A DNA stretch of 32,000 bases, taken from NCBI RefSeq assembly GCF_003945235.1, contig NZ_RSDW01000001.1, positions 5,850,001 to 5,882,000 on the forward strand, in the 5' to 3' direction. The notes beneath the pieces were generated by a model, which was not told the origin of the DNA, ran no database searches, and saw nothing but the letters and a program-made list of their open reading frames with translations. Shown piece after piece: positions 1 to 32,000 of the stretch (positions within the stretch are counted from its first letter, which is position 1; every line of letters starts with the position of its first letter). This DNA comes from Edaphobacter aggregans (lineage in GTDB: Bacteria; Acidobacteriota; Terriglobia; Terriglobales; Acidobacteriaceae). The translations under genes were made by a program, and so were the position numbers.

Positions 1-449
1 TGCGTGTGACTGTTGCTCGTAAACAAAAGCAGACCAACAGCAACACTTCCAGGGTCGAAGCGCGTGATGAAGGGTGGAACCGTTCCAGGCGGCATGAAGG
101 CGCGAGCGCGATTTACATAACCAACCGTCTCAGCCATTGCCTGCTGCATGTTCGTTCCTTCGCGGAACGTCAGTTTCATCAGAGCTGCGCCTTGAACACT
201 CTTGCTATCCACGGACTGAATGCCTGTGATGTAGAGGAAGTGATACTCGTAGTAGTAAGTTAGGAACCCTTCCATTTGCGCGGGCGTCATGCCGCCGTAG
301 GGCTGCGCGACGTAGATCACAGGATTGCCAACCTCTGGAAAGATGTCTATGCGCATCCTTCCAACCGCAATAAAGAATCCGGCGACGATCGCGATCAACG
401 CGACGATCACGGTGAGGGGACGACTCAGAGCTGCAAGGACTAAACGCAT
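1..449 (-). CDS. efflux RND transporter permease subunit, N-terminal part (gene continues past the window start)
   Basis: Absent from the ORF track because it runs off the edge. Reverse-strand ATG at 447-449. Hand translation: MRLVLAALSRPLTVIVALIAIVAGFFIAVGRMRIDIFPEVGNPVIYVAQPYGGMTPAQMEGFLTYYYEYHFLYITGIQSVDSKSVQGAALMKLTFREGT... This is TM1 followed by the first periplasmic loop, typical of AcrB/CzcA-type pumps. It starts 18 bp downstream of the TolC-like gene. Confidence 0.8.
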   Translation of the reverse strand, partial: MRLVLAALSRPLTVIVALIAIVAGFFIAVGRMRIDIFPEVGNPVIYVAQPYGGMTPAQMEGFLTYYYEYHFLYITGIQSVDSKSVQGAALMKLTFREGTNMQQAMAETVGYVNRARAFMPPGTVPPFITRFDPGSVAVGLLLFTSNSHT

Positions 450-467
450 GTCAAATGATCACCTGAA

Positions 468-1913
468 CTACTGAGCTGCCTGAAGAAAAGGCTGAAGATC
501 GCCACGTACTGATTGCAATTGGAGGAATGCACGCCAGACATTCAGGCGTGCAATCGAATCATCCATCTCCGCCTGCACCACAAGCCGCTGCGCCTGCGCC
601 ACATCATCAATCGAAGTCAGCCCCGCCTTGTAACGAGCCGTAGCTTGAGCAAGAGCGGTTCGAGCAGCCTCGACCTGGATTGGAGTATTCTTCGCAACGC
701 TTCGCATCGCCCGTAAGGCGGCTCGTGCCTGGCTGAACTGCTCCTGGAGCTGTCGGCCAATTAACGTCTCGCGAGATTGGTCGGCCTTTAACGTGGCGGC
801 TTGTGAGGCTTCACGGGCGTGGATACTGGCAAAGTCAAGAAAGCCAAAGGTTACGTTCAGGCCGACTGCGTAGTTTCCTACGTTTGGAGCGAGACCGTTA
901 GCTCCGCTCAGGCGCTGTCCGTTGGTCTCCGCGCCGGTGCCTCGGCCGTAACCTGCCGCTTCCAGATTGAACTGCGGCACCCAGCTTCGGTCCGTGGCAC
1001 GAAGTTCCGCGGCCGATTGAGAGACGGCTGCATGTTGCTCCAGCATCGCAGGAGTGCTTTCTGGATGAAATGCTCCGTCATCCTCGACTCCCATTGGGAT
1101 CTCACCAAGAAGATGTGCGGAATTGAGGGGTTTCGTTATGTCGTCCGGCTTCGAGAGAAACTTCGCGAGTGTTGCCTCGCCCATTTCGACTGCTTCTGTC
1201 GCAAGAGCCAATTGAGTATTCGCCGCCGCCTTCTCCGCCTCAATCCGGGATTCGTCGGCAGCGGGACGCAGCTCCGCAACCGTGAGAGCGTGAATGGTCT
1301 TCCGCAAGATTTCCCAATTGTCGACGGCAACCTGAGCGGAATTCTGTGTTTGACGAGCCGCAAGAACGGTCAGAAACGCGTCCGCGGCCGCACTTGAGAT
1401 CTCAAGCTGGCTCCTTTGCACAGATGCATTCGCTCGATCGCGTGCTGCTGCGGCCGCTTCCACCTTGGTGTTCCGTAAACCGAAGTCGAACGGCTGCCAG
1501 TTGATCAGAAGCCCTGTAGCGCTTCCCCAGACAGACCCGCCATTGTTTGTTCCAATGACTGGCCCGGACATGCTTGGCAACGTATTCTCTGGAAGCAGAG
1601 TGCCGAAGATGTTGTTTCGCGTAGCCCTGTTGACCTGAACAATCCCATCGAGACGTGGAAGATAGGCAGTCCTTGCCAACCGGATATTTGCCACAGCCGC
1701 GTTGAGATCCTGCTCAGAAACATGAATCGCAGGATAGTTCTGCTCGGCGTCCTGAACGACTTGAACAATCGTGAGATCAGACGGCACAGCGGGAGTAGCC
1801 ACGACCGAGGACTGGGCAGTAACTGCAGCAGAGGTACCGGCCACGAGAAGGCAGCCGACAGCGACTCCTCGGATCCAGCAGCCATTTCGGATGAATGGAC
1901 TATTTGCCTTCAA
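468..1913 (-). CDS. TolC-family outer membrane efflux protein
   Basis: 481-aa ORF with an N-terminal signal peptide (...LLVAGTSAAVTAQ). It has the two-repeat Ala/Gln/Leu-rich coiled-coil composition typical of OEP/TolC proteins. It sits between PadR and the RND pump. The start is TTG and overlaps the PadR stop by 14 nt. Confidence 0.85.
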   Translation of the reverse strand: MKANSPFIRNGCWIRGVAVGCLLVAGTSAAVTAQSSVVATPAVPSDLTIVQVVQDAEQNYPAIHVSEQDLNAAVANIRLARTAYLPRLDGIVQVNRATRNNIFGTLLPENTLPSMSGPVIGTNNGGSVWGSATGLLINWQPFDFGLRNTKVEAAAAARDRANASVQRSQLEISSAAADAFLTVLAARQTQNSAQVAVDNWEILRKTIHALTVAELRPAADESRIEAEKAAANTQLALATEAVEMGEATLAKFLSKPDDITKPLNSAHLLGEIPMGVEDDGAFHPESTPAMLEQHAAVSQSAAELRATDRSWVPQFNLEAAGYGRGTGAETNGQRLSGANGLAPNVGNYAVGLNVTFGFLDFASIHAREASQAATLKADQSRETLIGRQLQEQFSQARAALRAMRSVAKNTPIQVEAARTALAQATARYKAGLTSIDDVAQAQRLVVQAEMDDSIARLNVWRAFLQLQSVRGDLQPFLQAAQ

Positions 1914-2217
1914 TCAGCTCTCCAAAAAGCTCGCGGACCCGGAGCTTTGCTGTATTGAGCGCACGTCGGCCGGAACTCGTTATCTTGTAAAGGCGACGGG
2001 CTGTTCTACCAGACCGTTCATTTTCAGACTTCAGATAGCCGCGCTTCTCTAAACCGTGGAGGATCGGATAGAGAGTACCAGGGCTGATCTTGTACCCATG
2101 CCGGGCAAGCTCCTCCGTCATACCGGCCCCAAAGATAGCCTCATGCTCGGCATGATGAAGAATGTGAAGACGGATCATGCCAGAATAGAGATCGCGGTTG
2201 TCCATATCGCCCTTCAT
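1900..2217 (-). CDS. PadR family transcriptional regulator
   Basis: 105 aa. The winged-helix signature GYKISPGTLYPILHGLEKRGYL...RRLYKITSSGRRAL is classic PadR. It is the first gene of the efflux operon. Confidence 0.9.
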   Translation of the reverse strand: MKGDMDNRDLYSGMIRLHILHHAEHEAIFGAGMTEELARHGYKISPGTLYPILHGLEKRGYLKSENERSGRTARRLYKITSSGRRALNTAKLRVRELFGELIEGK

Positions 2218-2620
2218 TATCGAGATACGATATCAGAAGAAACATTAAGCCAGAATGAGGTTTCTGCAATGAGCTTTCAAATTCAATGAGTTCGGGCGCA
2301 TCGTTTAACCGAAACGAAGTGAAAGCTTCTGACAAGCTATGCCCACGAGCGCCACTCACTACCCGCTCCTCGCTGAGGATCCGCTGGAGCCTCGTTGGGC
2401 GCCGCGCGGATTGACGGATCACTTCCGACAAGCCGACAAATGAGCACTAATCAGATACTCAATGAGTGACTCGCCGATTTATCACAAATTGACACCGAGG
2501 CAGTGAGAGCGGGGCACACTCTTTCGAGGTTTCCGAAACCCCGTTAATGAGATGGTCCGCCGCTTGATCTCCACATTGCAGTGAGTGATCTTGTTGGCAG
2601 ATTCAAGGAGGATCATCGAC

Positions 2621-3057
2621 ATGCAGATACGTTCGGTTGGCATTGATCTGGGCAAGACTACCTTTCACCTCGTAGCGCTGGACGCAGCAGGCAAGGTGCT
2701 GTTGCAGAAGAAGTTCACTCAGAAGCAGCTCATCACCTTCACCGCGAACATGCAGACCTGTTGATCGGGATGGAGGCGTGTTCAGGCGCTCACTTCCTCG
2801 GACGTGTTCTGCGAGAACAAGGCCATGACGTGAAGTTGATCCCAGCCCAGTTCGTGAAGCCGTTTGTGAAGTCCAACAAGAACGACTTCCTGGATGCCGA
2901 GGCCATCGCCGAGGCGGTGGACCGGCAGAACATGCGCTTCGTTCCGATCAAGACCGACGACCAGCTCGACCTGCAGGCCATGCATCGTGTGCGCGATCGT
3001 CTCGTCGCGCGCCGAACGTCCGTGATCAACCAGCTGCGGGCCTTCCTGCTGGAGCGT
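2621..3057 (+). pseudogene. IS110-family transposase, N-terminal (DEDD) domain only, frameshifted and 3'-truncated
   Basis: AAGGAG RBS at 2605-2610 and ATG at 2621. MQIRSVGIDLGKTTFHLVALDAAGKVLLQKKF...NMQTC then stops at 2762. The reading continues in another frame as LIGMEACSGAHFLGRVLREQGHDVKLIPAQFVKPFVKSNKNDFLDAEAIAEAV...RLVARRTSVINQLRAFLLER. IS110-like similarity ends near 3057, and no C-terminal transposase domain is found anywhere in the window. Confidence 0.8.
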
Positions 3058-4029
3058 GTCTTCATGATCTGGAATCGTACTAGCACCACGTCAGAACCGT
3101 CGCCGAAATTGACAATGCGGTTGGGAACGCCCTGCGGTCGTCGACCGGTCGCCGCTGGGTTAGAGCGATTATCTGTCAGCGCCGCATGCATGCCGGGGGC
3201 GTTGGCATGTAGTCTCCAGCGCCCGGTTCAGCGCCAGTTCCACTGTGCCTTCGTGAGTTGCTCTTTGAAGACCGGAATGTCGCTGACTAAAGAGAAAACG
3301 TTATTGCGCATAACATGGCTAACAGTGACTAGAGCGAGGGCATGCCGTAGTTCGGGAAAAGGTCTTTACCATTCTGAAGAGCATCTTTATCGGGTGAGAA
3401 GGTTTCGAGGTAGTGGGGGTACCGCCCTCTCGAAAGCCTGCCTGTCTTCGAAGATTAACGGTTACCTGGGGAGGAACGCTGGCGTAAACGCCACATGCCA
3501 GGTTTCGATTGCCAACCTCGGATATCAGCTGGACCCTACTTGAACCAAGCTCATGGAAAGGTGTTCTTTCAGGAGTCAGAGAGGAGCACGTGGTGTTATA
3601 TAGCCTGAACTCAGCGGCGACGCTGATTACAGCATCGACTCACCTCTCGAAACCCAACCGGCACCGAGCTTGCATCAAGTCAGCTCATCACAAGTGCGAA
3701 ATAGAAACCCGGTGGAGAGCAGCATGCGTCGCAGCCAAATAAGCAAAAAATCCAAAATGCTCTCCTAAGAAGGAACGTAGTTGACTTCAGTTCGATTTTA
3801 GAAATGCGTTTCCCGTCACTACTCCTCATGGAGCTGGGCATTAGCCTGTCGAAAATCACTTGTTGGACACGCCGACTATTCATCCGAGTGCCTGCTCTCG
3901 GTTGGCTCTAAGGGAGAACACCACAACGCGTACCCCGCTATAGCTGACGCAGCGCCCGTAGTAACGATCCTGAAATCCGCGTGTAAGATGATCCTCGACT
4001 AAGTCCACGGCACCAAGGGAGCCGCCGGC

Positions 4030-5040
4030 ATGACCGTGCGCCTGAAAGACATTGCAAACGATCTGAACCTTTCGAAGATGACGATTTCCAAGGTTCTGCG
4101 TGGGCAAACCGATGTGAGCCCCGCCACGAAGGCGCGGGTGCTTCAGCGGGTGAAAGAGCTGAACTATAGGCCCAATATCTCGGCCCGCAGCCTTCGCACG
4201 GGCAACACGTTGAGCATTGGCTTGGTGATTCCTTCGCTTTCGAATCCTTTCTTCGCGGATATTACGCGAGGTCTCGTGCAAACAATGCGGACGGCAGGGT
4301 ACGGCCTGCTGATCTCGTCGTCGGAAGAGGATCCGGAGATCGAGCGGCATGAGATCGAGCTGCAGCTATCGAGGCAAGTGGATGCTCTCATCGTTGCATC
4401 AGTGCAGGAGTCATCTGAGTTTTTCGCCGCTCTTGGTCAACAGCGGGCGCCGCTAGTTTTGGTCGATCGCAAGCCGCCCTCGTTTGCCGCTCATTTTGTC
4501 GGATTGCGCGATCAGGATATTGGCTACGTGGCGGCGGCGCATCTTGCTGAAATGCGATGTCGCAAGCTTGCGTATCTGCGAGGACCACGAACGGCAGCTG
4601 CGGATCTTCGTTGGTCGGGATATCGAGCTGCTTTGAGCGAGTTCAACATACCTTTCAGGCCCGGCCTCGTGGTGGATGCCGGCGAGATGGCCCGCAACGA
4701 ATATCAACGAGGGTATGACACGATGTGTCGGTTGTTAGAGGGCAGGGTGAAGCCGGATGGCGTGATGTGCTACAGCGATCTCCTGGCCCTGGGAGTGATC
4801 GATGCGGCGCTTGAAAAGAATCTAAGAGTGCCGGAGGATGTCTCCGTTGTAGGTTGTGGCGATCTGCCATCCACTCGCGAGACGCGGGTTCCGCTATCCA
4901 GCGTGAATCTCTCTGGTGAAGAGGTCGGGAGGAGAACGGCGAAGCTGGTGTTGCGCACATTGTCTGGCAAGGAAGTCGCTCCAGATCGCAATATTCTGCT
5001 ATCGCCTCGAATGGTTGTTAGACGATCCAGCGATCGTTGA
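4030..5040 (+). CDS. LacI/GalR family transcriptional regulator
   Basis: 336 aa. N-terminal HTH: VRLKDIANDLNLSKMTISKVLRGQTDVSPATKARVLQRVKELNYRPNISARSLR. It is followed by a periplasmic-binding-protein-like sugar-binding core. Confidence 0.9.
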   Translation: MTVRLKDIANDLNLSKMTISKVLRGQTDVSPATKARVLQRVKELNYRPNISARSLRTGNTLSIGLVIPSLSNPFFADITRGLVQTMRTAGYGLLISSSEEDPEIERHEIELQLSRQVDALIVASVQESSEFFAALGQQRAPLVLVDRKPPSFAAHFVGLRDQDIGYVAAAHLAEMRCRKLAYLRGPRTAAADLRWSGYRAALSEFNIPFRPGLVVDAGEMARNEYQRGYDTMCRLLEGRVKPDGVMCYSDLLALGVIDAALEKNLRVPEDVSVVGCGDLPSTRETRVPLSSVNLSGEEVGRRTAKLVLRTLSGKEVAPDRNILLSPRMVVRRSSDR

Positions 5041-5174
5041 ATGATCGTGACTGCCTGTCTTGACACTGGTGCGGCTTCCCATTATCGTTAGCCCAAATTC
5101 CCGAGCACTTTCTGAGAGAATGAACGCCGTTGTCGGCACCTGTTGGCAGAGCGAACTCTCAAGCTAAGGTTGCA

Positions 5175-6155
5175 ATGCTTTCAAAGCGAATCGCAGCGAA
5201 ACCCTTTGACCTCGTCGTCTTTGGTGAGTTCTTTTCTGACCTCATCTTCTATCGACTACCCGACCGGCCACGCCTGGGCGAAGAGTTGAAGACTGATCAT
5301 TTCCTGATCGCGCCCGGTGGTGGACTGGCGACAACGGCACTGGCCGCGAGCAAACTGGGTACGTCAACAGGTATCGTGACCCGCGTAGGAGTGGACGCTT
5401 CTGTGCTGCCGACCTGGGCAGCCATGATGAATCAGGGGTTGGATGTAACCGCATGCGAGGTGCGCAAGGATGTTCCGACGGCTTTGACCGTCTGCATTGC
5501 ATATAAGGCTGACCGGATGATGGTGACGCATGAACCGATCAATCGGAATCTGGAAGACCTGCTGGATAAGGTTCAGGTGCAACGTAAGTTGAGACGCGCG
5601 CGCCATGTGCACCTCGCATGTGCGCTGCACCGGCCACAGAAATGGATCCCATTGCTGAAGTCTCTGCGTGAGGACGGGATTACCATCTCCGCTGACTTTG
5701 GATGGAACCCGGATATCTCCATCAATCAGCTGATCTCCATCATCCAGCACTGTCAGTTTATCTTTCCGAATCAGCATGAGGCCTGCGCGATCACTCGAAC
5801 CACGACCGCACGTAGAGCACTTGAAAAGCTGCATGAGTGGGTTCGCGTTCCCGTAGTGAAACTAGGCTCGAAGGGAGCCATGCTGATGTCCGACGGCAAC
5901 GTATACAGGCAGCCTGCCTTACGGGGTAGTATCGTTGACGCCACAGGCGCTGGCGATGCATTCAATGGCGGTTTTCTTCACGAGTTTTTGCGTGGCTCTC
6001 AGTGGGACGACTGTCTGCGCGCCGGCAATATATGCGGCAGCCTGGCAGCGATGGCGCCGGGCGGCTCTCTTGGACTCCCCACGCCTCCTGAGTTTGCCAA
6101 GCACATGCGCACACTCAGGTCTGCCGGTCTTACTAAAAAGACTCCCGCGAAATAA
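5175..6155 (+). CDS. PfkB-family carbohydrate kinase (kinase 1)
   Basis: Ribokinase-like fold motifs are present: N-terminal FDLVVFGEFFSD, GGGLATTA, and the C-terminal ATP/anion-hole motif DATGAGDAFNGGFL. The ORF track starts at a TTG at 5130. I prefer the ATG at 5175, but the start is uncertain. Confidence 0.85.
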   Translation: MLSKRIAAKPFDLVVFGEFFSDLIFYRLPDRPRLGEELKTDHFLIAPGGGLATTALAASKLGTSTGIVTRVGVDASVLPTWAAMMNQGLDVTACEVRKDVPTALTVCIAYKADRMMVTHEPINRNLEDLLDKVQVQRKLRRARHVHLACALHRPQKWIPLLKSLREDGITISADFGWNPDISINQLISIIQHCQFIFPNQHEACAITRTTTARRALEKLHEWVRVPVVKLGSKGAMLMSDGNVYRQPALRGSIVDATGAGDAFNGGFLHEFLRGSQWDDCLRAGNICGSLAAMAPGGSLGLPTPPEFAKHMRTLRSAGLTKKTPAK

Positions 6156-6285
6156 GTCTCTCAGGAGGCGCGGAATCAACGGACGAAGTGCCAATTCCGT
6201 TGGGTCCGCATCGATCGAGACGACAGACCTATAAGTGTCCTGGTATCTGCCGATGGACTGCATTTCTTAAATTGTCCGAATTTTC

Positions 6286-6314
6286 TTGACATGCCTATTG
6301 CTGGCTGATATTTC
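6286..6314 (+). promoter_or_regulatory. candidate sigma70-type promoter of the receptor operon
   Basis: Perfect TTGACA at 6286-6291, a 17-nt spacer, then TATTTC at 6309-6314. It lies about 165 bp upstream of the receptor ATG. Pattern match only. Confidence 0.35.
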
Positions 6315-6329
6315 CATAAGGCACGACTT

Positions 6330-6345
6330 ACGTTATCGGTAACGT
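6330..6345. promoter_or_regulatory. candidate LacI-family operator (palindrome ACGTTA-TCGG-TAACGT)
   Basis: Perfect 6-bp inverted arms flank a central CG. The site fits the LacI/GalR operator skeleton G..A.CG.T..C. It lies just downstream of the candidate -10 element. Confidence 0.4.
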
Positions 6346-6477
6346 GACCGATCAAGGAGTGTGCTGAGGGCGAAGCCGCAAGGCCATCCGGCACAGGTTG
6401 GTAAAAGGAGTCTTGCTCGACAAAGACGTTCCGTTCTATCCGTTTCAGTGGAAGGCCCTTTATAAGGAGTTATTCCG

Positions 6478-9400
6478 ATGAATCTAGATAAGTTTGAGAA
6501 TGAGTTTTCGATGCAGAGGAAACAAGGGGTTGTTCGCGGCTTTTTAAGCCTGCTACTCCTTGTCGTTTTTGGCACTGCAACCGCGTTGGCGCAAATCGAT
6601 ACAGGAACGATCACCGGCGTTATACGCGATGCTCAGGGGGCCGTGGTGCAGGGAGCAACGGTGACAATACGCAATGTCGCAACTGGCGTTGTCACGACGA
6701 CGAAGACAAACAACGATGGAAACTATGAGGCGCTCGGTCTGATTCCGGGGAACTACTCCGTTGAAGCTACGTCAACTGGATTTGGTGTGACAAAGAATCC
6801 TTTGGTTGAGGTACACGTAAAGACGCGCGCGCAGGTGGATTTCTCCTTGACGGTGGGTGCGAACCAGGAGCGGATTGAAGTAAACGAAGTCGGTGTGACG
6901 TTGCAGACACAGTCGGCCGATGTGGGTATTGTTGTTGGGTCACAGCAGATCACCGATCTTCCTCTCAATGCCAGGCGGTATGCAGACCTTGCGCTGCTGG
7001 CTCCGGGCATCTTCAAAAACCCCTCGGTTGCTAACCCCGCGCCTGATCGGTTCAGTTCGAACGGCAACACTGAGACGCAGAACTACTTTGCACTGGATGG
7101 CGTAGATAACAACTCTGGTTCGACGAATCTGCAAGAGGGTTCCGTGCAGAACGTTCAGCCTCCGCCGGATGCGATTCAGGAGTTTCGCTTGCAGACCCGC
7201 ACGTACTCGACGGAGTTCGGTACCTCGGCAGGGGCCGTCGTCAACGCCTCGATCAAGAGCGGAACAAACCAATTTCATGGCAACGCTTTTTTGTTTGCCC
7301 GAAACAGCGTTTTCGATTCGAATACATATTTCAATCGACAAAAGGGTATCCCCAAGGGAACCTTTAGTCAGAATCAATTTGGTGGCACTATCGGTGGTCC
7401 CATCTACCGCGACCATACCTTTTTCTTTGGTGACTACCAGGGTCTTCGAAGCCAGAAGGATGTGACGGAGTCCTCTGTGGTGCCTTCTGCCAATATGAAG
7501 ACCGGTAATTTCAGCGAGTTGAGCAGCACTACTTATCCACTGAACAGCATAGCCACGGGACAGGCAGGCTGCATCACGCCCGCCACCAGAATTATTTCGC
7601 CAAGCTGTCTGGACCCTGTTGGGGTGAAACTCGCGGCACTCTTTCCCGACCCAAACGATCCGCGGGTGCCCGTGTGGACCGGCGCTACGAATTACAATTA
7701 CGTATTCCTTTCGCCGACACAGAACAACTCCACCGATCTTCGAATCGATCACAAGCTTCGCGCGAACGATACGATCTTCGGGCGCTACAGCTTCTTGCAG
7801 CAGCATAGGCAAGATCCGTTATGGACCTCAAACCCCATTGCCGGCAACGGAGGCTTTGCGACGGATTACGCTATCCGTAACCAAGGCGTTGCCCTTGGAT
7901 GGACACACGTGTTCTCTTCCAGCGCGGTTAATCAGGCTCGCTATGGCTTTTCCCGCGACAACGCGCACAGCAACCCGATCGGGCTTCAGCTCGGCACCTC
8001 AAATGCACCGGACTACGGCTTAACCGGAATTCCGGTGTCTCCTTATACCGCTGGGATCCCTCCTATTTATATTTCGGGTCTGGTTACGCTTGGCGTGGAT
8101 CGTTTTCGACCCCAATTTCAAGCGTCGCAGACCTTTCAATTCATCGATATCTTTACCAAGCTGTTGGGTGCGCATAGCTTGATGTTTGGCTATCAGTATC
8201 ACCGCAACACAGACACTTTCCTTGACTTGCAGGCGCCGCAGGGATTTATGCAATCCACTGGAATTTACACGAACAAATCAGGGTTCGGAGTGGCTGACTT
8301 CATGCTCGGTGATATTGCCTCAACCATCTACAACACGCCTCTGGATGTACATCAATTTCTGCCCGGCCATTCGTTCTTTGGTCAGGATACCTGGCGCGTC
8401 GCCAAGAATCTCACCGTGAATTATGGACTGAGGTATGAGCTCTATGCACCGATGCTGAATCGCACTAACTCGGTCTCCAACTTCTCCCCTGCGAACGGAG
8501 GCTCTCTTGTTCCGGCATCCGTCACTGCGGGAGGTTGGAGTGATCGTGCCCTTATCAATGCTGACAAAAACAACGTAGCTCCGCGCTTTGGCTTTAGCTA
8601 TCAGTCTTCGGAGAGAGTTGTCTTTCGCGGCGGATATGGCATCTTCTATCAGTTCATCAATCGCATCGGTTCCGAGTCCCAGCTCGCGTTAAATCAACCT
8701 TTTCTGAAGGCAGTGCAGACTTCGCAGACTAATGGAAGCGTGACACCCGTGTTCCAGCTAATGAATGGGTTTCCTGGAGCCTTGTATTCAGGTTCGGTTG
8801 TTCCATTGACTCTGCAGAAAAATAACTGGCAGGATCCAAATCAGCGCACCAGTTACATACAGCAAGCGAGCTTTGGTCCACAGGTGTTGTTGACTTCCAA
8901 TACTGTGATGGAGCTGACGTGGGTAGGGAACTGGGGACGCAAAATGAACCGGTTAAGCAACGCAAACCAGGGACAGGTGATTGGTTTTGCTAATCCAGCC
9001 CAGGCTATCGTGCAGTTTCCCTATGCCAACCTGAATACAACCACCACGGCAATCGGTGGTACTGGAACACACTCATTTTTGGAGTTCTCATCGAATGAAG
9101 GCAATACAAGCTATAACTCGCTCCAGGCAAGCTTGCGGCGCCCCCTGGTCAAGGGACTTGGTTATCAGATCAGCTATACCTGGGCACATGCCATTACAGA
9201 CTTCGTAGATAATCTGACTGGCGGATCAACCCCACAGAATGCATTTGACTATTCGCATGAACGAAGCAACTCTCCTTTCGACCAGAGGCACCGTTTCGTC
9301 GCGAGTGGTTTGTGGAGACTGCCGTTTGGCCAGGATGGATGGATTATGAACAACGATTCGAAGGCCGCGCGATTGCTGGGCAACTGGCAGCTCAACGGTA

Positions 9401-9849
9401 TTGTGACGTTACAAACTGGTCTGCCATTGAACATTACAGCGCCGGATAACAGCCAGACAGGCGGAAATCATGCGGCATACGCAAATTGTGTCAGCGATCC
9501 ATTCGCGAATACAACGACGAGCCGTATCGCTATTTCGACGCAAAATGTTCCCGGTGTCTTCATCAACCCAAATGGATTTTCGATCCCTGGACCTGGCACC
9601 TTCGGTACGTGCAGACCGCGCCTGTTCCACGGCCCTGGCAGTCAAAATGTGGATATGAGTCTCTTTAAGCAATTCCCACTCGGAGAGGTGCGAAAGATCG
9701 AGCTGCGTTTTGAGTTTTTCAATCTGTTTAATCACGCCAACTTCGCCAACCCGGCGACCAGTATGAGTAATACGGCGACCTTTGGCAAAGTGAGTTCCAC
9801 TGTGAACGATCCACGCGAAATTCAAATGGCCGGTAAGTTCTACTTCTAA
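6478..9849 (+). CDS. TonB-dependent receptor with N-terminal carboxypeptidase-regulatory-like domain
   Basis: 1123 aa. AAGGAG RBS 8 nt upstream of the start. Signal peptide ...GTATALAQ. CarboxypepD_reg-like segment: GTITGVIRDAQGAVVQGATVTIRNVATGVVTTTKTNNDGNYEALGLIPGNYSVEA. Plug-like segment: DLPLNARRYADLALLAPGI. A long beta-barrel region ends in the OMP signature ...REIQMAGKFYF. Confidence 0.9.
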   Translation: MNLDKFENEFSMQRKQGVVRGFLSLLLLVVFGTATALAQIDTGTITGVIRDAQGAVVQGATVTIRNVATGVVTTTKTNNDGNYEALGLIPGNYSVEATSTGFGVTKNPLVEVHVKTRAQVDFSLTVGANQERIEVNEVGVTLQTQSADVGIVVGSQQITDLPLNARRYADLALLAPGIFKNPSVANPAPDRFSSNGNTETQNYFALDGVDNNSGSTNLQEGSVQNVQPPPDAIQEFRLQTRTYSTEFGTSAGAVVNASIKSGTNQFHGNAFLFARNSVFDSNTYFNRQKGIPKGTFSQNQFGGTIGGPIYRDHTFFFGDYQGLRSQKDVTESSVVPSANMKTGNFSELSSTTYPLNSIATGQAGCITPATRIISPSCLDPVGVKLAALFPDPNDPRVPVWTGATNYNYVFLSPTQNNSTDLRIDHKLRANDTIFGRYSFLQQHRQDPLWTSNPIAGNGGFATDYAIRNQGVALGWTHVFSSSAVNQARYGFSRDNAHSNPIGLQLGTSNAPDYGLTGIPVSPYTAGIPPIYISGLVTLGVDRFRPQFQASQTFQFIDIFTKLLGAHSLMFGYQYHRNTDTFLDLQAPQGFMQSTGIYTNKSGFGVADFMLGDIASTIYNTPLDVHQFLPGHSFFGQDTWRVAKNLTVNYGLRYELYAPMLNRTNSVSNFSPANGGSLVPASVTAGGWSDRALINADKNNVAPRFGFSYQSSERVVFRGGYGIFYQFINRIGSESQLALNQPFLKAVQTSQTNGSVTPVFQLMNGFPGALYSGSVVPLTLQKNNWQDPNQRTSYIQQASFGPQVLLTSNTVMELTWVGNWGRKMNRLSNANQGQVIGFANPAQAIVQFPYANLNTTTTAIGGTGTHSFLEFSSNEGNTSYNSLQASLRRPLVKGLGYQISYTWAHAITDFVDNLTGGSTPQNAFDYSHERSNSPFDQRHRFVASGLWRLPFGQDGWIMNNDSKAARLLGNWQLNGIVTLQTGLPLNITAPDNSQTGGNHAAYANCVSDPFANTTTSRIAISTQNVPGVFINPNGFSIPGPGTFGTCRPRLFHGPGSQNVDMSLFKQFPLGEVRKIELRFEFFNLFNHANFANPATSMSNTATFGKVSSTVNDPREIQMAGKFYF

Positions 9850-9894
9850 AATTCCTTGGATCAAACCGCCGAATCGGCAGGGAGCGGATGCAAT

Positions 9895-12708
9895 ATGCGT
9901 TTCAATCTGAAGAGTTCCATCCGAGTGGCATTTGCTCTTGCGCTTCTTCCTCCGCTCCTTGGCAATGGGTTTGATGCTTCCAGTAAGCCGGTTGAAGATG
10001 CGCGGCCTATTCCGGTCGACCGTGGCGCGGCGGCGACCTGGCAAGCACTGATGAAGCTGCGTACCCGCGCAAGTATGCTCATGATTGTGGCTCATCCGGA
10101 CGACGAGGATGGAGCAACGCTTGCCTATGAGAGCCGGGGTCTTGGCGTTCGAACCGATCTTATGACGCTGGATCGAGGCGAAGGTGGCGCGAACGTAATG
10201 TCATCCGATCTGTGGGATGCGCTTGGGTTGGTTCGTACGGAGGAGCTGCTGCAGGCAGGTCGTTACTATGGGCTCGATGGCCAGTATTTTTCGTCCCTCG
10301 CAGACTATGGCTTTTCAAAGTCCTTGAAAGAGGCGCTTGATCAGTGGGGCCACGATCGCGTTTTGGCTGAGGCGGTTCGGGTTGTTCGTACGGTGCGTCC
10401 TCTCGTCGTTACTTCGGTCTTTGTGGGTGGTCCCACGGATGGGCATGGACAACATGCAACTGCCGGTCTGATGGCGCAGGAGGTCTTCAAAGCAGCGGGC
10501 GATCCGAATATGTTTCCCGAGCAGATCCTAGCAGGGCTGATGCCATGGACACCGGTGAAGGTATATGCGCGAGCCCCGTTTTTTCGTACATCTGAGAAAG
10601 GTTCCTACGATTATGCGACCCATCACTGGGGACCGGTAGGTGTGCAGAATCACGTCACGGAGCAATGGGAGCCGGGCCAGGTGTCCGCAACTCTAGCTGT
10701 TCCCGTAGGGACCTACGACAGCCTTGCAGGCCTGACCTATTCGCAGATCTCGCGCGAAGGTCTCGGTTTTCAGAAATCTCAGAATGGCGGCTCGGATGTG
10801 CCGATGCCTACTGATCAGGTGGCCCGATATCATCGGTTCGGTTCGCATATTCCCTCCAAAGACAAGGAAGAGAGTTTTTTCGATGGGATCGATGTATCCC
10901 TCGTCGGAATTGCAGACCTTGCAGGCCCCACACCGCCGGCATTTCTAAAGAGTGGGCTGGAGCAGATCAATGGCTTTGTCGAGAGCGCAATCTCGGGATT
11001 TTCTGCCCAAAATCCATCCGCGGTTGCAGCAACGCTTGCGAAAGGACTTAAGGCGACCAATGCGCTTGTGGATGGAGTGGAAAAGAGTGCGCTGCCCGCT
11101 GAAAACAAATACAACGTACTCCACGAACTTAGAGTGAAGCAAAAGCAGTTCAATACAGCTTTGGTTGCTTCACTCGGCATCTCGGCTGAAGCCGAGGTGG
11201 TTCCGGCGGCAAGGGGCGGCGATATCCCGGCAGAGTTTCGGGGTGCACAGCAGAGCTTTCAGATGGCGACGCCAGGTCAAAGCTTTCATGTTGGTGTACA
11301 TCTCTTCGACGGCGGCAAGCTGCCGGTAGAGATAGAATCGGTCGCGCTGAATGCACCATCCGGTAAGAATTGGAGCGCTACTCTTGATGCTGCAACGCCA
11401 AAGCAAATTGAACCTGGCAAAGCTGCTGACGTTCGTTTTGCGGTCAAGGTTCCAGAGGATGAGCCGTATAGCCGACCCTACTTTAGCCGTCCGGATATGG
11501 AACAGCCTTATTACGATATCGCTGACAAAGCGGCGATAGATAAGCCTCAGGGACCATATCCGCTCGCTGCTACTGTACGCTACCAGTTCGATGGATTGAC
11601 GCTGGAGACATCCAACGTCGTACAAGTGATCAATAAAGTGACCGGCCCCGGTACACTTCGATCTCCAATGCCTGTGGGACCTGCAATCTCAGTAGCTCTG
11701 AATCCGAGTGCGGGAATCGTACCGCTTGGCGAGAAATCGTTTCCAGTGAGCGTTCGACTACACAACAATACTGAGGGAACGGCCAAAGCAAACGTCCGCC
11801 TTAATCTTCCGGACGGATGGATCTCGGAACCAGCGTCTGTCCCGGTGGGGTTTACTCACAGAGGGGAAGAACAGGCGGTGCCTTTTACAGTCCACCCCAA
11901 TTCGATCACGCAAAAACCGTATGAAATTACCGCCGTTGCTGAGTACGATGGCAAGCAATACAAAGAAGGATATGTTTCGGTTGGCTACACCGGTCTACGT
12001 CCTTACTTCCTCTATAGCCCTGCGACCTATAAGACAACGGGAGCCGATGTAAAGATGGCGTCCTCACAGAAGATCGCTTATATCGAAGGTAGTGGTGACG
12101 ATATACCTGCCGCACTTGAAGCGCTGGGTGTTCACGTATCGTTTCTCTCTGCACAGGACCTGGCGAGCGGGGATCTCAGCAAATATGATTCGATCGTGGT
12201 AGGTGTTCGAGCCTATGCGGTGCGACCGGACCTGATCGCAAACAATGCACGTCTGCTGAAATATGTAGAAGACGGCGGCGTGGTAATAGTGCAATACAAC
12301 ACGCCGGAGTTTGACCATAACTACGGGCCATATCCCTACGTCATGTCGAATGATCCGGAAGAGGTCACGGACGAGAAGTCCGCTGTCACGATTCTCAATC
12401 CGAAGCACCCACTGTTTACGTGGCCGAATGCCATCACTTCAAAAGATTTTGATGGATGGATTGAAGAGCGAGGATCGAAGTTCCTCGTCTCCTGGGACAA
12501 ACAATACGAATCGTTGCTCGAGACCCATGATGCCGAGCAGGATCCGCAGAAGGGTGGGCTTCTGTACGCGCGTTACGGAAGGGGAGCCTATATCTACAAC
12601 GCATACGCTTTTTATCGGCAACTTCCGCTCGGTGTGCCAGGTGCCTACCGCATCTTCGCAAACATGCTAAGCCTACCGAAAAATCCGCAGTTCCGCAGTG
12701 GCGAATAG
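9895..12708 (+). CDS. secreted multidomain PIG-L (LmbE) family deacetylase
   Basis: The in-frame ATG at 9895 is preceded by GGAGCGG, whereas the track's TTG at 9856 has no RBS. Signal peptide: MRFNLKSSIRVAFALALLPPLLG. PIG-L motif: MLMIVAHPDDEDGATLAY...GHGQH. There are two beta-sandwich-like repeats in the middle. The C-terminal alpha/beta module (KIAYIEGSGDDIPAALEALGVHVSFL...YDSIVVGVRAY...GGVVIVQYNT) resembles a class-I glutamine-amidotransferase-like fold; that assignment is inference. Confidence 0.8.
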   Translation: MRFNLKSSIRVAFALALLPPLLGNGFDASSKPVEDARPIPVDRGAAATWQALMKLRTRASMLMIVAHPDDEDGATLAYESRGLGVRTDLMTLDRGEGGANVMSSDLWDALGLVRTEELLQAGRYYGLDGQYFSSLADYGFSKSLKEALDQWGHDRVLAEAVRVVRTVRPLVVTSVFVGGPTDGHGQHATAGLMAQEVFKAAGDPNMFPEQILAGLMPWTPVKVYARAPFFRTSEKGSYDYATHHWGPVGVQNHVTEQWEPGQVSATLAVPVGTYDSLAGLTYSQISREGLGFQKSQNGGSDVPMPTDQVARYHRFGSHIPSKDKEESFFDGIDVSLVGIADLAGPTPPAFLKSGLEQINGFVESAISGFSAQNPSAVAATLAKGLKATNALVDGVEKSALPAENKYNVLHELRVKQKQFNTALVASLGISAEAEVVPAARGGDIPAEFRGAQQSFQMATPGQSFHVGVHLFDGGKLPVEIESVALNAPSGKNWSATLDAATPKQIEPGKAADVRFAVKVPEDEPYSRPYFSRPDMEQPYYDIADKAAIDKPQGPYPLAATVRYQFDGLTLETSNVVQVINKVTGPGTLRSPMPVGPAISVALNPSAGIVPLGEKSFPVSVRLHNNTEGTAKANVRLNLPDGWISEPASVPVGFTHRGEEQAVPFTVHPNSITQKPYEITAVAEYDGKQYKEGYVSVGYTGLRPYFLYSPATYKTTGADVKMASSQKIAYIEGSGDDIPAALEALGVHVSFLSAQDLASGDLSKYDSIVVGVRAYAVRPDLIANNARLLKYVEDGGVVIVQYNTPEFDHNYGPYPYVMSNDPEEVTDEKSAVTILNPKHPLFTWPNAITSKDFDGWIEERGSKFLVSWDKQYESLLETHDAEQDPQKGGLLYARYGRGAYIYNAYAFYRQLPLGVPGAYRIFANMLSLPKNPQFRSGE

Positions 12709-12783
12709 TCCGCCTCTGCGCTCGATTCGACCAGCGCATCAGCGCCAGCCAACCGAACGCGCAAACGAAATTACACGGAAATC

Positions 12784-14160
12784 GTGGACTTCATGGAAAC
12801 ACAGACGGCTCCTGCTGGACAACAACTCGATCGTGGCATGGGCCTCGCAGGGGCGATGTCGGCCAACATTCTCAGCATGGTTGGAGTTGGTCCATTTCTC
12901 ACTATTCCGCTCGCACTGGCGGCAATGGGCGGCCCCCAAGCCATGCTTGGCTGGATAGCAGGAGCTTTGCTGTGCCTGTGCGACGGAATGGTATGGGCGG
13001 AATTGGGCTCTGCATTGCCCCGCTCCGGTGGGCCATACCACTACCTGCTACAGGCTTTTGGGCCTACCAGCTGGGGACGCCTGGTTAGCTTTTTATTTCT
13101 CTGGCAAACATTGCTCATTGGGCCTATATCCATTGCATCCGGGGCCGTTGGCTTTGGCGAATACTCAAACTTTCTTGCACCGCACCTAAGACATAGGCAA
13201 CTGGTCGCTATCGCGATGGTGCTGTGTCTATTGAATACTGGGCTGCTGTGTCGCAACATCCGGTCGATCAGCAAGATTTCTATTGTCGTTACCACCGCAG
13301 TGCTCGGCACTTGTTGTTGGATCGTAATTAGTGGGATGATCCACTTTCATGCTGTTACCGCCTTCAATTTCCCTGCTCATGCCTTCCAGCCATCACGTGC
13401 GTTCTGGTTCGGGCTAGGTTCTGCAGCGTTGATCGCGACCTATGACTACGGTGGTTACAACAATGTTTGCCTCATTGGGGAAGAAGTTAGTAATCCCAGA
13501 AGGACAATACCGCGTGCGGTGATCTACTCCATCATTCTGGTCGCGATTCTTTATCTGGCGATGAACCTGTCCATCCTGGGCACGGTGCCATGGCAGCAAG
13601 GGCAATACTCCAAGGCCATCGTCGCTGACTATATGCAGATTCTCTACGGACGGTGGGGCGGAGTATTTGTCTCGCTGTTAATTCTGATCGCAAGCTGGGG
13701 TTCAGTTTTTGCTATTCTCCTCGGCTTCTCGCGAGTTCCCTATACGGCTGCAGCGGATGGTCACTTCTTCAAACCCTTTGCGCGGCTTCATCCCACCGGA
13801 AAATTTCCATCGACATCGCTTCTGGTAATGGGAGCGCTGTCCGCCGTGGCATGTCTCTTTTCGCTTGCTGATCTCATCTCTGTCCTCATCGTAGTACAGA
13901 CGATGACGCAGTTCATGGCGCAGTGCGTGGCAGTGATTCTTCTGCGACATAAGGCAATCGCTGCACCAGCCAGCTTTCGCATGCCTCTTTACCCTCTGCC
14001 GGCTATCGTTGCGCTCGGAGGGTGGCTGTATATCGTTCTCAGCAGCAAGGTCTCCCACATTCTGATAGGCATTGCAATGACAATTACAGGAACCACCGTG
14101 TATCTGTTACAGGCCAAACGTAAACAGGAGTGGCCGTTCCACGCATATGACCAAATATGA
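12784..14160 (+). CDS. APC-superfamily (amino acid/polyamine/organocation) permease
   Basis: 458 aa with about 12 hydrophobic segments. APC-type N-terminus: ANILSMVGVGPFLTIPLALAAMGGPQAMLGWIAGALLCLCDGMVWAELGSALPRSGGPYHYL. The start is either GTG 12784 or ATG 12793. Confidence 0.85.
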   Translation: MDFMETQTAPAGQQLDRGMGLAGAMSANILSMVGVGPFLTIPLALAAMGGPQAMLGWIAGALLCLCDGMVWAELGSALPRSGGPYHYLLQAFGPTSWGRLVSFLFLWQTLLIGPISIASGAVGFGEYSNFLAPHLRHRQLVAIAMVLCLLNTGLLCRNIRSISKISIVVTTAVLGTCCWIVISGMIHFHAVTAFNFPAHAFQPSRAFWFGLGSAALIATYDYGGYNNVCLIGEEVSNPRRTIPRAVIYSIILVAILYLAMNLSILGTVPWQQGQYSKAIVADYMQILYGRWGGVFVSLLILIASWGSVFAILLGFSRVPYTAAADGHFFKPFARLHPTGKFPSTSLLVMGALSAVACLFSLADLISVLIVVQTMTQFMAQCVAVILLRHKAIAAPASFRMPLYPLPAIVALGGWLYIVLSSKVSHILIGIAMTITGTTVYLLQAKRKQEWPFHAYDQI

Positions 14161-15073
14161 CGTCGCTGTCGTAGGCGAAATCTATATCGACCATATCTTC
14201 ACCGGTTTCTCTGCATGGCCACAACCGGGAGAGGAATCGTTTGCCCGCCAATACCATCGGGAAATTGGCGGCGGGGCTGCAAACACTGCGTGTGCGTTGG
14301 GCAGGCTTGAACGAACGGTCGATCTGATTGGCATTATTGGCGCTTCAGACACTGACTGGTTTGAGGCTCGATTGATGGAGTTTGGCGTTTCGAGCAACGG
14401 GATACATCGAGCAGCAGGCAATACCGGCGTTACTGCGAGCGTCTCGATGGTGGATGATCGATCGTTTTTCACTTACACGGGTGCAAACGAGCAGTTGATG
14501 GATATGCTGCGCTCCAACGTCATGCTTACGTCATTGACGCGAGCGCGCCATGTGCACTTTGCGCTACCGCTGGACCGTGAGCTCGCCAGAGATCTACTGC
14601 CTGCGTTACGAGAGGCTGGCTGCACAACATCACTTGACGTTGGATTTCAGCGGACGTGGTTAACCTCTCAGGCCAATCTCGATACCTGTCGTACTATCGA
14701 CTATTTTTTACCTAACGAGAGAGAAGCACTGTTGCTTTGCGGTGGGGGCGCAGCCGAATATTTGGCATTCGCGCAAAAGAATGGGTTACAGGCAGCCGTG
14801 ATCAAGCTTGGTCCGTATGGTGCAGCCATGCAGGTAAATCACATGACGTATAAAGTATCGTCGCCCGCAGTAGATGTGGTCGACACGACCGGCGCAGGTG
14901 ATGCGTTCAACGCTGGCTTTATTGATGCATTACTGGACGAGGCCGCTCCCGAGGATTGCCTACGTCGCGCTTGTATCTGTGGTGGGCTTTCAACACGTGT
15001 AGAAGGATCGTTGCGCGCATTGCCACGCCGCGAGGAGGTTATCGATATTTATGAGCAAACTTACGCGCCGTAA
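14147..15073 (+). CDS. PfkB-family carbohydrate kinase (kinase 2)
   Basis: 308 aa. Motifs: YDVAVVGEIYIDHIF, GGGAANTA, DTTGAGDAFNAGFIDALL. The start overlaps the permease stop by 14 nt. Confidence 0.85.
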   Translation: MTKYDVAVVGEIYIDHIFTGFSAWPQPGEESFARQYHREIGGGAANTACALGRLERTVDLIGIIGASDTDWFEARLMEFGVSSNGIHRAAGNTGVTASVSMVDDRSFFTYTGANEQLMDMLRSNVMLTSLTRARHVHFALPLDRELARDLLPALREAGCTTSLDVGFQRTWLTSQANLDTCRTIDYFLPNEREALLLCGGGAAEYLAFAQKNGLQAAVIKLGPYGAAMQVNHMTYKVSSPAVDVVDTTGAGDAFNAGFIDALLDEAAPEDCLRRACICGGLSTRVEGSLRALPRREEVIDIYEQTYAP

Positions 15074-16418
15074 AATTGCATTTATCGGTGGGGGCGGCGT
15101 TCGCACACCGCTTGTAGTCTTCGGTGTGAATGAATCGGTGCAGAGTTTGGGCGCGGAGGAACTTGTTCTCTTCGACCCCGACCGAGACCGCGTTCGCATT
15201 ATGGCCGAACTGGGGAGATCAATTGTCGCGCAGGAGGGCGGCAGTCTTCGGGTACGCGTAGCTGCGTCGATTGAAGATGCTGTCGACGGCGCCGCCTTTG
15301 TGATGAACAGCATTCGTGTCGGTGGCATTAGATCGCGTGCTCATGACGAGCGGATCGCAATCGAGCACGGATATCCGGGCCAGGAGACCACGGGACCAGG
15401 CGGAGTCGCAATGGCTTTACGCACTGTATCTGTTGCTGTGGAACAAGCGAAATTAGTCGAGCGACTAAGTCCACAGGCATGGCTGATCAATTTTACGAAT
15501 CCTGCTGGACTGATTACGCAAGCGATTCGACATCATACGGGAGCGAGAGTGGTCGGTATATGTGATACGCCCAGTGAGATATTGCACCGTATTCAGACCG
15601 CATTGGGTGCTAGTCGCGACGAAGTGCGTTCCGAGTATGTAGGGCTTAATCATCTTGGATGGATTCGTCGCATTCATCTTCGCGGCGAGGACGTCACGGA
15701 ACGACTGCTTGCAGATGACGCTTTCCTGAGTCAGATCTACTCTGTTCCACTTTTCGAACATGAGCTTATTCGCGCTTTGAAGCTTATCCCGACGGAGTAC
15801 CTTTTCTTCTATTACTCCCGCCGCAGGGCCCTGGACAATCAACGCAGACAGGGCAGTACGCGCGGGGCAGAGGTGGAACAGCTCAACAACCGGTTGATCT
15901 CCGGTCTGGCGCAACTGTTGCAGAAGGGTGATTCCAAGGGTGCCATCGCAACCTACGTGAACTATCTCAATACTCGGTCCGGATCGTATATGAAGCTCGA
16001 GGGCGATGGCGGTTCGGCATTGGCTTGTGCAGAAGACTGGGCCGAAGATCCTTTTCGAGTCGCGAGTGGATACCATCGAATAGCGCTTGACGTTATGAAT
16101 GCCCTATGTGGCAAACAGTCAAAGCGCATTGTCGTCAACACTCAGAATTTGGGCAGTATCCCAGAGATGGAAGCGACCGATATCGTTGAGGTTTCATGCC
16201 GAATCGTTGCGGACACCATCACGCCTGAGCCTTGTGGCGCTTTGCCCGAAGCGGTTCGCGGGTTAGTCTTAGCGGTTAAGGCCTACGAGCGCGCCGCGAT
16301 TGAGGCGGCGCTTTCAGGCTCTGAGCTCGCAGCTCGTAAAGCAATGCTGCTCTATCCTGCCATTGGAGAGTGGGAACCCTCAAAGGAGCTTCTGGAACAA
16401 TTGATTGTGCATTGCTAA
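15051..16418 (+). CDS. glycoside hydrolase family 4 enzyme (NAD+/Mn2+-dependent, 6-phospho-glycosidase-like)
   Basis: 455 aa. Rossmann N-terminus [13 protein letters not shown], then [25 protein letters not shown] and GLNHLGW. This is the GH4 motif series and is closest in style to the CelF/ChbF/BglT phospho-beta-glucosidase group (C-N/D-x-P). The start overlaps kinase 2 by 23 nt. Confidence 0.85.
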
Positions 16419-16826
16419 TGTGGACCGCGCAACTTTCGCACTGACCGACACGGCACGCGCTGGGCAGGGAGATCCACCCGGGAGGATCTGCTTATCCGTG
16501 CGTGTGCGCAGAATGTTGCGCAGTATCTCGTCAAGCGCAACTCTCGCCGCCTCGGTTTCCGATCGTTTCATGGCCTGAACAGCAGTTTCTGTGGCCTTCC
16601 AGATGTCCGACTGCTGCAATTTACTCGCGGATCGAGCCAGTTCTTGAGATTCAGAGATGGCAGCTCTTTCTCTTGCCAACTCATCGGGGCCGCGAACCCT
16701 ATCCGCTAACGCCCGTTGACTGAGTTTGACCGGGATATTCCAATCAGGATCGCGTAGCCTATGCACGATCGATTCAATGGGACGGGCAGAGAGTATGTTG
16801 CCGTTCTGCCGCAACGGCATCCGCAC
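16380..16826 (-). CDS. hypothetical helical ORF, probably the displaced C-terminal part of the upstream protease gene
   Basis: 148-aa ORF in the +1 frame relative to the protease ORF, overlapping it by 53 nt. The frame stays open upstream through the overlap (CTQKLGNWVRMPLRQNGNILSARPIESIVHRL). Its 3' end overlaps the GH4 3' end by 39 nt. Confidence 0.45.
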   Translation of the reverse strand: MRMPLRQNGNILSARPIESIVHRLRDPDWNIPVKLSQRALADRVRGPDELARERAAISESQELARSASKLQQSDIWKATETAVQAMKRSETEAARVALDEILRNILRTRTDKQILPGGSPCPARAVSVSAKVARSTLAMHNQLFQKLL

Positions 16827-17415
16827 CCAGTTCCCAAGCTTCTGTGTACAACGCTCCTCCGGATTGCCCCTGCTCCATGTCCGAATGAAATCTCAGATAG
16901 TCATGATCCGAGGGCAACAGTGTCTCGTTGTTGCCGGTTTTCCACCATGTGAGGCCGGAACACCCGATGCTGTGGACCGGACTGTCGCTCTGCGGCAGAG
17001 GGACGGAGGAGAGGATGTGAAAGTCAATCTGCCCCAGGAAAGCATTCAGGGCTGGGTCCCTCTTTATATTGACGACCGCCAGATCGCTTTTATCCGGAGG
17101 ATCAAAATGCGAGATCGCTCCTAAGCGAGGGTCGCCAGAAAGACCATCGAATCGGATCCTCACCCGGGGTAGCGGATTGACTGAAAGATCACCCACGATG
17201 TGTGCCGCAGTAGCGATGTAAACCGTCTGCGCATCAAAACCAACAACGATCCCCGCTGCGCAAGCACCTTCCGCTGCGCTTACCATCACCACTTGTGCCC
17301 GCGTACTCTTTTCGACTTCACAAGGAAGTTGGCCAGCCGATAGGTGGCCGCAAACAAGCAAACCGCAGAGGTCAACCACTACAAACACAAGAACTGCGAA
17401 GCGCATTCGGTTCAT
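16774..17415 (-). CDS. secreted trypsin-like (S1/chymotrypsin fold) serine peptidase, likely frameshifted after the catalytic Ser
   Basis: GGAGG RBS 8 nt before the ATG at 17415. Signal peptide: MNRMRFAVLVFVVVDLCGLLV. The catalytic triad context is present: TAAHIV (His), SDLAVV (Asp), GQSGGALY (Ser). The ORF ends only about 23 aa after the Ser motif. Confidence 0.7.
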   Translation of the reverse strand: MNRMRFAVLVFVVVDLCGLLVCGHLSAGQLPCEVEKSTRAQVVMVSAAEGACAAGIVVGFDAQTVYIATAAHIVGDLSVNPLPRVRIRFDGLSGDPRLGAISHFDPPDKSDLAVVNIKRDPALNAFLGQIDFHILSSVPLPQSDSPVHSIGCSGLTWWKTGNNETLLPSDHDYLRFHSDMEQGQSGGALYTEAWELGADAVAAERQHTLCPSH

Positions 17416-17549
17416 GCAGTTGGCCTCCACCATTGCTTAAGCGCCAACCAGAGCGCCACGAATGATGATCCGAAGAATACAACATTAGATCGCGCCTGGA
17501 TTCAACTTGTTGTGAGCGATCCTTCAATTCACGGAGCTTGACGTGTGTC

Positions 17550-18245
17550 AACTGATTTGGGGGCGACTGTTGAACCGCCTACAGTATTGCATTCGTGCCC
17601 AGTGTGAAGCTGACGTGAGGCGGTTGGTTCTATTTGACGGAGATAATCCCCAGCTCAAAAGTGCCAATCCGTCCCGAAAGAACACCTTCGCAAGGAGCAG
17701 TTCCACTGTGCGCAGTGTGCCGACTCTCTGGCGCTTCCGTTCCACAGTGCGGGTTTCTAGACTTTGCGCTGAAAGATTCGCTAGATGTATTCGAGAAAAC
17801 CAAGAATGCATAGGCCATTTCATAGGCATGACGCGGCACAGTAAACAAGCTCGATCCGCGCAGCTTCCGAATCTTGTGCGAATGACGTTACTCTTCATTC
17901 TTTTGGCGTGAAATGACGAACGGTTGATTCGACGCTGAGATCAGGTGCGGGACCGACTCCGCTTGGTCTGCCAAGCTTCCTAAGGAGTTCTTGCCGCTTG
18001 TCCTGTTCCCGCAAAAGGGCGCCCCATTGTCGGTTCTGATTCGTGCAGGCACAGGTATGCGGGCGGCGGCTGCGATCAACGAGTCCTTCTGGTCCCGTCT
18101 CGTTGTAACGGTTGATCCAGCGGTAGGCTGTTGGACGCGAGATTCGATAGGCGCGACGTAGGTCAGCTACTGACATCTCTTCCTTCTGATAACTCGATAA
18201 GAACTGCAAACGTTGATCCAAGACTCGACCCTCTTTCCAGGGCAT
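17550..18245 (-). pseudogene. IS481-family transposase remnant (HTH domain plus scrambled integrase-core fragments)
   Basis: An intact-looking N-terminal HTH: MPWKEGRVLDQRLQFLSSYQKEEMSVADLRRAYRISRPTAYRWINRYNETGPEGLVDRSRRPH. It then jumps to another frame reading ARIRTDNGAPF (the rve-core TDNG motif), which implies a large internal deletion. Further downstream fragments sit in a third frame (..RNPHCGTEAP.., ..GRIGTFELGIISV). No terminal inverted repeats were identified. Confidence 0.7.
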
Positions 18246-18555
18246 ACAACATCGTCGAGCGTTAACAAAAGCGAAGGGACGGTAACCGTCGCGCGTCGCT
18301 GTAAACCATGTCTCCGGTCTGTTTTGTAACGGAAGTGCTAAGTACGCTCAGGGGCGCTGCCCCGATCGCGCGGCGCAAGGGGTCTCCCCAATCTTCCGCG
18401 CTGCGCTTGTGCAGACCTCCGCTGCGCTTCGCCCTTTCCGCTCCAGCTTCGTCTCCGCTGCAAGGGTGGGAGATACGCCTTTCCATTGCGCCTTGCTACC
18501 CCGCCTTCGCCAGGAGGCGTTCGGCATGTAAAGCAAAGGCAAAGGAGCCAACAAC

Positions 18556-18832
18556 ATGAACAACCGAGCCAGAGGCAGCAACGACAGTCAGCAACCGCCG
18601 AAGACCGCAAAGGAAGTCATCGCCGCGAATGTCCAGAGCCTTATCGAGCAACTGGAGGCAGGACACTCCGATGCACTCACCGCTTACCTCAAACGCGATG
18701 GGACGCTTTCACAACTATAGCTTTGGCGACATTCTGGAGATTGCACGGCAGAGACCCGATACCGCTCGCGTTGCCGGGATGTATTCGTGGAACCAGCTAG
18801 GCCGCAGAGTTAAGAAGGGGGAGCGCGGCATC
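18556..18832 (+). pseudogene. ArdC-like (antirestriction / ssDNA-binding N-terminal domain) gene fragment, frameshifted and truncated
   Basis: AAAGGAG RBS and ATG at 18556. MNNRARGSNDSQQPPKTAKEVIAANVQSLIEQLEAGHSDALTAYLK then shifts frame near 18691-18700. It continues as AMGRFHNYSFGDILEIARQRPDTARVAGMYSWNQLGRRVKKGERGI, matching my recollection of the N-terminal ArdC-like domain of conjugative-element proteins. Similarity stops near 18832, and no metalloprotease domain follows. Confidence 0.6.
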
Positions 18833-18923
18833 CACACAGACAATAGCGGAGGTACTGTGGGGGGTATTTGGAACCGTTGTTTCATCTATCTGATTGAAAA
18901 TCAGGCCACTTATCGTGCCATTT

Positions 18924-18989
18924 GACTCCTGCCCGGCCACCACAGCCATAAATGCTGACCTCGCGCTTTGCGTCAGGACTCCTGCCCGG
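18924..18989 (+). repeat. 13-bp direct repeat GACTCCTGCCCGG (18924-18936 and 18977-18989)
   Basis: The two copies are exact and 53 bp apart. Each is followed by a similar tail (CCACCACAGCCATAAA versus GGCTACCATGCTACCCATAAAAA). They lie immediately after the ArdC-like remnant. Confidence 0.7.
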
Positions 18990-19545
18990 GGCTACCATGC
19001 TACCCATAAAAAATGAAAATTGTCGGAACTGGCAAAAGGGCAGCGCTTAAGCCTGCTATTTCAGAGACACCAGAGATCGAGGGCGGCTAGGACTTCCATA
19101 TCAACTAGATTACTAACTGGTGATGTTGCCTTACTTACACCCGGCTACTATGTGCTTCACTTCCACGTGACGCAGATTGGTAGCATCGACATGGATTTGG
19201 ACCTTTACGGGAATAAGTACTACTAGCGGTCCTACACCACGGCCAAGCACCTTGCTGTTGCCTGGAACCTACTGGATTTTTCTTTCGCAGGATGCGGCGT
19301 AGTTTCCAAACTAGGCTCGGGTGGAGTATAAAGATTCGTCGTGCGGTATGCCTAAGACCCCGCGCGAAGGAATCGATGAATGTTTTGTTCTAAAGGTTGT
19401 TATTAGAACAGTCTTTCTAGATCCAGATATGAAGCCTCGGAATTGTTCTGGAGCTTCTGCCCGCCTTGGACGCGACAATAATTTTCGAAAAATTATGGGC
19501 CCCATTTTTAGATCCGCACATTGCGGAACTTCCAGGAGAAACCAT

Positions 19546-20241
19546 ATGAAGCTGCACTCAAACTTGTGCGCTTTGGGAGCGGTTCTGGCACTTACGACCG
19601 CTTTCACGTTCGCTAACACCATAACAATCGCAAGTCAGGCCGGGTCTGCTACCGGTGATACGATTTATGCCGCTACTACGGGAAGCGGAATCTTCGCTTA
19701 CCTTGGAAATATCGGCACTAGCTTCGCATTAAGCAATGTAACTCCGACCTGGGCGACTGCAATTCCGGGCTCGACTTGGGTCGGTATCTCTCCTACCGCG
19801 GGCCCCTCCGGTACGATCAATCCACAAATTGGTCTCTATACTTTCACCGTGGATCTGGGTAGCGGGCTGGCTGGTTACAGTGGATCGATCGGTGTTCTAG
19901 CCGACGATACAGCGAGCGTTTCGCTCAACGGCACGCTACTGATGGGGTTCGGCGGCGGTCTCGACAATCACTGCGAATCGACAGGCATCAACTGCCTGAC
20001 GGTGACTGATGTCGTGCTGCCCGCTTCGGCGTTCTTAGCTGGCGATAACACGCTAACTTTCCAAGTGCTCCAGGCTGGTACGGGCGCCCCAGGTGGAACG
20101 GGCGATCCTTCGGGTTTGGACTTCGCGGGTTCGATATCGAGTCCTGTGGGTACCCCTATCGTTCCGGAACCAAGCACGTTATTGATGCTCGGAACCGGGT
20201 TGATCGGTGGGGGCGTGCTGTTTCGTAGGATCCGGGCCTAG
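19546..20241 (+). CDS. PEP-CTERM sorting-domain protein (secreted, unknown function)
   Basis: AGGAGA RBS 6 nt before the ATG at 19546. Signal peptide: MKLHSNLCALGAVLALTTAFTFA. C-terminus VPEPSTLLMLGTGLIGGGVLFRRIRA gives the PEP motif, a TM helix and a basic tail. The track ORF start at 19321 is rejected. Confidence 0.85.
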   Translation: MKLHSNLCALGAVLALTTAFTFANTITIASQAGSATGDTIYAATTGSGIFAYLGNIGTSFALSNVTPTWATAIPGSTWVGISPTAGPSGTINPQIGLYTFTVDLGSGLAGYSGSIGVLADDTASVSLNGTLLMGFGGGLDNHCESTGINCLTVTDVVLPASAFLAGDNTLTFQVLQAGTGAPGGTGDPSGLDFAGSISSPVGTPIVPEPSTLLMLGTGLIGGGVLFRRIRA

Positions 20242-20304
20242 TTTCAAGACTGGTTTCATGGCGTAGAGAAGACTCCATTGAGGTTGTCCAATTATGTTCA
20301 GGTC

Positions 20305-20339
20305 ATGAGCGCGAGAGAATTCCTTCGCGCTCATTTTTT
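20305..20339 (+). terminator. rho-independent terminator
   Basis: Perfect 10-bp stem ATGAGCGCGA / TCGCGCTCAT with a 10-nt loop, followed by TTTTTT. It lies 64 bp after the PEP-CTERM gene stop and abuts the convergent peroxiredoxin-like gene. Confidence 0.75.
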
Positions 20340-20343
20340 GGTA

Positions 20344-21027
20344 TCACCGGATGAGTGAGGCGAGGACTTCGGTGGGTTCGGGGCGGACTCGGAAGTCGGC
20401 GTGGGCTTGGGAGAAGAGGATGGTGTTGTCTTGTGCGATGACGAAGACGCCGGGGATGGGGAGGCGCCAGCTGGCTTCGGTGGCGGTTTGATAGTTTAGG
20501 CCGGCGTTGTTGAAGGGGATGTTGACGAGGATGGATTGGTAATAGCGGCGGTACTCGGGGGGGACGGTGTAGGCCAGGCCGAATTGTTCGGCTACGGCAG
20601 CTCCGGGGTCGGCGAGCAGCGGGTAGGTGAGGGCGTGCTGCTGGAGGGCAAAGTTGTTCTGACGAGTGGTCTGGGGGGAGATAGCTACGAAGAGTGCGCC
20701 GCGCTCGCGGAGTTGGGGGTGGAGTTCGCGCCAGGTTTCTAGCTCGGTGACGCAGTAGGGGCACCAGCGGCCGCGGAAGAAGTTAATGACGAGCGGGCCA
20801 AGGGCGAGGAGGTCGGCTGAGTTGACGGGTTTTCCGGTGCGGGCGTCTTCGAGGGCGAAGGCCGGGGCTTGAGTGCCGACGGGGAGGATCCGGTTTTCAA
20901 TGCCGCTGGCGAAGAGATCGCAGACCATTTGTTCGGAGACGGCGAGACGCTCGGGCTGGACCAGGGCGCGGGTGTTCTGGGTGATCTGGTCTAGCTGGTC
21001 TTGCAGGGATAGGGTGCGAGAGGTCAC
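20344..21027 (-). CDS. peroxiredoxin-like / AhpC-TSA family thioredoxin-fold protein
   Basis: 227 aa. Motif: PAFALEDARTGKPVNSADLLALGPLVINFFRGRWCPYCVTELETW (W-C-P-x-C redox motif). Confidence 0.8.
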   Translation of the reverse strand: MTSRTLSLQDQLDQITQNTRALVQPERLAVSEQMVCDLFASGIENRILPVGTQAPAFALEDARTGKPVNSADLLALGPLVINFFRGRWCPYCVTELETWRELHPQLRERGALFVAISPQTTRQNNFALQQHALTYPLLADPGAAVAEQFGLAYTVPPEYRRYYQSILVNIPFNNAGLNYQTATEASWRLPIPGVFVIAQDNTILFSQAHADFRVRPEPTEVLASLIR

Positions 21028-21052
21028 TTGTTAATTATAGGTGTGGAGAGAT

Positions 21053-21125
21053 TTTGCGCTTTGCGCGACCCACTCATGTCGCGATAAAGCTGCGCCATGA
21101 ATGGGCACCCCAAATTTGTGGCTGG
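21053..21125 (+). repeat. modular intergenic repeat, copy R1 (modules A+B, degenerate C)
   Basis: Sequence: TGCGCTTTGCGCGACCCACTCATGTCGCGATAAAGCTGCGCCATGAATGGGCACCCCAAATTTGTGGCTGG. It contains the GCGC-TTT-GCGC hairpin, plus a CCCACTCATG...CATGAATGGG stem ending in GGGCACCC. Confidence 0.75.
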
Positions 21126-21126
21126 A

Positions 21127-22032
21127 CTACATCGCTACGGTTTTGGTGGTGTCGTGGCAGGATGGGGTGGATTTGGTTGTCGAGGATTTCTTTGCGAGGG
21201 TTTTGTTGCTGGTGGTGGGGATGCTCGCGGTCTTCAGGTCTTTGAGGAGGGAGACGAGGCGTTTGAAGCCCTCTTCGCGGGCGGTCTTGTTTCCGGGGAC
21301 GGTGTTGCTGGGATCTACGCCGGCGCGCATGAAGCCGTGGCCAGCTCCGTCGTAGGTGACGGGTTCGAATCGTTTGCCAGCGGCCTTCATGGCTGCGATG
21401 GTCGAGGGGAGAGTAGCTCCGATGCGGGCATCATTGCCGGCGTAGAAGCCGAAGATAGGAGCGGTGATGGTGCTAACGTCAGCGGGGCCGGGGCCGTAGA
21501 AGACGAAGGCTGCGGAGAGGTCGTGGCGGTGGGTGGCGAAGGCGAAGGATTTGCCTCCACCCCAGCAGAAGCCTACGGTGGCGATTTTACCGTTACCGGC
21601 GGGGATTTTTTTTGCGAAGTCGGCTACGGCGTCGAGGTCAGCGGTGACCTGATCGGGATCGAGGCCGGAGACGGCTTTGGTGATGGCATCCTGGCCGGCG
21701 AAGGAATCGGTGCCACCGTTGTTGGGACCGGCACCGGAGAGGAGGTCGGGGGCGACGACGATGAAGCCGGCGGCGGCGAGGTCGTCGGCCATGGATTTGG
21801 CCCAGTCGGAGAGGCCGAAGATCTCGTGGATGAGGATGACGACGGGGACTTTGTCTTTTACTTCAGGATAGACGACGAAGGTTTGAACGGTGCGGTCGCC
21901 GCGCTTGATGGGGACGTACTCGCGGTGGCGAGGAGAGGCTTCGAGGCGGGCTTTGGCCCAGTCCTGTGCGTTGGCGGCGAGGGGTAGGATGAAAAAGATG
22001 GTAGCGAGAAGGCGGAGAGTGGCGCGGCGCAT
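21127..22032 (-). CDS. dienelactone hydrolase family protein (secreted)
   Basis: 301 aa with a signal peptide ...LPLAANAQ. Motifs: PVVILIHEIFGLSDW, nucleophile elbow GFCWGG, C-terminal DGAGHGF. It carries an unusual low-complexity tail of about 35 aa rich in Ser, Thr and Lys. Confidence 0.85.
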   Translation of the reverse strand: MRRATLRLLATIFFILPLAANAQDWAKARLEASPRHREYVPIKRGDRTVQTFVVYPEVKDKVPVVILIHEIFGLSDWAKSMADDLAAAGFIVVAPDLLSGAGPNNGGTDSFAGQDAITKAVSGLDPDQVTADLDAVADFAKKIPAGNGKIATVGFCWGGGKSFAFATHRHDLSAAFVFYGPGPADVSTITAPIFGFYAGNDARIGATLPSTIAAMKAAGKRFEPVTYDGAGHGFMRAGVDPSNTVPGNKTAREEGFKRLVSLLKDLKTASIPTTSNKTLAKKSSTTKSTPSCHDTTKTVAM

Positions 22033-22130
22033 GGGAGGAGTTTAGTCCCGCGTTGGATTGTGAGACAAGGAAGAAGTAACGCTATCGATCCGTGCGGATG
22101 TTGGGAATGGATGCTGGCTATACTGCCGGG

Positions 22131-22679
22131 ATGGAGAGCTTTCGTCTGCGAGTGGCTACGGCTGAGGACATGGCGGAGATTCGTGGAGTGATTAATGCGT
22201 CAGTGAGAGGATTACAGGCTAGGGATTATTCGGCTGCTCAGATTGAGGCGGCGCTGGCTACCGTATTCACGATTGATAGTCGGCTGATTGCGGATGGGAC
22301 TTATTTTGTTGCGTTGACTGAGAGTGGCGAGATGGCTGGGTGTGGTGGGTGGAGTAAACGGAAGACTCTGTATGGTGGGGACAATCAGGTAGAGAAGATT
22401 GTGCCTGCGCTGCTGGATCCGGCAGTGGATGGGGCGAAGGTAAGGGCAATCTTTGTGCATCCTCGGTTTGCTCGGATGGGGTTGGGGAGTTTGATTCTGA
22501 AGGCGTCGGAAGAGGCTGCTTTGGCGGCTGGTTTCAAGCGATTTGAGATGGGAAGTACTTTGACAGGGGTGGCTCTGTATTCGCTGAAGGGATATGTGGA
22601 GGTGGATCGTGTGGCGGTGCCGGTGGGGCAGGGCGAGACGATTGAGGTGGTAAGGATGGTGAAGGAGATTGTGGCCTGA
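22131..22679 (+). CDS. GNAT family N-acetyltransferase
   Basis: Acetyl-CoA-binding motif region: RAIFVHPRFARMGLGSLILKASEEAALAAGF. The start is taken at ATG 22131; the track ORF begins at GTG 22092. Confidence 0.8.
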   Translation: MESFRLRVATAEDMAEIRGVINASVRGLQARDYSAAQIEAALATVFTIDSRLIADGTYFVALTESGEMAGCGGWSKRKTLYGGDNQVEKIVPALLDPAVDGAKVRAIFVHPRFARMGLGSLILKASEEAALAAGFKRFEMGSTLTGVALYSLKGYVEVDRVAVPVGQGETIEVVRMVKEIVA

Positions 22680-22680
22680 C

Positions 22681-22714
22681 GCCCATTCCTCACGCGGCGA
22701 AGAATGGGCACCCG
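22681..22714 (+). repeat. modular intergenic repeat, copy R2 (module-B hairpin only)
   Basis: GCCCATTC-(13 nt)-GAATGGGC forms a perfect 8-bp stem, followed by ACCC. This shares the ..GAATGGGCACCC end of module B. It sits between the convergent GNAT and micro-ORF stops. Confidence 0.55.
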
Positions 22715-22730
22715 GCGTCCAATTGCGAAG

Positions 22731-22874
22731 CTAGATGACTTTGAGGAGGAGCAGGATGAGGACGATGGTTAGGATGAGGCTGATGCCGCCGCCGCCGTAG
22801 TAACCGAGACCTGGTCCCATGCGATATCCGCCAAAACCGAACACCAGAATCAGAACGATCAAAAGGATAAGCAT
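22731..22874 (-). CDS. DUF3309-like small membrane protein (47 aa)
   Basis: Absent from the ORF track, presumably because it is too short. GGAGA RBS about 7 nt upstream of the ATG at 22872-22874. Translation: MLILLIVLILVFGFGGYRMGPGLGYYGGGGISLILTIVLILLLLKVI. This is two hydrophobic helices joined by a Gly/Tyr loop, the pattern I associate with DUF3309. Confidence 0.6.
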   Translation of the reverse strand: MLILLIVLILVFGFGGYRMGPGLGYYGGGGISLILTIVLILLLLKVI

Positions 22875-22989
22875 TTATCTTTCTCCGTTGCACGAAGATT
22901 CGCGCTGGAGAATGTGATGCTGTTTTTCATCGGTCTGTAACGATTCGAAATATTTAGTTTTGCGGCGTCTTTACAGGCTGCGGATTGCA

Positions 22990-23382
22990 TCAAAGGGTGC
23001 GCTGTGCAGCGGTTTTCGAGTGCTGAAACGCGATTCCCGCTTTGAAGTTCTGGGCTATCCGTTGTGATTTGGCGATCACGATGGCGGCATGGTCCGGGGA
23101 TAAGACTTCGGTAGCGGTCTCGGCGAAGAGAGCGAGCCAGCGCTCGAAGTGGTCGGGATCGAGGGGGAGCTGGAGGTGGGTCATCATGGGGTCGCCTTTG
23201 TAGCGGCCCGTAGTGAGGAGGACCGTAGACCAGAAGTCTTTGAGGGTGGCGAGGTGATGGGGCCAGTCACCGACGATGGCGTTGAAGATGGGGCCGATGT
23301 CAGGATCGAGGCGGACCTTAGCGTAGAAGTGGTCTACCAGATTGCTGATCTCTTGCTCGGTGATCTTCTGTTCGGTGTTCAT
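22990..23382 (-). CDS. group III truncated haemoglobin (globin-like)
   Basis: 130 aa. Motif: LVDHFYAKVRLDPDIGPIFNAIVGDWPHHLATLKDFWSTVLLTTGRYKGDPMMTHLQLPLDPDHFERWLALF, typical of the trHb group III family. Confidence 0.8.
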   Translation of the reverse strand: MNTEQKITEQEISNLVDHFYAKVRLDPDIGPIFNAIVGDWPHHLATLKDFWSTVLLTTGRYKGDPMMTHLQLPLDPDHFERWLALFAETATEVLSPDHAAIVIAKSQRIAQNFKAGIAFQHSKTAAQRTL

Positions 23383-23400
23383 GGTGACCCTCCTGCGGGG

Positions 23401-23829
23401 TTAGTTCAATGTGGTGTCTTCTGGCAAGGGCTTGCCGATCTCCCAGTGGTGGCCGAAGGGGTCGACGACGCGGCCTATGCGCCAGCCGTATTCGTTGGTC
23501 ATGTTCCAAACGATGGTGGCTCCTACGGCGACCGCCCTTTTGAATACGGCATCCGGGTCTTCGACCGTCAGGATGATGCGGACTGTGCCGCCGCCGACAG
23601 ATTCGGGGCTGAAGTTCTTGTGTTCGGGAGATTCGTCGGCTAGCCAGAAGGCGGCCCCGTCTACGGAAAGCTGCGCGACTACCGTTCCGTCATCAGCGTC
23701 CAGGCGGAATAACTCGGTGGCGTCAAATGCTGCTTTGTAGAAGTCGACTGCTTTTGCTCCGTTTCGGACTGAAAGCATCGGCGCTATGGTGGTCTTCTGA
23801 TTGTCGGTGGTTTCAGAGAATTGGGTCAT
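23401..23829 (-). CDS. VOC (glyoxalase/bleomycin-resistance fold, PhnB-like) family protein
   Basis: Start ATG at 23829 (MTQFSETTDNQKTTIAPMLSVRNGAKAVDFYKAAFDA...). C-terminus: GWRIGRVVDPFGHHWEIGKPL. The upstream 28 codons of the track ORF are rejected. Confidence 0.8.
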   Translation of the reverse strand: MTQFSETTDNQKTTIAPMLSVRNGAKAVDFYKAAFDATELFRLDADDGTVVAQLSVDGAAFWLADESPEHKNFSPESVGGGTVRIILTVEDPDAVFKRAVAVGATIVWNMTNEYGWRIGRVVDPFGHHWEIGKPLPEDTTLN

Positions 23830-24001
23830 TGGAAATGTCCTCTCTCGGCAGATTCCTAAGGGCGACGCAGGGGACTTCAGGTTATCCCATGTCGTTGGCG
23901 TCGACGTTTTCATGACACTCTCCTCCCCGTATCAAAGTTCGCAAAGTATTCGAAGTAGAGACTTTAGGTCCAGACTTCTGTCTGACTTGTCTGCAATGAG
24001 A

Positions 24002-24025
24002 AAAGCCCGGTTTGAGCCGGGCTTT
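24002..24025 (-). terminator. rho-independent (bidirectional-looking) terminator downstream of the TetR gene
   Basis: AAAAGCCCGG-TTTGAG-CCGGGCTTT forms a 7-9 bp GC stem with an A-run on one side and a T-rich run on the other. It lies about 120 bp after the TetR stop. Confidence 0.6.
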
Positions 24026-24145
24026 CTTCTTTTCTACTAGGTCTAGTTTAACTGTGGTGTCAAGGTTTTCGGTGTGGAAAAGGTTGTTTCGGAACCGGTT
24101 CAGGGAGGATGTTCAGATGTGGGCCATCCGCCATGCTGCCGGAAT

Positions 24146-24805
24146 TCAGGAGGAGAGGCCCTTCTCGACCATGAGAATGAGGCGTTCGCTGAGGGCTGCG
24201 ATCTCTGCGGCCGTGGCGGTGTGGAGCGGACCGTCGATGACGAGGAAGGCGAGGCCGTGAACGGCAGACCAGGCGAGATACTCGGCGCGGGAGCGGTGGC
24301 GCGGGGGGAGGAGGCGATGGAGGACCATGAGGTCGAGCGCGTGGCTGAGGAGCTGGAAGGGATTGAGGCCGCTGGCACCGGTCTTCGCTTTGTCGGAGTC
24401 GCCAGCAACGGGCTGGGTGTTCGAGAAGGCGGTGCGGAAGAGGCCGGGCTGGTGGAGCGCGAAGGTGAGGTAGCCGATGCCGACGGCGCGGAGGTGGGCG
24501 CGAGCGAGAGCGGCTCCGCGGCGACGGGATGGGATGGCGGAGATCTCGGCCTCGATGGCGCGGGCTAGCTGTGAGAGGGCGTGGGCGCGGACGGCGGCGA
24601 GCAACTCGGCGTGGCTGGAGAAGTGACGGTAGGCGGCGTTGGGGGCGACGCCGGCGCGGCGTGTGGCCTCTCGGAGGATGATGGCCGCGGGGCCTCCTGT
24701 GCGGGCGAGCTCGACCCCGGCGGCGAGTAAGGTGCGGTGGAGGTCGCCGTGGCGGAAGGTGGTTCTTGCGGGGGTGAGCTTGGAGTTCTTTGCAGGCTTG
24801 AGCAT
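24146..24805 (-). CDS. TetR/AcrR family transcriptional regulator
   Basis: Start ATG at 24805. HTH region: FRHGDLHRTLLAAGVELARTGGPAAIILREATRRAGVAPNAAYRHFSSHAELLAAV. Confidence 0.85.
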   Translation of the reverse strand: MLKPAKNSKLTPARTTFRHGDLHRTLLAAGVELARTGGPAAIILREATRRAGVAPNAAYRHFSSHAELLAAVRAHALSQLARAIEAEISAIPSRRRGAALARAHLRAVGIGYLTFALHQPGLFRTAFSNTQPVAGDSDKAKTGASGLNPFQLLSHALDLMVLHRLLPPRHRSRAEYLAWSAVHGLAFLVIDGPLHTATAAEIAALSERLILMVEKGLSS

Positions 24806-24923
24806 CGTTGGTTGTGGACAGTGTACAGATGGTTCGGATACATTGCTGCATGTGAACGGTGTCCACATTTTAGAGATGGCGACCGGAGCAGATGAAGCGA
24901 CTTTTTTTCTGGAGGTTGGTGCG

Positions 24924-25634
24924 ATGACAAATCGAACGGTTGGAACGATGGTGCTTGGGACCGTGCTAGGTGTGATGCTTCTTGGCCTGGATGGGGTGGG
25001 GTGGGCCCAGGGAGCGAAGGCGCCGTATCCGGCGATGGCTCCGCTGGAGCAGTACCGCGTGGCGAGTGTGGCGGAGGAGGTTGCACTGGCGCGCAGCGCT
25101 GCGCCTGACTCTGTGAGCCGCGATGCGGAGGTGCTGGTGCTCGGGGTGCACGGCTACGAGACGGCGGCGAAGGGGACGAACGGTTTTGTCTGTGTGGTGG
25201 AGCGCTCGTGGGCGGACCCTTTCGACGACCCGGAGTTCTGGAGTCCGAAGGCGCGCTCGCCGCAGTGCTTCAACGCCGCTGCGGCGCGGTCGGTGTTGCC
25301 GGTGTACCTGAAGCGGACGGAGTGGGTGCTGGCCGGAGCGACGAAAGAGCAGATGCAGGAGCGCACGAAGGAGGCGGTGGCAAAGAAGGTCATCGCGGTG
25401 CCGGAGTTGGGATCGATGTGCTACATGCTGTCGAAGCAGGGCCATCTGAACGATAAGGCCGGCCACTGGCATCCGCACCTGATGTTCTTCCTTCCGACCA
25501 CGGCGGAAACGAGTTGGGGCGCGAACCTCAAAGACTCGCCGGTCTTCGCGGCGCAGTCAAACCCCGAGCCGGTGACGACGTTCTTTGTTCCGGTGGAGAA
25601 GTGGTCGGATGGGACGATGGCGGAGATGGAGTGA
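24924..25634 (+). CDS. secreted protein of unknown function, divergent from the TetR gene
   Basis: GGAGG RBS 8 nt before the ATG at 24924. Signal peptide: MTNRTVGTMVLGTVLGVMLLGLDGVGWAQG. No family recognised. Notable strings: GFVCVVERSW, CFNAAAARSVLPVYLKR, GHWHPHLMFFLP. Confidence 0.65.
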   Translation: MTNRTVGTMVLGTVLGVMLLGLDGVGWAQGAKAPYPAMAPLEQYRVASVAEEVALARSAAPDSVSRDAEVLVLGVHGYETAAKGTNGFVCVVERSWADPFDDPEFWSPKARSPQCFNAAAARSVLPVYLKRTEWVLAGATKEQMQERTKEAVAKKVIAVPELGSMCYMLSKQGHLNDKAGHWHPHLMFFLPTTAETSWGANLKDSPVFAAQSNPEPVTTFFVPVEKWSDGTMAEME

Positions 25635-25636
25635 TG

Positions 25637-25672
25637 GCGCGAAATGCCCACATCTCAGAATCGAGATATGCC
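25637..25672 (+). repeat. modular intergenic repeat, copy R3 (truncated A + variant B')
   Basis: Sequence: GCGCGAAATGCCCACATCTCAGAATCGAGATATGCC. It matches the R9 variant (CACATCTC-AGAATC-GAGATGTG) with one stem mismatch and starts 3 bp after the upstream stop codon. Confidence 0.65.
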
Positions 25673-25700
25673 TCTGAGTTGTAGAACGCTTTAGGTGAGG

Positions 25701-26140
25701 CTACCCGCCGATTTCGTCCATTAAAACTGTCCGCACCTTCACCCACTGTGAAGAGATCGCATTCCATCTTTTCGGATATTTTGCTCTGACCAGTGGCGAC
25801 GGATGTGCCGAAGTAAACAATGTGAGACCTGCCGCATTGAGATAGTGCTGGCTCTTGCAGCCTTGCCGCCAATCAGAACTACAGCGCGTAGCATCGGAAG
25901 TAACGTGATGAGTCCCTGTACGCAGGCGACGCCCTCGCGCAACTCTTGCCCCGTCACCCTCCGCGTTCCATTCCACCACGGAATGACGTTCCACGAGATG
26001 GTCAGTTTGCGGGGAATTCCTGCACGTTGCATAAAATCGAACGTCGCTTCCGCACTAGGATCATCATTGTTGCGACTGATGAATCCAGAGCCTTCTTCAC
26101 TAGCCGTCATTGGGCCGGTTTTTCGAACAGAAATAGCCAT
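25701..26140 (-). pseudogene. uracil-DNA glycosylase superfamily-like gene, frameshifted, possibly N-terminally truncated
   Basis: Frame A reads ...GPMTASEEGSGFISRNNDDPSAEATFDFMQRAGIPRKLTISWNVIPWW...LLPMLRAVVLIGGKAARA. Near 25850 the sensible reading moves to a second frame: QHYLNAAGLTLFTSAHPSPLVRAKYPKRWNAISSQW, which carries the UDG-type HPSP motif. The family assignment is from remembered motif patterns only. Confidence 0.5.
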
Positions 26141-26144
26141 CTTA

Positions 26145-26163
26145 TGTATGGGGCCGCCCACCG
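26145..26163 (+). repeat. modular intergenic repeat, copy R4 (module C only, degenerate)
   Basis: TGTATGGGGCCGCCCACCG, compared with the consensus TGTATGGGCCACCCACCG. Confidence 0.5.
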
Positions 26164-26250
26164 TCGATAAATCAGAAATTGGTGGGTAGTGTGATACGCT
26201 CTGCCGTATCCTGCAACCAAATTGAAATCCTCGTTAAGAAGGGACCAGCT

Positions 26251-26787
26251 ATGAAGCGCAAAAGTATGCTCAAGATTGCGAGGGCTATAGCGGTGCTCTC
26301 CGTCCTCGGCGTTGCGGCCGGTTACTCGCAGGAAAAGTACTCGTTGAAATCGCCGGACGGAATCGCGTTCTCGGACTTCAGAGGATACGAGGACTGGGCG
26401 GTGGTCTCCTCGGCCCGGACCGACGAAGTGCTCAAGGTGATTGTCGCGAATCCGATCATGATCCAGGCGTTCAAGGCCGGCTTTCCTGGGAACGGCAAGC
26501 CTTTCCCGGATGGTTCCAAGATCGCGAAGCTCCAGTGGAGTCCGAAGAAGAGCACGGAGGCCCCTTTCGTCGTGGATGTGCCGGATATCTTTAAACAGGC
26601 TTTCGTTATGGAAAAGGACAGCAAGAGATTTTCAAAAGACGACGGCGGATGGGGCTATGCGGTGTTCAATTACGACGCTGCAATGGACAAGTTCACGGCG
26701 GATTCCAGCCCGGTGAACTGCGGGACCAAGTGCCATGTGGCCGTGAAGGCGAAGGACTACATCTTCCACCCGTACCAGAAGCGTTGA
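26251..26787 (+). CDS. cytochrome P460 family protein
   Basis: Start ATG at 26251. Signal peptide: MKRKSMLKIARAIAVLSVLGVAAG. Motifs: FRGYEDWAVVSS, FPDGSKIAKLQW, MEKDSKRF..GGWGYAVF, and the C-terminal haem c site CGTKCH followed by DYIFHPY. Confidence 0.8.
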   Translation: MKRKSMLKIARAIAVLSVLGVAAGYSQEKYSLKSPDGIAFSDFRGYEDWAVVSSARTDEVLKVIVANPIMIQAFKAGFPGNGKPFPDGSKIAKLQWSPKKSTEAPFVVDVPDIFKQAFVMEKDSKRFSKDDGGWGYAVFNYDAAMDKFTADSSPVNCGTKCHVAVKAKDYIFHPYQKR

Positions 26788-27056
26788 ACCTCACCTGCCA
26801 CCGCCACGGTCGCGATCATTTTTTTGTTATCGGCGGCGTGTGGTGGGTTTTTAATTGTGCGTATTTTTTTTGTGTGGTGGCTAGTGGTAAAGGGCCGTTT
26901 TTGTGGGGGTTTTGGGAGGCAGCGCGCGCAAAACGTGGTGGTTGATGGTTACTTAGTGGAGAAAAGTGTGGCTAGCGTGGTAAGTGGACGGCGGTTTCCG
27001 GGGTTTGAAAAACATGCCACGTTCTTGAGATTTTTCTGTGGAAAAGTTGGGGAGTG

Positions 27057-27114
27057 CGGTTCGCGCTTTGCGCGCCCAGAGTTTGGTAGGTCGTTATGTA
27101 TGGGCCACCCGCCG
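27057..27114 (+). repeat. modular intergenic repeat, copy R5 (modules A + C, no B)
   Basis: Sequence: CGGTTCGCGCTTTGCGCGCCCAGAGTTTGGTAGGTCGTTATGTATGGGCCACCCGCCG. Confidence 0.7.
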
Positions 27115-27133
27115 CGCAGAATCCTGCAAACCT

Positions 27134-28141
27134 TTAGGAGAAGTCCAGCACGACCTTTTCCTGTCCAGCCTCACCATCGGCCAAGTGTACTGCCTCTTGG
27201 AAGTCCTTCAGTGGATACCGCACGATAGCTGGAGGCGTAAGCGCTCCGTTCGCCAACATGGTGAGAAGGTCGCTCGTCGCCGTTCGCACTTCGCCGAGCG
27301 GCTGGGAAGGAACCCAACGCGGAAGCCACCACCCGCGAACCGTCGCTGTCGAATAAATCAAACGCGGGGCGAAGAGCGGCATGAGGAATTTCGCGGGGTC
27401 TGTCTGCCGATGACTGGAGAGGGCTCCATAGACGAGCATGGTTCCAGCGGGAGCTAGGTTGCGGGCGACCTCTGCGCCGACGTCTCCGGCAACGCAATCA
27501 ATCGCTCGTTCAATGCCCTTGCCATCGGTCAATTCCTGCAGGCGTGCCCTGAGGTCCTCGTCGGCTGTGCAGATTATTTCGTTGCCTCCGAGGTTGCGAA
27601 TGATTGCTTCATGCTCGCGCCGCCGGATGACGTTGATTGTCTTGAATCGATACTGCTGCGCGAGTTGGAGCACGAACTTTCCGACGCTGGATGCAGCCGC
27701 TGTCTGCAGGAGCCAGTCGCCCTCTTTGAGTTTGTGCGTTGATAGGGTCAATGCCCATGCCGTCAAAGGATTGATGTAGGAAGCTGCGGCGGCGGCATCG
27801 TCCAGGCCATCTGGAACGGGTACGAGTTTATCTGCCGGGCAGACGATCTGCTCGCGCCAGGTGTTCCATGTGTCGATGAAGACTACGCGAGTTCCGACAG
27901 TGGGACTTTGCACGCCCGGGCCTACGGCCTCCACAATCCCGACGCCTTCAATGCCCGGGCTGGCTGGCAACTCCGGCTGATAGCCATAACGCCCGCGCAC
28001 CATGTGCAGGTCTGATGCGTTGATCGGGCTCAGCAGTACTCGGACGAGCGCTTCGCCAGAGGCCAAAGGCGGAGTCGGGATCTCTTCCAGCTTCAATACG
28101 CTCTTTGGTTCACCGGTTTCGCGAAAAGTTAATGCTTTCAC
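27134..28141 (-). CDS. MDR-superfamily NAD(P)H-dependent oxidoreductase (quinone oxidoreductase / enoyl reductase-like)
   Basis: 335 aa. Motif: MKALTFRETGEPKSVLKLEEIPTPPLASGEALVRVLLSPINASDLHMVRGRYGYQPELPASPGIEGVGIVEAVG, followed by a cofactor-binding region with the glycine motif AAASSVG. Confidence 0.85.
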   Translation of the reverse strand: MKALTFRETGEPKSVLKLEEIPTPPLASGEALVRVLLSPINASDLHMVRGRYGYQPELPASPGIEGVGIVEAVGPGVQSPTVGTRVVFIDTWNTWREQIVCPADKLVPVPDGLDDAAAAASYINPLTAWALTLSTHKLKEGDWLLQTAAASSVGKFVLQLAQQYRFKTINVIRRREHEAIIRNLGGNEIICTADEDLRARLQELTDGKGIERAIDCVAGDVGAEVARNLAPAGTMLVYGALSSHRQTDPAKFLMPLFAPRLIYSTATVRGWWLPRWVPSQPLGEVRTATSDLLTMLANGALTPPAIVRYPLKDFQEAVHLADGEAGQEKVVLDFS

Positions 28142-28225
28142 CGATAGCTCCCGGGCCTTTAGGTGACGGCTGATTCCGGCCGTGGATATTCTACGACTTC
28201 GGGGACCTCAAACTGGGCAGTGATG

Positions 28226-28312
28226 GCGGGTCACTTTGCCAACTCATGCGATGAGACCGCAGGAATGGGCACCCGAGGGTATGGTGACTTTTGATGACTG
28301 GGCCGCCCGCCA
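28226..28312 (+). repeat. modular intergenic repeat, copy R6 (degenerate A, B, C)
   Basis: Sequence: ...GGGTCACTTTGCCAACTCATGCGATGAGACCGCAGGAATGGGCACCCGAGGGTATGGTGACTTTTGATGACTGGGCCGCCCGCC. Confidence 0.7.
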
Positions 28313-28553
28313 GAGGTAATTGGGCGTATAGTGTTATGCGCCTGGGATGCCAAATGGAAATCCCGGCTAATTCCATCCCTTTCCGAGAGTTGTTTCGTGC
28401 GTTTTTCTAACGCCTCTTTCCCTCGGTACCTCGGTAATGAATCGCAGAAGCGCCTTGCTTTTGCGAATGCCAGCCAGTTAAAGACACGTCCGTTTTGGGC
28501 CGTTTGAGCCTGACTGAATCTCTGGACAAAAATGCGCAAAAGGAGAACTTCAA

Positions 28554-29378
28554 ATGAAGCCACAGCAAGTTGTCAAAACGACGGCGGCGTTTCTCGTAAC
28601 TCTGGGTGCGATTGTTCTGGTAGGAACCTGGAGCACTTCGCCGCGTGTACACGCACAGAACGATCAGGGCGACGATGAGGCGTCACTGATCCGCATCGGT
28701 TACCAGATCGCGCCTGTTCCCCTGAATTTGGCTGGGAAGGACCGTGATTTGGTGGGATTGGGCAGCTATCTGGTCAACGCTGCCGGCGACTGCAATGGTT
28801 GCCACACTTCGGGAGGCCCTCCAAACTTCAACTACGCAAATAATAAGAATCCCTACTTTGGCCAGCCGGAAAAGGTCGACCCGACCACTTATCTGGGCGG
28901 AGGTTCAGACTTCGGTCCGGCGGTTCCCCCAAGCGCCGCTGTGGGCGGGTTTCCTCCGGGATCCGAACCACCTTCTTACCCACCCGCAGAATATGGAACA
29001 TATGTGGGGCCAGACATTATTGCCCGCAACTTGACGCCGGATAAGACTGGGCGGGCGGAGGGCGGCCACACGCTTGCGGAGTTTAAGGAGATCATCAGGA
29101 CCGGCAAAGATTTCGACCATCTCCATCCGACCTGTACGTCCGCCTTGCCGACCCCCACGCCGGCGAACTGCCTTCCGCCTCCCGTCGACGGCGATCTTCT
29201 GCAGGTCATGCCGTGGCCAACTTTTAAGAACATGACTGATCATCAGATCACTGCCATCTATGAATATCTGAGCGCCATTCCGTGCATCGAAGGCCCGACG
29301 GACCCGAATAACGTATTGCACAACGATTGCGGCACAGAACAGAAACCGCCTAAGCCGGGGAGTTGGAAGAAACAGTGA
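28554..29378 (+). CDS. secreted mono-haem c-type cytochrome domain protein
   Basis: AAGGAGA RBS upstream. Signal peptide ...TWSTSPRVHAQ. Haem site CNGCH in YLVNAAGDCNGCHTSGG. A distal Met context (LQVMPWPTFKNMTDHQITAIYEYLSAIP) resembles the cytochrome subunits of periplasmic dehydrogenases. Confidence 0.7.
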   Translation: MKPQQVVKTTAAFLVTLGAIVLVGTWSTSPRVHAQNDQGDDEASLIRIGYQIAPVPLNLAGKDRDLVGLGSYLVNAAGDCNGCHTSGGPPNFNYANNKNPYFGQPEKVDPTTYLGGGSDFGPAVPPSAAVGGFPPGSEPPSYPPAEYGTYVGPDIIARNLTPDKTGRAEGGHTLAEFKEIIRTGKDFDHLHPTCTSALPTPTPANCLPPPVDGDLLQVMPWPTFKNMTDHQITAIYEYLSAIPCIEGPTDPNNVLHNDCGTEQKPPKPGSWKKQ

Positions 29379-29447
29379 TCACAGTACCGTAAATCGCCCG
29401 GAGTCAAAGGAACGCACACCGATTTTGATGTGCTGGGTTTAAGATAT

Positions 29448-29547
29448 CGGGTTCGCGCTTTGCGCGAATGACCCACTCATGCGATGAGACTGCATGAATG
29501 GGGCACCCGAGGTGTCGGAGCTTTCGATGTATGGGCCACCCACCGAC
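29448..29547 (+). repeat. modular intergenic repeat, copy R7 (full-length reference copy A+B+C)
   Basis: Sequence: CGGGTTCGCGCTTTGCGCGAATGACCCACTCATGCGATGAGACTGCATGAATGGGGCACCCGAGGTGTCGGAGCTTTCGATGTATGGGCCACCCACCGAC. Module A is TTCGCGC-TTT-GCGCGAA (7-bp stem). Module B is CCCACTCAT...ATGAATGGG enclosing CTCAT-GCG-ATGAG. Module C is GTCGG...CCGAC around ATGGGCCACCC. The copy is followed by TTCTTTTTTT. Confidence 0.85.
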
Positions 29548-29674
29548 TTCTTTTTTTGGACTACGAACGTTGAGTAGTCGGATGCAATCCCCCGAATGGG
29601 TTATACGCCATCGATTTTTTGCTCAAATTTTGCCTGTAGGATGCCGATAGATAACTCAAATTAAAAGGGTCCCC

Positions 29675-30280
29675 ATGCGTTTGGTTTTTTCACTGCTTGT
29701 TTTTGTCGCTTTATGCTGCACTTTCAACATGGCTGCGCATGCAGATACCATTACAACCTTCACGCTTACGCACGGCTCAGATACCTTCCAGTTTTCGATC
29801 TCCGATTCGACGCCTGTGAGCTCTGGCCTTAGGTTTCCTGGTACTGTCGAGGAGTTCGATTACAGGGAGCCTCTCACTGTTAATGGGACGATGCATTTTC
29901 CAATTTCGGGCGACCTTGCTGTCGAAGGTGTAGAGAGCCTTCAGCCGCTCGGCGTTGGTGCTGAGTTTTATGTCGGTTACCAGACCGTGGAGGATGGGGT
30001 TTCGTACAGTCACTATTTATTCGAACAAGGACCTCAGATCTTTACCGACGTGAACGGCATAGCTGTGTTCACACCGGGATCGATCATCTTCCCGCAGGTT
30101 GTTTCCGAAGACTTTGACACTTTTGACACTAACGTGTCGCAGGTGTACCACGGTTCCGGCGATACGCTAGTGATCACGCAGACCGATTCCTCTGTTCCCG
30201 AGCCATCGAGCCTTGCTCTGCTTGGTACAGGGTTGGCCTGCGGGGCGGGCCTGGTTCGTCGGCGTCTCTTCGGGCAATAG
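29675..30280 (+). CDS. PEP-CTERM sorting-domain protein (secreted, unknown function)
   Basis: 201 aa. Signal peptide: MRLVFSLLVFVALCCTFNMAAHA. C-terminus: VPEPSSLALLGTGLACGAGLVRRRLFGQ. Confidence 0.85.
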   Translation: MRLVFSLLVFVALCCTFNMAAHADTITTFTLTHGSDTFQFSISDSTPVSSGLRFPGTVEEFDYREPLTVNGTMHFPISGDLAVEGVESLQPLGVGAEFYVGYQTVEDGVSYSHYLFEQGPQIFTDVNGIAVFTPGSIIFPQVVSEDFDTFDTNVSQVYHGSGDTLVITQTDSSVPEPSSLALLGTGLACGAGLVRRRLFGQ

Positions 30281-30333
30281 GGAAACCAGAGATGCCGTCG
30301 ACTTGAACATCTTTCGCATCGGGGCGTACTGAC

Positions 30334-30371
30334 GCACCTGTGGGTTTGAGGATGTATGGGCCACCCACCGG
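30334..30371 (+). repeat. modular intergenic repeat, copy R8 (end of B + C)
   Basis: Sequence: GCACCTGTGGGTTTGAGGATGTATGGGCCACCCACCGG. It ends 1 bp before the stop codon of the RAYT-like ORF. Confidence 0.7.
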
Positions 30372-30372
30372 G

Positions 30373-30835
30373 TCAGGCCTGGGTGATCAGGACTGGGTTG
30401 GTTCGTTCAGGAGATAGTGGCGATAGGATGACCAGGGGCCAGTCTTCTGGGCGGGAGACTAGGCCTCGAGTGACTGGATTGCGGTGCATGTACTTCAACT
30501 TTTCTACTCGTTTGTTGTGAGTGATGACGTTGAAGTCGTAGTAGCGGGTTTGCCAGAAGGGGCGCTCCGTGAGGCGTCTTGAAACGGAGATCTTTAATGC
30601 CTGCAGGGCTTTTGAGAGAGGGGCGACGGGAGGTTCGCTCACGAGGAGGTGAACGTGTTCGGGCATTGCGACGTAACCGAGGACGTCAAACTGGTAATGC
30701 CTGCGGGCGTTCAAGAGAGTCGAGGACGATGTCTTTTGCGGACGAGGTGTTGAGGTAGGGTTTGCGGTGGTAACAACTGAAAGTGATGAAATGGTCGTCA
30801 CCTTCCTGTTGGTATCGCTTGAGGCCCAGCGGCAT
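30373..30835 (-). pseudogene. REP-associated tyrosine transposase (RAYT) / IS200-like Y1 (HUH) transposase gene with at least two frameshifts
   Basis: The ATG at 30835 gives MPLGLKRYQQEGDDHFITFSCYHRKPYLNTSSAKDIVLDSLE, then shifts frame near 30705. It continues as ARRHYQFDVLGYVAMPEHVHLLVSEP (HUH motif) ...FWQTRYYDFNVITHNKRVEKLKYMHRNPVTRGLVSRPEDWP (catalytic Tyr motif). Removing one base of the GGGG run at 30435-30438 restores the family-typical end DWPWSSYRHYLLNEPTQS with a stop at 30387. Confidence 0.75.
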
Positions 30836-30853
30836 GGGTTGATTTTAGGGTGT

Positions 30854-30947
30854 CGGGTTCGCGCCTTGCGCGAATGATCCCACATCTCAGAATCGAGATG
30901 TGGGGCACCCACATTTTGGGGTTGGTTAGATGTGGGCCACCCGCCAC
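30854..30947 (+). repeat. modular intergenic repeat, copy R9 (full length, variant B')
   Basis: Sequence: CGGGTTCGCGCCTTGCGCGAATGATCCCACATCTCAGAATCGAGATGTGGGGCACCCACATTTTGGGGTTGGTTAGATGTGGGCCACCCGCCAC. B' is a perfect 10-bp stem, CCCACATCTC-AGAATC-GAGATGTGGG (30879-30904). The copy begins 19 bp upstream of the RAYT-like ATG. Confidence 0.85.
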
Positions 30948-30994
30948 TGCAAAACAACTGTAGGTTCTTTAACTTAGCGAGGGACGATCAGCTT

Positions 30995-31030
30995 GGGCCG
31001 TGAGGTTTTTGTGTATGGGCCACCCACCCC
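30995..31030 (+). repeat. modular intergenic repeat, copy R10 (module C)
   Basis: Sequence: GGGCCGTGAGGTTTTTGTGTATGGGCCACCCACCCC. Confidence 0.65.
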
Positions 31031-31078
31031 GAGAAAAACTGCTGCAGGATGGGCCCAAAGAGAAGTAGTATTGCCGCC

Positions 31079-31576
31079 ATGAGAAAGCTGGGCGTCTTGG
31101 TAGGGATATTCGTGTTGTGCCCTGTGGCTGTCTCAGCCCAGTTGCTCAATGTGAAGATTATCCAACGGCAGAACGGGGAGACCCAGTACACATACCAAGT
31201 GGCAGGTCATTCAACATCCACCGGTAGTGGGAATGCTAACTGCTACAGCAGCGGAGACACGGTAAATTGCAACAGTTCCAGTAGTACTAACACAAGTACT
31301 ACAGCTCCGCAGATGATTTCATACAGTGTCGCTGGCGCCACGTACTCGCTGTTACTTCCCGATGGCCGAGTAGCTGTTGTGAACTGCACAAGCAAGTTCG
31401 CCGAACACTTCGCTGGGCCGGCGGGAAACAAACGGAGTTGCCGGATGCCAATTGTGGATAAGCTCCAAGCCGAGTTCAAAGGCAAGAACGCTAAGCTAAT
31501 TTGGCCGGTGAGCCTTGACGGCAAGAAGATGGAATCGGAGACTTACACAATTTTGGGTATTCTCCCCGCATCGTGA
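31079..31576 (+). CDS. secreted protein of unknown function
   Basis: Start taken at ATG 31079 (MRKLGVLVGIFVLCPVAVSAQ signal peptide). It has a Ser/Thr/Asn-rich middle with four Cys. No family recognised and no strong RBS. Confidence 0.55.
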   Translation: MRKLGVLVGIFVLCPVAVSAQLLNVKIIQRQNGETQYTYQVAGHSTSTGSGNANCYSSGDTVNCNSSSSTNTSTTAPQMISYSVAGATYSLLLPDGRVAVVNCTSKFAEHFAGPAGNKRSCRMPIVDKLQAEFKGKNAKLIWPVSLDGKKMESETYTILGILPAS

Positions 31577-31577
31577 G

Positions 31578-31598
31578 CGGGACAACTCCCGTTATTTC
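31578..31598 (+). terminator. weak candidate terminator hairpin
   Basis: CGGGA-CAAC-TCCCG (5-bp GC stem) followed by TTATTTCC, lying between two convergent ORF ends. Confidence 0.3.
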
Positions 31599-31615
31599 CA
31601 GTCAAGTTGGCGTTT

Positions 31616-32000
31616 TTATGTATCTCCCGAACCAACCCTCATCACTACGTCATTCATCGTGTAGTGAACGAATTGTTTACCCATCTCAGTGAGAACGTAC
31701 GCTTCTTTGTCATCGAACGCAGATTTCATCGTTCCGGCGGCCATACCCTTTGGAACTCTTTGTGCCTGTTTTCTTCTAAACTGTCCAAGCTGATTTACGT
31801 CGCGTTCCTGCCTTATGACGCCACCTGTGCTGAGATCACGAATAAGCAGCTTGAATAGGTCGGCTTCTGCCGAATCTTCTCGAACGTTTGTATTGTAGAG
31901 TTCCGTCCAAATATCGTGGCGGGTCGATCCAGGATTTTTCGAGATCTCTCTAATGACCGAAAAATGAGACTCGTGATAAAGCGCTAGCCAATCTATGAAG
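31616..32000 (-). CDS. hypothetical protein, C-terminal 127 aa (gene continues past the window end)
   Basis: Absent from the ORF track because it is open to the edge. Hand translation of the reverse strand: FIDWLALYHESHFSVIREISKNPGSTRHDIWTELYNTNVREDSAEADLFKLLIRDLSTGGVIRQERDVNQLGQFRRKQAQRVPKGMAAGTMKSAFDDKEAYVLTEMGKQFVHYTMNDVVMRVGSGDT, with stop TAA at 31616-31618. The region is AT-richer than its surroundings. No family recognised. Confidence 0.5.
   Translation of the reverse strand, partial: FIDWLALYHESHFSVIREISKNPGSTRHDIWTELYNTNVREDSAEADLFKLLIRDLSTGGVIRQERDVNQLGQFRRKQAQRVPKGMAAGTMKSAFDDKEAYVLTEMGKQFVHYTMNDVVMRVGSGDT

Follow-up and report, generated by a model that had tools for sequence, protein, structure and literature searches.

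A candidate operon for the breakdown of N-acyl-glucosaminyl-inositol conjugates in Edaphobacter aggregans

A LacI-linked gene cluster of Edaphobacter aggregans may encode the breakdown of N-acyl-glucosaminyl-inositol conjugates (mycothiol, GlcNAc-Ins, GPI/GIPC head groups) to GlcN-6-P and myo-inositol, a reading to which, from sequence comparison, we give about an even chance. The window analysed is a 32,000 nt stretch, NZ_RSDW01000001.1:5,850,001-5,882,000, read on the forward strand, and the locus under study occupies its positions 4030-16418. The plus-strand order there is LacI, PfkB-1, TonB-dependent receptor, PIG-L, APC permease, PfkB-2 and GH4 (Table 1). All seven ORFs of a preliminary description were recovered on the plus strand at the coordinates it gave, and a Pfam search placed all 7 above curated cut-offs in the families it had named. 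The tight spacing it reported, including two start/stop overlaps, was borne out by the ORF coordinates. The receptor and PIG-L are separated by 45 bp, and the gap between PIG-L and APC is 75 bp if APC starts at GTG and 84 bp if it starts at ATG 12793, as in an independent gene call; the APC and PfkB-2 ORFs share 14 bp, and a 23-bp overlap joins PfkB-2 and GH4. Read by eye, N-terminal signal peptides are present in the receptor and the PIG-L protein and absent from the kinases and GH4.

Table 1. Features of the locus, in window positions
Feature	Position	Strand	Size	Basis and remarks	Motifs
LacI-family repressor	4030..5040	+	336 aa	Pfam LacI HTH plus Peripla_BP_3/1	
PfkB-1, ribokinase-family sugar kinase	5175..6155	+		Pfam PfkB 132 bits; ORF opens TTG 5130, ATG 5175	GAGDAF 5946-5963; NxxE as PNQHE 5766-5780
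Candidate LacI operator, palindrome ACGTTATCGGTAACGT	6330..6345	.		133 bp upstream of receptor start	
TonB-dependent outer-membrane receptor, acidobacterial type	6478..9849	+	1123 aa	Pfam OMP_b-brl_4 744.7 bits	
Predicted periplasmic multidomain PIG-L/LmbE deacylase	9895..12708	+	937 aa	Pfam PF02585 and PF10633; ATG 9895	AHPDDE 10090-10107; GHGQH 10441-10455
APC-superfamily permease	12784..14160	+	455-458 aa	Pfam AA_permease_2 137.5 bits; alternative ATG 12793	
PfkB-2, core sugar kinase	14147..15073	+	308 aa	Pfam PfkB 140.9 bits; start overlaps APC stop, stop overlaps GH4 start	GAGDAF 14891-14908; PNERE 14711-14725
GH4 NAD+/Mn2+-type glycosidase, 'Cys-Asp' (GICDTP) subfamily	15051..16418	+	455 aa	Pfam Glyco_hydro_4 + Glyco_hydro_4C	IGGGGVRTP 15084-15110; CDTP 15561-15572; GLNHLG 15642-15659; PTEYLFFYY 15789-15815

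APC, PfkB-2 and GH4 constitute a conserved core, found in 24-29 of 30 orthologous loci spanning Acidobacteriota, Pseudomonadota and Vulcanimicrobiota; in 24 of the 30 an APC orthologue immediately precedes PfkB-2 and GH4, and in 29 a PfkB-2 orthologue (34-87% identical) adjoins GH4. The locus comparison indicates an accessory front end made up of PIG-L, the receptor and PfkB-1: PIG-L is present in 14/29 orthologous loci, receptor orthologues stand immediately upstream of PIG-L at 8 genome and 25 metagenome loci, and PfkB-1 orthologues (62-99% identical) are confined to the LacI/receptor/PIG-L type of locus. The locus had been described with two PfkB kinases; of these, only PfkB-2 is part of the core, and PfkB-1 is accessory, with no close relative found among solved structures. 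The five-gene series receptor-PIG-L-APC-PfkB2-GH4 is found again at 45-92% identity, and gene order is kept across Terriglobia and further, as the suggested synteny check showed. With this order present in numerous species-level genomes and metagenome contigs, the arrangement is not due to chance.

It is very unlikely that two unrelated units merely adjoin here, the receptor and PIG-L serving some other periplasmic deacetylation and APC-PfkB2-GH4 a separate pathway. Pseudomonadota do have the core trio without PIG-L, and many metagenome loci show a PIG-L orthologue with no GH4 in view, but in these latter loci an APC paralogue and iol genes are still present. The short gaps on a single strand and the recurrent five-gene order also argue for one unit, as do 8 distant Actinomycetota loci in which a different large signal-peptide PIG-L protein occurs with DeoR, GH4, PfkB and an ABC transporter; there, a PIG-L of different architecture came to adjoin GH4 and PfkB independently. 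In Luteibacter and Pinirhizobacter a periplasmic GH35 takes the place of PIG-L, GH2 is found near the module in Nitrospirillum, and GH38 and GH29 occur in a Streptomyces locus. These neighbours hint at larger or different glycans and count against the inositol-conjugate reading.

The GH4 protein, as its signature IGGGGxRxP + GICD[TS]P indicates, belongs to a distinct subfamily. Its Gly-rich NAD loop, metal ligands Cys171 and His201 and base Tyr250, which had been singled out for checking, are retained and do not vary among 16 orthologues. The protein is 100% identical to one from Edaphobacter aggregans. Its nearest relatives of solved structure are the 6-phospho-beta-glucosidases 1s6y, 5c3m and 1up7, followed by the 6-phospho-alpha-glucosidase GlvA, with E values of 1e-63 to 1e-37 against 6-phospho-specific GH4 structures and 1e-18 or weaker against non-phospho members. 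A PfkB gene lies within 3 kb of 58/68 Cys-Asp-signature GH4 genes versus 1/17 canonical CNxP 6-phospho-beta-glucosidases (Fisher p about 1e-9, phylogeny not corrected for). Both the structural nearness and this linkage support the earlier proposal that a kinase acts before GH4. Some GH4 enzymes use unphosphorylated substrates, and the steps might instead be ordered so that GH4 cleaves the imported glycoside in unphosphorylated form, like AglA and MelA, while the PfkBs act solely on the monosaccharide set free or on an intermediate further down the pathway. The top NCBIfam matches of GH4 are indeed to the alpha-galactosidase subfamily and to AglA, covering no more than the N-terminal half and falling short of the cut-off, but the far stronger similarity to the phospho-specific structures, the translational coupling of PfkB-2 with GH4 and the way the kinase tracks the Cys-Asp subfamily make this order unlikely. 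GlcN-inositol bonds in nature are alpha, and it counts against an inositol conjugate that the GH4 is overall nearer to the 6-phospho-beta-glucosidases than to the alpha enzyme GlvA; the Cys-Asp motif, which we take to be alpha-like, is its sole feature of that kind.

The substrate class is suggested by flanking genes. Two inositol routes, MIOX or iolGEDBC, flank the module in several lineages. MIOX adjoins GH4 in loci L005, L006, L008, L012 and L016, and in Nitrospirillum iolG (NCBIfam 419 vs curated cut-off 355) is in the same operon and overlaps the APC start, alongside RpiR, iolC-DUF2090, iolD, iolB and iolE, likewise in Azospirillum B4. Loci of the Solirubrobacterales type combine a large secreted PIG-L, a Cys-Asp GH4 and an ABC transporter with iolB, C, D and E, a Gfo/Idh/MocA iolG candidate, an aldehyde dehydrogenase and a NagB-II-like 2xSIS deaminase scoring best as GlmS-isomerase or NagB-II. 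In a metagenome search centred on PIG-L, 12/80 loci carried iolD, E, B or G, one iolD scoring above its curated cut-off (823 vs 715), and one more locus carried MIOX. None of 14 loci with a CNxP-type GH4 had inositol genes nearby. No inositol or GlcN-6-P gene lies within the 32-kb window, and such genes occur in a minority of related loci (7/29 orthologous, 13/80 PIG-L loci); both points count against the inositol reading. Of the substrates first considered, the GlcNAc-polyol class is the one favoured by the flanking inositol-catabolism genes, and within it GlcNAc- or N-acyl-GlcN-inositol; glycated amines and chito-oligomers appear less likely.

The PIG-L gene product had been called a secreted PIG-L deacetylase. 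Secretion agrees with a Sec-type signal peptide, MRFNLKSSIRVAFALALLPPLLG, recognised by eye, but a simple deacetylase it is not: the PIG-L domain (PF02585, 49.5 vs Pfam cut-off 28.2) takes up only ~135 residues of a protein whose length an independent gene call reproduced, and is followed by a helical linker, two beta-sandwich (NPCBM_assoc-like) domains and a highly conserved alpha/beta C-terminal domain. Its AHPDDE and HxxH metal/base motifs, the His/Asp ligands that were to be verified, are retained and invariant across 28 homologues.

A chitin or chitosan route, for the substrate listed first in the preliminary description, would use the same genes differently. Chitobiose would enter by the receptor, PIG-L would act like the archaeal diacetylchitobiose deacetylase, APC would import GlcN-GlcNAc or (GlcN)2, PfkB-2 would phosphorylate it for a ChbF-like 6-phospho-beta-glucosaminidase (GH4), and PfkB-1 would phosphorylate the released GlcN. 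It accounts for both kinases and fits the 6-phospho-beta-glucosidases as best solved GH4 relatives. In Thermococcus a PIG-L deacetylase is paired with a GH35 glucosaminidase, which the Luteibacter replacement recalls; the top NCBIfam match of that GH35 is exo-beta-D-glucosaminidase, yet at 103 bits vs a cut-off of 1500, and its domain set is that of an ordinary beta-galactosidase. The PIG-L C-terminal domain gives insignificant matches only, to GLMA_2nd (E 0.014), a faint point in favour, and Glyco_hydro_42M. However, no chitinase, GH20, NagA, NagB or NagC-type gene was found among the orthologous loci, ROK regulators occur only beside more distant PIG-L paralogues, and the window GH4 does not carry the CNxP signature seen in enzymes of the ChbF and BglT types. 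The route also leaves the repeated MIOX/iol linkage, including the same-operon iolG, unaccounted for, and we consider it improbable.

The NCBIfam matches of the APC permease are to generic amino-acid, polyamine and FrlA-like transporters, none of them reaching its cut-off. An frl-like route for glycosyl-amino acids or Amadori compounds, in which APC imports a sugar joined to an amino acid (for example GlcNAc-Asn, Gal-Hyp or a fructosamine), a PfkB phosphorylates it and GH4 replaces the deglycase, would draw on the FrlA match (100 bits) and on matches of both kinases to FrlD (57-65 bits), but the curated cut-offs are 800 and 247. The elimination mechanism of GH4 accepts leaving groups linked through O, S or N, and the Solirubrobacterales 2xSIS neighbour might conceivably serve as an FrlB-like deglycase, though it scores best as noted above. 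FrlB and FrlC are absent from the window and the orthologous loci, the inositol linkage is not accounted for, and the likelihood of such a route is very slight.

The operon is putatively LacI-controlled, a conserved LacI-type palindrome standing before the receptor or APC as candidate operator. The palindrome ACGTTATCGGTAACGT occurs once in the window (chance expectation 0.11 matches at <=3 mismatches), and related GTTAyCGrTAAC palindromes precede the receptor in L002, L008, L011, L012 and L017 and precede APC in L007, L016 and L021. LacI homologues (41-96% identical) adjoin the module in L007, L016, L021, L081-L083, L086 and L089; the LacI protein itself reached no NCBIfam equivalog cut-off. 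Further Pfam matches of the receptor are CarboxypepD_reg (64 bits) and TonB_dep_Rec_b-barrel (34 bits).

Comparative genomics is what supports the originally outlined PTS-independent model of uptake, deacetylation, phosphorylation and cleavage, all the sequence-based checks proposed for it having turned out favourably. For a glucosaminyl-inositol conjugate the model would run as follows. Mycothiol or its disulfide, GlcNAc-inositol or de-lipidated GPI/GIPC head groups would enter via the TonB-dependent receptor, and periplasmic PIG-L would strip off the N-acyl group in the manner of MshB and Mca, leaving a free amine. The APC permease, assumed by analogy with FrlA to transport sugar conjugates, would carry this GlcN-inositol-type amine to the cytoplasm, where PfkB-2 would transfer phosphate from ATP to the sugar, probably to its O-6; PfkB-1 is given no step. 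GH4 would then cleave the phospho-glycoside by NAD+/Mn2+ redox-elimination, with no need for an oxocarbenium ion beside a protonated amine, to GlcN-6-P and myo-inositol. Inositol would be taken up by one of the two catabolic routes, MIOX or Iol, and a deaminase would act on GlcN-6-P; the genes for both would lie elsewhere in the E. aggregans genome, but in relatives they stand beside the module.

In keeping with the novelty claimed at the outset, literature searches gave no characterised pathway with this architecture and no published description of this glucosaminyl-inositol breakdown route. A further point in favour of an inositol conjugate comes from the PIG-L protein, whose top NCBIfam matches are Mca, then MshB (31-37 bits vs cut-offs 224-277), and for which a profile search of solved structures ranks MshB first (1q74/4ewl, E 7.5e-4); this similarity is weak and does not establish PIG-L specificity. 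The substrates of Mca and MshB are N-acyl-GlcN-alpha-inositol compounds (PMC10950700).

The seven plus-strand ORFs that the preliminary description had placed at 4030-16418 were all recovered there, and their family names held (Table). None of the seven proteins reached an NCBIfam equivalog cut-off. The packing was also as first described: the two gaps measure 45 bp and 75 bp, the two overlaps 14 bp and 23 bp. In gene calls made independently for an ENA contig, the APC permease begins at ATG 12793, which gives a second gap of 84 bp. On its upstream side the unit borders on a fragment of an IS110 transposase, and on its downstream side on an opposite-strand trypsin-like peptidase gene.

Table. 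Positions of the catabolic unit and of other features in the window
Feature	Position	Strand	Pfam curated cut-off	Remark
LacI	4030-5040	+	passed	
PfkB-1	5130-6155	+	passed	likely ATG 5175
TonB-dependent receptor	6478-9849	+	passed	
Large PIG-L protein	9856-12708 (ORF)	+	passed	real ATG 9895, 937 aa
APC permease	12784-14160	+	passed	
PfkB-2	14147-15073	+	passed	
GH4	15051-16418	+	passed	
Outer-membrane efflux protein (OEP)	468-1913	-		
IS110-family transposase fragment	2761-3543	+		just upstream of LacI gene
PEP-CTERM sorting-signal protein	19321-20241	+		downstream of unit
AhpC/TSA	20344-21027	-		skew region
Dienelactone hydrolase	21127-22032	-		skew region
GNAT	22092-22679	+		skew region
Cytochrome P460	26179-26787	+		downstream of unit
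PEP-CTERM sorting-signal protein	29675-30280	+		downstream of unit
IS200-like Y1 transposase	30373-30957	-		near window end

The LacI-family repressor has, by Pfam, both an HTH and a periplasmic-binding-protein-like effector domain. A candidate LacI-type operator, the palindrome ACGTTATCGGTAACGT with a central CG, is predicted at 6330-6345. It was found by reading the intergenic sequence, was missed by a generic inverted-repeat search, and is kept as GTTAyCGrTAAC in related loci, upstream of the receptor or of the APC gene. Promoter and terminator scans returned no more sites than shuffled sequence. The receptor matched OMP_b-brl_4 (744.7 bits), TonB_dep_Rec_b-barrel (34.3 bits) and CarboxypepD_reg (64.3 bits), with no match to the Pfam Plug model at E <= 0.01.

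With the two transposase features listed in the Table, the catabolic unit may lie inside a mobile or rearranged region. Its GH4 shares 61-65% identity with orthologues from proteobacteria, a possible sign of horizontal transfer that fits this idea. Between 20000 and 25000 the GC skew of the plus strand is strongly positive (+0.16 to +0.34) and GC rises to 0.64; this skew region holds no tandem repeats and includes several further ORFs with no Pfam match. The PEP-CTERM and cytochrome P460 genes are unrelated to the catabolic unit. Long antisense ORFs inside GH4 (15465-16076, minus strand), the receptor (6940-7812, minus strand) and PfkB-2 (8989-9603, minus strand, in comparison locus L001) appear 'conserved' in at most 25 loci, which was taken as an artefact of conserved sense genes in GC-rich DNA and not as evidence for genes.

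The GH4 protein, 100% identical to an Edaphobacter aggregans protein, scored 136.4 bits against PF02056 (cut-off 23.2) and 144.5 bits against PF11975 (cut-off 24.1). The closest solved enzymes are the 6-phospho-beta-glucosidases 1s6y, 5c3m and 1up7 (E 1e-63 to 1e-49), followed by 6-phospho-alpha-glucosidases (GlvA 1u8x, 6vc6, 6dux; E 1e-41 to 1e-37), while the non-phospho enzymes AglA and LplD match only at E 1e-18 or weaker. Cys171, His201 and Tyr250, invariant in 16 orthologues and in every locus examined, align with BglT Cys162, His192 and Tyr241, which we take, after the BglT and GlvA papers, to be the Mn2+ ligands (Cys, His) and the catalytic Tyr. The NAD+ loop IGGGGVRTP (residues 12-20) aligns with IGGGSSYTP of 1s6y; it has Gly for Ser, and its Arg is invariant across the subfamily. 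The NAD- and metal-binding residues on which the earlier reading depended are therefore kept, the loop as a variant.

The full signature, IGGGGVRTP ... GICDTP, differs from the GGGSxYTP ... GLCNVP of canonical enzymes. A BglT/ChbF/LicH-type 6-phospho-beta-glucosidase was rejected, as the motif is GICDTP and not GLCNVP and the locus has no PTS gene. The Cys-Asp of the 6-phospho-alpha clade is present but as CDTP, and GlvA matches at E 5e-41 vs E 1e-63 for the beta enzymes. GH4 motifs are reportedly treated by Hall et al. 2009. Across all loci fetched, a PfkB gene lies within 3 kb of 58 of the 68 GH4 genes of the Cys-Asp subfamily (GICD[TS]P) but of only 1 of the 17 canonical Cys-Asn (CNxP) genes, a contrast with p about 1e-9 when phylogeny is not corrected for. 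Because of this linkage the database name '6-phospho-beta-glucosidase' is unsafe for this GH4 and should not be trusted. The same count is the strongest support for the earlier proposal that a kinase, not a PTS, would supply the phospho-glycoside. Clade similarity and kinase linkage point indirectly to a putative 6-phosphate specificity. The reverse order, in which GH4 acts first and the kinase afterwards, is disfavoured by the similarity to the phospho-clades and by the translational coupling of kinase and GH4, and we consider it unlikely.

Both kinases pass PF00294 (PfkB-1 132 bits, PfkB-2 141 bits) and carry GAGDAF (GxGD), with NxxE present as PNQHE and PNERE, respectively. Neither reaches any NCBIfam equivalog cut-off, including those for ribokinase, IolC, KdgK and FrlD, and no close characterised relative of either was found. 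Assignment of PfkB-1 to IolC or KdgK was rejected, having no support in NCBIfam scores or in the comparison of neighbouring genes.

The PIG-L protein matched PF02585 with 49.5 bits (cut-off 28.2). Its AHPDDE (residues 66-71) and GHGQH (183-187) align in the profile with AHPDDE and GHPDH of MshB and are invariant in 28 homologues. The metal-binding His and Asp of AHPDDE, ligands that the preliminary description had asked for, are thus retained, as are its general-base Asp and the second metal-binding His in HxxH. A Sec-type signal peptide was judged by eye. After the PIG-L domain come a helical linker, a pair of beta-sandwich domains (NPCBM_assoc) and, at the C-terminus, an alpha/beta domain that is very conserved and for which a relaxed Pfam scan gave only insignificant hints of GLMA_2nd and Glyco_hydro_42M. 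The nearest named relatives are weak matches, Mca with 36.7 bits (cut-off 277) and MshB with 30.7 bits (cut-off 224); membership of either was rejected because both equivalog scores are far under the cut-off. MshB was also the nearest solved relative of the PIG-L domain in a profile search of the PDB, again weakly (E 7.5e-4), and a single-sequence PDB search with the protein gave no match. An AlphaFold2 model of the 938-aa protein from the 28-sequence alignment had a mean pLDDT of 55.6, below 50 in the PIG-L domain, and a Foldseek search of the PDB with this low-confidence model returned only generic Ig-like beta-sandwich matches.

Synteny was assessed by a GH4-alignment scan with one genome per species, after which the loci found were searched with seven window proteins by tblastn. 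The full order PfkB1-receptor-PIG-L-APC-PfkB2-GH4 was found in Acidobacteriaceae, including Bryocella, and a PIG-L-centred metagenome scan returned the window order in further contigs (L081, L082, L086, L087, L089, L107 and L115) together with rearranged versions. The gene order thus recurs in related genomes, a point that the preliminary description had asked to have checked. APC-PfkB2-GH4, at 53-66% identity and without PIG-L, occurs in Nitrospirillum, Azospirillum B4, Luteibacter, Pinirhizobacter and a Vulcanimicrobiota MAG. By ORF clustering of 30 loci, PfkB-2 is present in 29, the APC gene in 24 and PIG-L in 15.

Actinomycetota (Solirubrobacterales, Conexibacter and others) hold a distant Cys-Asp GH4, 35-37% identical, in DeoR-GH4-PfkB-ABC transporter clusters, eight of which contain a different large PIG-L protein. 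The one in locus L041 has 1316 aa with CBM9, Big_3_5 and collagen repeats, and signal peptides were seen at both actinomycetal PIG-L N-termini read (L041 and L036). The different PIG-L indicates that an extracytoplasmic PIG-L, a transporter, a PfkB and a GH4 were assembled independently, with differing transporter types. The idea that the window merely holds two unrelated neighbouring units is contradicted by this recurrent, independent co-assembly and appears very improbable.

Several loci deserve separate mention. Two MAGs, L019 (labelled Alphaproteobacteria) and L020 (Pseudomonadota), carry PIG-L-APC-PfkB2-GH4 at 67-82% identity to the window, far above the 53-66% of proteobacterial isolates, which suggests mis-binning or recent transfer. 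The GH4 match in L019 is in two pieces with none over locus positions 10001-10244, for which a frameshift or faulty assembly may be the reason. At the APC position of L003 an ORF (7703-9091) matches AA_permease_2 over its first half only, about 215 of 462 residues; the permease may have decayed here or be highly divergent. In L035 (Streptomyces sp. NPDC002838, 5771-15765) genes for a GH38 alpha-mannosidase and a GH29 alpha-L-fucosidase come after the Cys-Asp GH4, DeoR, PfkB and ABC transporter; in Streptomyces the target of the kinase and GH4 may be a glycan decorated with mannose and fucose.

Genes of inositol degradation occur beside the module. Myo-inositol oxygenase (MIOX, E 5e-104) adjoins GH4 in four Acidobacteriaceae loci: L005, L006 and L008 have it directly downstream on the same strand, L012 in convergent orientation. 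The MIOX gene of L016 is about 4 kb from GH4. Downstream of MIOX there are no uronate-pathway genes, an S15 peptidase coming next. The iolG of Nitrospirillum amazonense (419 vs an NCBIfam curated cut-off of 355) overlaps the APC start, with RpiR, iolC-DUF2090, iolD, iolB and iolE adjacent, and Azospirillum B4 is arranged alike. In Solirubrobacterales-type loci there are iolB, C, D and E, an aldehyde dehydrogenase and a Gfo/Idh/MocA candidate for iolG, together with a 2xSIS protein. The best scores of this last protein are as GlmS-isomerase or NagB-II, and it is a candidate for the GlcN-6-P deaminase. Among the 80 loci of the PIG-L-centred set, 12 have iolD, E, B or G and one has MIOX; one iolD passes its cut-off (823 vs 715). 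The majority of loci have no inositol genes, nor has the window within its 32 kb, and neither MIOX nor iol genes occur in the Cys-Asn-type loci compared. Two distinct inositol-degrading routes, found joined to the module across three or more phyla, point to inositol as a product.

Two further arrangements of PIG-L were observed. In a subgroup 55-58% identical to the window protein (L092-L103 and L128; for example L092:12804-15694), PIG-L is followed by a TPR protein, a creatininase-family amidohydrolase weakly matching IolN (3-dehydro-scyllo-inosose hydrolase) and a transaldolase/FSA-like protein, with iolD, iolB, iolE and iolG on its other side; this may be a variant inositol-linked pathway. 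Distant paralogues (about 50% identical; L119, L123, L124, L130, L135 and L146) adjoin a NagC-like ROK-HTH regulator and a different CarboxypepD_reg-type receptor, and may form a GlcNAc-responsive variant with a different substrate.

N-acyl-GlcN-alpha-inositol conjugates are the substrates of the characterised enzymes PIG-L, MshB and Mca alike (PMC10950700). Together with the inositol neighbours, the amine-type APC permease and the deaminase-like neighbour, these substrates make an N-acyl-glucosaminyl-inositol conjugate the most economical candidate, and judging from gene content and homology we regard it as a serious possibility, at best evenly balanced. A route for chito-oligomers would suit the beta-like GH4 and account for both kinases, yet it is improbable, as it fits neither the GH4 motif nor the inositol linkage and chitin genes are absent from the loci. 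In global similarity the GH4 does lie closer to the beta-specific enzymes than to the alpha-specific ones, while the bonds between GlcN and inositol are alpha; the anomeric selectivity of GH4 enzymes is loose for activated substrates.

The boldest reading is tentative and less likely than not: the Cys-Asp GH4 and its dedicated PfkB may be an enzyme pair that splits the glucosamine-alpha-inositol bond. Mycothiol, GPI anchors and fungal GIPCs all have this bond at their core, and Acidobacteria of soil, Pseudomonadota of the rhizosphere and some Actinomycetota would feed on these abundant conjugates, a periplasmic or secreted PIG-L amidase acting first. The receptor would take up the conjugate, the periplasmic PIG-L would remove the acyl group, the APC permease would import the amine and PfkB-2 would phosphorylate it. 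The sugar, primed by 6-phosphorylation, would then undergo NAD+/Mn2+ redox-elimination by GH4 to GlcN-6-P and inositol, a chemistry that would avoid the oxocarbenium problem of a protonated 2-amine, and MIOX or the Iol route plus a deaminase would complete catabolism. Possible sources are mycothiol or its disulfide, GlcNAc-Ins, GPI cores and plant or fungal GIPC head groups. Mycothiol is abundant in Actinomycetes and would require a Mca-like amidase. Tobacco GIPC is Gal-beta-GlcNAc-alpha-GlcA-alpha-Ins; such a source would explain the periplasmic GH35 of Luteibacter and Pinirhizobacter and the GH2 of Nitrospirillum, and the zwitterion would suit an amino-acid-type permease, but an extra alpha-glucuronidase would be demanded.

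The components all come from known families, and the deacetylate-phosphorylate-cleave logic is partly precedented in chb, BglK systems and frl. Literature searches (GH4-PfkB, mycothiol-GH4, GlcN-Ins catabolism, PIG-L-iol) returned no description of such a pathway, in agreement with the preliminary description; the architecture, the GH4 subfamily with its PfkB partner, the giant periplasmic PIG-L and the inositol connection were all undescribed in the literature searched. To our knowledge there is no glycosidase for the GlcN-inositol linkage. Mycobacteria reportedly catabolise mycothiol-derived GlcN-Ins by an enzyme not identified, and Bzymek et al. 2007 is said to concern mycothiol catabolism. 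If the GlcN-inositol assignment is right, these would be the first enzymes breaking that bond, and if the GH4 subfamily does that job, the missing-enzyme question becomes directly testable. A widespread GH4 subfamily, misnamed in databases, would have its own signature and a PfkB kinase partner instead of a PTS, which would widen the concept of the PTS-free phospho-glycosidase to phyla largely devoid of sugar PTS systems. It would also suggest how the abundant Acidobacteria of soil recover carbon and nitrogen, with actinobacterial thiols or the head groups of eukaryotic membrane anchors and sphingolipids as the source, and would give a plausible role to large periplasmic PIG-L proteins, of which there are thousands of homologues, none characterised.

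Among known systems, E. coli frl is similar in that a sugar conjugate with an amine enters through an APC permease (FrlA) and is phosphorylated by a PfkB kinase (FrlD) before bond cleavage; its Amadori C-N linkage is split by a SIS-domain deglycase (FrlB), whereas the window uses GH4. The FrlA score is 99.9 vs a cut-off of 800 and the FrlD scores are 56-65 vs 247, and the window has no SIS-domain deglycase; an frl-type system was rejected on both counts. With the equivalog cut-offs missed, a route for frl-like glycosyl-amines is highly unlikely. In E. coli chb a GlcNAc-glycoside is likewise deacetylated (by ChbG) before a GH4, the 6-phospho-beta-glucosidase ChbF, cleaves the 6-phospho-glycoside, which suggests that GH4 needs a free 2-amine. 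Chb itself gains its phosphate by PTS import and has a cytoplasmic YdjC-family deacetylase and a CNxP ChbF; in place of these the window has APC plus PfkB, a periplasmic PIG-L and a GH4 with the CDTP signature. A chb-type system was rejected, as PTS and YdjC are absent and the GH4 motif is wrong.

BglK, a ROK kinase of Klebsiella and Listeria, follows the same logic with a phospho-beta-glucosidase: a free glycoside is imported, phosphorylated by ATP and then cleaved. These systems differ in kinase (ROK vs PfkB), transporter, substrate (cellobiose/gentiobiose) and glycosidase clade, and have no deacylase or outer-membrane receptor. GlvA, MalH and AglB share Cys-Asp at the metal site (GlvA Cys171-Asp172 in CDMP, window Cys171-Asp172 in CDTP) and the conserved His and Tyr, but are PTS-fed, and the NAD loop is GGGGVRTP in the window vs canonical GGGSxYTP. 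The chitin pathway of Thermococcus kodakarensis also uses a PIG-L deacetylase (Dac) to free GlcN before cleavage and a kinase and SIS-type deaminase after it, with the GH35 glucosaminidase GlmA, an ADP-dependent GlcN kinase and GlmD; its steps are all cytoplasmic, a classical GH35 cleaves, and it has neither GH4 nor an inositol link. Among the loci studied, GH35 occurs only in Luteibacter and Pinirhizobacter, with beta-galactosidase architecture. MshB (GlcNAc-Ins deacetylase) and Mca (mycothiol S-conjugate amidase) share the PIG-L fold family and the AHPDDE and HxxH metal motifs, and their product, GlcN-Ins (PMC10950700), is the intermediate proposed for the window route. They are cytoplasmic single-domain proteins of about 290 aa from Actinomycetes with biosynthetic or detoxifying roles, whereas the acidobacterial window PIG-L is a periplasmic multidomain protein in a catabolic operon.

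Follow-up and report, generated by a model that had tools for sequence, protein, structure and literature searches.

Known systems

The closest described counterparts of the repeats analyzed here are the REPtrons, namely, the REP/BIME elements with TnpAREP of E. coli, Stenotrophomonas, and Marinomonas (PMC3333891, PMC8266576, and PMC2817692), in which a RAYT (REP-associated tyrosine transposase)-class Y1 HUH gene is flanked by its own short palindromes. In these, a GTAG tag lies 5' of the palindrome on the strand of the gene, the copies are extragenic, and several REP types occur, each with its own RAYT; in Marinomonas, the REPs are clustered round the RAYT gene (PMC8266576). An Acidobacteria-specific clade of repeat-flanked Y1 transposases has been noted by Di Nocera et al. 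(2013) in T. saanensis, G. mallensis, A. capsulatum, and K. versatilis; for these TIRYT/TIRtron elements, only flanking inverted repeats and a GGGGWSAS motif were described (PMC3733652).

We present evidence that the hairpin repeats of the window (the whole 32,000-nt stretch of Edaphobacter aggregans DNA that was analyzed) are probably the REP-type elements of a REPtron, i.e., a domesticated Y1 HUH transposase (RAYT) with cognate hairpins, here organized as composite units. They represent a known kind of genomic repeat whose one-strand-only orientation is unusual. In the Pseudomonas REPIN/RAYT system of Bertels and Rainey, a single domesticated RAYT reportedly co-evolves with its cognate hairpin repeats; REPINs are inverted doublets, each folding into a single long hairpin. 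The pneumococcal BOX elements (boxA-boxB-boxC) are modular three-part intergenic repeats with variable modules, one of them in tandem, for which we know of no associated Y1 transposase. In the attC arrays of sedentary chromosomal integrons, folded single-strand sites that all point the same way are separated by variable gene blocks, and the orientation of the array with respect to replication controls stability.

Eleven copies in one orientation

Between 21.05 and 31.03 kb, a modular repeat is present in the window in eleven complete or partial copies, all on the plus strand and all between supported genes. This bears out an earlier note on this DNA, which had reported at least 10 intergenic hairpin repeats in one orientation, confined to the second half of the window. 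Three modules recur, namely, hairpin A; hairpin B, with the end TGGGGCACCC; and tail C (TGTATGGGCCACCCRCC). The copies and the RAYT gene among them are as follows.

21051..21115, plus strand: copy 1, degenerate hairpin A (TTTGCGC-TTT-GCGCGA), then type-1 hairpin B (CCCACTCATG...CATGAATGGGCACCCC), with the start of an AhpC-like gene on one side and the stop of a DLH gene on the other (covariance-model match 21051-21143, 19.6 bits, E 0.008; DNA fold z -2.8)
22683..22714, plus strand: copy 2, hairpin B alone (CCCATTC...GAATGGGCACCC), beginning 4 nt past a GNAT stop codon (by eye; DNA fold)
24107..24133, plus strand: copy 3, type-2 tail C alone (AGATGTGGGCCATCCGCC) (repeat family D17; covariance-model match 24064-24132, 15.5 bits, E 0.056)
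25637..25668, plus strand: copy 4, 3' remnant of A (GCGCGAAATG) and type-2 hairpin B with a truncated 3' arm (CCCACATCTCAGAATCGAGAT) (by eye)
26143..26163, plus strand: copy 5, tail C alone (TTATGTATGGGGCCGCCCACC) (by eye)
27051..27113, plus strand: copy 6, hairpin A directly joined to tail C (covariance model, 32.4 bits)
28239..28311, plus strand: copy 7, decayed type-1 hairpin B and decayed tail C (repeat family D2; covariance-model match 28216-28311, 52.8 bits)
29450..29544, plus strand: copy 8, full unit of A, B (type 1), spacer, and C (covariance model, 102.5 bits; DNA fold -23.9 kcal/mol, z -3.9)
30341..30369, plus strand: copy 9, tail C alone, 3-6 nt past the 3' end of the RAYT pseudogene (repeat family D4; covariance-model match 30323-30369, 18 bits)
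30376..30838, minus strand: RAYT pseudogene in three reading frames (NF047646; Y1_Tnp; alignment with L207)
30856..30945, plus strand: copy 10, full unit of A, B (type 2: CCCACATCTC-AGAATC-GAGATGTGGGGCACCC), and C (type 2: AGATGTGGGCCACCCGCC), beginning ~18 nt away from the start codon of RAYT, divergent from that gene (76.6 bits; fold z -4.3)
30997..31028, plus strand: copy 11, additional unit of tail C, downstream of copy 10 (repeat family D1; covariance-model match 30963-31028, 17.1 bits)

The TGGGSCACCC core occurs seven times on the plus strand of the window and never on the minus strand (0.20 expected from shuffles, none of 100 of which reached seven), nor is it present in 1-21 kb; the hairpin-A motif occurs four times, always on the plus strand, against 0.01 expected. 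A covariance model built from 40 full copies of many genomes gave eight plus-strand matches at E<0.1, all within 21051-31028, and none at that threshold in 1-21 kb. The module definitions of the earlier note hold, except that the GTCGG...CCGAC enclosure of C is seen in one copy only, and the small MGHP and EWGTR ORFs that it had dismissed as spurious are by-products of the conserved motifs.

A covarying composite unit shared among soil Acidobacteriaceae

The canonical unit spans ~95 nt. Hairpin A is a 7-bp GC stem, hairpin B has 10-12 bp with an invariant CCCA/TGGG foot and an invariant 3' tail GCACCC, and tail C, after a free spacer, is in sequence a copy of the 3' arm and tail of B. In other genomes, many copies also have ~35 conserved nucleotides on the 5' side of A, which bring the unit to ~130 nt. 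Viewed on the RAYT-coding strand, B and C start GGGTG[C/G]-CCCA..., so that a conserved tag stands 5' of the palindrome as in classical GTAG-REPs. Among the observations against the REPtron reading, the tag is GGGTG[C/G] rather than GTAG, and the modules are direct, not alternating like those of BIMEs and REPINs. No REPIN-like inverted doublets were found in the window or the repeat loci. The fixed three-part composite of A, B, and C also sets the unit apart from known REPtrons; its modular layout resembles that of BOX elements, to which it is unrelated in sequence.

The 40 full copies align across their entire length, and a 10-nt core shows no variation across genera. Both stems carry compensatory changes, with 95% of cells paired versus 83% in shuffles and 259 double-change cells versus 49 expected (reached by none of 500 shuffles), and pairing is lost when the partner column is slid along. 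Full copies fold with z of -3.9 to -5.2 on either strand. The covariance model recovers 146 copies, spread over 73 loci of Edaphobacter, Tunturiibacter, Granulicella, Terriglobus, and MAGs, and a search with a 17-nt C motif singles out Acidobacteriaceae genomes; no member of the family occurs in 450 kb of related bacterial contigs. The repeats are a real family, common in some soil Acidobacteriaceae, with a conserved structure. Copies are as alike between genera (84-95%) as within one genome, a pattern that constraint and recent spread would explain equally well, and they decay freely to fragments. The flanks of the unit show neither a conserved target sequence nor a duplication, which also counts against the REPtron reading.

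Stable, covarying hairpins, several of them in the window within a few nucleotides of stop codons and one followed by a T-run (29549-29558), might suggest cis-acting RNA elements (terminators, 3'-end stabilizers, or attenuators) that are active in transcripts and only incidentally linked to RAYT; E. coli REPs do stabilize upstream mRNA. We regard this as very unlikely. Of 154 copies, 136 fall outside crude ORF calls. Their strand and position relative to genes are inconsistent, with 44 in antisense tandem, 20 in sense tandem, 27 in convergent, and 27 in divergent spacers. A stem-plus-T-run scan matched no copy, and the T-run, which the earlier note had recorded after its R7, is unique to the one copy. 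The copies lack T-tracts and turn up in spacers of all types, which speaks against terminators; neither this role nor that of a transcript-end stabilizer, both listed in the earlier note, is supported. G-T and A-C mispairs in the stems are equally frequent (57 versus 53) and hence give no RNA-type wobble signal, and wobble intermediates were sought in hairpin A and not seen. A comparison with Rfam, which the earlier note had proposed, returned no match to the repeat, and the composition of the strand is a far better predictor of orientation than genes are (see below).

A decayed RAYT and its cognate hairpins

The Y1 gene of the window scores 104 bits against the NCBIfam RAYT model NF047646 (cutoff, 80) and 34 bits against the IS200 transposase model, under its cutoff of 55. 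Its closest relatives among >5,000 homologs are Edaphobacter proteins named REP-associated tyrosine transposase. The earlier note missed that it is a pseudogene: relative to the intact gene of L207, which is 97% identical, it has lost 2 nt at 30708/30707, gained 1 nt near 30438, and lost 1 nt near 30398.

RAYT homologs were found in 14 loci selected for the repeat and in none of 80 repeat-free control loci. A full A-B-C copy always lies 20-30 nt upstream of their start codon, with more copies past the stop codon. Moreover, RAYT subfamily and hairpin-B subtype co-vary in 14 of 14 cases: group-I RAYTs (78-90% mutual identity) carry B type 1 (6/6), the window-type RAYT, 54% identical to group I, is paired with B type 2, and two more RAYT pairs each have their own B type. 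The prediction that type 2 would stand beside close homologs of the window RAYT held in all three new loci (L205 of E. albus, L206, and L207). Copy 10 is the cognate copy of the RAYT subfamily of the window. Judged from the RAYT score, the adjoining full copy, and the subtype co-variation, the repeats are probably substrates of the neighboring Y1 transposase, the best supported of the roles that the earlier note had listed; its likening of them to mosaic REPs and BIMEs is also supported.

With known REPtrons, the locus shares the RAYT gene flanked by its own palindromes, the tag 5' of the palindrome on the strand of the gene, extragenic copies, several repeat types each with its own RAYT, and, as in Marinomonas, clustering round that gene. 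A domesticated RAYT with co-evolving cognate hairpins is also common to the Pseudomonas system. Here, however, RAYT usually lies between direct, not inverted, copies. Inverted flanks, as in TIRtrons, occur in more distant Terriglobia loci (L045, L034, L097, L024, and L123); GGGGWSAS, compared by description only, was not matched to TGGGSCACCC, and the A-B-C unit, its genome spread, strand bias, and direct-flank layout are not described for TIRtrons (PMC3733652).

The repeats share with IS200/IS605 elements (IS608 and ISDra2) and their hairpin-ended MITEs a presumed Y1 HUH chemistry on folded single strands, as well as direct hairpins and an orientation bias that may be tied to replication; the protein, however, belongs to the RAYT class. 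They could accordingly be non-autonomous MITE/PATE derivatives of a true IS200/IS605 element, with A and B as left and right subterminal hairpins, inserted into the lagging-strand template by peel-and-paste. The two direct hairpins on one strand and the strong strand bias, similar to what has been reported for IS608 and ISDra2 (PMC6006769), would fit, as would breaks exactly at the 3' end of C and the 5' extension, carried by about half of the copies, which takes in the RAYT start codon as if derived from a gene-proximal master. Nevertheless, this origin is extremely unlikely: the protein is a RAYT by score, A and B are unrelated in sequence whereas the ends of IS608 share one hairpin, neither flank has a conserved target tetranucleotide, and RAYT, unlike a mobile IS, is found in three genomes at the same conserved position of the chromosome, after ffh.

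Orientation follows strand composition

Core motifs lie 309 times on the strand of the seed and 31 times on the other, and in only 4 loci does the model match both strands. Copies are locally co-oriented on the G/T-rich strand; with gene orientation cancelled out, 44 of 47 loci have the element on the strand richer in G3 (p 2.5e-10). The common orientation, which the earlier note had not connected with composition, follows the strand and not the genes. More than 90% of copies lie on one compositional strand, another departure from known REPtrons.

Such polarity is also expected of chromosome-architecture sites at which a host protein reads the direction of replication, in the manner of KOPS/FtsK, Chi, or Ter, the site being the near-palindromic TGGG-SCA-CCCR. 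The >90% co-orientation, the 10-nt core invariant across genera, and a sign flip of GC3 skew right at the repeat cluster in 3 loci are in line with this proposal. We nonetheless hold it to be very improbable because the copies form clusters confined to intergenic DNA, unlike KOPS and Chi, which are distributed throughout genes; because a core chromosome function should not be so patchy as to be absent from the 450 kb of related contigs; because the copies decay freely to fragments; and because RAYT-subtype co-variation is left unexplained.

Repeats at the edges of variable gene blocks

All structural differences that set the window apart from its closest relatives start or end in or beside a repeat module. 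In the comparison with L001, a related contig of 96% identity, the ADH segment, missing from L001, has copy 6 as its left edge and copy 7 as its right edge and separates A from B of a unit that is otherwise unbroken, L001 having A, B, and C contiguous there. Homology to L001 ends at copy 4, segment 25668-26163 is swapped, a PEP-CTERM segment is replaced by another gene exactly past the end of C, and synteny is lost at the last base of C in copy 8. The 3' end of copy 5 is the start of a P460 gene block conserved in five related genomes, and the P460 and cytochrome c blocks both start and end at modules. The stretch from RAYT to AhpC/DLH is shortest in E. albus (1.2 kb), longer in L206 (6.4 kb), and longest in the window (8.3 kb), inversions included. 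The copies therefore mark the edges of gene blocks that differ among close relatives, which supports the recombination hot spots suggested earlier. A clean filled-versus-empty site was not found among the compared loci, another point against the REPtron reading.

Variable blocks of one to three genes between successive copies over 10 kb, with breaks at the copies, might also be cassettes, the repeats serving a tyrosine recombinase as recombination sites like the attC sites of integrons. E. albus and L206 have a tandem pair of tyrosine-recombinase genes at 2-4 kb from RAYT, with one repeat copy between the two genes in L206, and chromosomal integrons likewise have folded single-strand sites oriented relative to replication. 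Still, we find this exceedingly improbable: the consensus lacks the RYYYAAC...GTTRRRY ends of attC, there is no IntI gene, genes between copies point both ways, and the conserved neighbors (VOC, globin, P460, and cytochrome c) are also syntenic in repeat-free relatives. The window holds no recombinase gene, most repeat loci have none nearby, and breaks fall at different positions of the unit (after C, between A and B, and inside B), not at a single crossover point.

Implications for the proposed REPtron

Under the REPtron reading, in which the repeats would be mobile, we infer that RAYT would bind the folded B hairpin with its tag on single-stranded DNA and nick and rejoin it nearby. It could thereby seed, trim, and duplicate modules and so account for the forms A+B, A+C, B-only, C-only, and tandem-C. 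The copies would then serve as movable sites of homology and nicking, where gene blocks may be gained, lost, or inverted. As the window RAYT is dead, its type-2 copies are relics, and the type-1 copies would rely on a second RAYT elsewhere in the genome. The one-strand orientation may reflect the availability of single-stranded DNA at the replication fork or the orientation that survives. One conditional point counts against the reading: if the E. coli rule holds for the presumed active strand, such that the tag-bearing strand is the substrate, and if the G-rich strand is the leading one, the substrate strand would lie on the leading-strand template, the opposite of IS608.

Copies in the window and anatomy of the repeat unit

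We derived a covariance model from 40 full copies of many genomes and scanned the entire window with it, all filters disabled. The scan recovered eight plus-strand matches at E<0.1, and its best E in 1-21 kb was only 0.18. Together with three part-copies recognized by eye, this amounts to 11 plus-strand copies or part-copies between 21051 and 31028, in agreement with the earlier note, which had described at least ten hairpin repeats in the same orientation in the second half of the window. Two of the 11 are complete, and every one is intergenic with respect to the supported genes. Seven occurrences of the core TGGGSCACCC were counted in the window, all of them on the plus strand and beyond 27 kb (0.20 in shuffles), and the hairpin-A motif occurs four times (0.01 expected).

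Complete copies and copies recognized by eye in the window
22683-22714, plus strand, hairpin B alone (by eye)
25637-25668, plus strand, remnant of A and a truncated B (by eye)
26143-26163, plus strand, tail C alone (by eye)
29450-29544, plus strand, complete copy
30856-30945, plus strand, complete copy

Alignment of the full copies bears out the division into modules A, B, and C that had been proposed from the window. Hairpin A reads GGTTCGCGC-TTYG-GCGCGAATG. In hairpin B, the foot (CCCA...TGGG) and the tail (GCACCC) are invariant, and the inner stem varies; this hairpin is present in the window as type 1 (CCCACTCATGC-GATGAGACT-GCATGAATGGGG) and type 2 (CCCACATCTC-AGAATC-GAGATGTGGGG). The sequence of tail C is that of the 3' arm and tail of whichever B it accompanies (ATGTATGGGCCACCC with type 1, AGATGTGGGCCACCC with type 2). 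Spacer and C can also recur together as a tandem array, which in the locus L100 has three such units. About half of the copies from other genomes carry ~35 nt extra 5' of A (..GGCATGGTTGGATTTTATCGnnTGGGGAGGGAAGGC), an extension that is C-like and contains the complement of the start codon of the REP-associated tyrosine transposase (RAYT) described below. Two details that the earlier note had included, namely, the enclosure of C by GTCGG...CCGAC and the T-run after 29544, each proved peculiar to a single copy rather than a feature of the family, while the small ORFs that it had called spurious are indeed generated by the repeats, and we reject the small-ORF reading. As single-stranded DNA, full copies fold well on either strand (z of -3.9 to -5.2), whereas decayed part-copies fold poorly.

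In MAGs of other Acidobacteriota and of Planctomycetota (L009, L012, L033, L083, L121, and L123), there is a variant with tail C as one arm, the 3' one, of a complete hairpin, CCCACACAAGC-AAA-GCTTGTATGGGCCACCCGCC, which on the opposite strand is a canonical GTGG-tagged REP. This variant suggests that the C of Edaphobacter arose from a hairpin by loss of the 5' arm.

Conserved structure and patchy distribution of the family

A scan of one genome per species (596 Gb) for the 17-mer TGTATGGGCCACCCRCC recovered at least 120 stretches. Most of those listed come from Edaphobacter, Tunturiibacter, Granulicella, Terriglobus, and Acidobacteriaceae MAGs; other phyla contribute single matches among those listed, as chance predicts for a 17-mer in 596 Gb. 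In stretches selected in this way, the covariance model identified 146 copies in 73 loci. Their alignment pairs in 95% of cells compared with 83% in shuffles, and 259 cells are changed on both sides against 49 expected, a count reached by 0 of 500 shuffles. These compensatory changes uphold the claim of a family with conserved structure. When the partner column is slid, pairing drops to 33 to 57%. Two positions of hairpin A alternate among CG, AU, and UA, and wobble intermediates are absent there. Mispairs of the G-T and A-C kinds occur equally often (57 and 53) and therefore point neither to RNA over DNA nor to either strand.

The unit is more conserved between genera (84 to 95% identical) than the neighboring genes (85 to 87% for P460 and 62 to 83% for cytochrome c). 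Variants of hairpin A are only partly genome specific, with all Tunturiibacter copies reading TTCGTGC and several genomes being mixed. By crude ORF calls, 136 of 154 copies lie outside ORFs. An existing Rfam description, raised as a possibility in the earlier note, was not found: the whole window has no match at gathering score, and searches of 20.9-31.2 kb at E up to 10 returned three chance matches only, none at a repeat. A plasmid collection searched with the full unit gave no match.

As a control set, we used 80 metagenome loci (450 kb) chosen solely for a homolog of the window's cytochrome c (52 to 89% identical). These contain no covariance model match and no RAYT, and the four core motifs occur in them at chance level. 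In the closest of them (cytochrome c 89% identical), neither side of the gene has a repeat, whereas the window has one on each side. Short-read assemblies may drop some repeats, yet control contigs of 15 to 220 kb are also empty. The distribution of the repeat is thus patchy, and its density varies as well, with 11 copies per 10 kb in the window against 3 to 5 per 20 kb round the RAYT of E. albus (L205) and of an Edaphobacter MAG chromosome (L206).

Association of the repeats with a RAYT gene

The complete copy at 30856-30945 adjoins a minus-strand RAYT ORF (30376-30838) that is spread over three reading frames. Its translation displays the HVH and YMHRNP motifs, and the repaired gene scores 104 bits against NF047646 (cut-off, 80) and 34 bits against the IS200 model (cut-off, 55). 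Intact 154-aa orthologs exist at up to 96% identity. Relative to an intact gene in the metagenome contig L207 (97% identical), the window gene carries indels of -2, +1, and -1 nt, and we therefore read it as a pseudogene. Read errors might account for the two homopolymer indels, but the deletion of 2 nt would stay even so.

RAYT homologs were found in 14 loci selected by the C motif alone and in none of the 80 controls. In every case, a full A-B-C unit on the opposite strand precedes the RAYT start codon by 20 to 30 nt, and more copies lie 3' of the stop codon; the window and 13 other loci show this arrangement. The flanking copies are usually direct (same strand) in Edaphobacter-like genomes and inverted in L206 and in more distant Terriglobia. 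The RAYTs form four groups, each with a distinct subtype of hairpin B, in 14 of 14 loci, including three fetched as a test of prediction.

RAYT groups and their hairpin B
L100, L053, L031, and L054, with fragments in L039 and L073: 78 to 90% identical; hairpin B type 1
Window RAYT: 54% identical to the L100/L053/L031/L054 group; hairpin B type 2
L034 and L097: 70% identical; hairpin B CCCACTCATCGC
L123 and L024: 67% identical; hairpin B CCCACTCAAGCC

The three test loci came from a search for close homologs of the window RAYT, to which their genes are 86% (E. albus), 82% (Edaphobacter MAG chromosome), and 96% (metagenome contig) identical; all three have a type-2 A-B-C unit ~20 nt upstream of the RAYT. 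In species with several REP families, each family has its own REPtron, according to PMC3733652, and the situation here is alike in that each RAYT group has its own type of hairpin B.

Comparison with other repeat classes and with terminators

BIMEs consist of REPs whose orientation alternates and between which linker motifs lie, but here the modules and copies lie on one strand, both in the window and in 57 of 61 loci with matches. A REPIN is formed by two inverted REPs that make one long hairpin; no window copy has an inverted partner nearby, and family-wide cores are co-oriented within loci (309 on the same strand versus 31 on the opposite one). An IS200/IS605-derived MITE is also a poor fit. 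Its two subterminal hairpins, left and right, would be related to each other, and its ends would have a fixed target or cleavage tetranucleotide, but A and B are unrelated in sequence, and flank profiles of 66 copies contain no conserved target apart from the 5' extension of the element itself and incomplete additional C units. An integron attC site is rejected since the consensus is without RYYYAAC...GTTRRRY ends and the window has no integrase. We could not match the repeat core to the GGGGWSAS motif of Di Nocera (PMC3733652).

The earlier note had also offered a role at transcript ends, which we do not retain. None of the eight terminator-like sites (stem plus T-run) in 20.5-32 kb coincides with a repeat. 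Elements acting at transcript ends would moreover shun divergent spacers and run sense to the genes, whereas the spacer types, by a crude gene call, do not fit.

Spacers relative to the element (crude gene call)
Antisense tandem: 44 copies
Sense tandem: 20 copies
Convergent: 27 copies
Divergent: 27 copies

Of the hairpins in 20.5-32 kb, only the one at 24002-24025 makes a good candidate for an intrinsic terminator; it has T-runs on both strands, lies in the VOC/TetR spacer, and is unrelated to the repeats.

Breakpoints of gene blocks at the repeats

Four related metagenome contigs (L001-L004) are 96% identical to the window at 25.5-29.5 kb and permit breakpoints to be placed. In L001, A, B, and C are contiguous, whereas the window has A-C, the ADH gene, and B-C at that place. 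The two sequences diverge again where the next C ends, directly after its final base: a PEP-CTERM gene follows in the window, and an unrelated 424-aa gene and then ffh follow in L001. Window segment 25668-26163 is replaced in L001, with the left edge within the B hairpin and the right edge at the end of C. The P460 block starts at most 2 nt from the end of C in the window and is bordered in four other genomes by repeats of differing make-up. Because breakpoint positions differ within the unit, recombination or nicking at dispersed homologous hairpins fits these sequences better than a single site-specific crossover.

E. albus and L206 share the gene order of two tyrosine recombinases, ffh, (DUF4145), and RAYT. 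The stretch separating RAYT from AhpC/DLH measures 1.2 kb (E. albus), 6.4 kb (L206), or 8.3 kb (window). E. albus has the AhpC-DLH block in inverted orientation, and relative to that block, the GNAT gene (22092-22679 in the window, 14966-15553 in L205; proteins 77% identical) is inverted between the window and E. albus. The window version of this gene has a sense GC3 skew of +0.79 and the E. albus version one of +0.13; synonymous sites appear to re-equilibrate after inversion.

Several further observations concern this region. The 424-aa gene that replaces the PEP-CTERM gene right after the repeat (L001 2775-4049) has no Pfam match on record. PEP-CTERM-anchored proteins are encoded in the window at 19321-20241 (ending ...VPEPSTLLMLGTGLIGGGVLFRRIRA) and 29675-30280 (matching PF07589). 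A 32-nt piece of the 3' coding part of ffh lies at window 30303-30334, immediately to the left of copy 9 (30341-30369) and of the 3' end of the RAYT; the intact ffh of L001 occupies this place, and in E. albus and L206, ffh is on the 5' side of RAYT. The tandem tyrosine-recombinase genes (L205 5676-7592; L206 4805-6836), of XerC/D-like domain layout, adjoin ffh and RAYT, have one repeat copy between them in L206, and would fall past the right end of the window.

Orientation and strand composition

The covariance model matches lie on one strand in the 57 loci mentioned and on both strands in only four. The strand bearing the repeat in the form described here is G and T rich, with positive total skew in 61 of 67 loci. 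Third-position GC skew, read in the sense direction, is +0.12 for genes on the element strand and -0.49 for those on the other strand; among loci with genes on both strands, a comparison that cancels any sense-strand baseline, the difference has the same sign in 44 of 47 (median, 0.64; P = 2.5e-10). Repeat orientation therefore tracks a strand-specific asymmetry that is independent of transcription.

By the usual rule, the G-rich strand has the leading-strand sequence and is the lagging-strand template, which is single-stranded at the fork. Against this, more coding DNA lies on the C-rich strand in 42 of 57 loci, and ffh and RAYT lie on it in three genomes. This location of most genes is at odds with the G-rich strand being leading and genes preferring the leading strand. 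Record coordinates of complete genomes, whose record starts are not known, give conflicting answers; 60 loci contain no tRNA genes, no comparison locus contains dnaA or dnaN, and the published leading-strand skew comprises weak phylum-level figures only (PMC4613354).

On the RAYT-coding strand, C reads GTGG-CCCA... and B reads GTGC-CCCA..., with an invariant tag GGGTG[C/G]. As in classical REPs, this strand thus presents the tag and then the palindrome, but the tag is not GTAG or GT[AG]G. In E. coli, the enzyme handles the tag-bearing strand (PMC3333891, PMC8266576). If the leading-strand rule is inverted in this clade, the layout of the tag strand would match that of IS608. If instead the G-rich strand is leading, the tag-bearing strand would be on the leading-strand template and the bias would look like survival of the protected orientation, an argument that has been made for the arrays of chromosomal integrons. 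In both scenarios, the strand bias is real, and its explanation calls for the single-strand logic by which Y1 enzymes work or for a similar principle.

In Edaphobacter-type genomes (L206 1-20468, L205 1-20465, L031, and L118), GC3 skew is very strong regardless of transcription direction, with absolute values of 0.45 to 0.65 over 20 kb in L206. Its sign flips inside the locus in 5 of 63 repeat loci, always from minus to plus, and in three of the five at a repeat cluster (L205 at ~10.5-11.7 kb, L118 at ~3.4-4.9 kb, and L106 at ~2.0-2.7 kb; the flip loci also include L092 and L107). Such flips may be inversion breakpoints or replication landmarks. In the window, genes at 20344-25634 have a plus-strand GC3 skew of +0.30 to +0.79 whichever strand is coding, with GC3 up to 0.82, whereas skew is near 0 in the sugar locus (1-20241) and in genes at 25739-31576. 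The window is a compositional mosaic in this respect, which suggests native DNA between more recently acquired blocks.

A probable REPtron of Acidobacteriaceae

The repeats and the window RAYT very probably constitute a REP/RAYT system (REPtron), a known kind of element. For this phylum, earlier work (PMC3733652) notes only a transposase clade and its flanking repeats. What sets the present system apart is that its unit has three parts in direct orientation, that its tag is not GTAG, that the strand lock is strong, and that a hypervariable gene region adjoins a RAYT of fixed place. To our knowledge, nearly all work on REPs and RAYTs concerns Gammaproteobacteria, whose repeats are inverted pairs that hide strand preference; here, this preference is visible and strong because the units are single and directly oriented.

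Past the association with RAYT, the mechanism is one that we infer. We propose, tentatively and with low confidence, that the family could preserve, as a natural record, the action of RAYT at replication forks. This proposal draws on the single direct units, as opposed to inverted doublets, on their lying on one compositional strand in >90% of loci, and on their piling up by the RAYT, where gene blocks would have been gained, lost, and inverted. In this view, units would enter one template strand, or be lost from it, in a RAYT-dependent manner, and the strand lock would be the result.

The family occurs in abundant soil Acidobacteriaceae, in which the repeats mark rearrangement-prone spacers, probably break short-read assemblies, and yield spurious small ORFs. 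Types 1 and 2 offer matched RAYT/hairpin pairs for specificity tests. The mechanisms of REP dissemination are poorly understood (PMC8266576), and both the spread of REPs and the cellular role of RAYTs are open questions. If the proposal is true, it would provide a direct genomic handle on REP spread and reveal a RAYT-centered hot spot that assembles strain-specific gene blocks.
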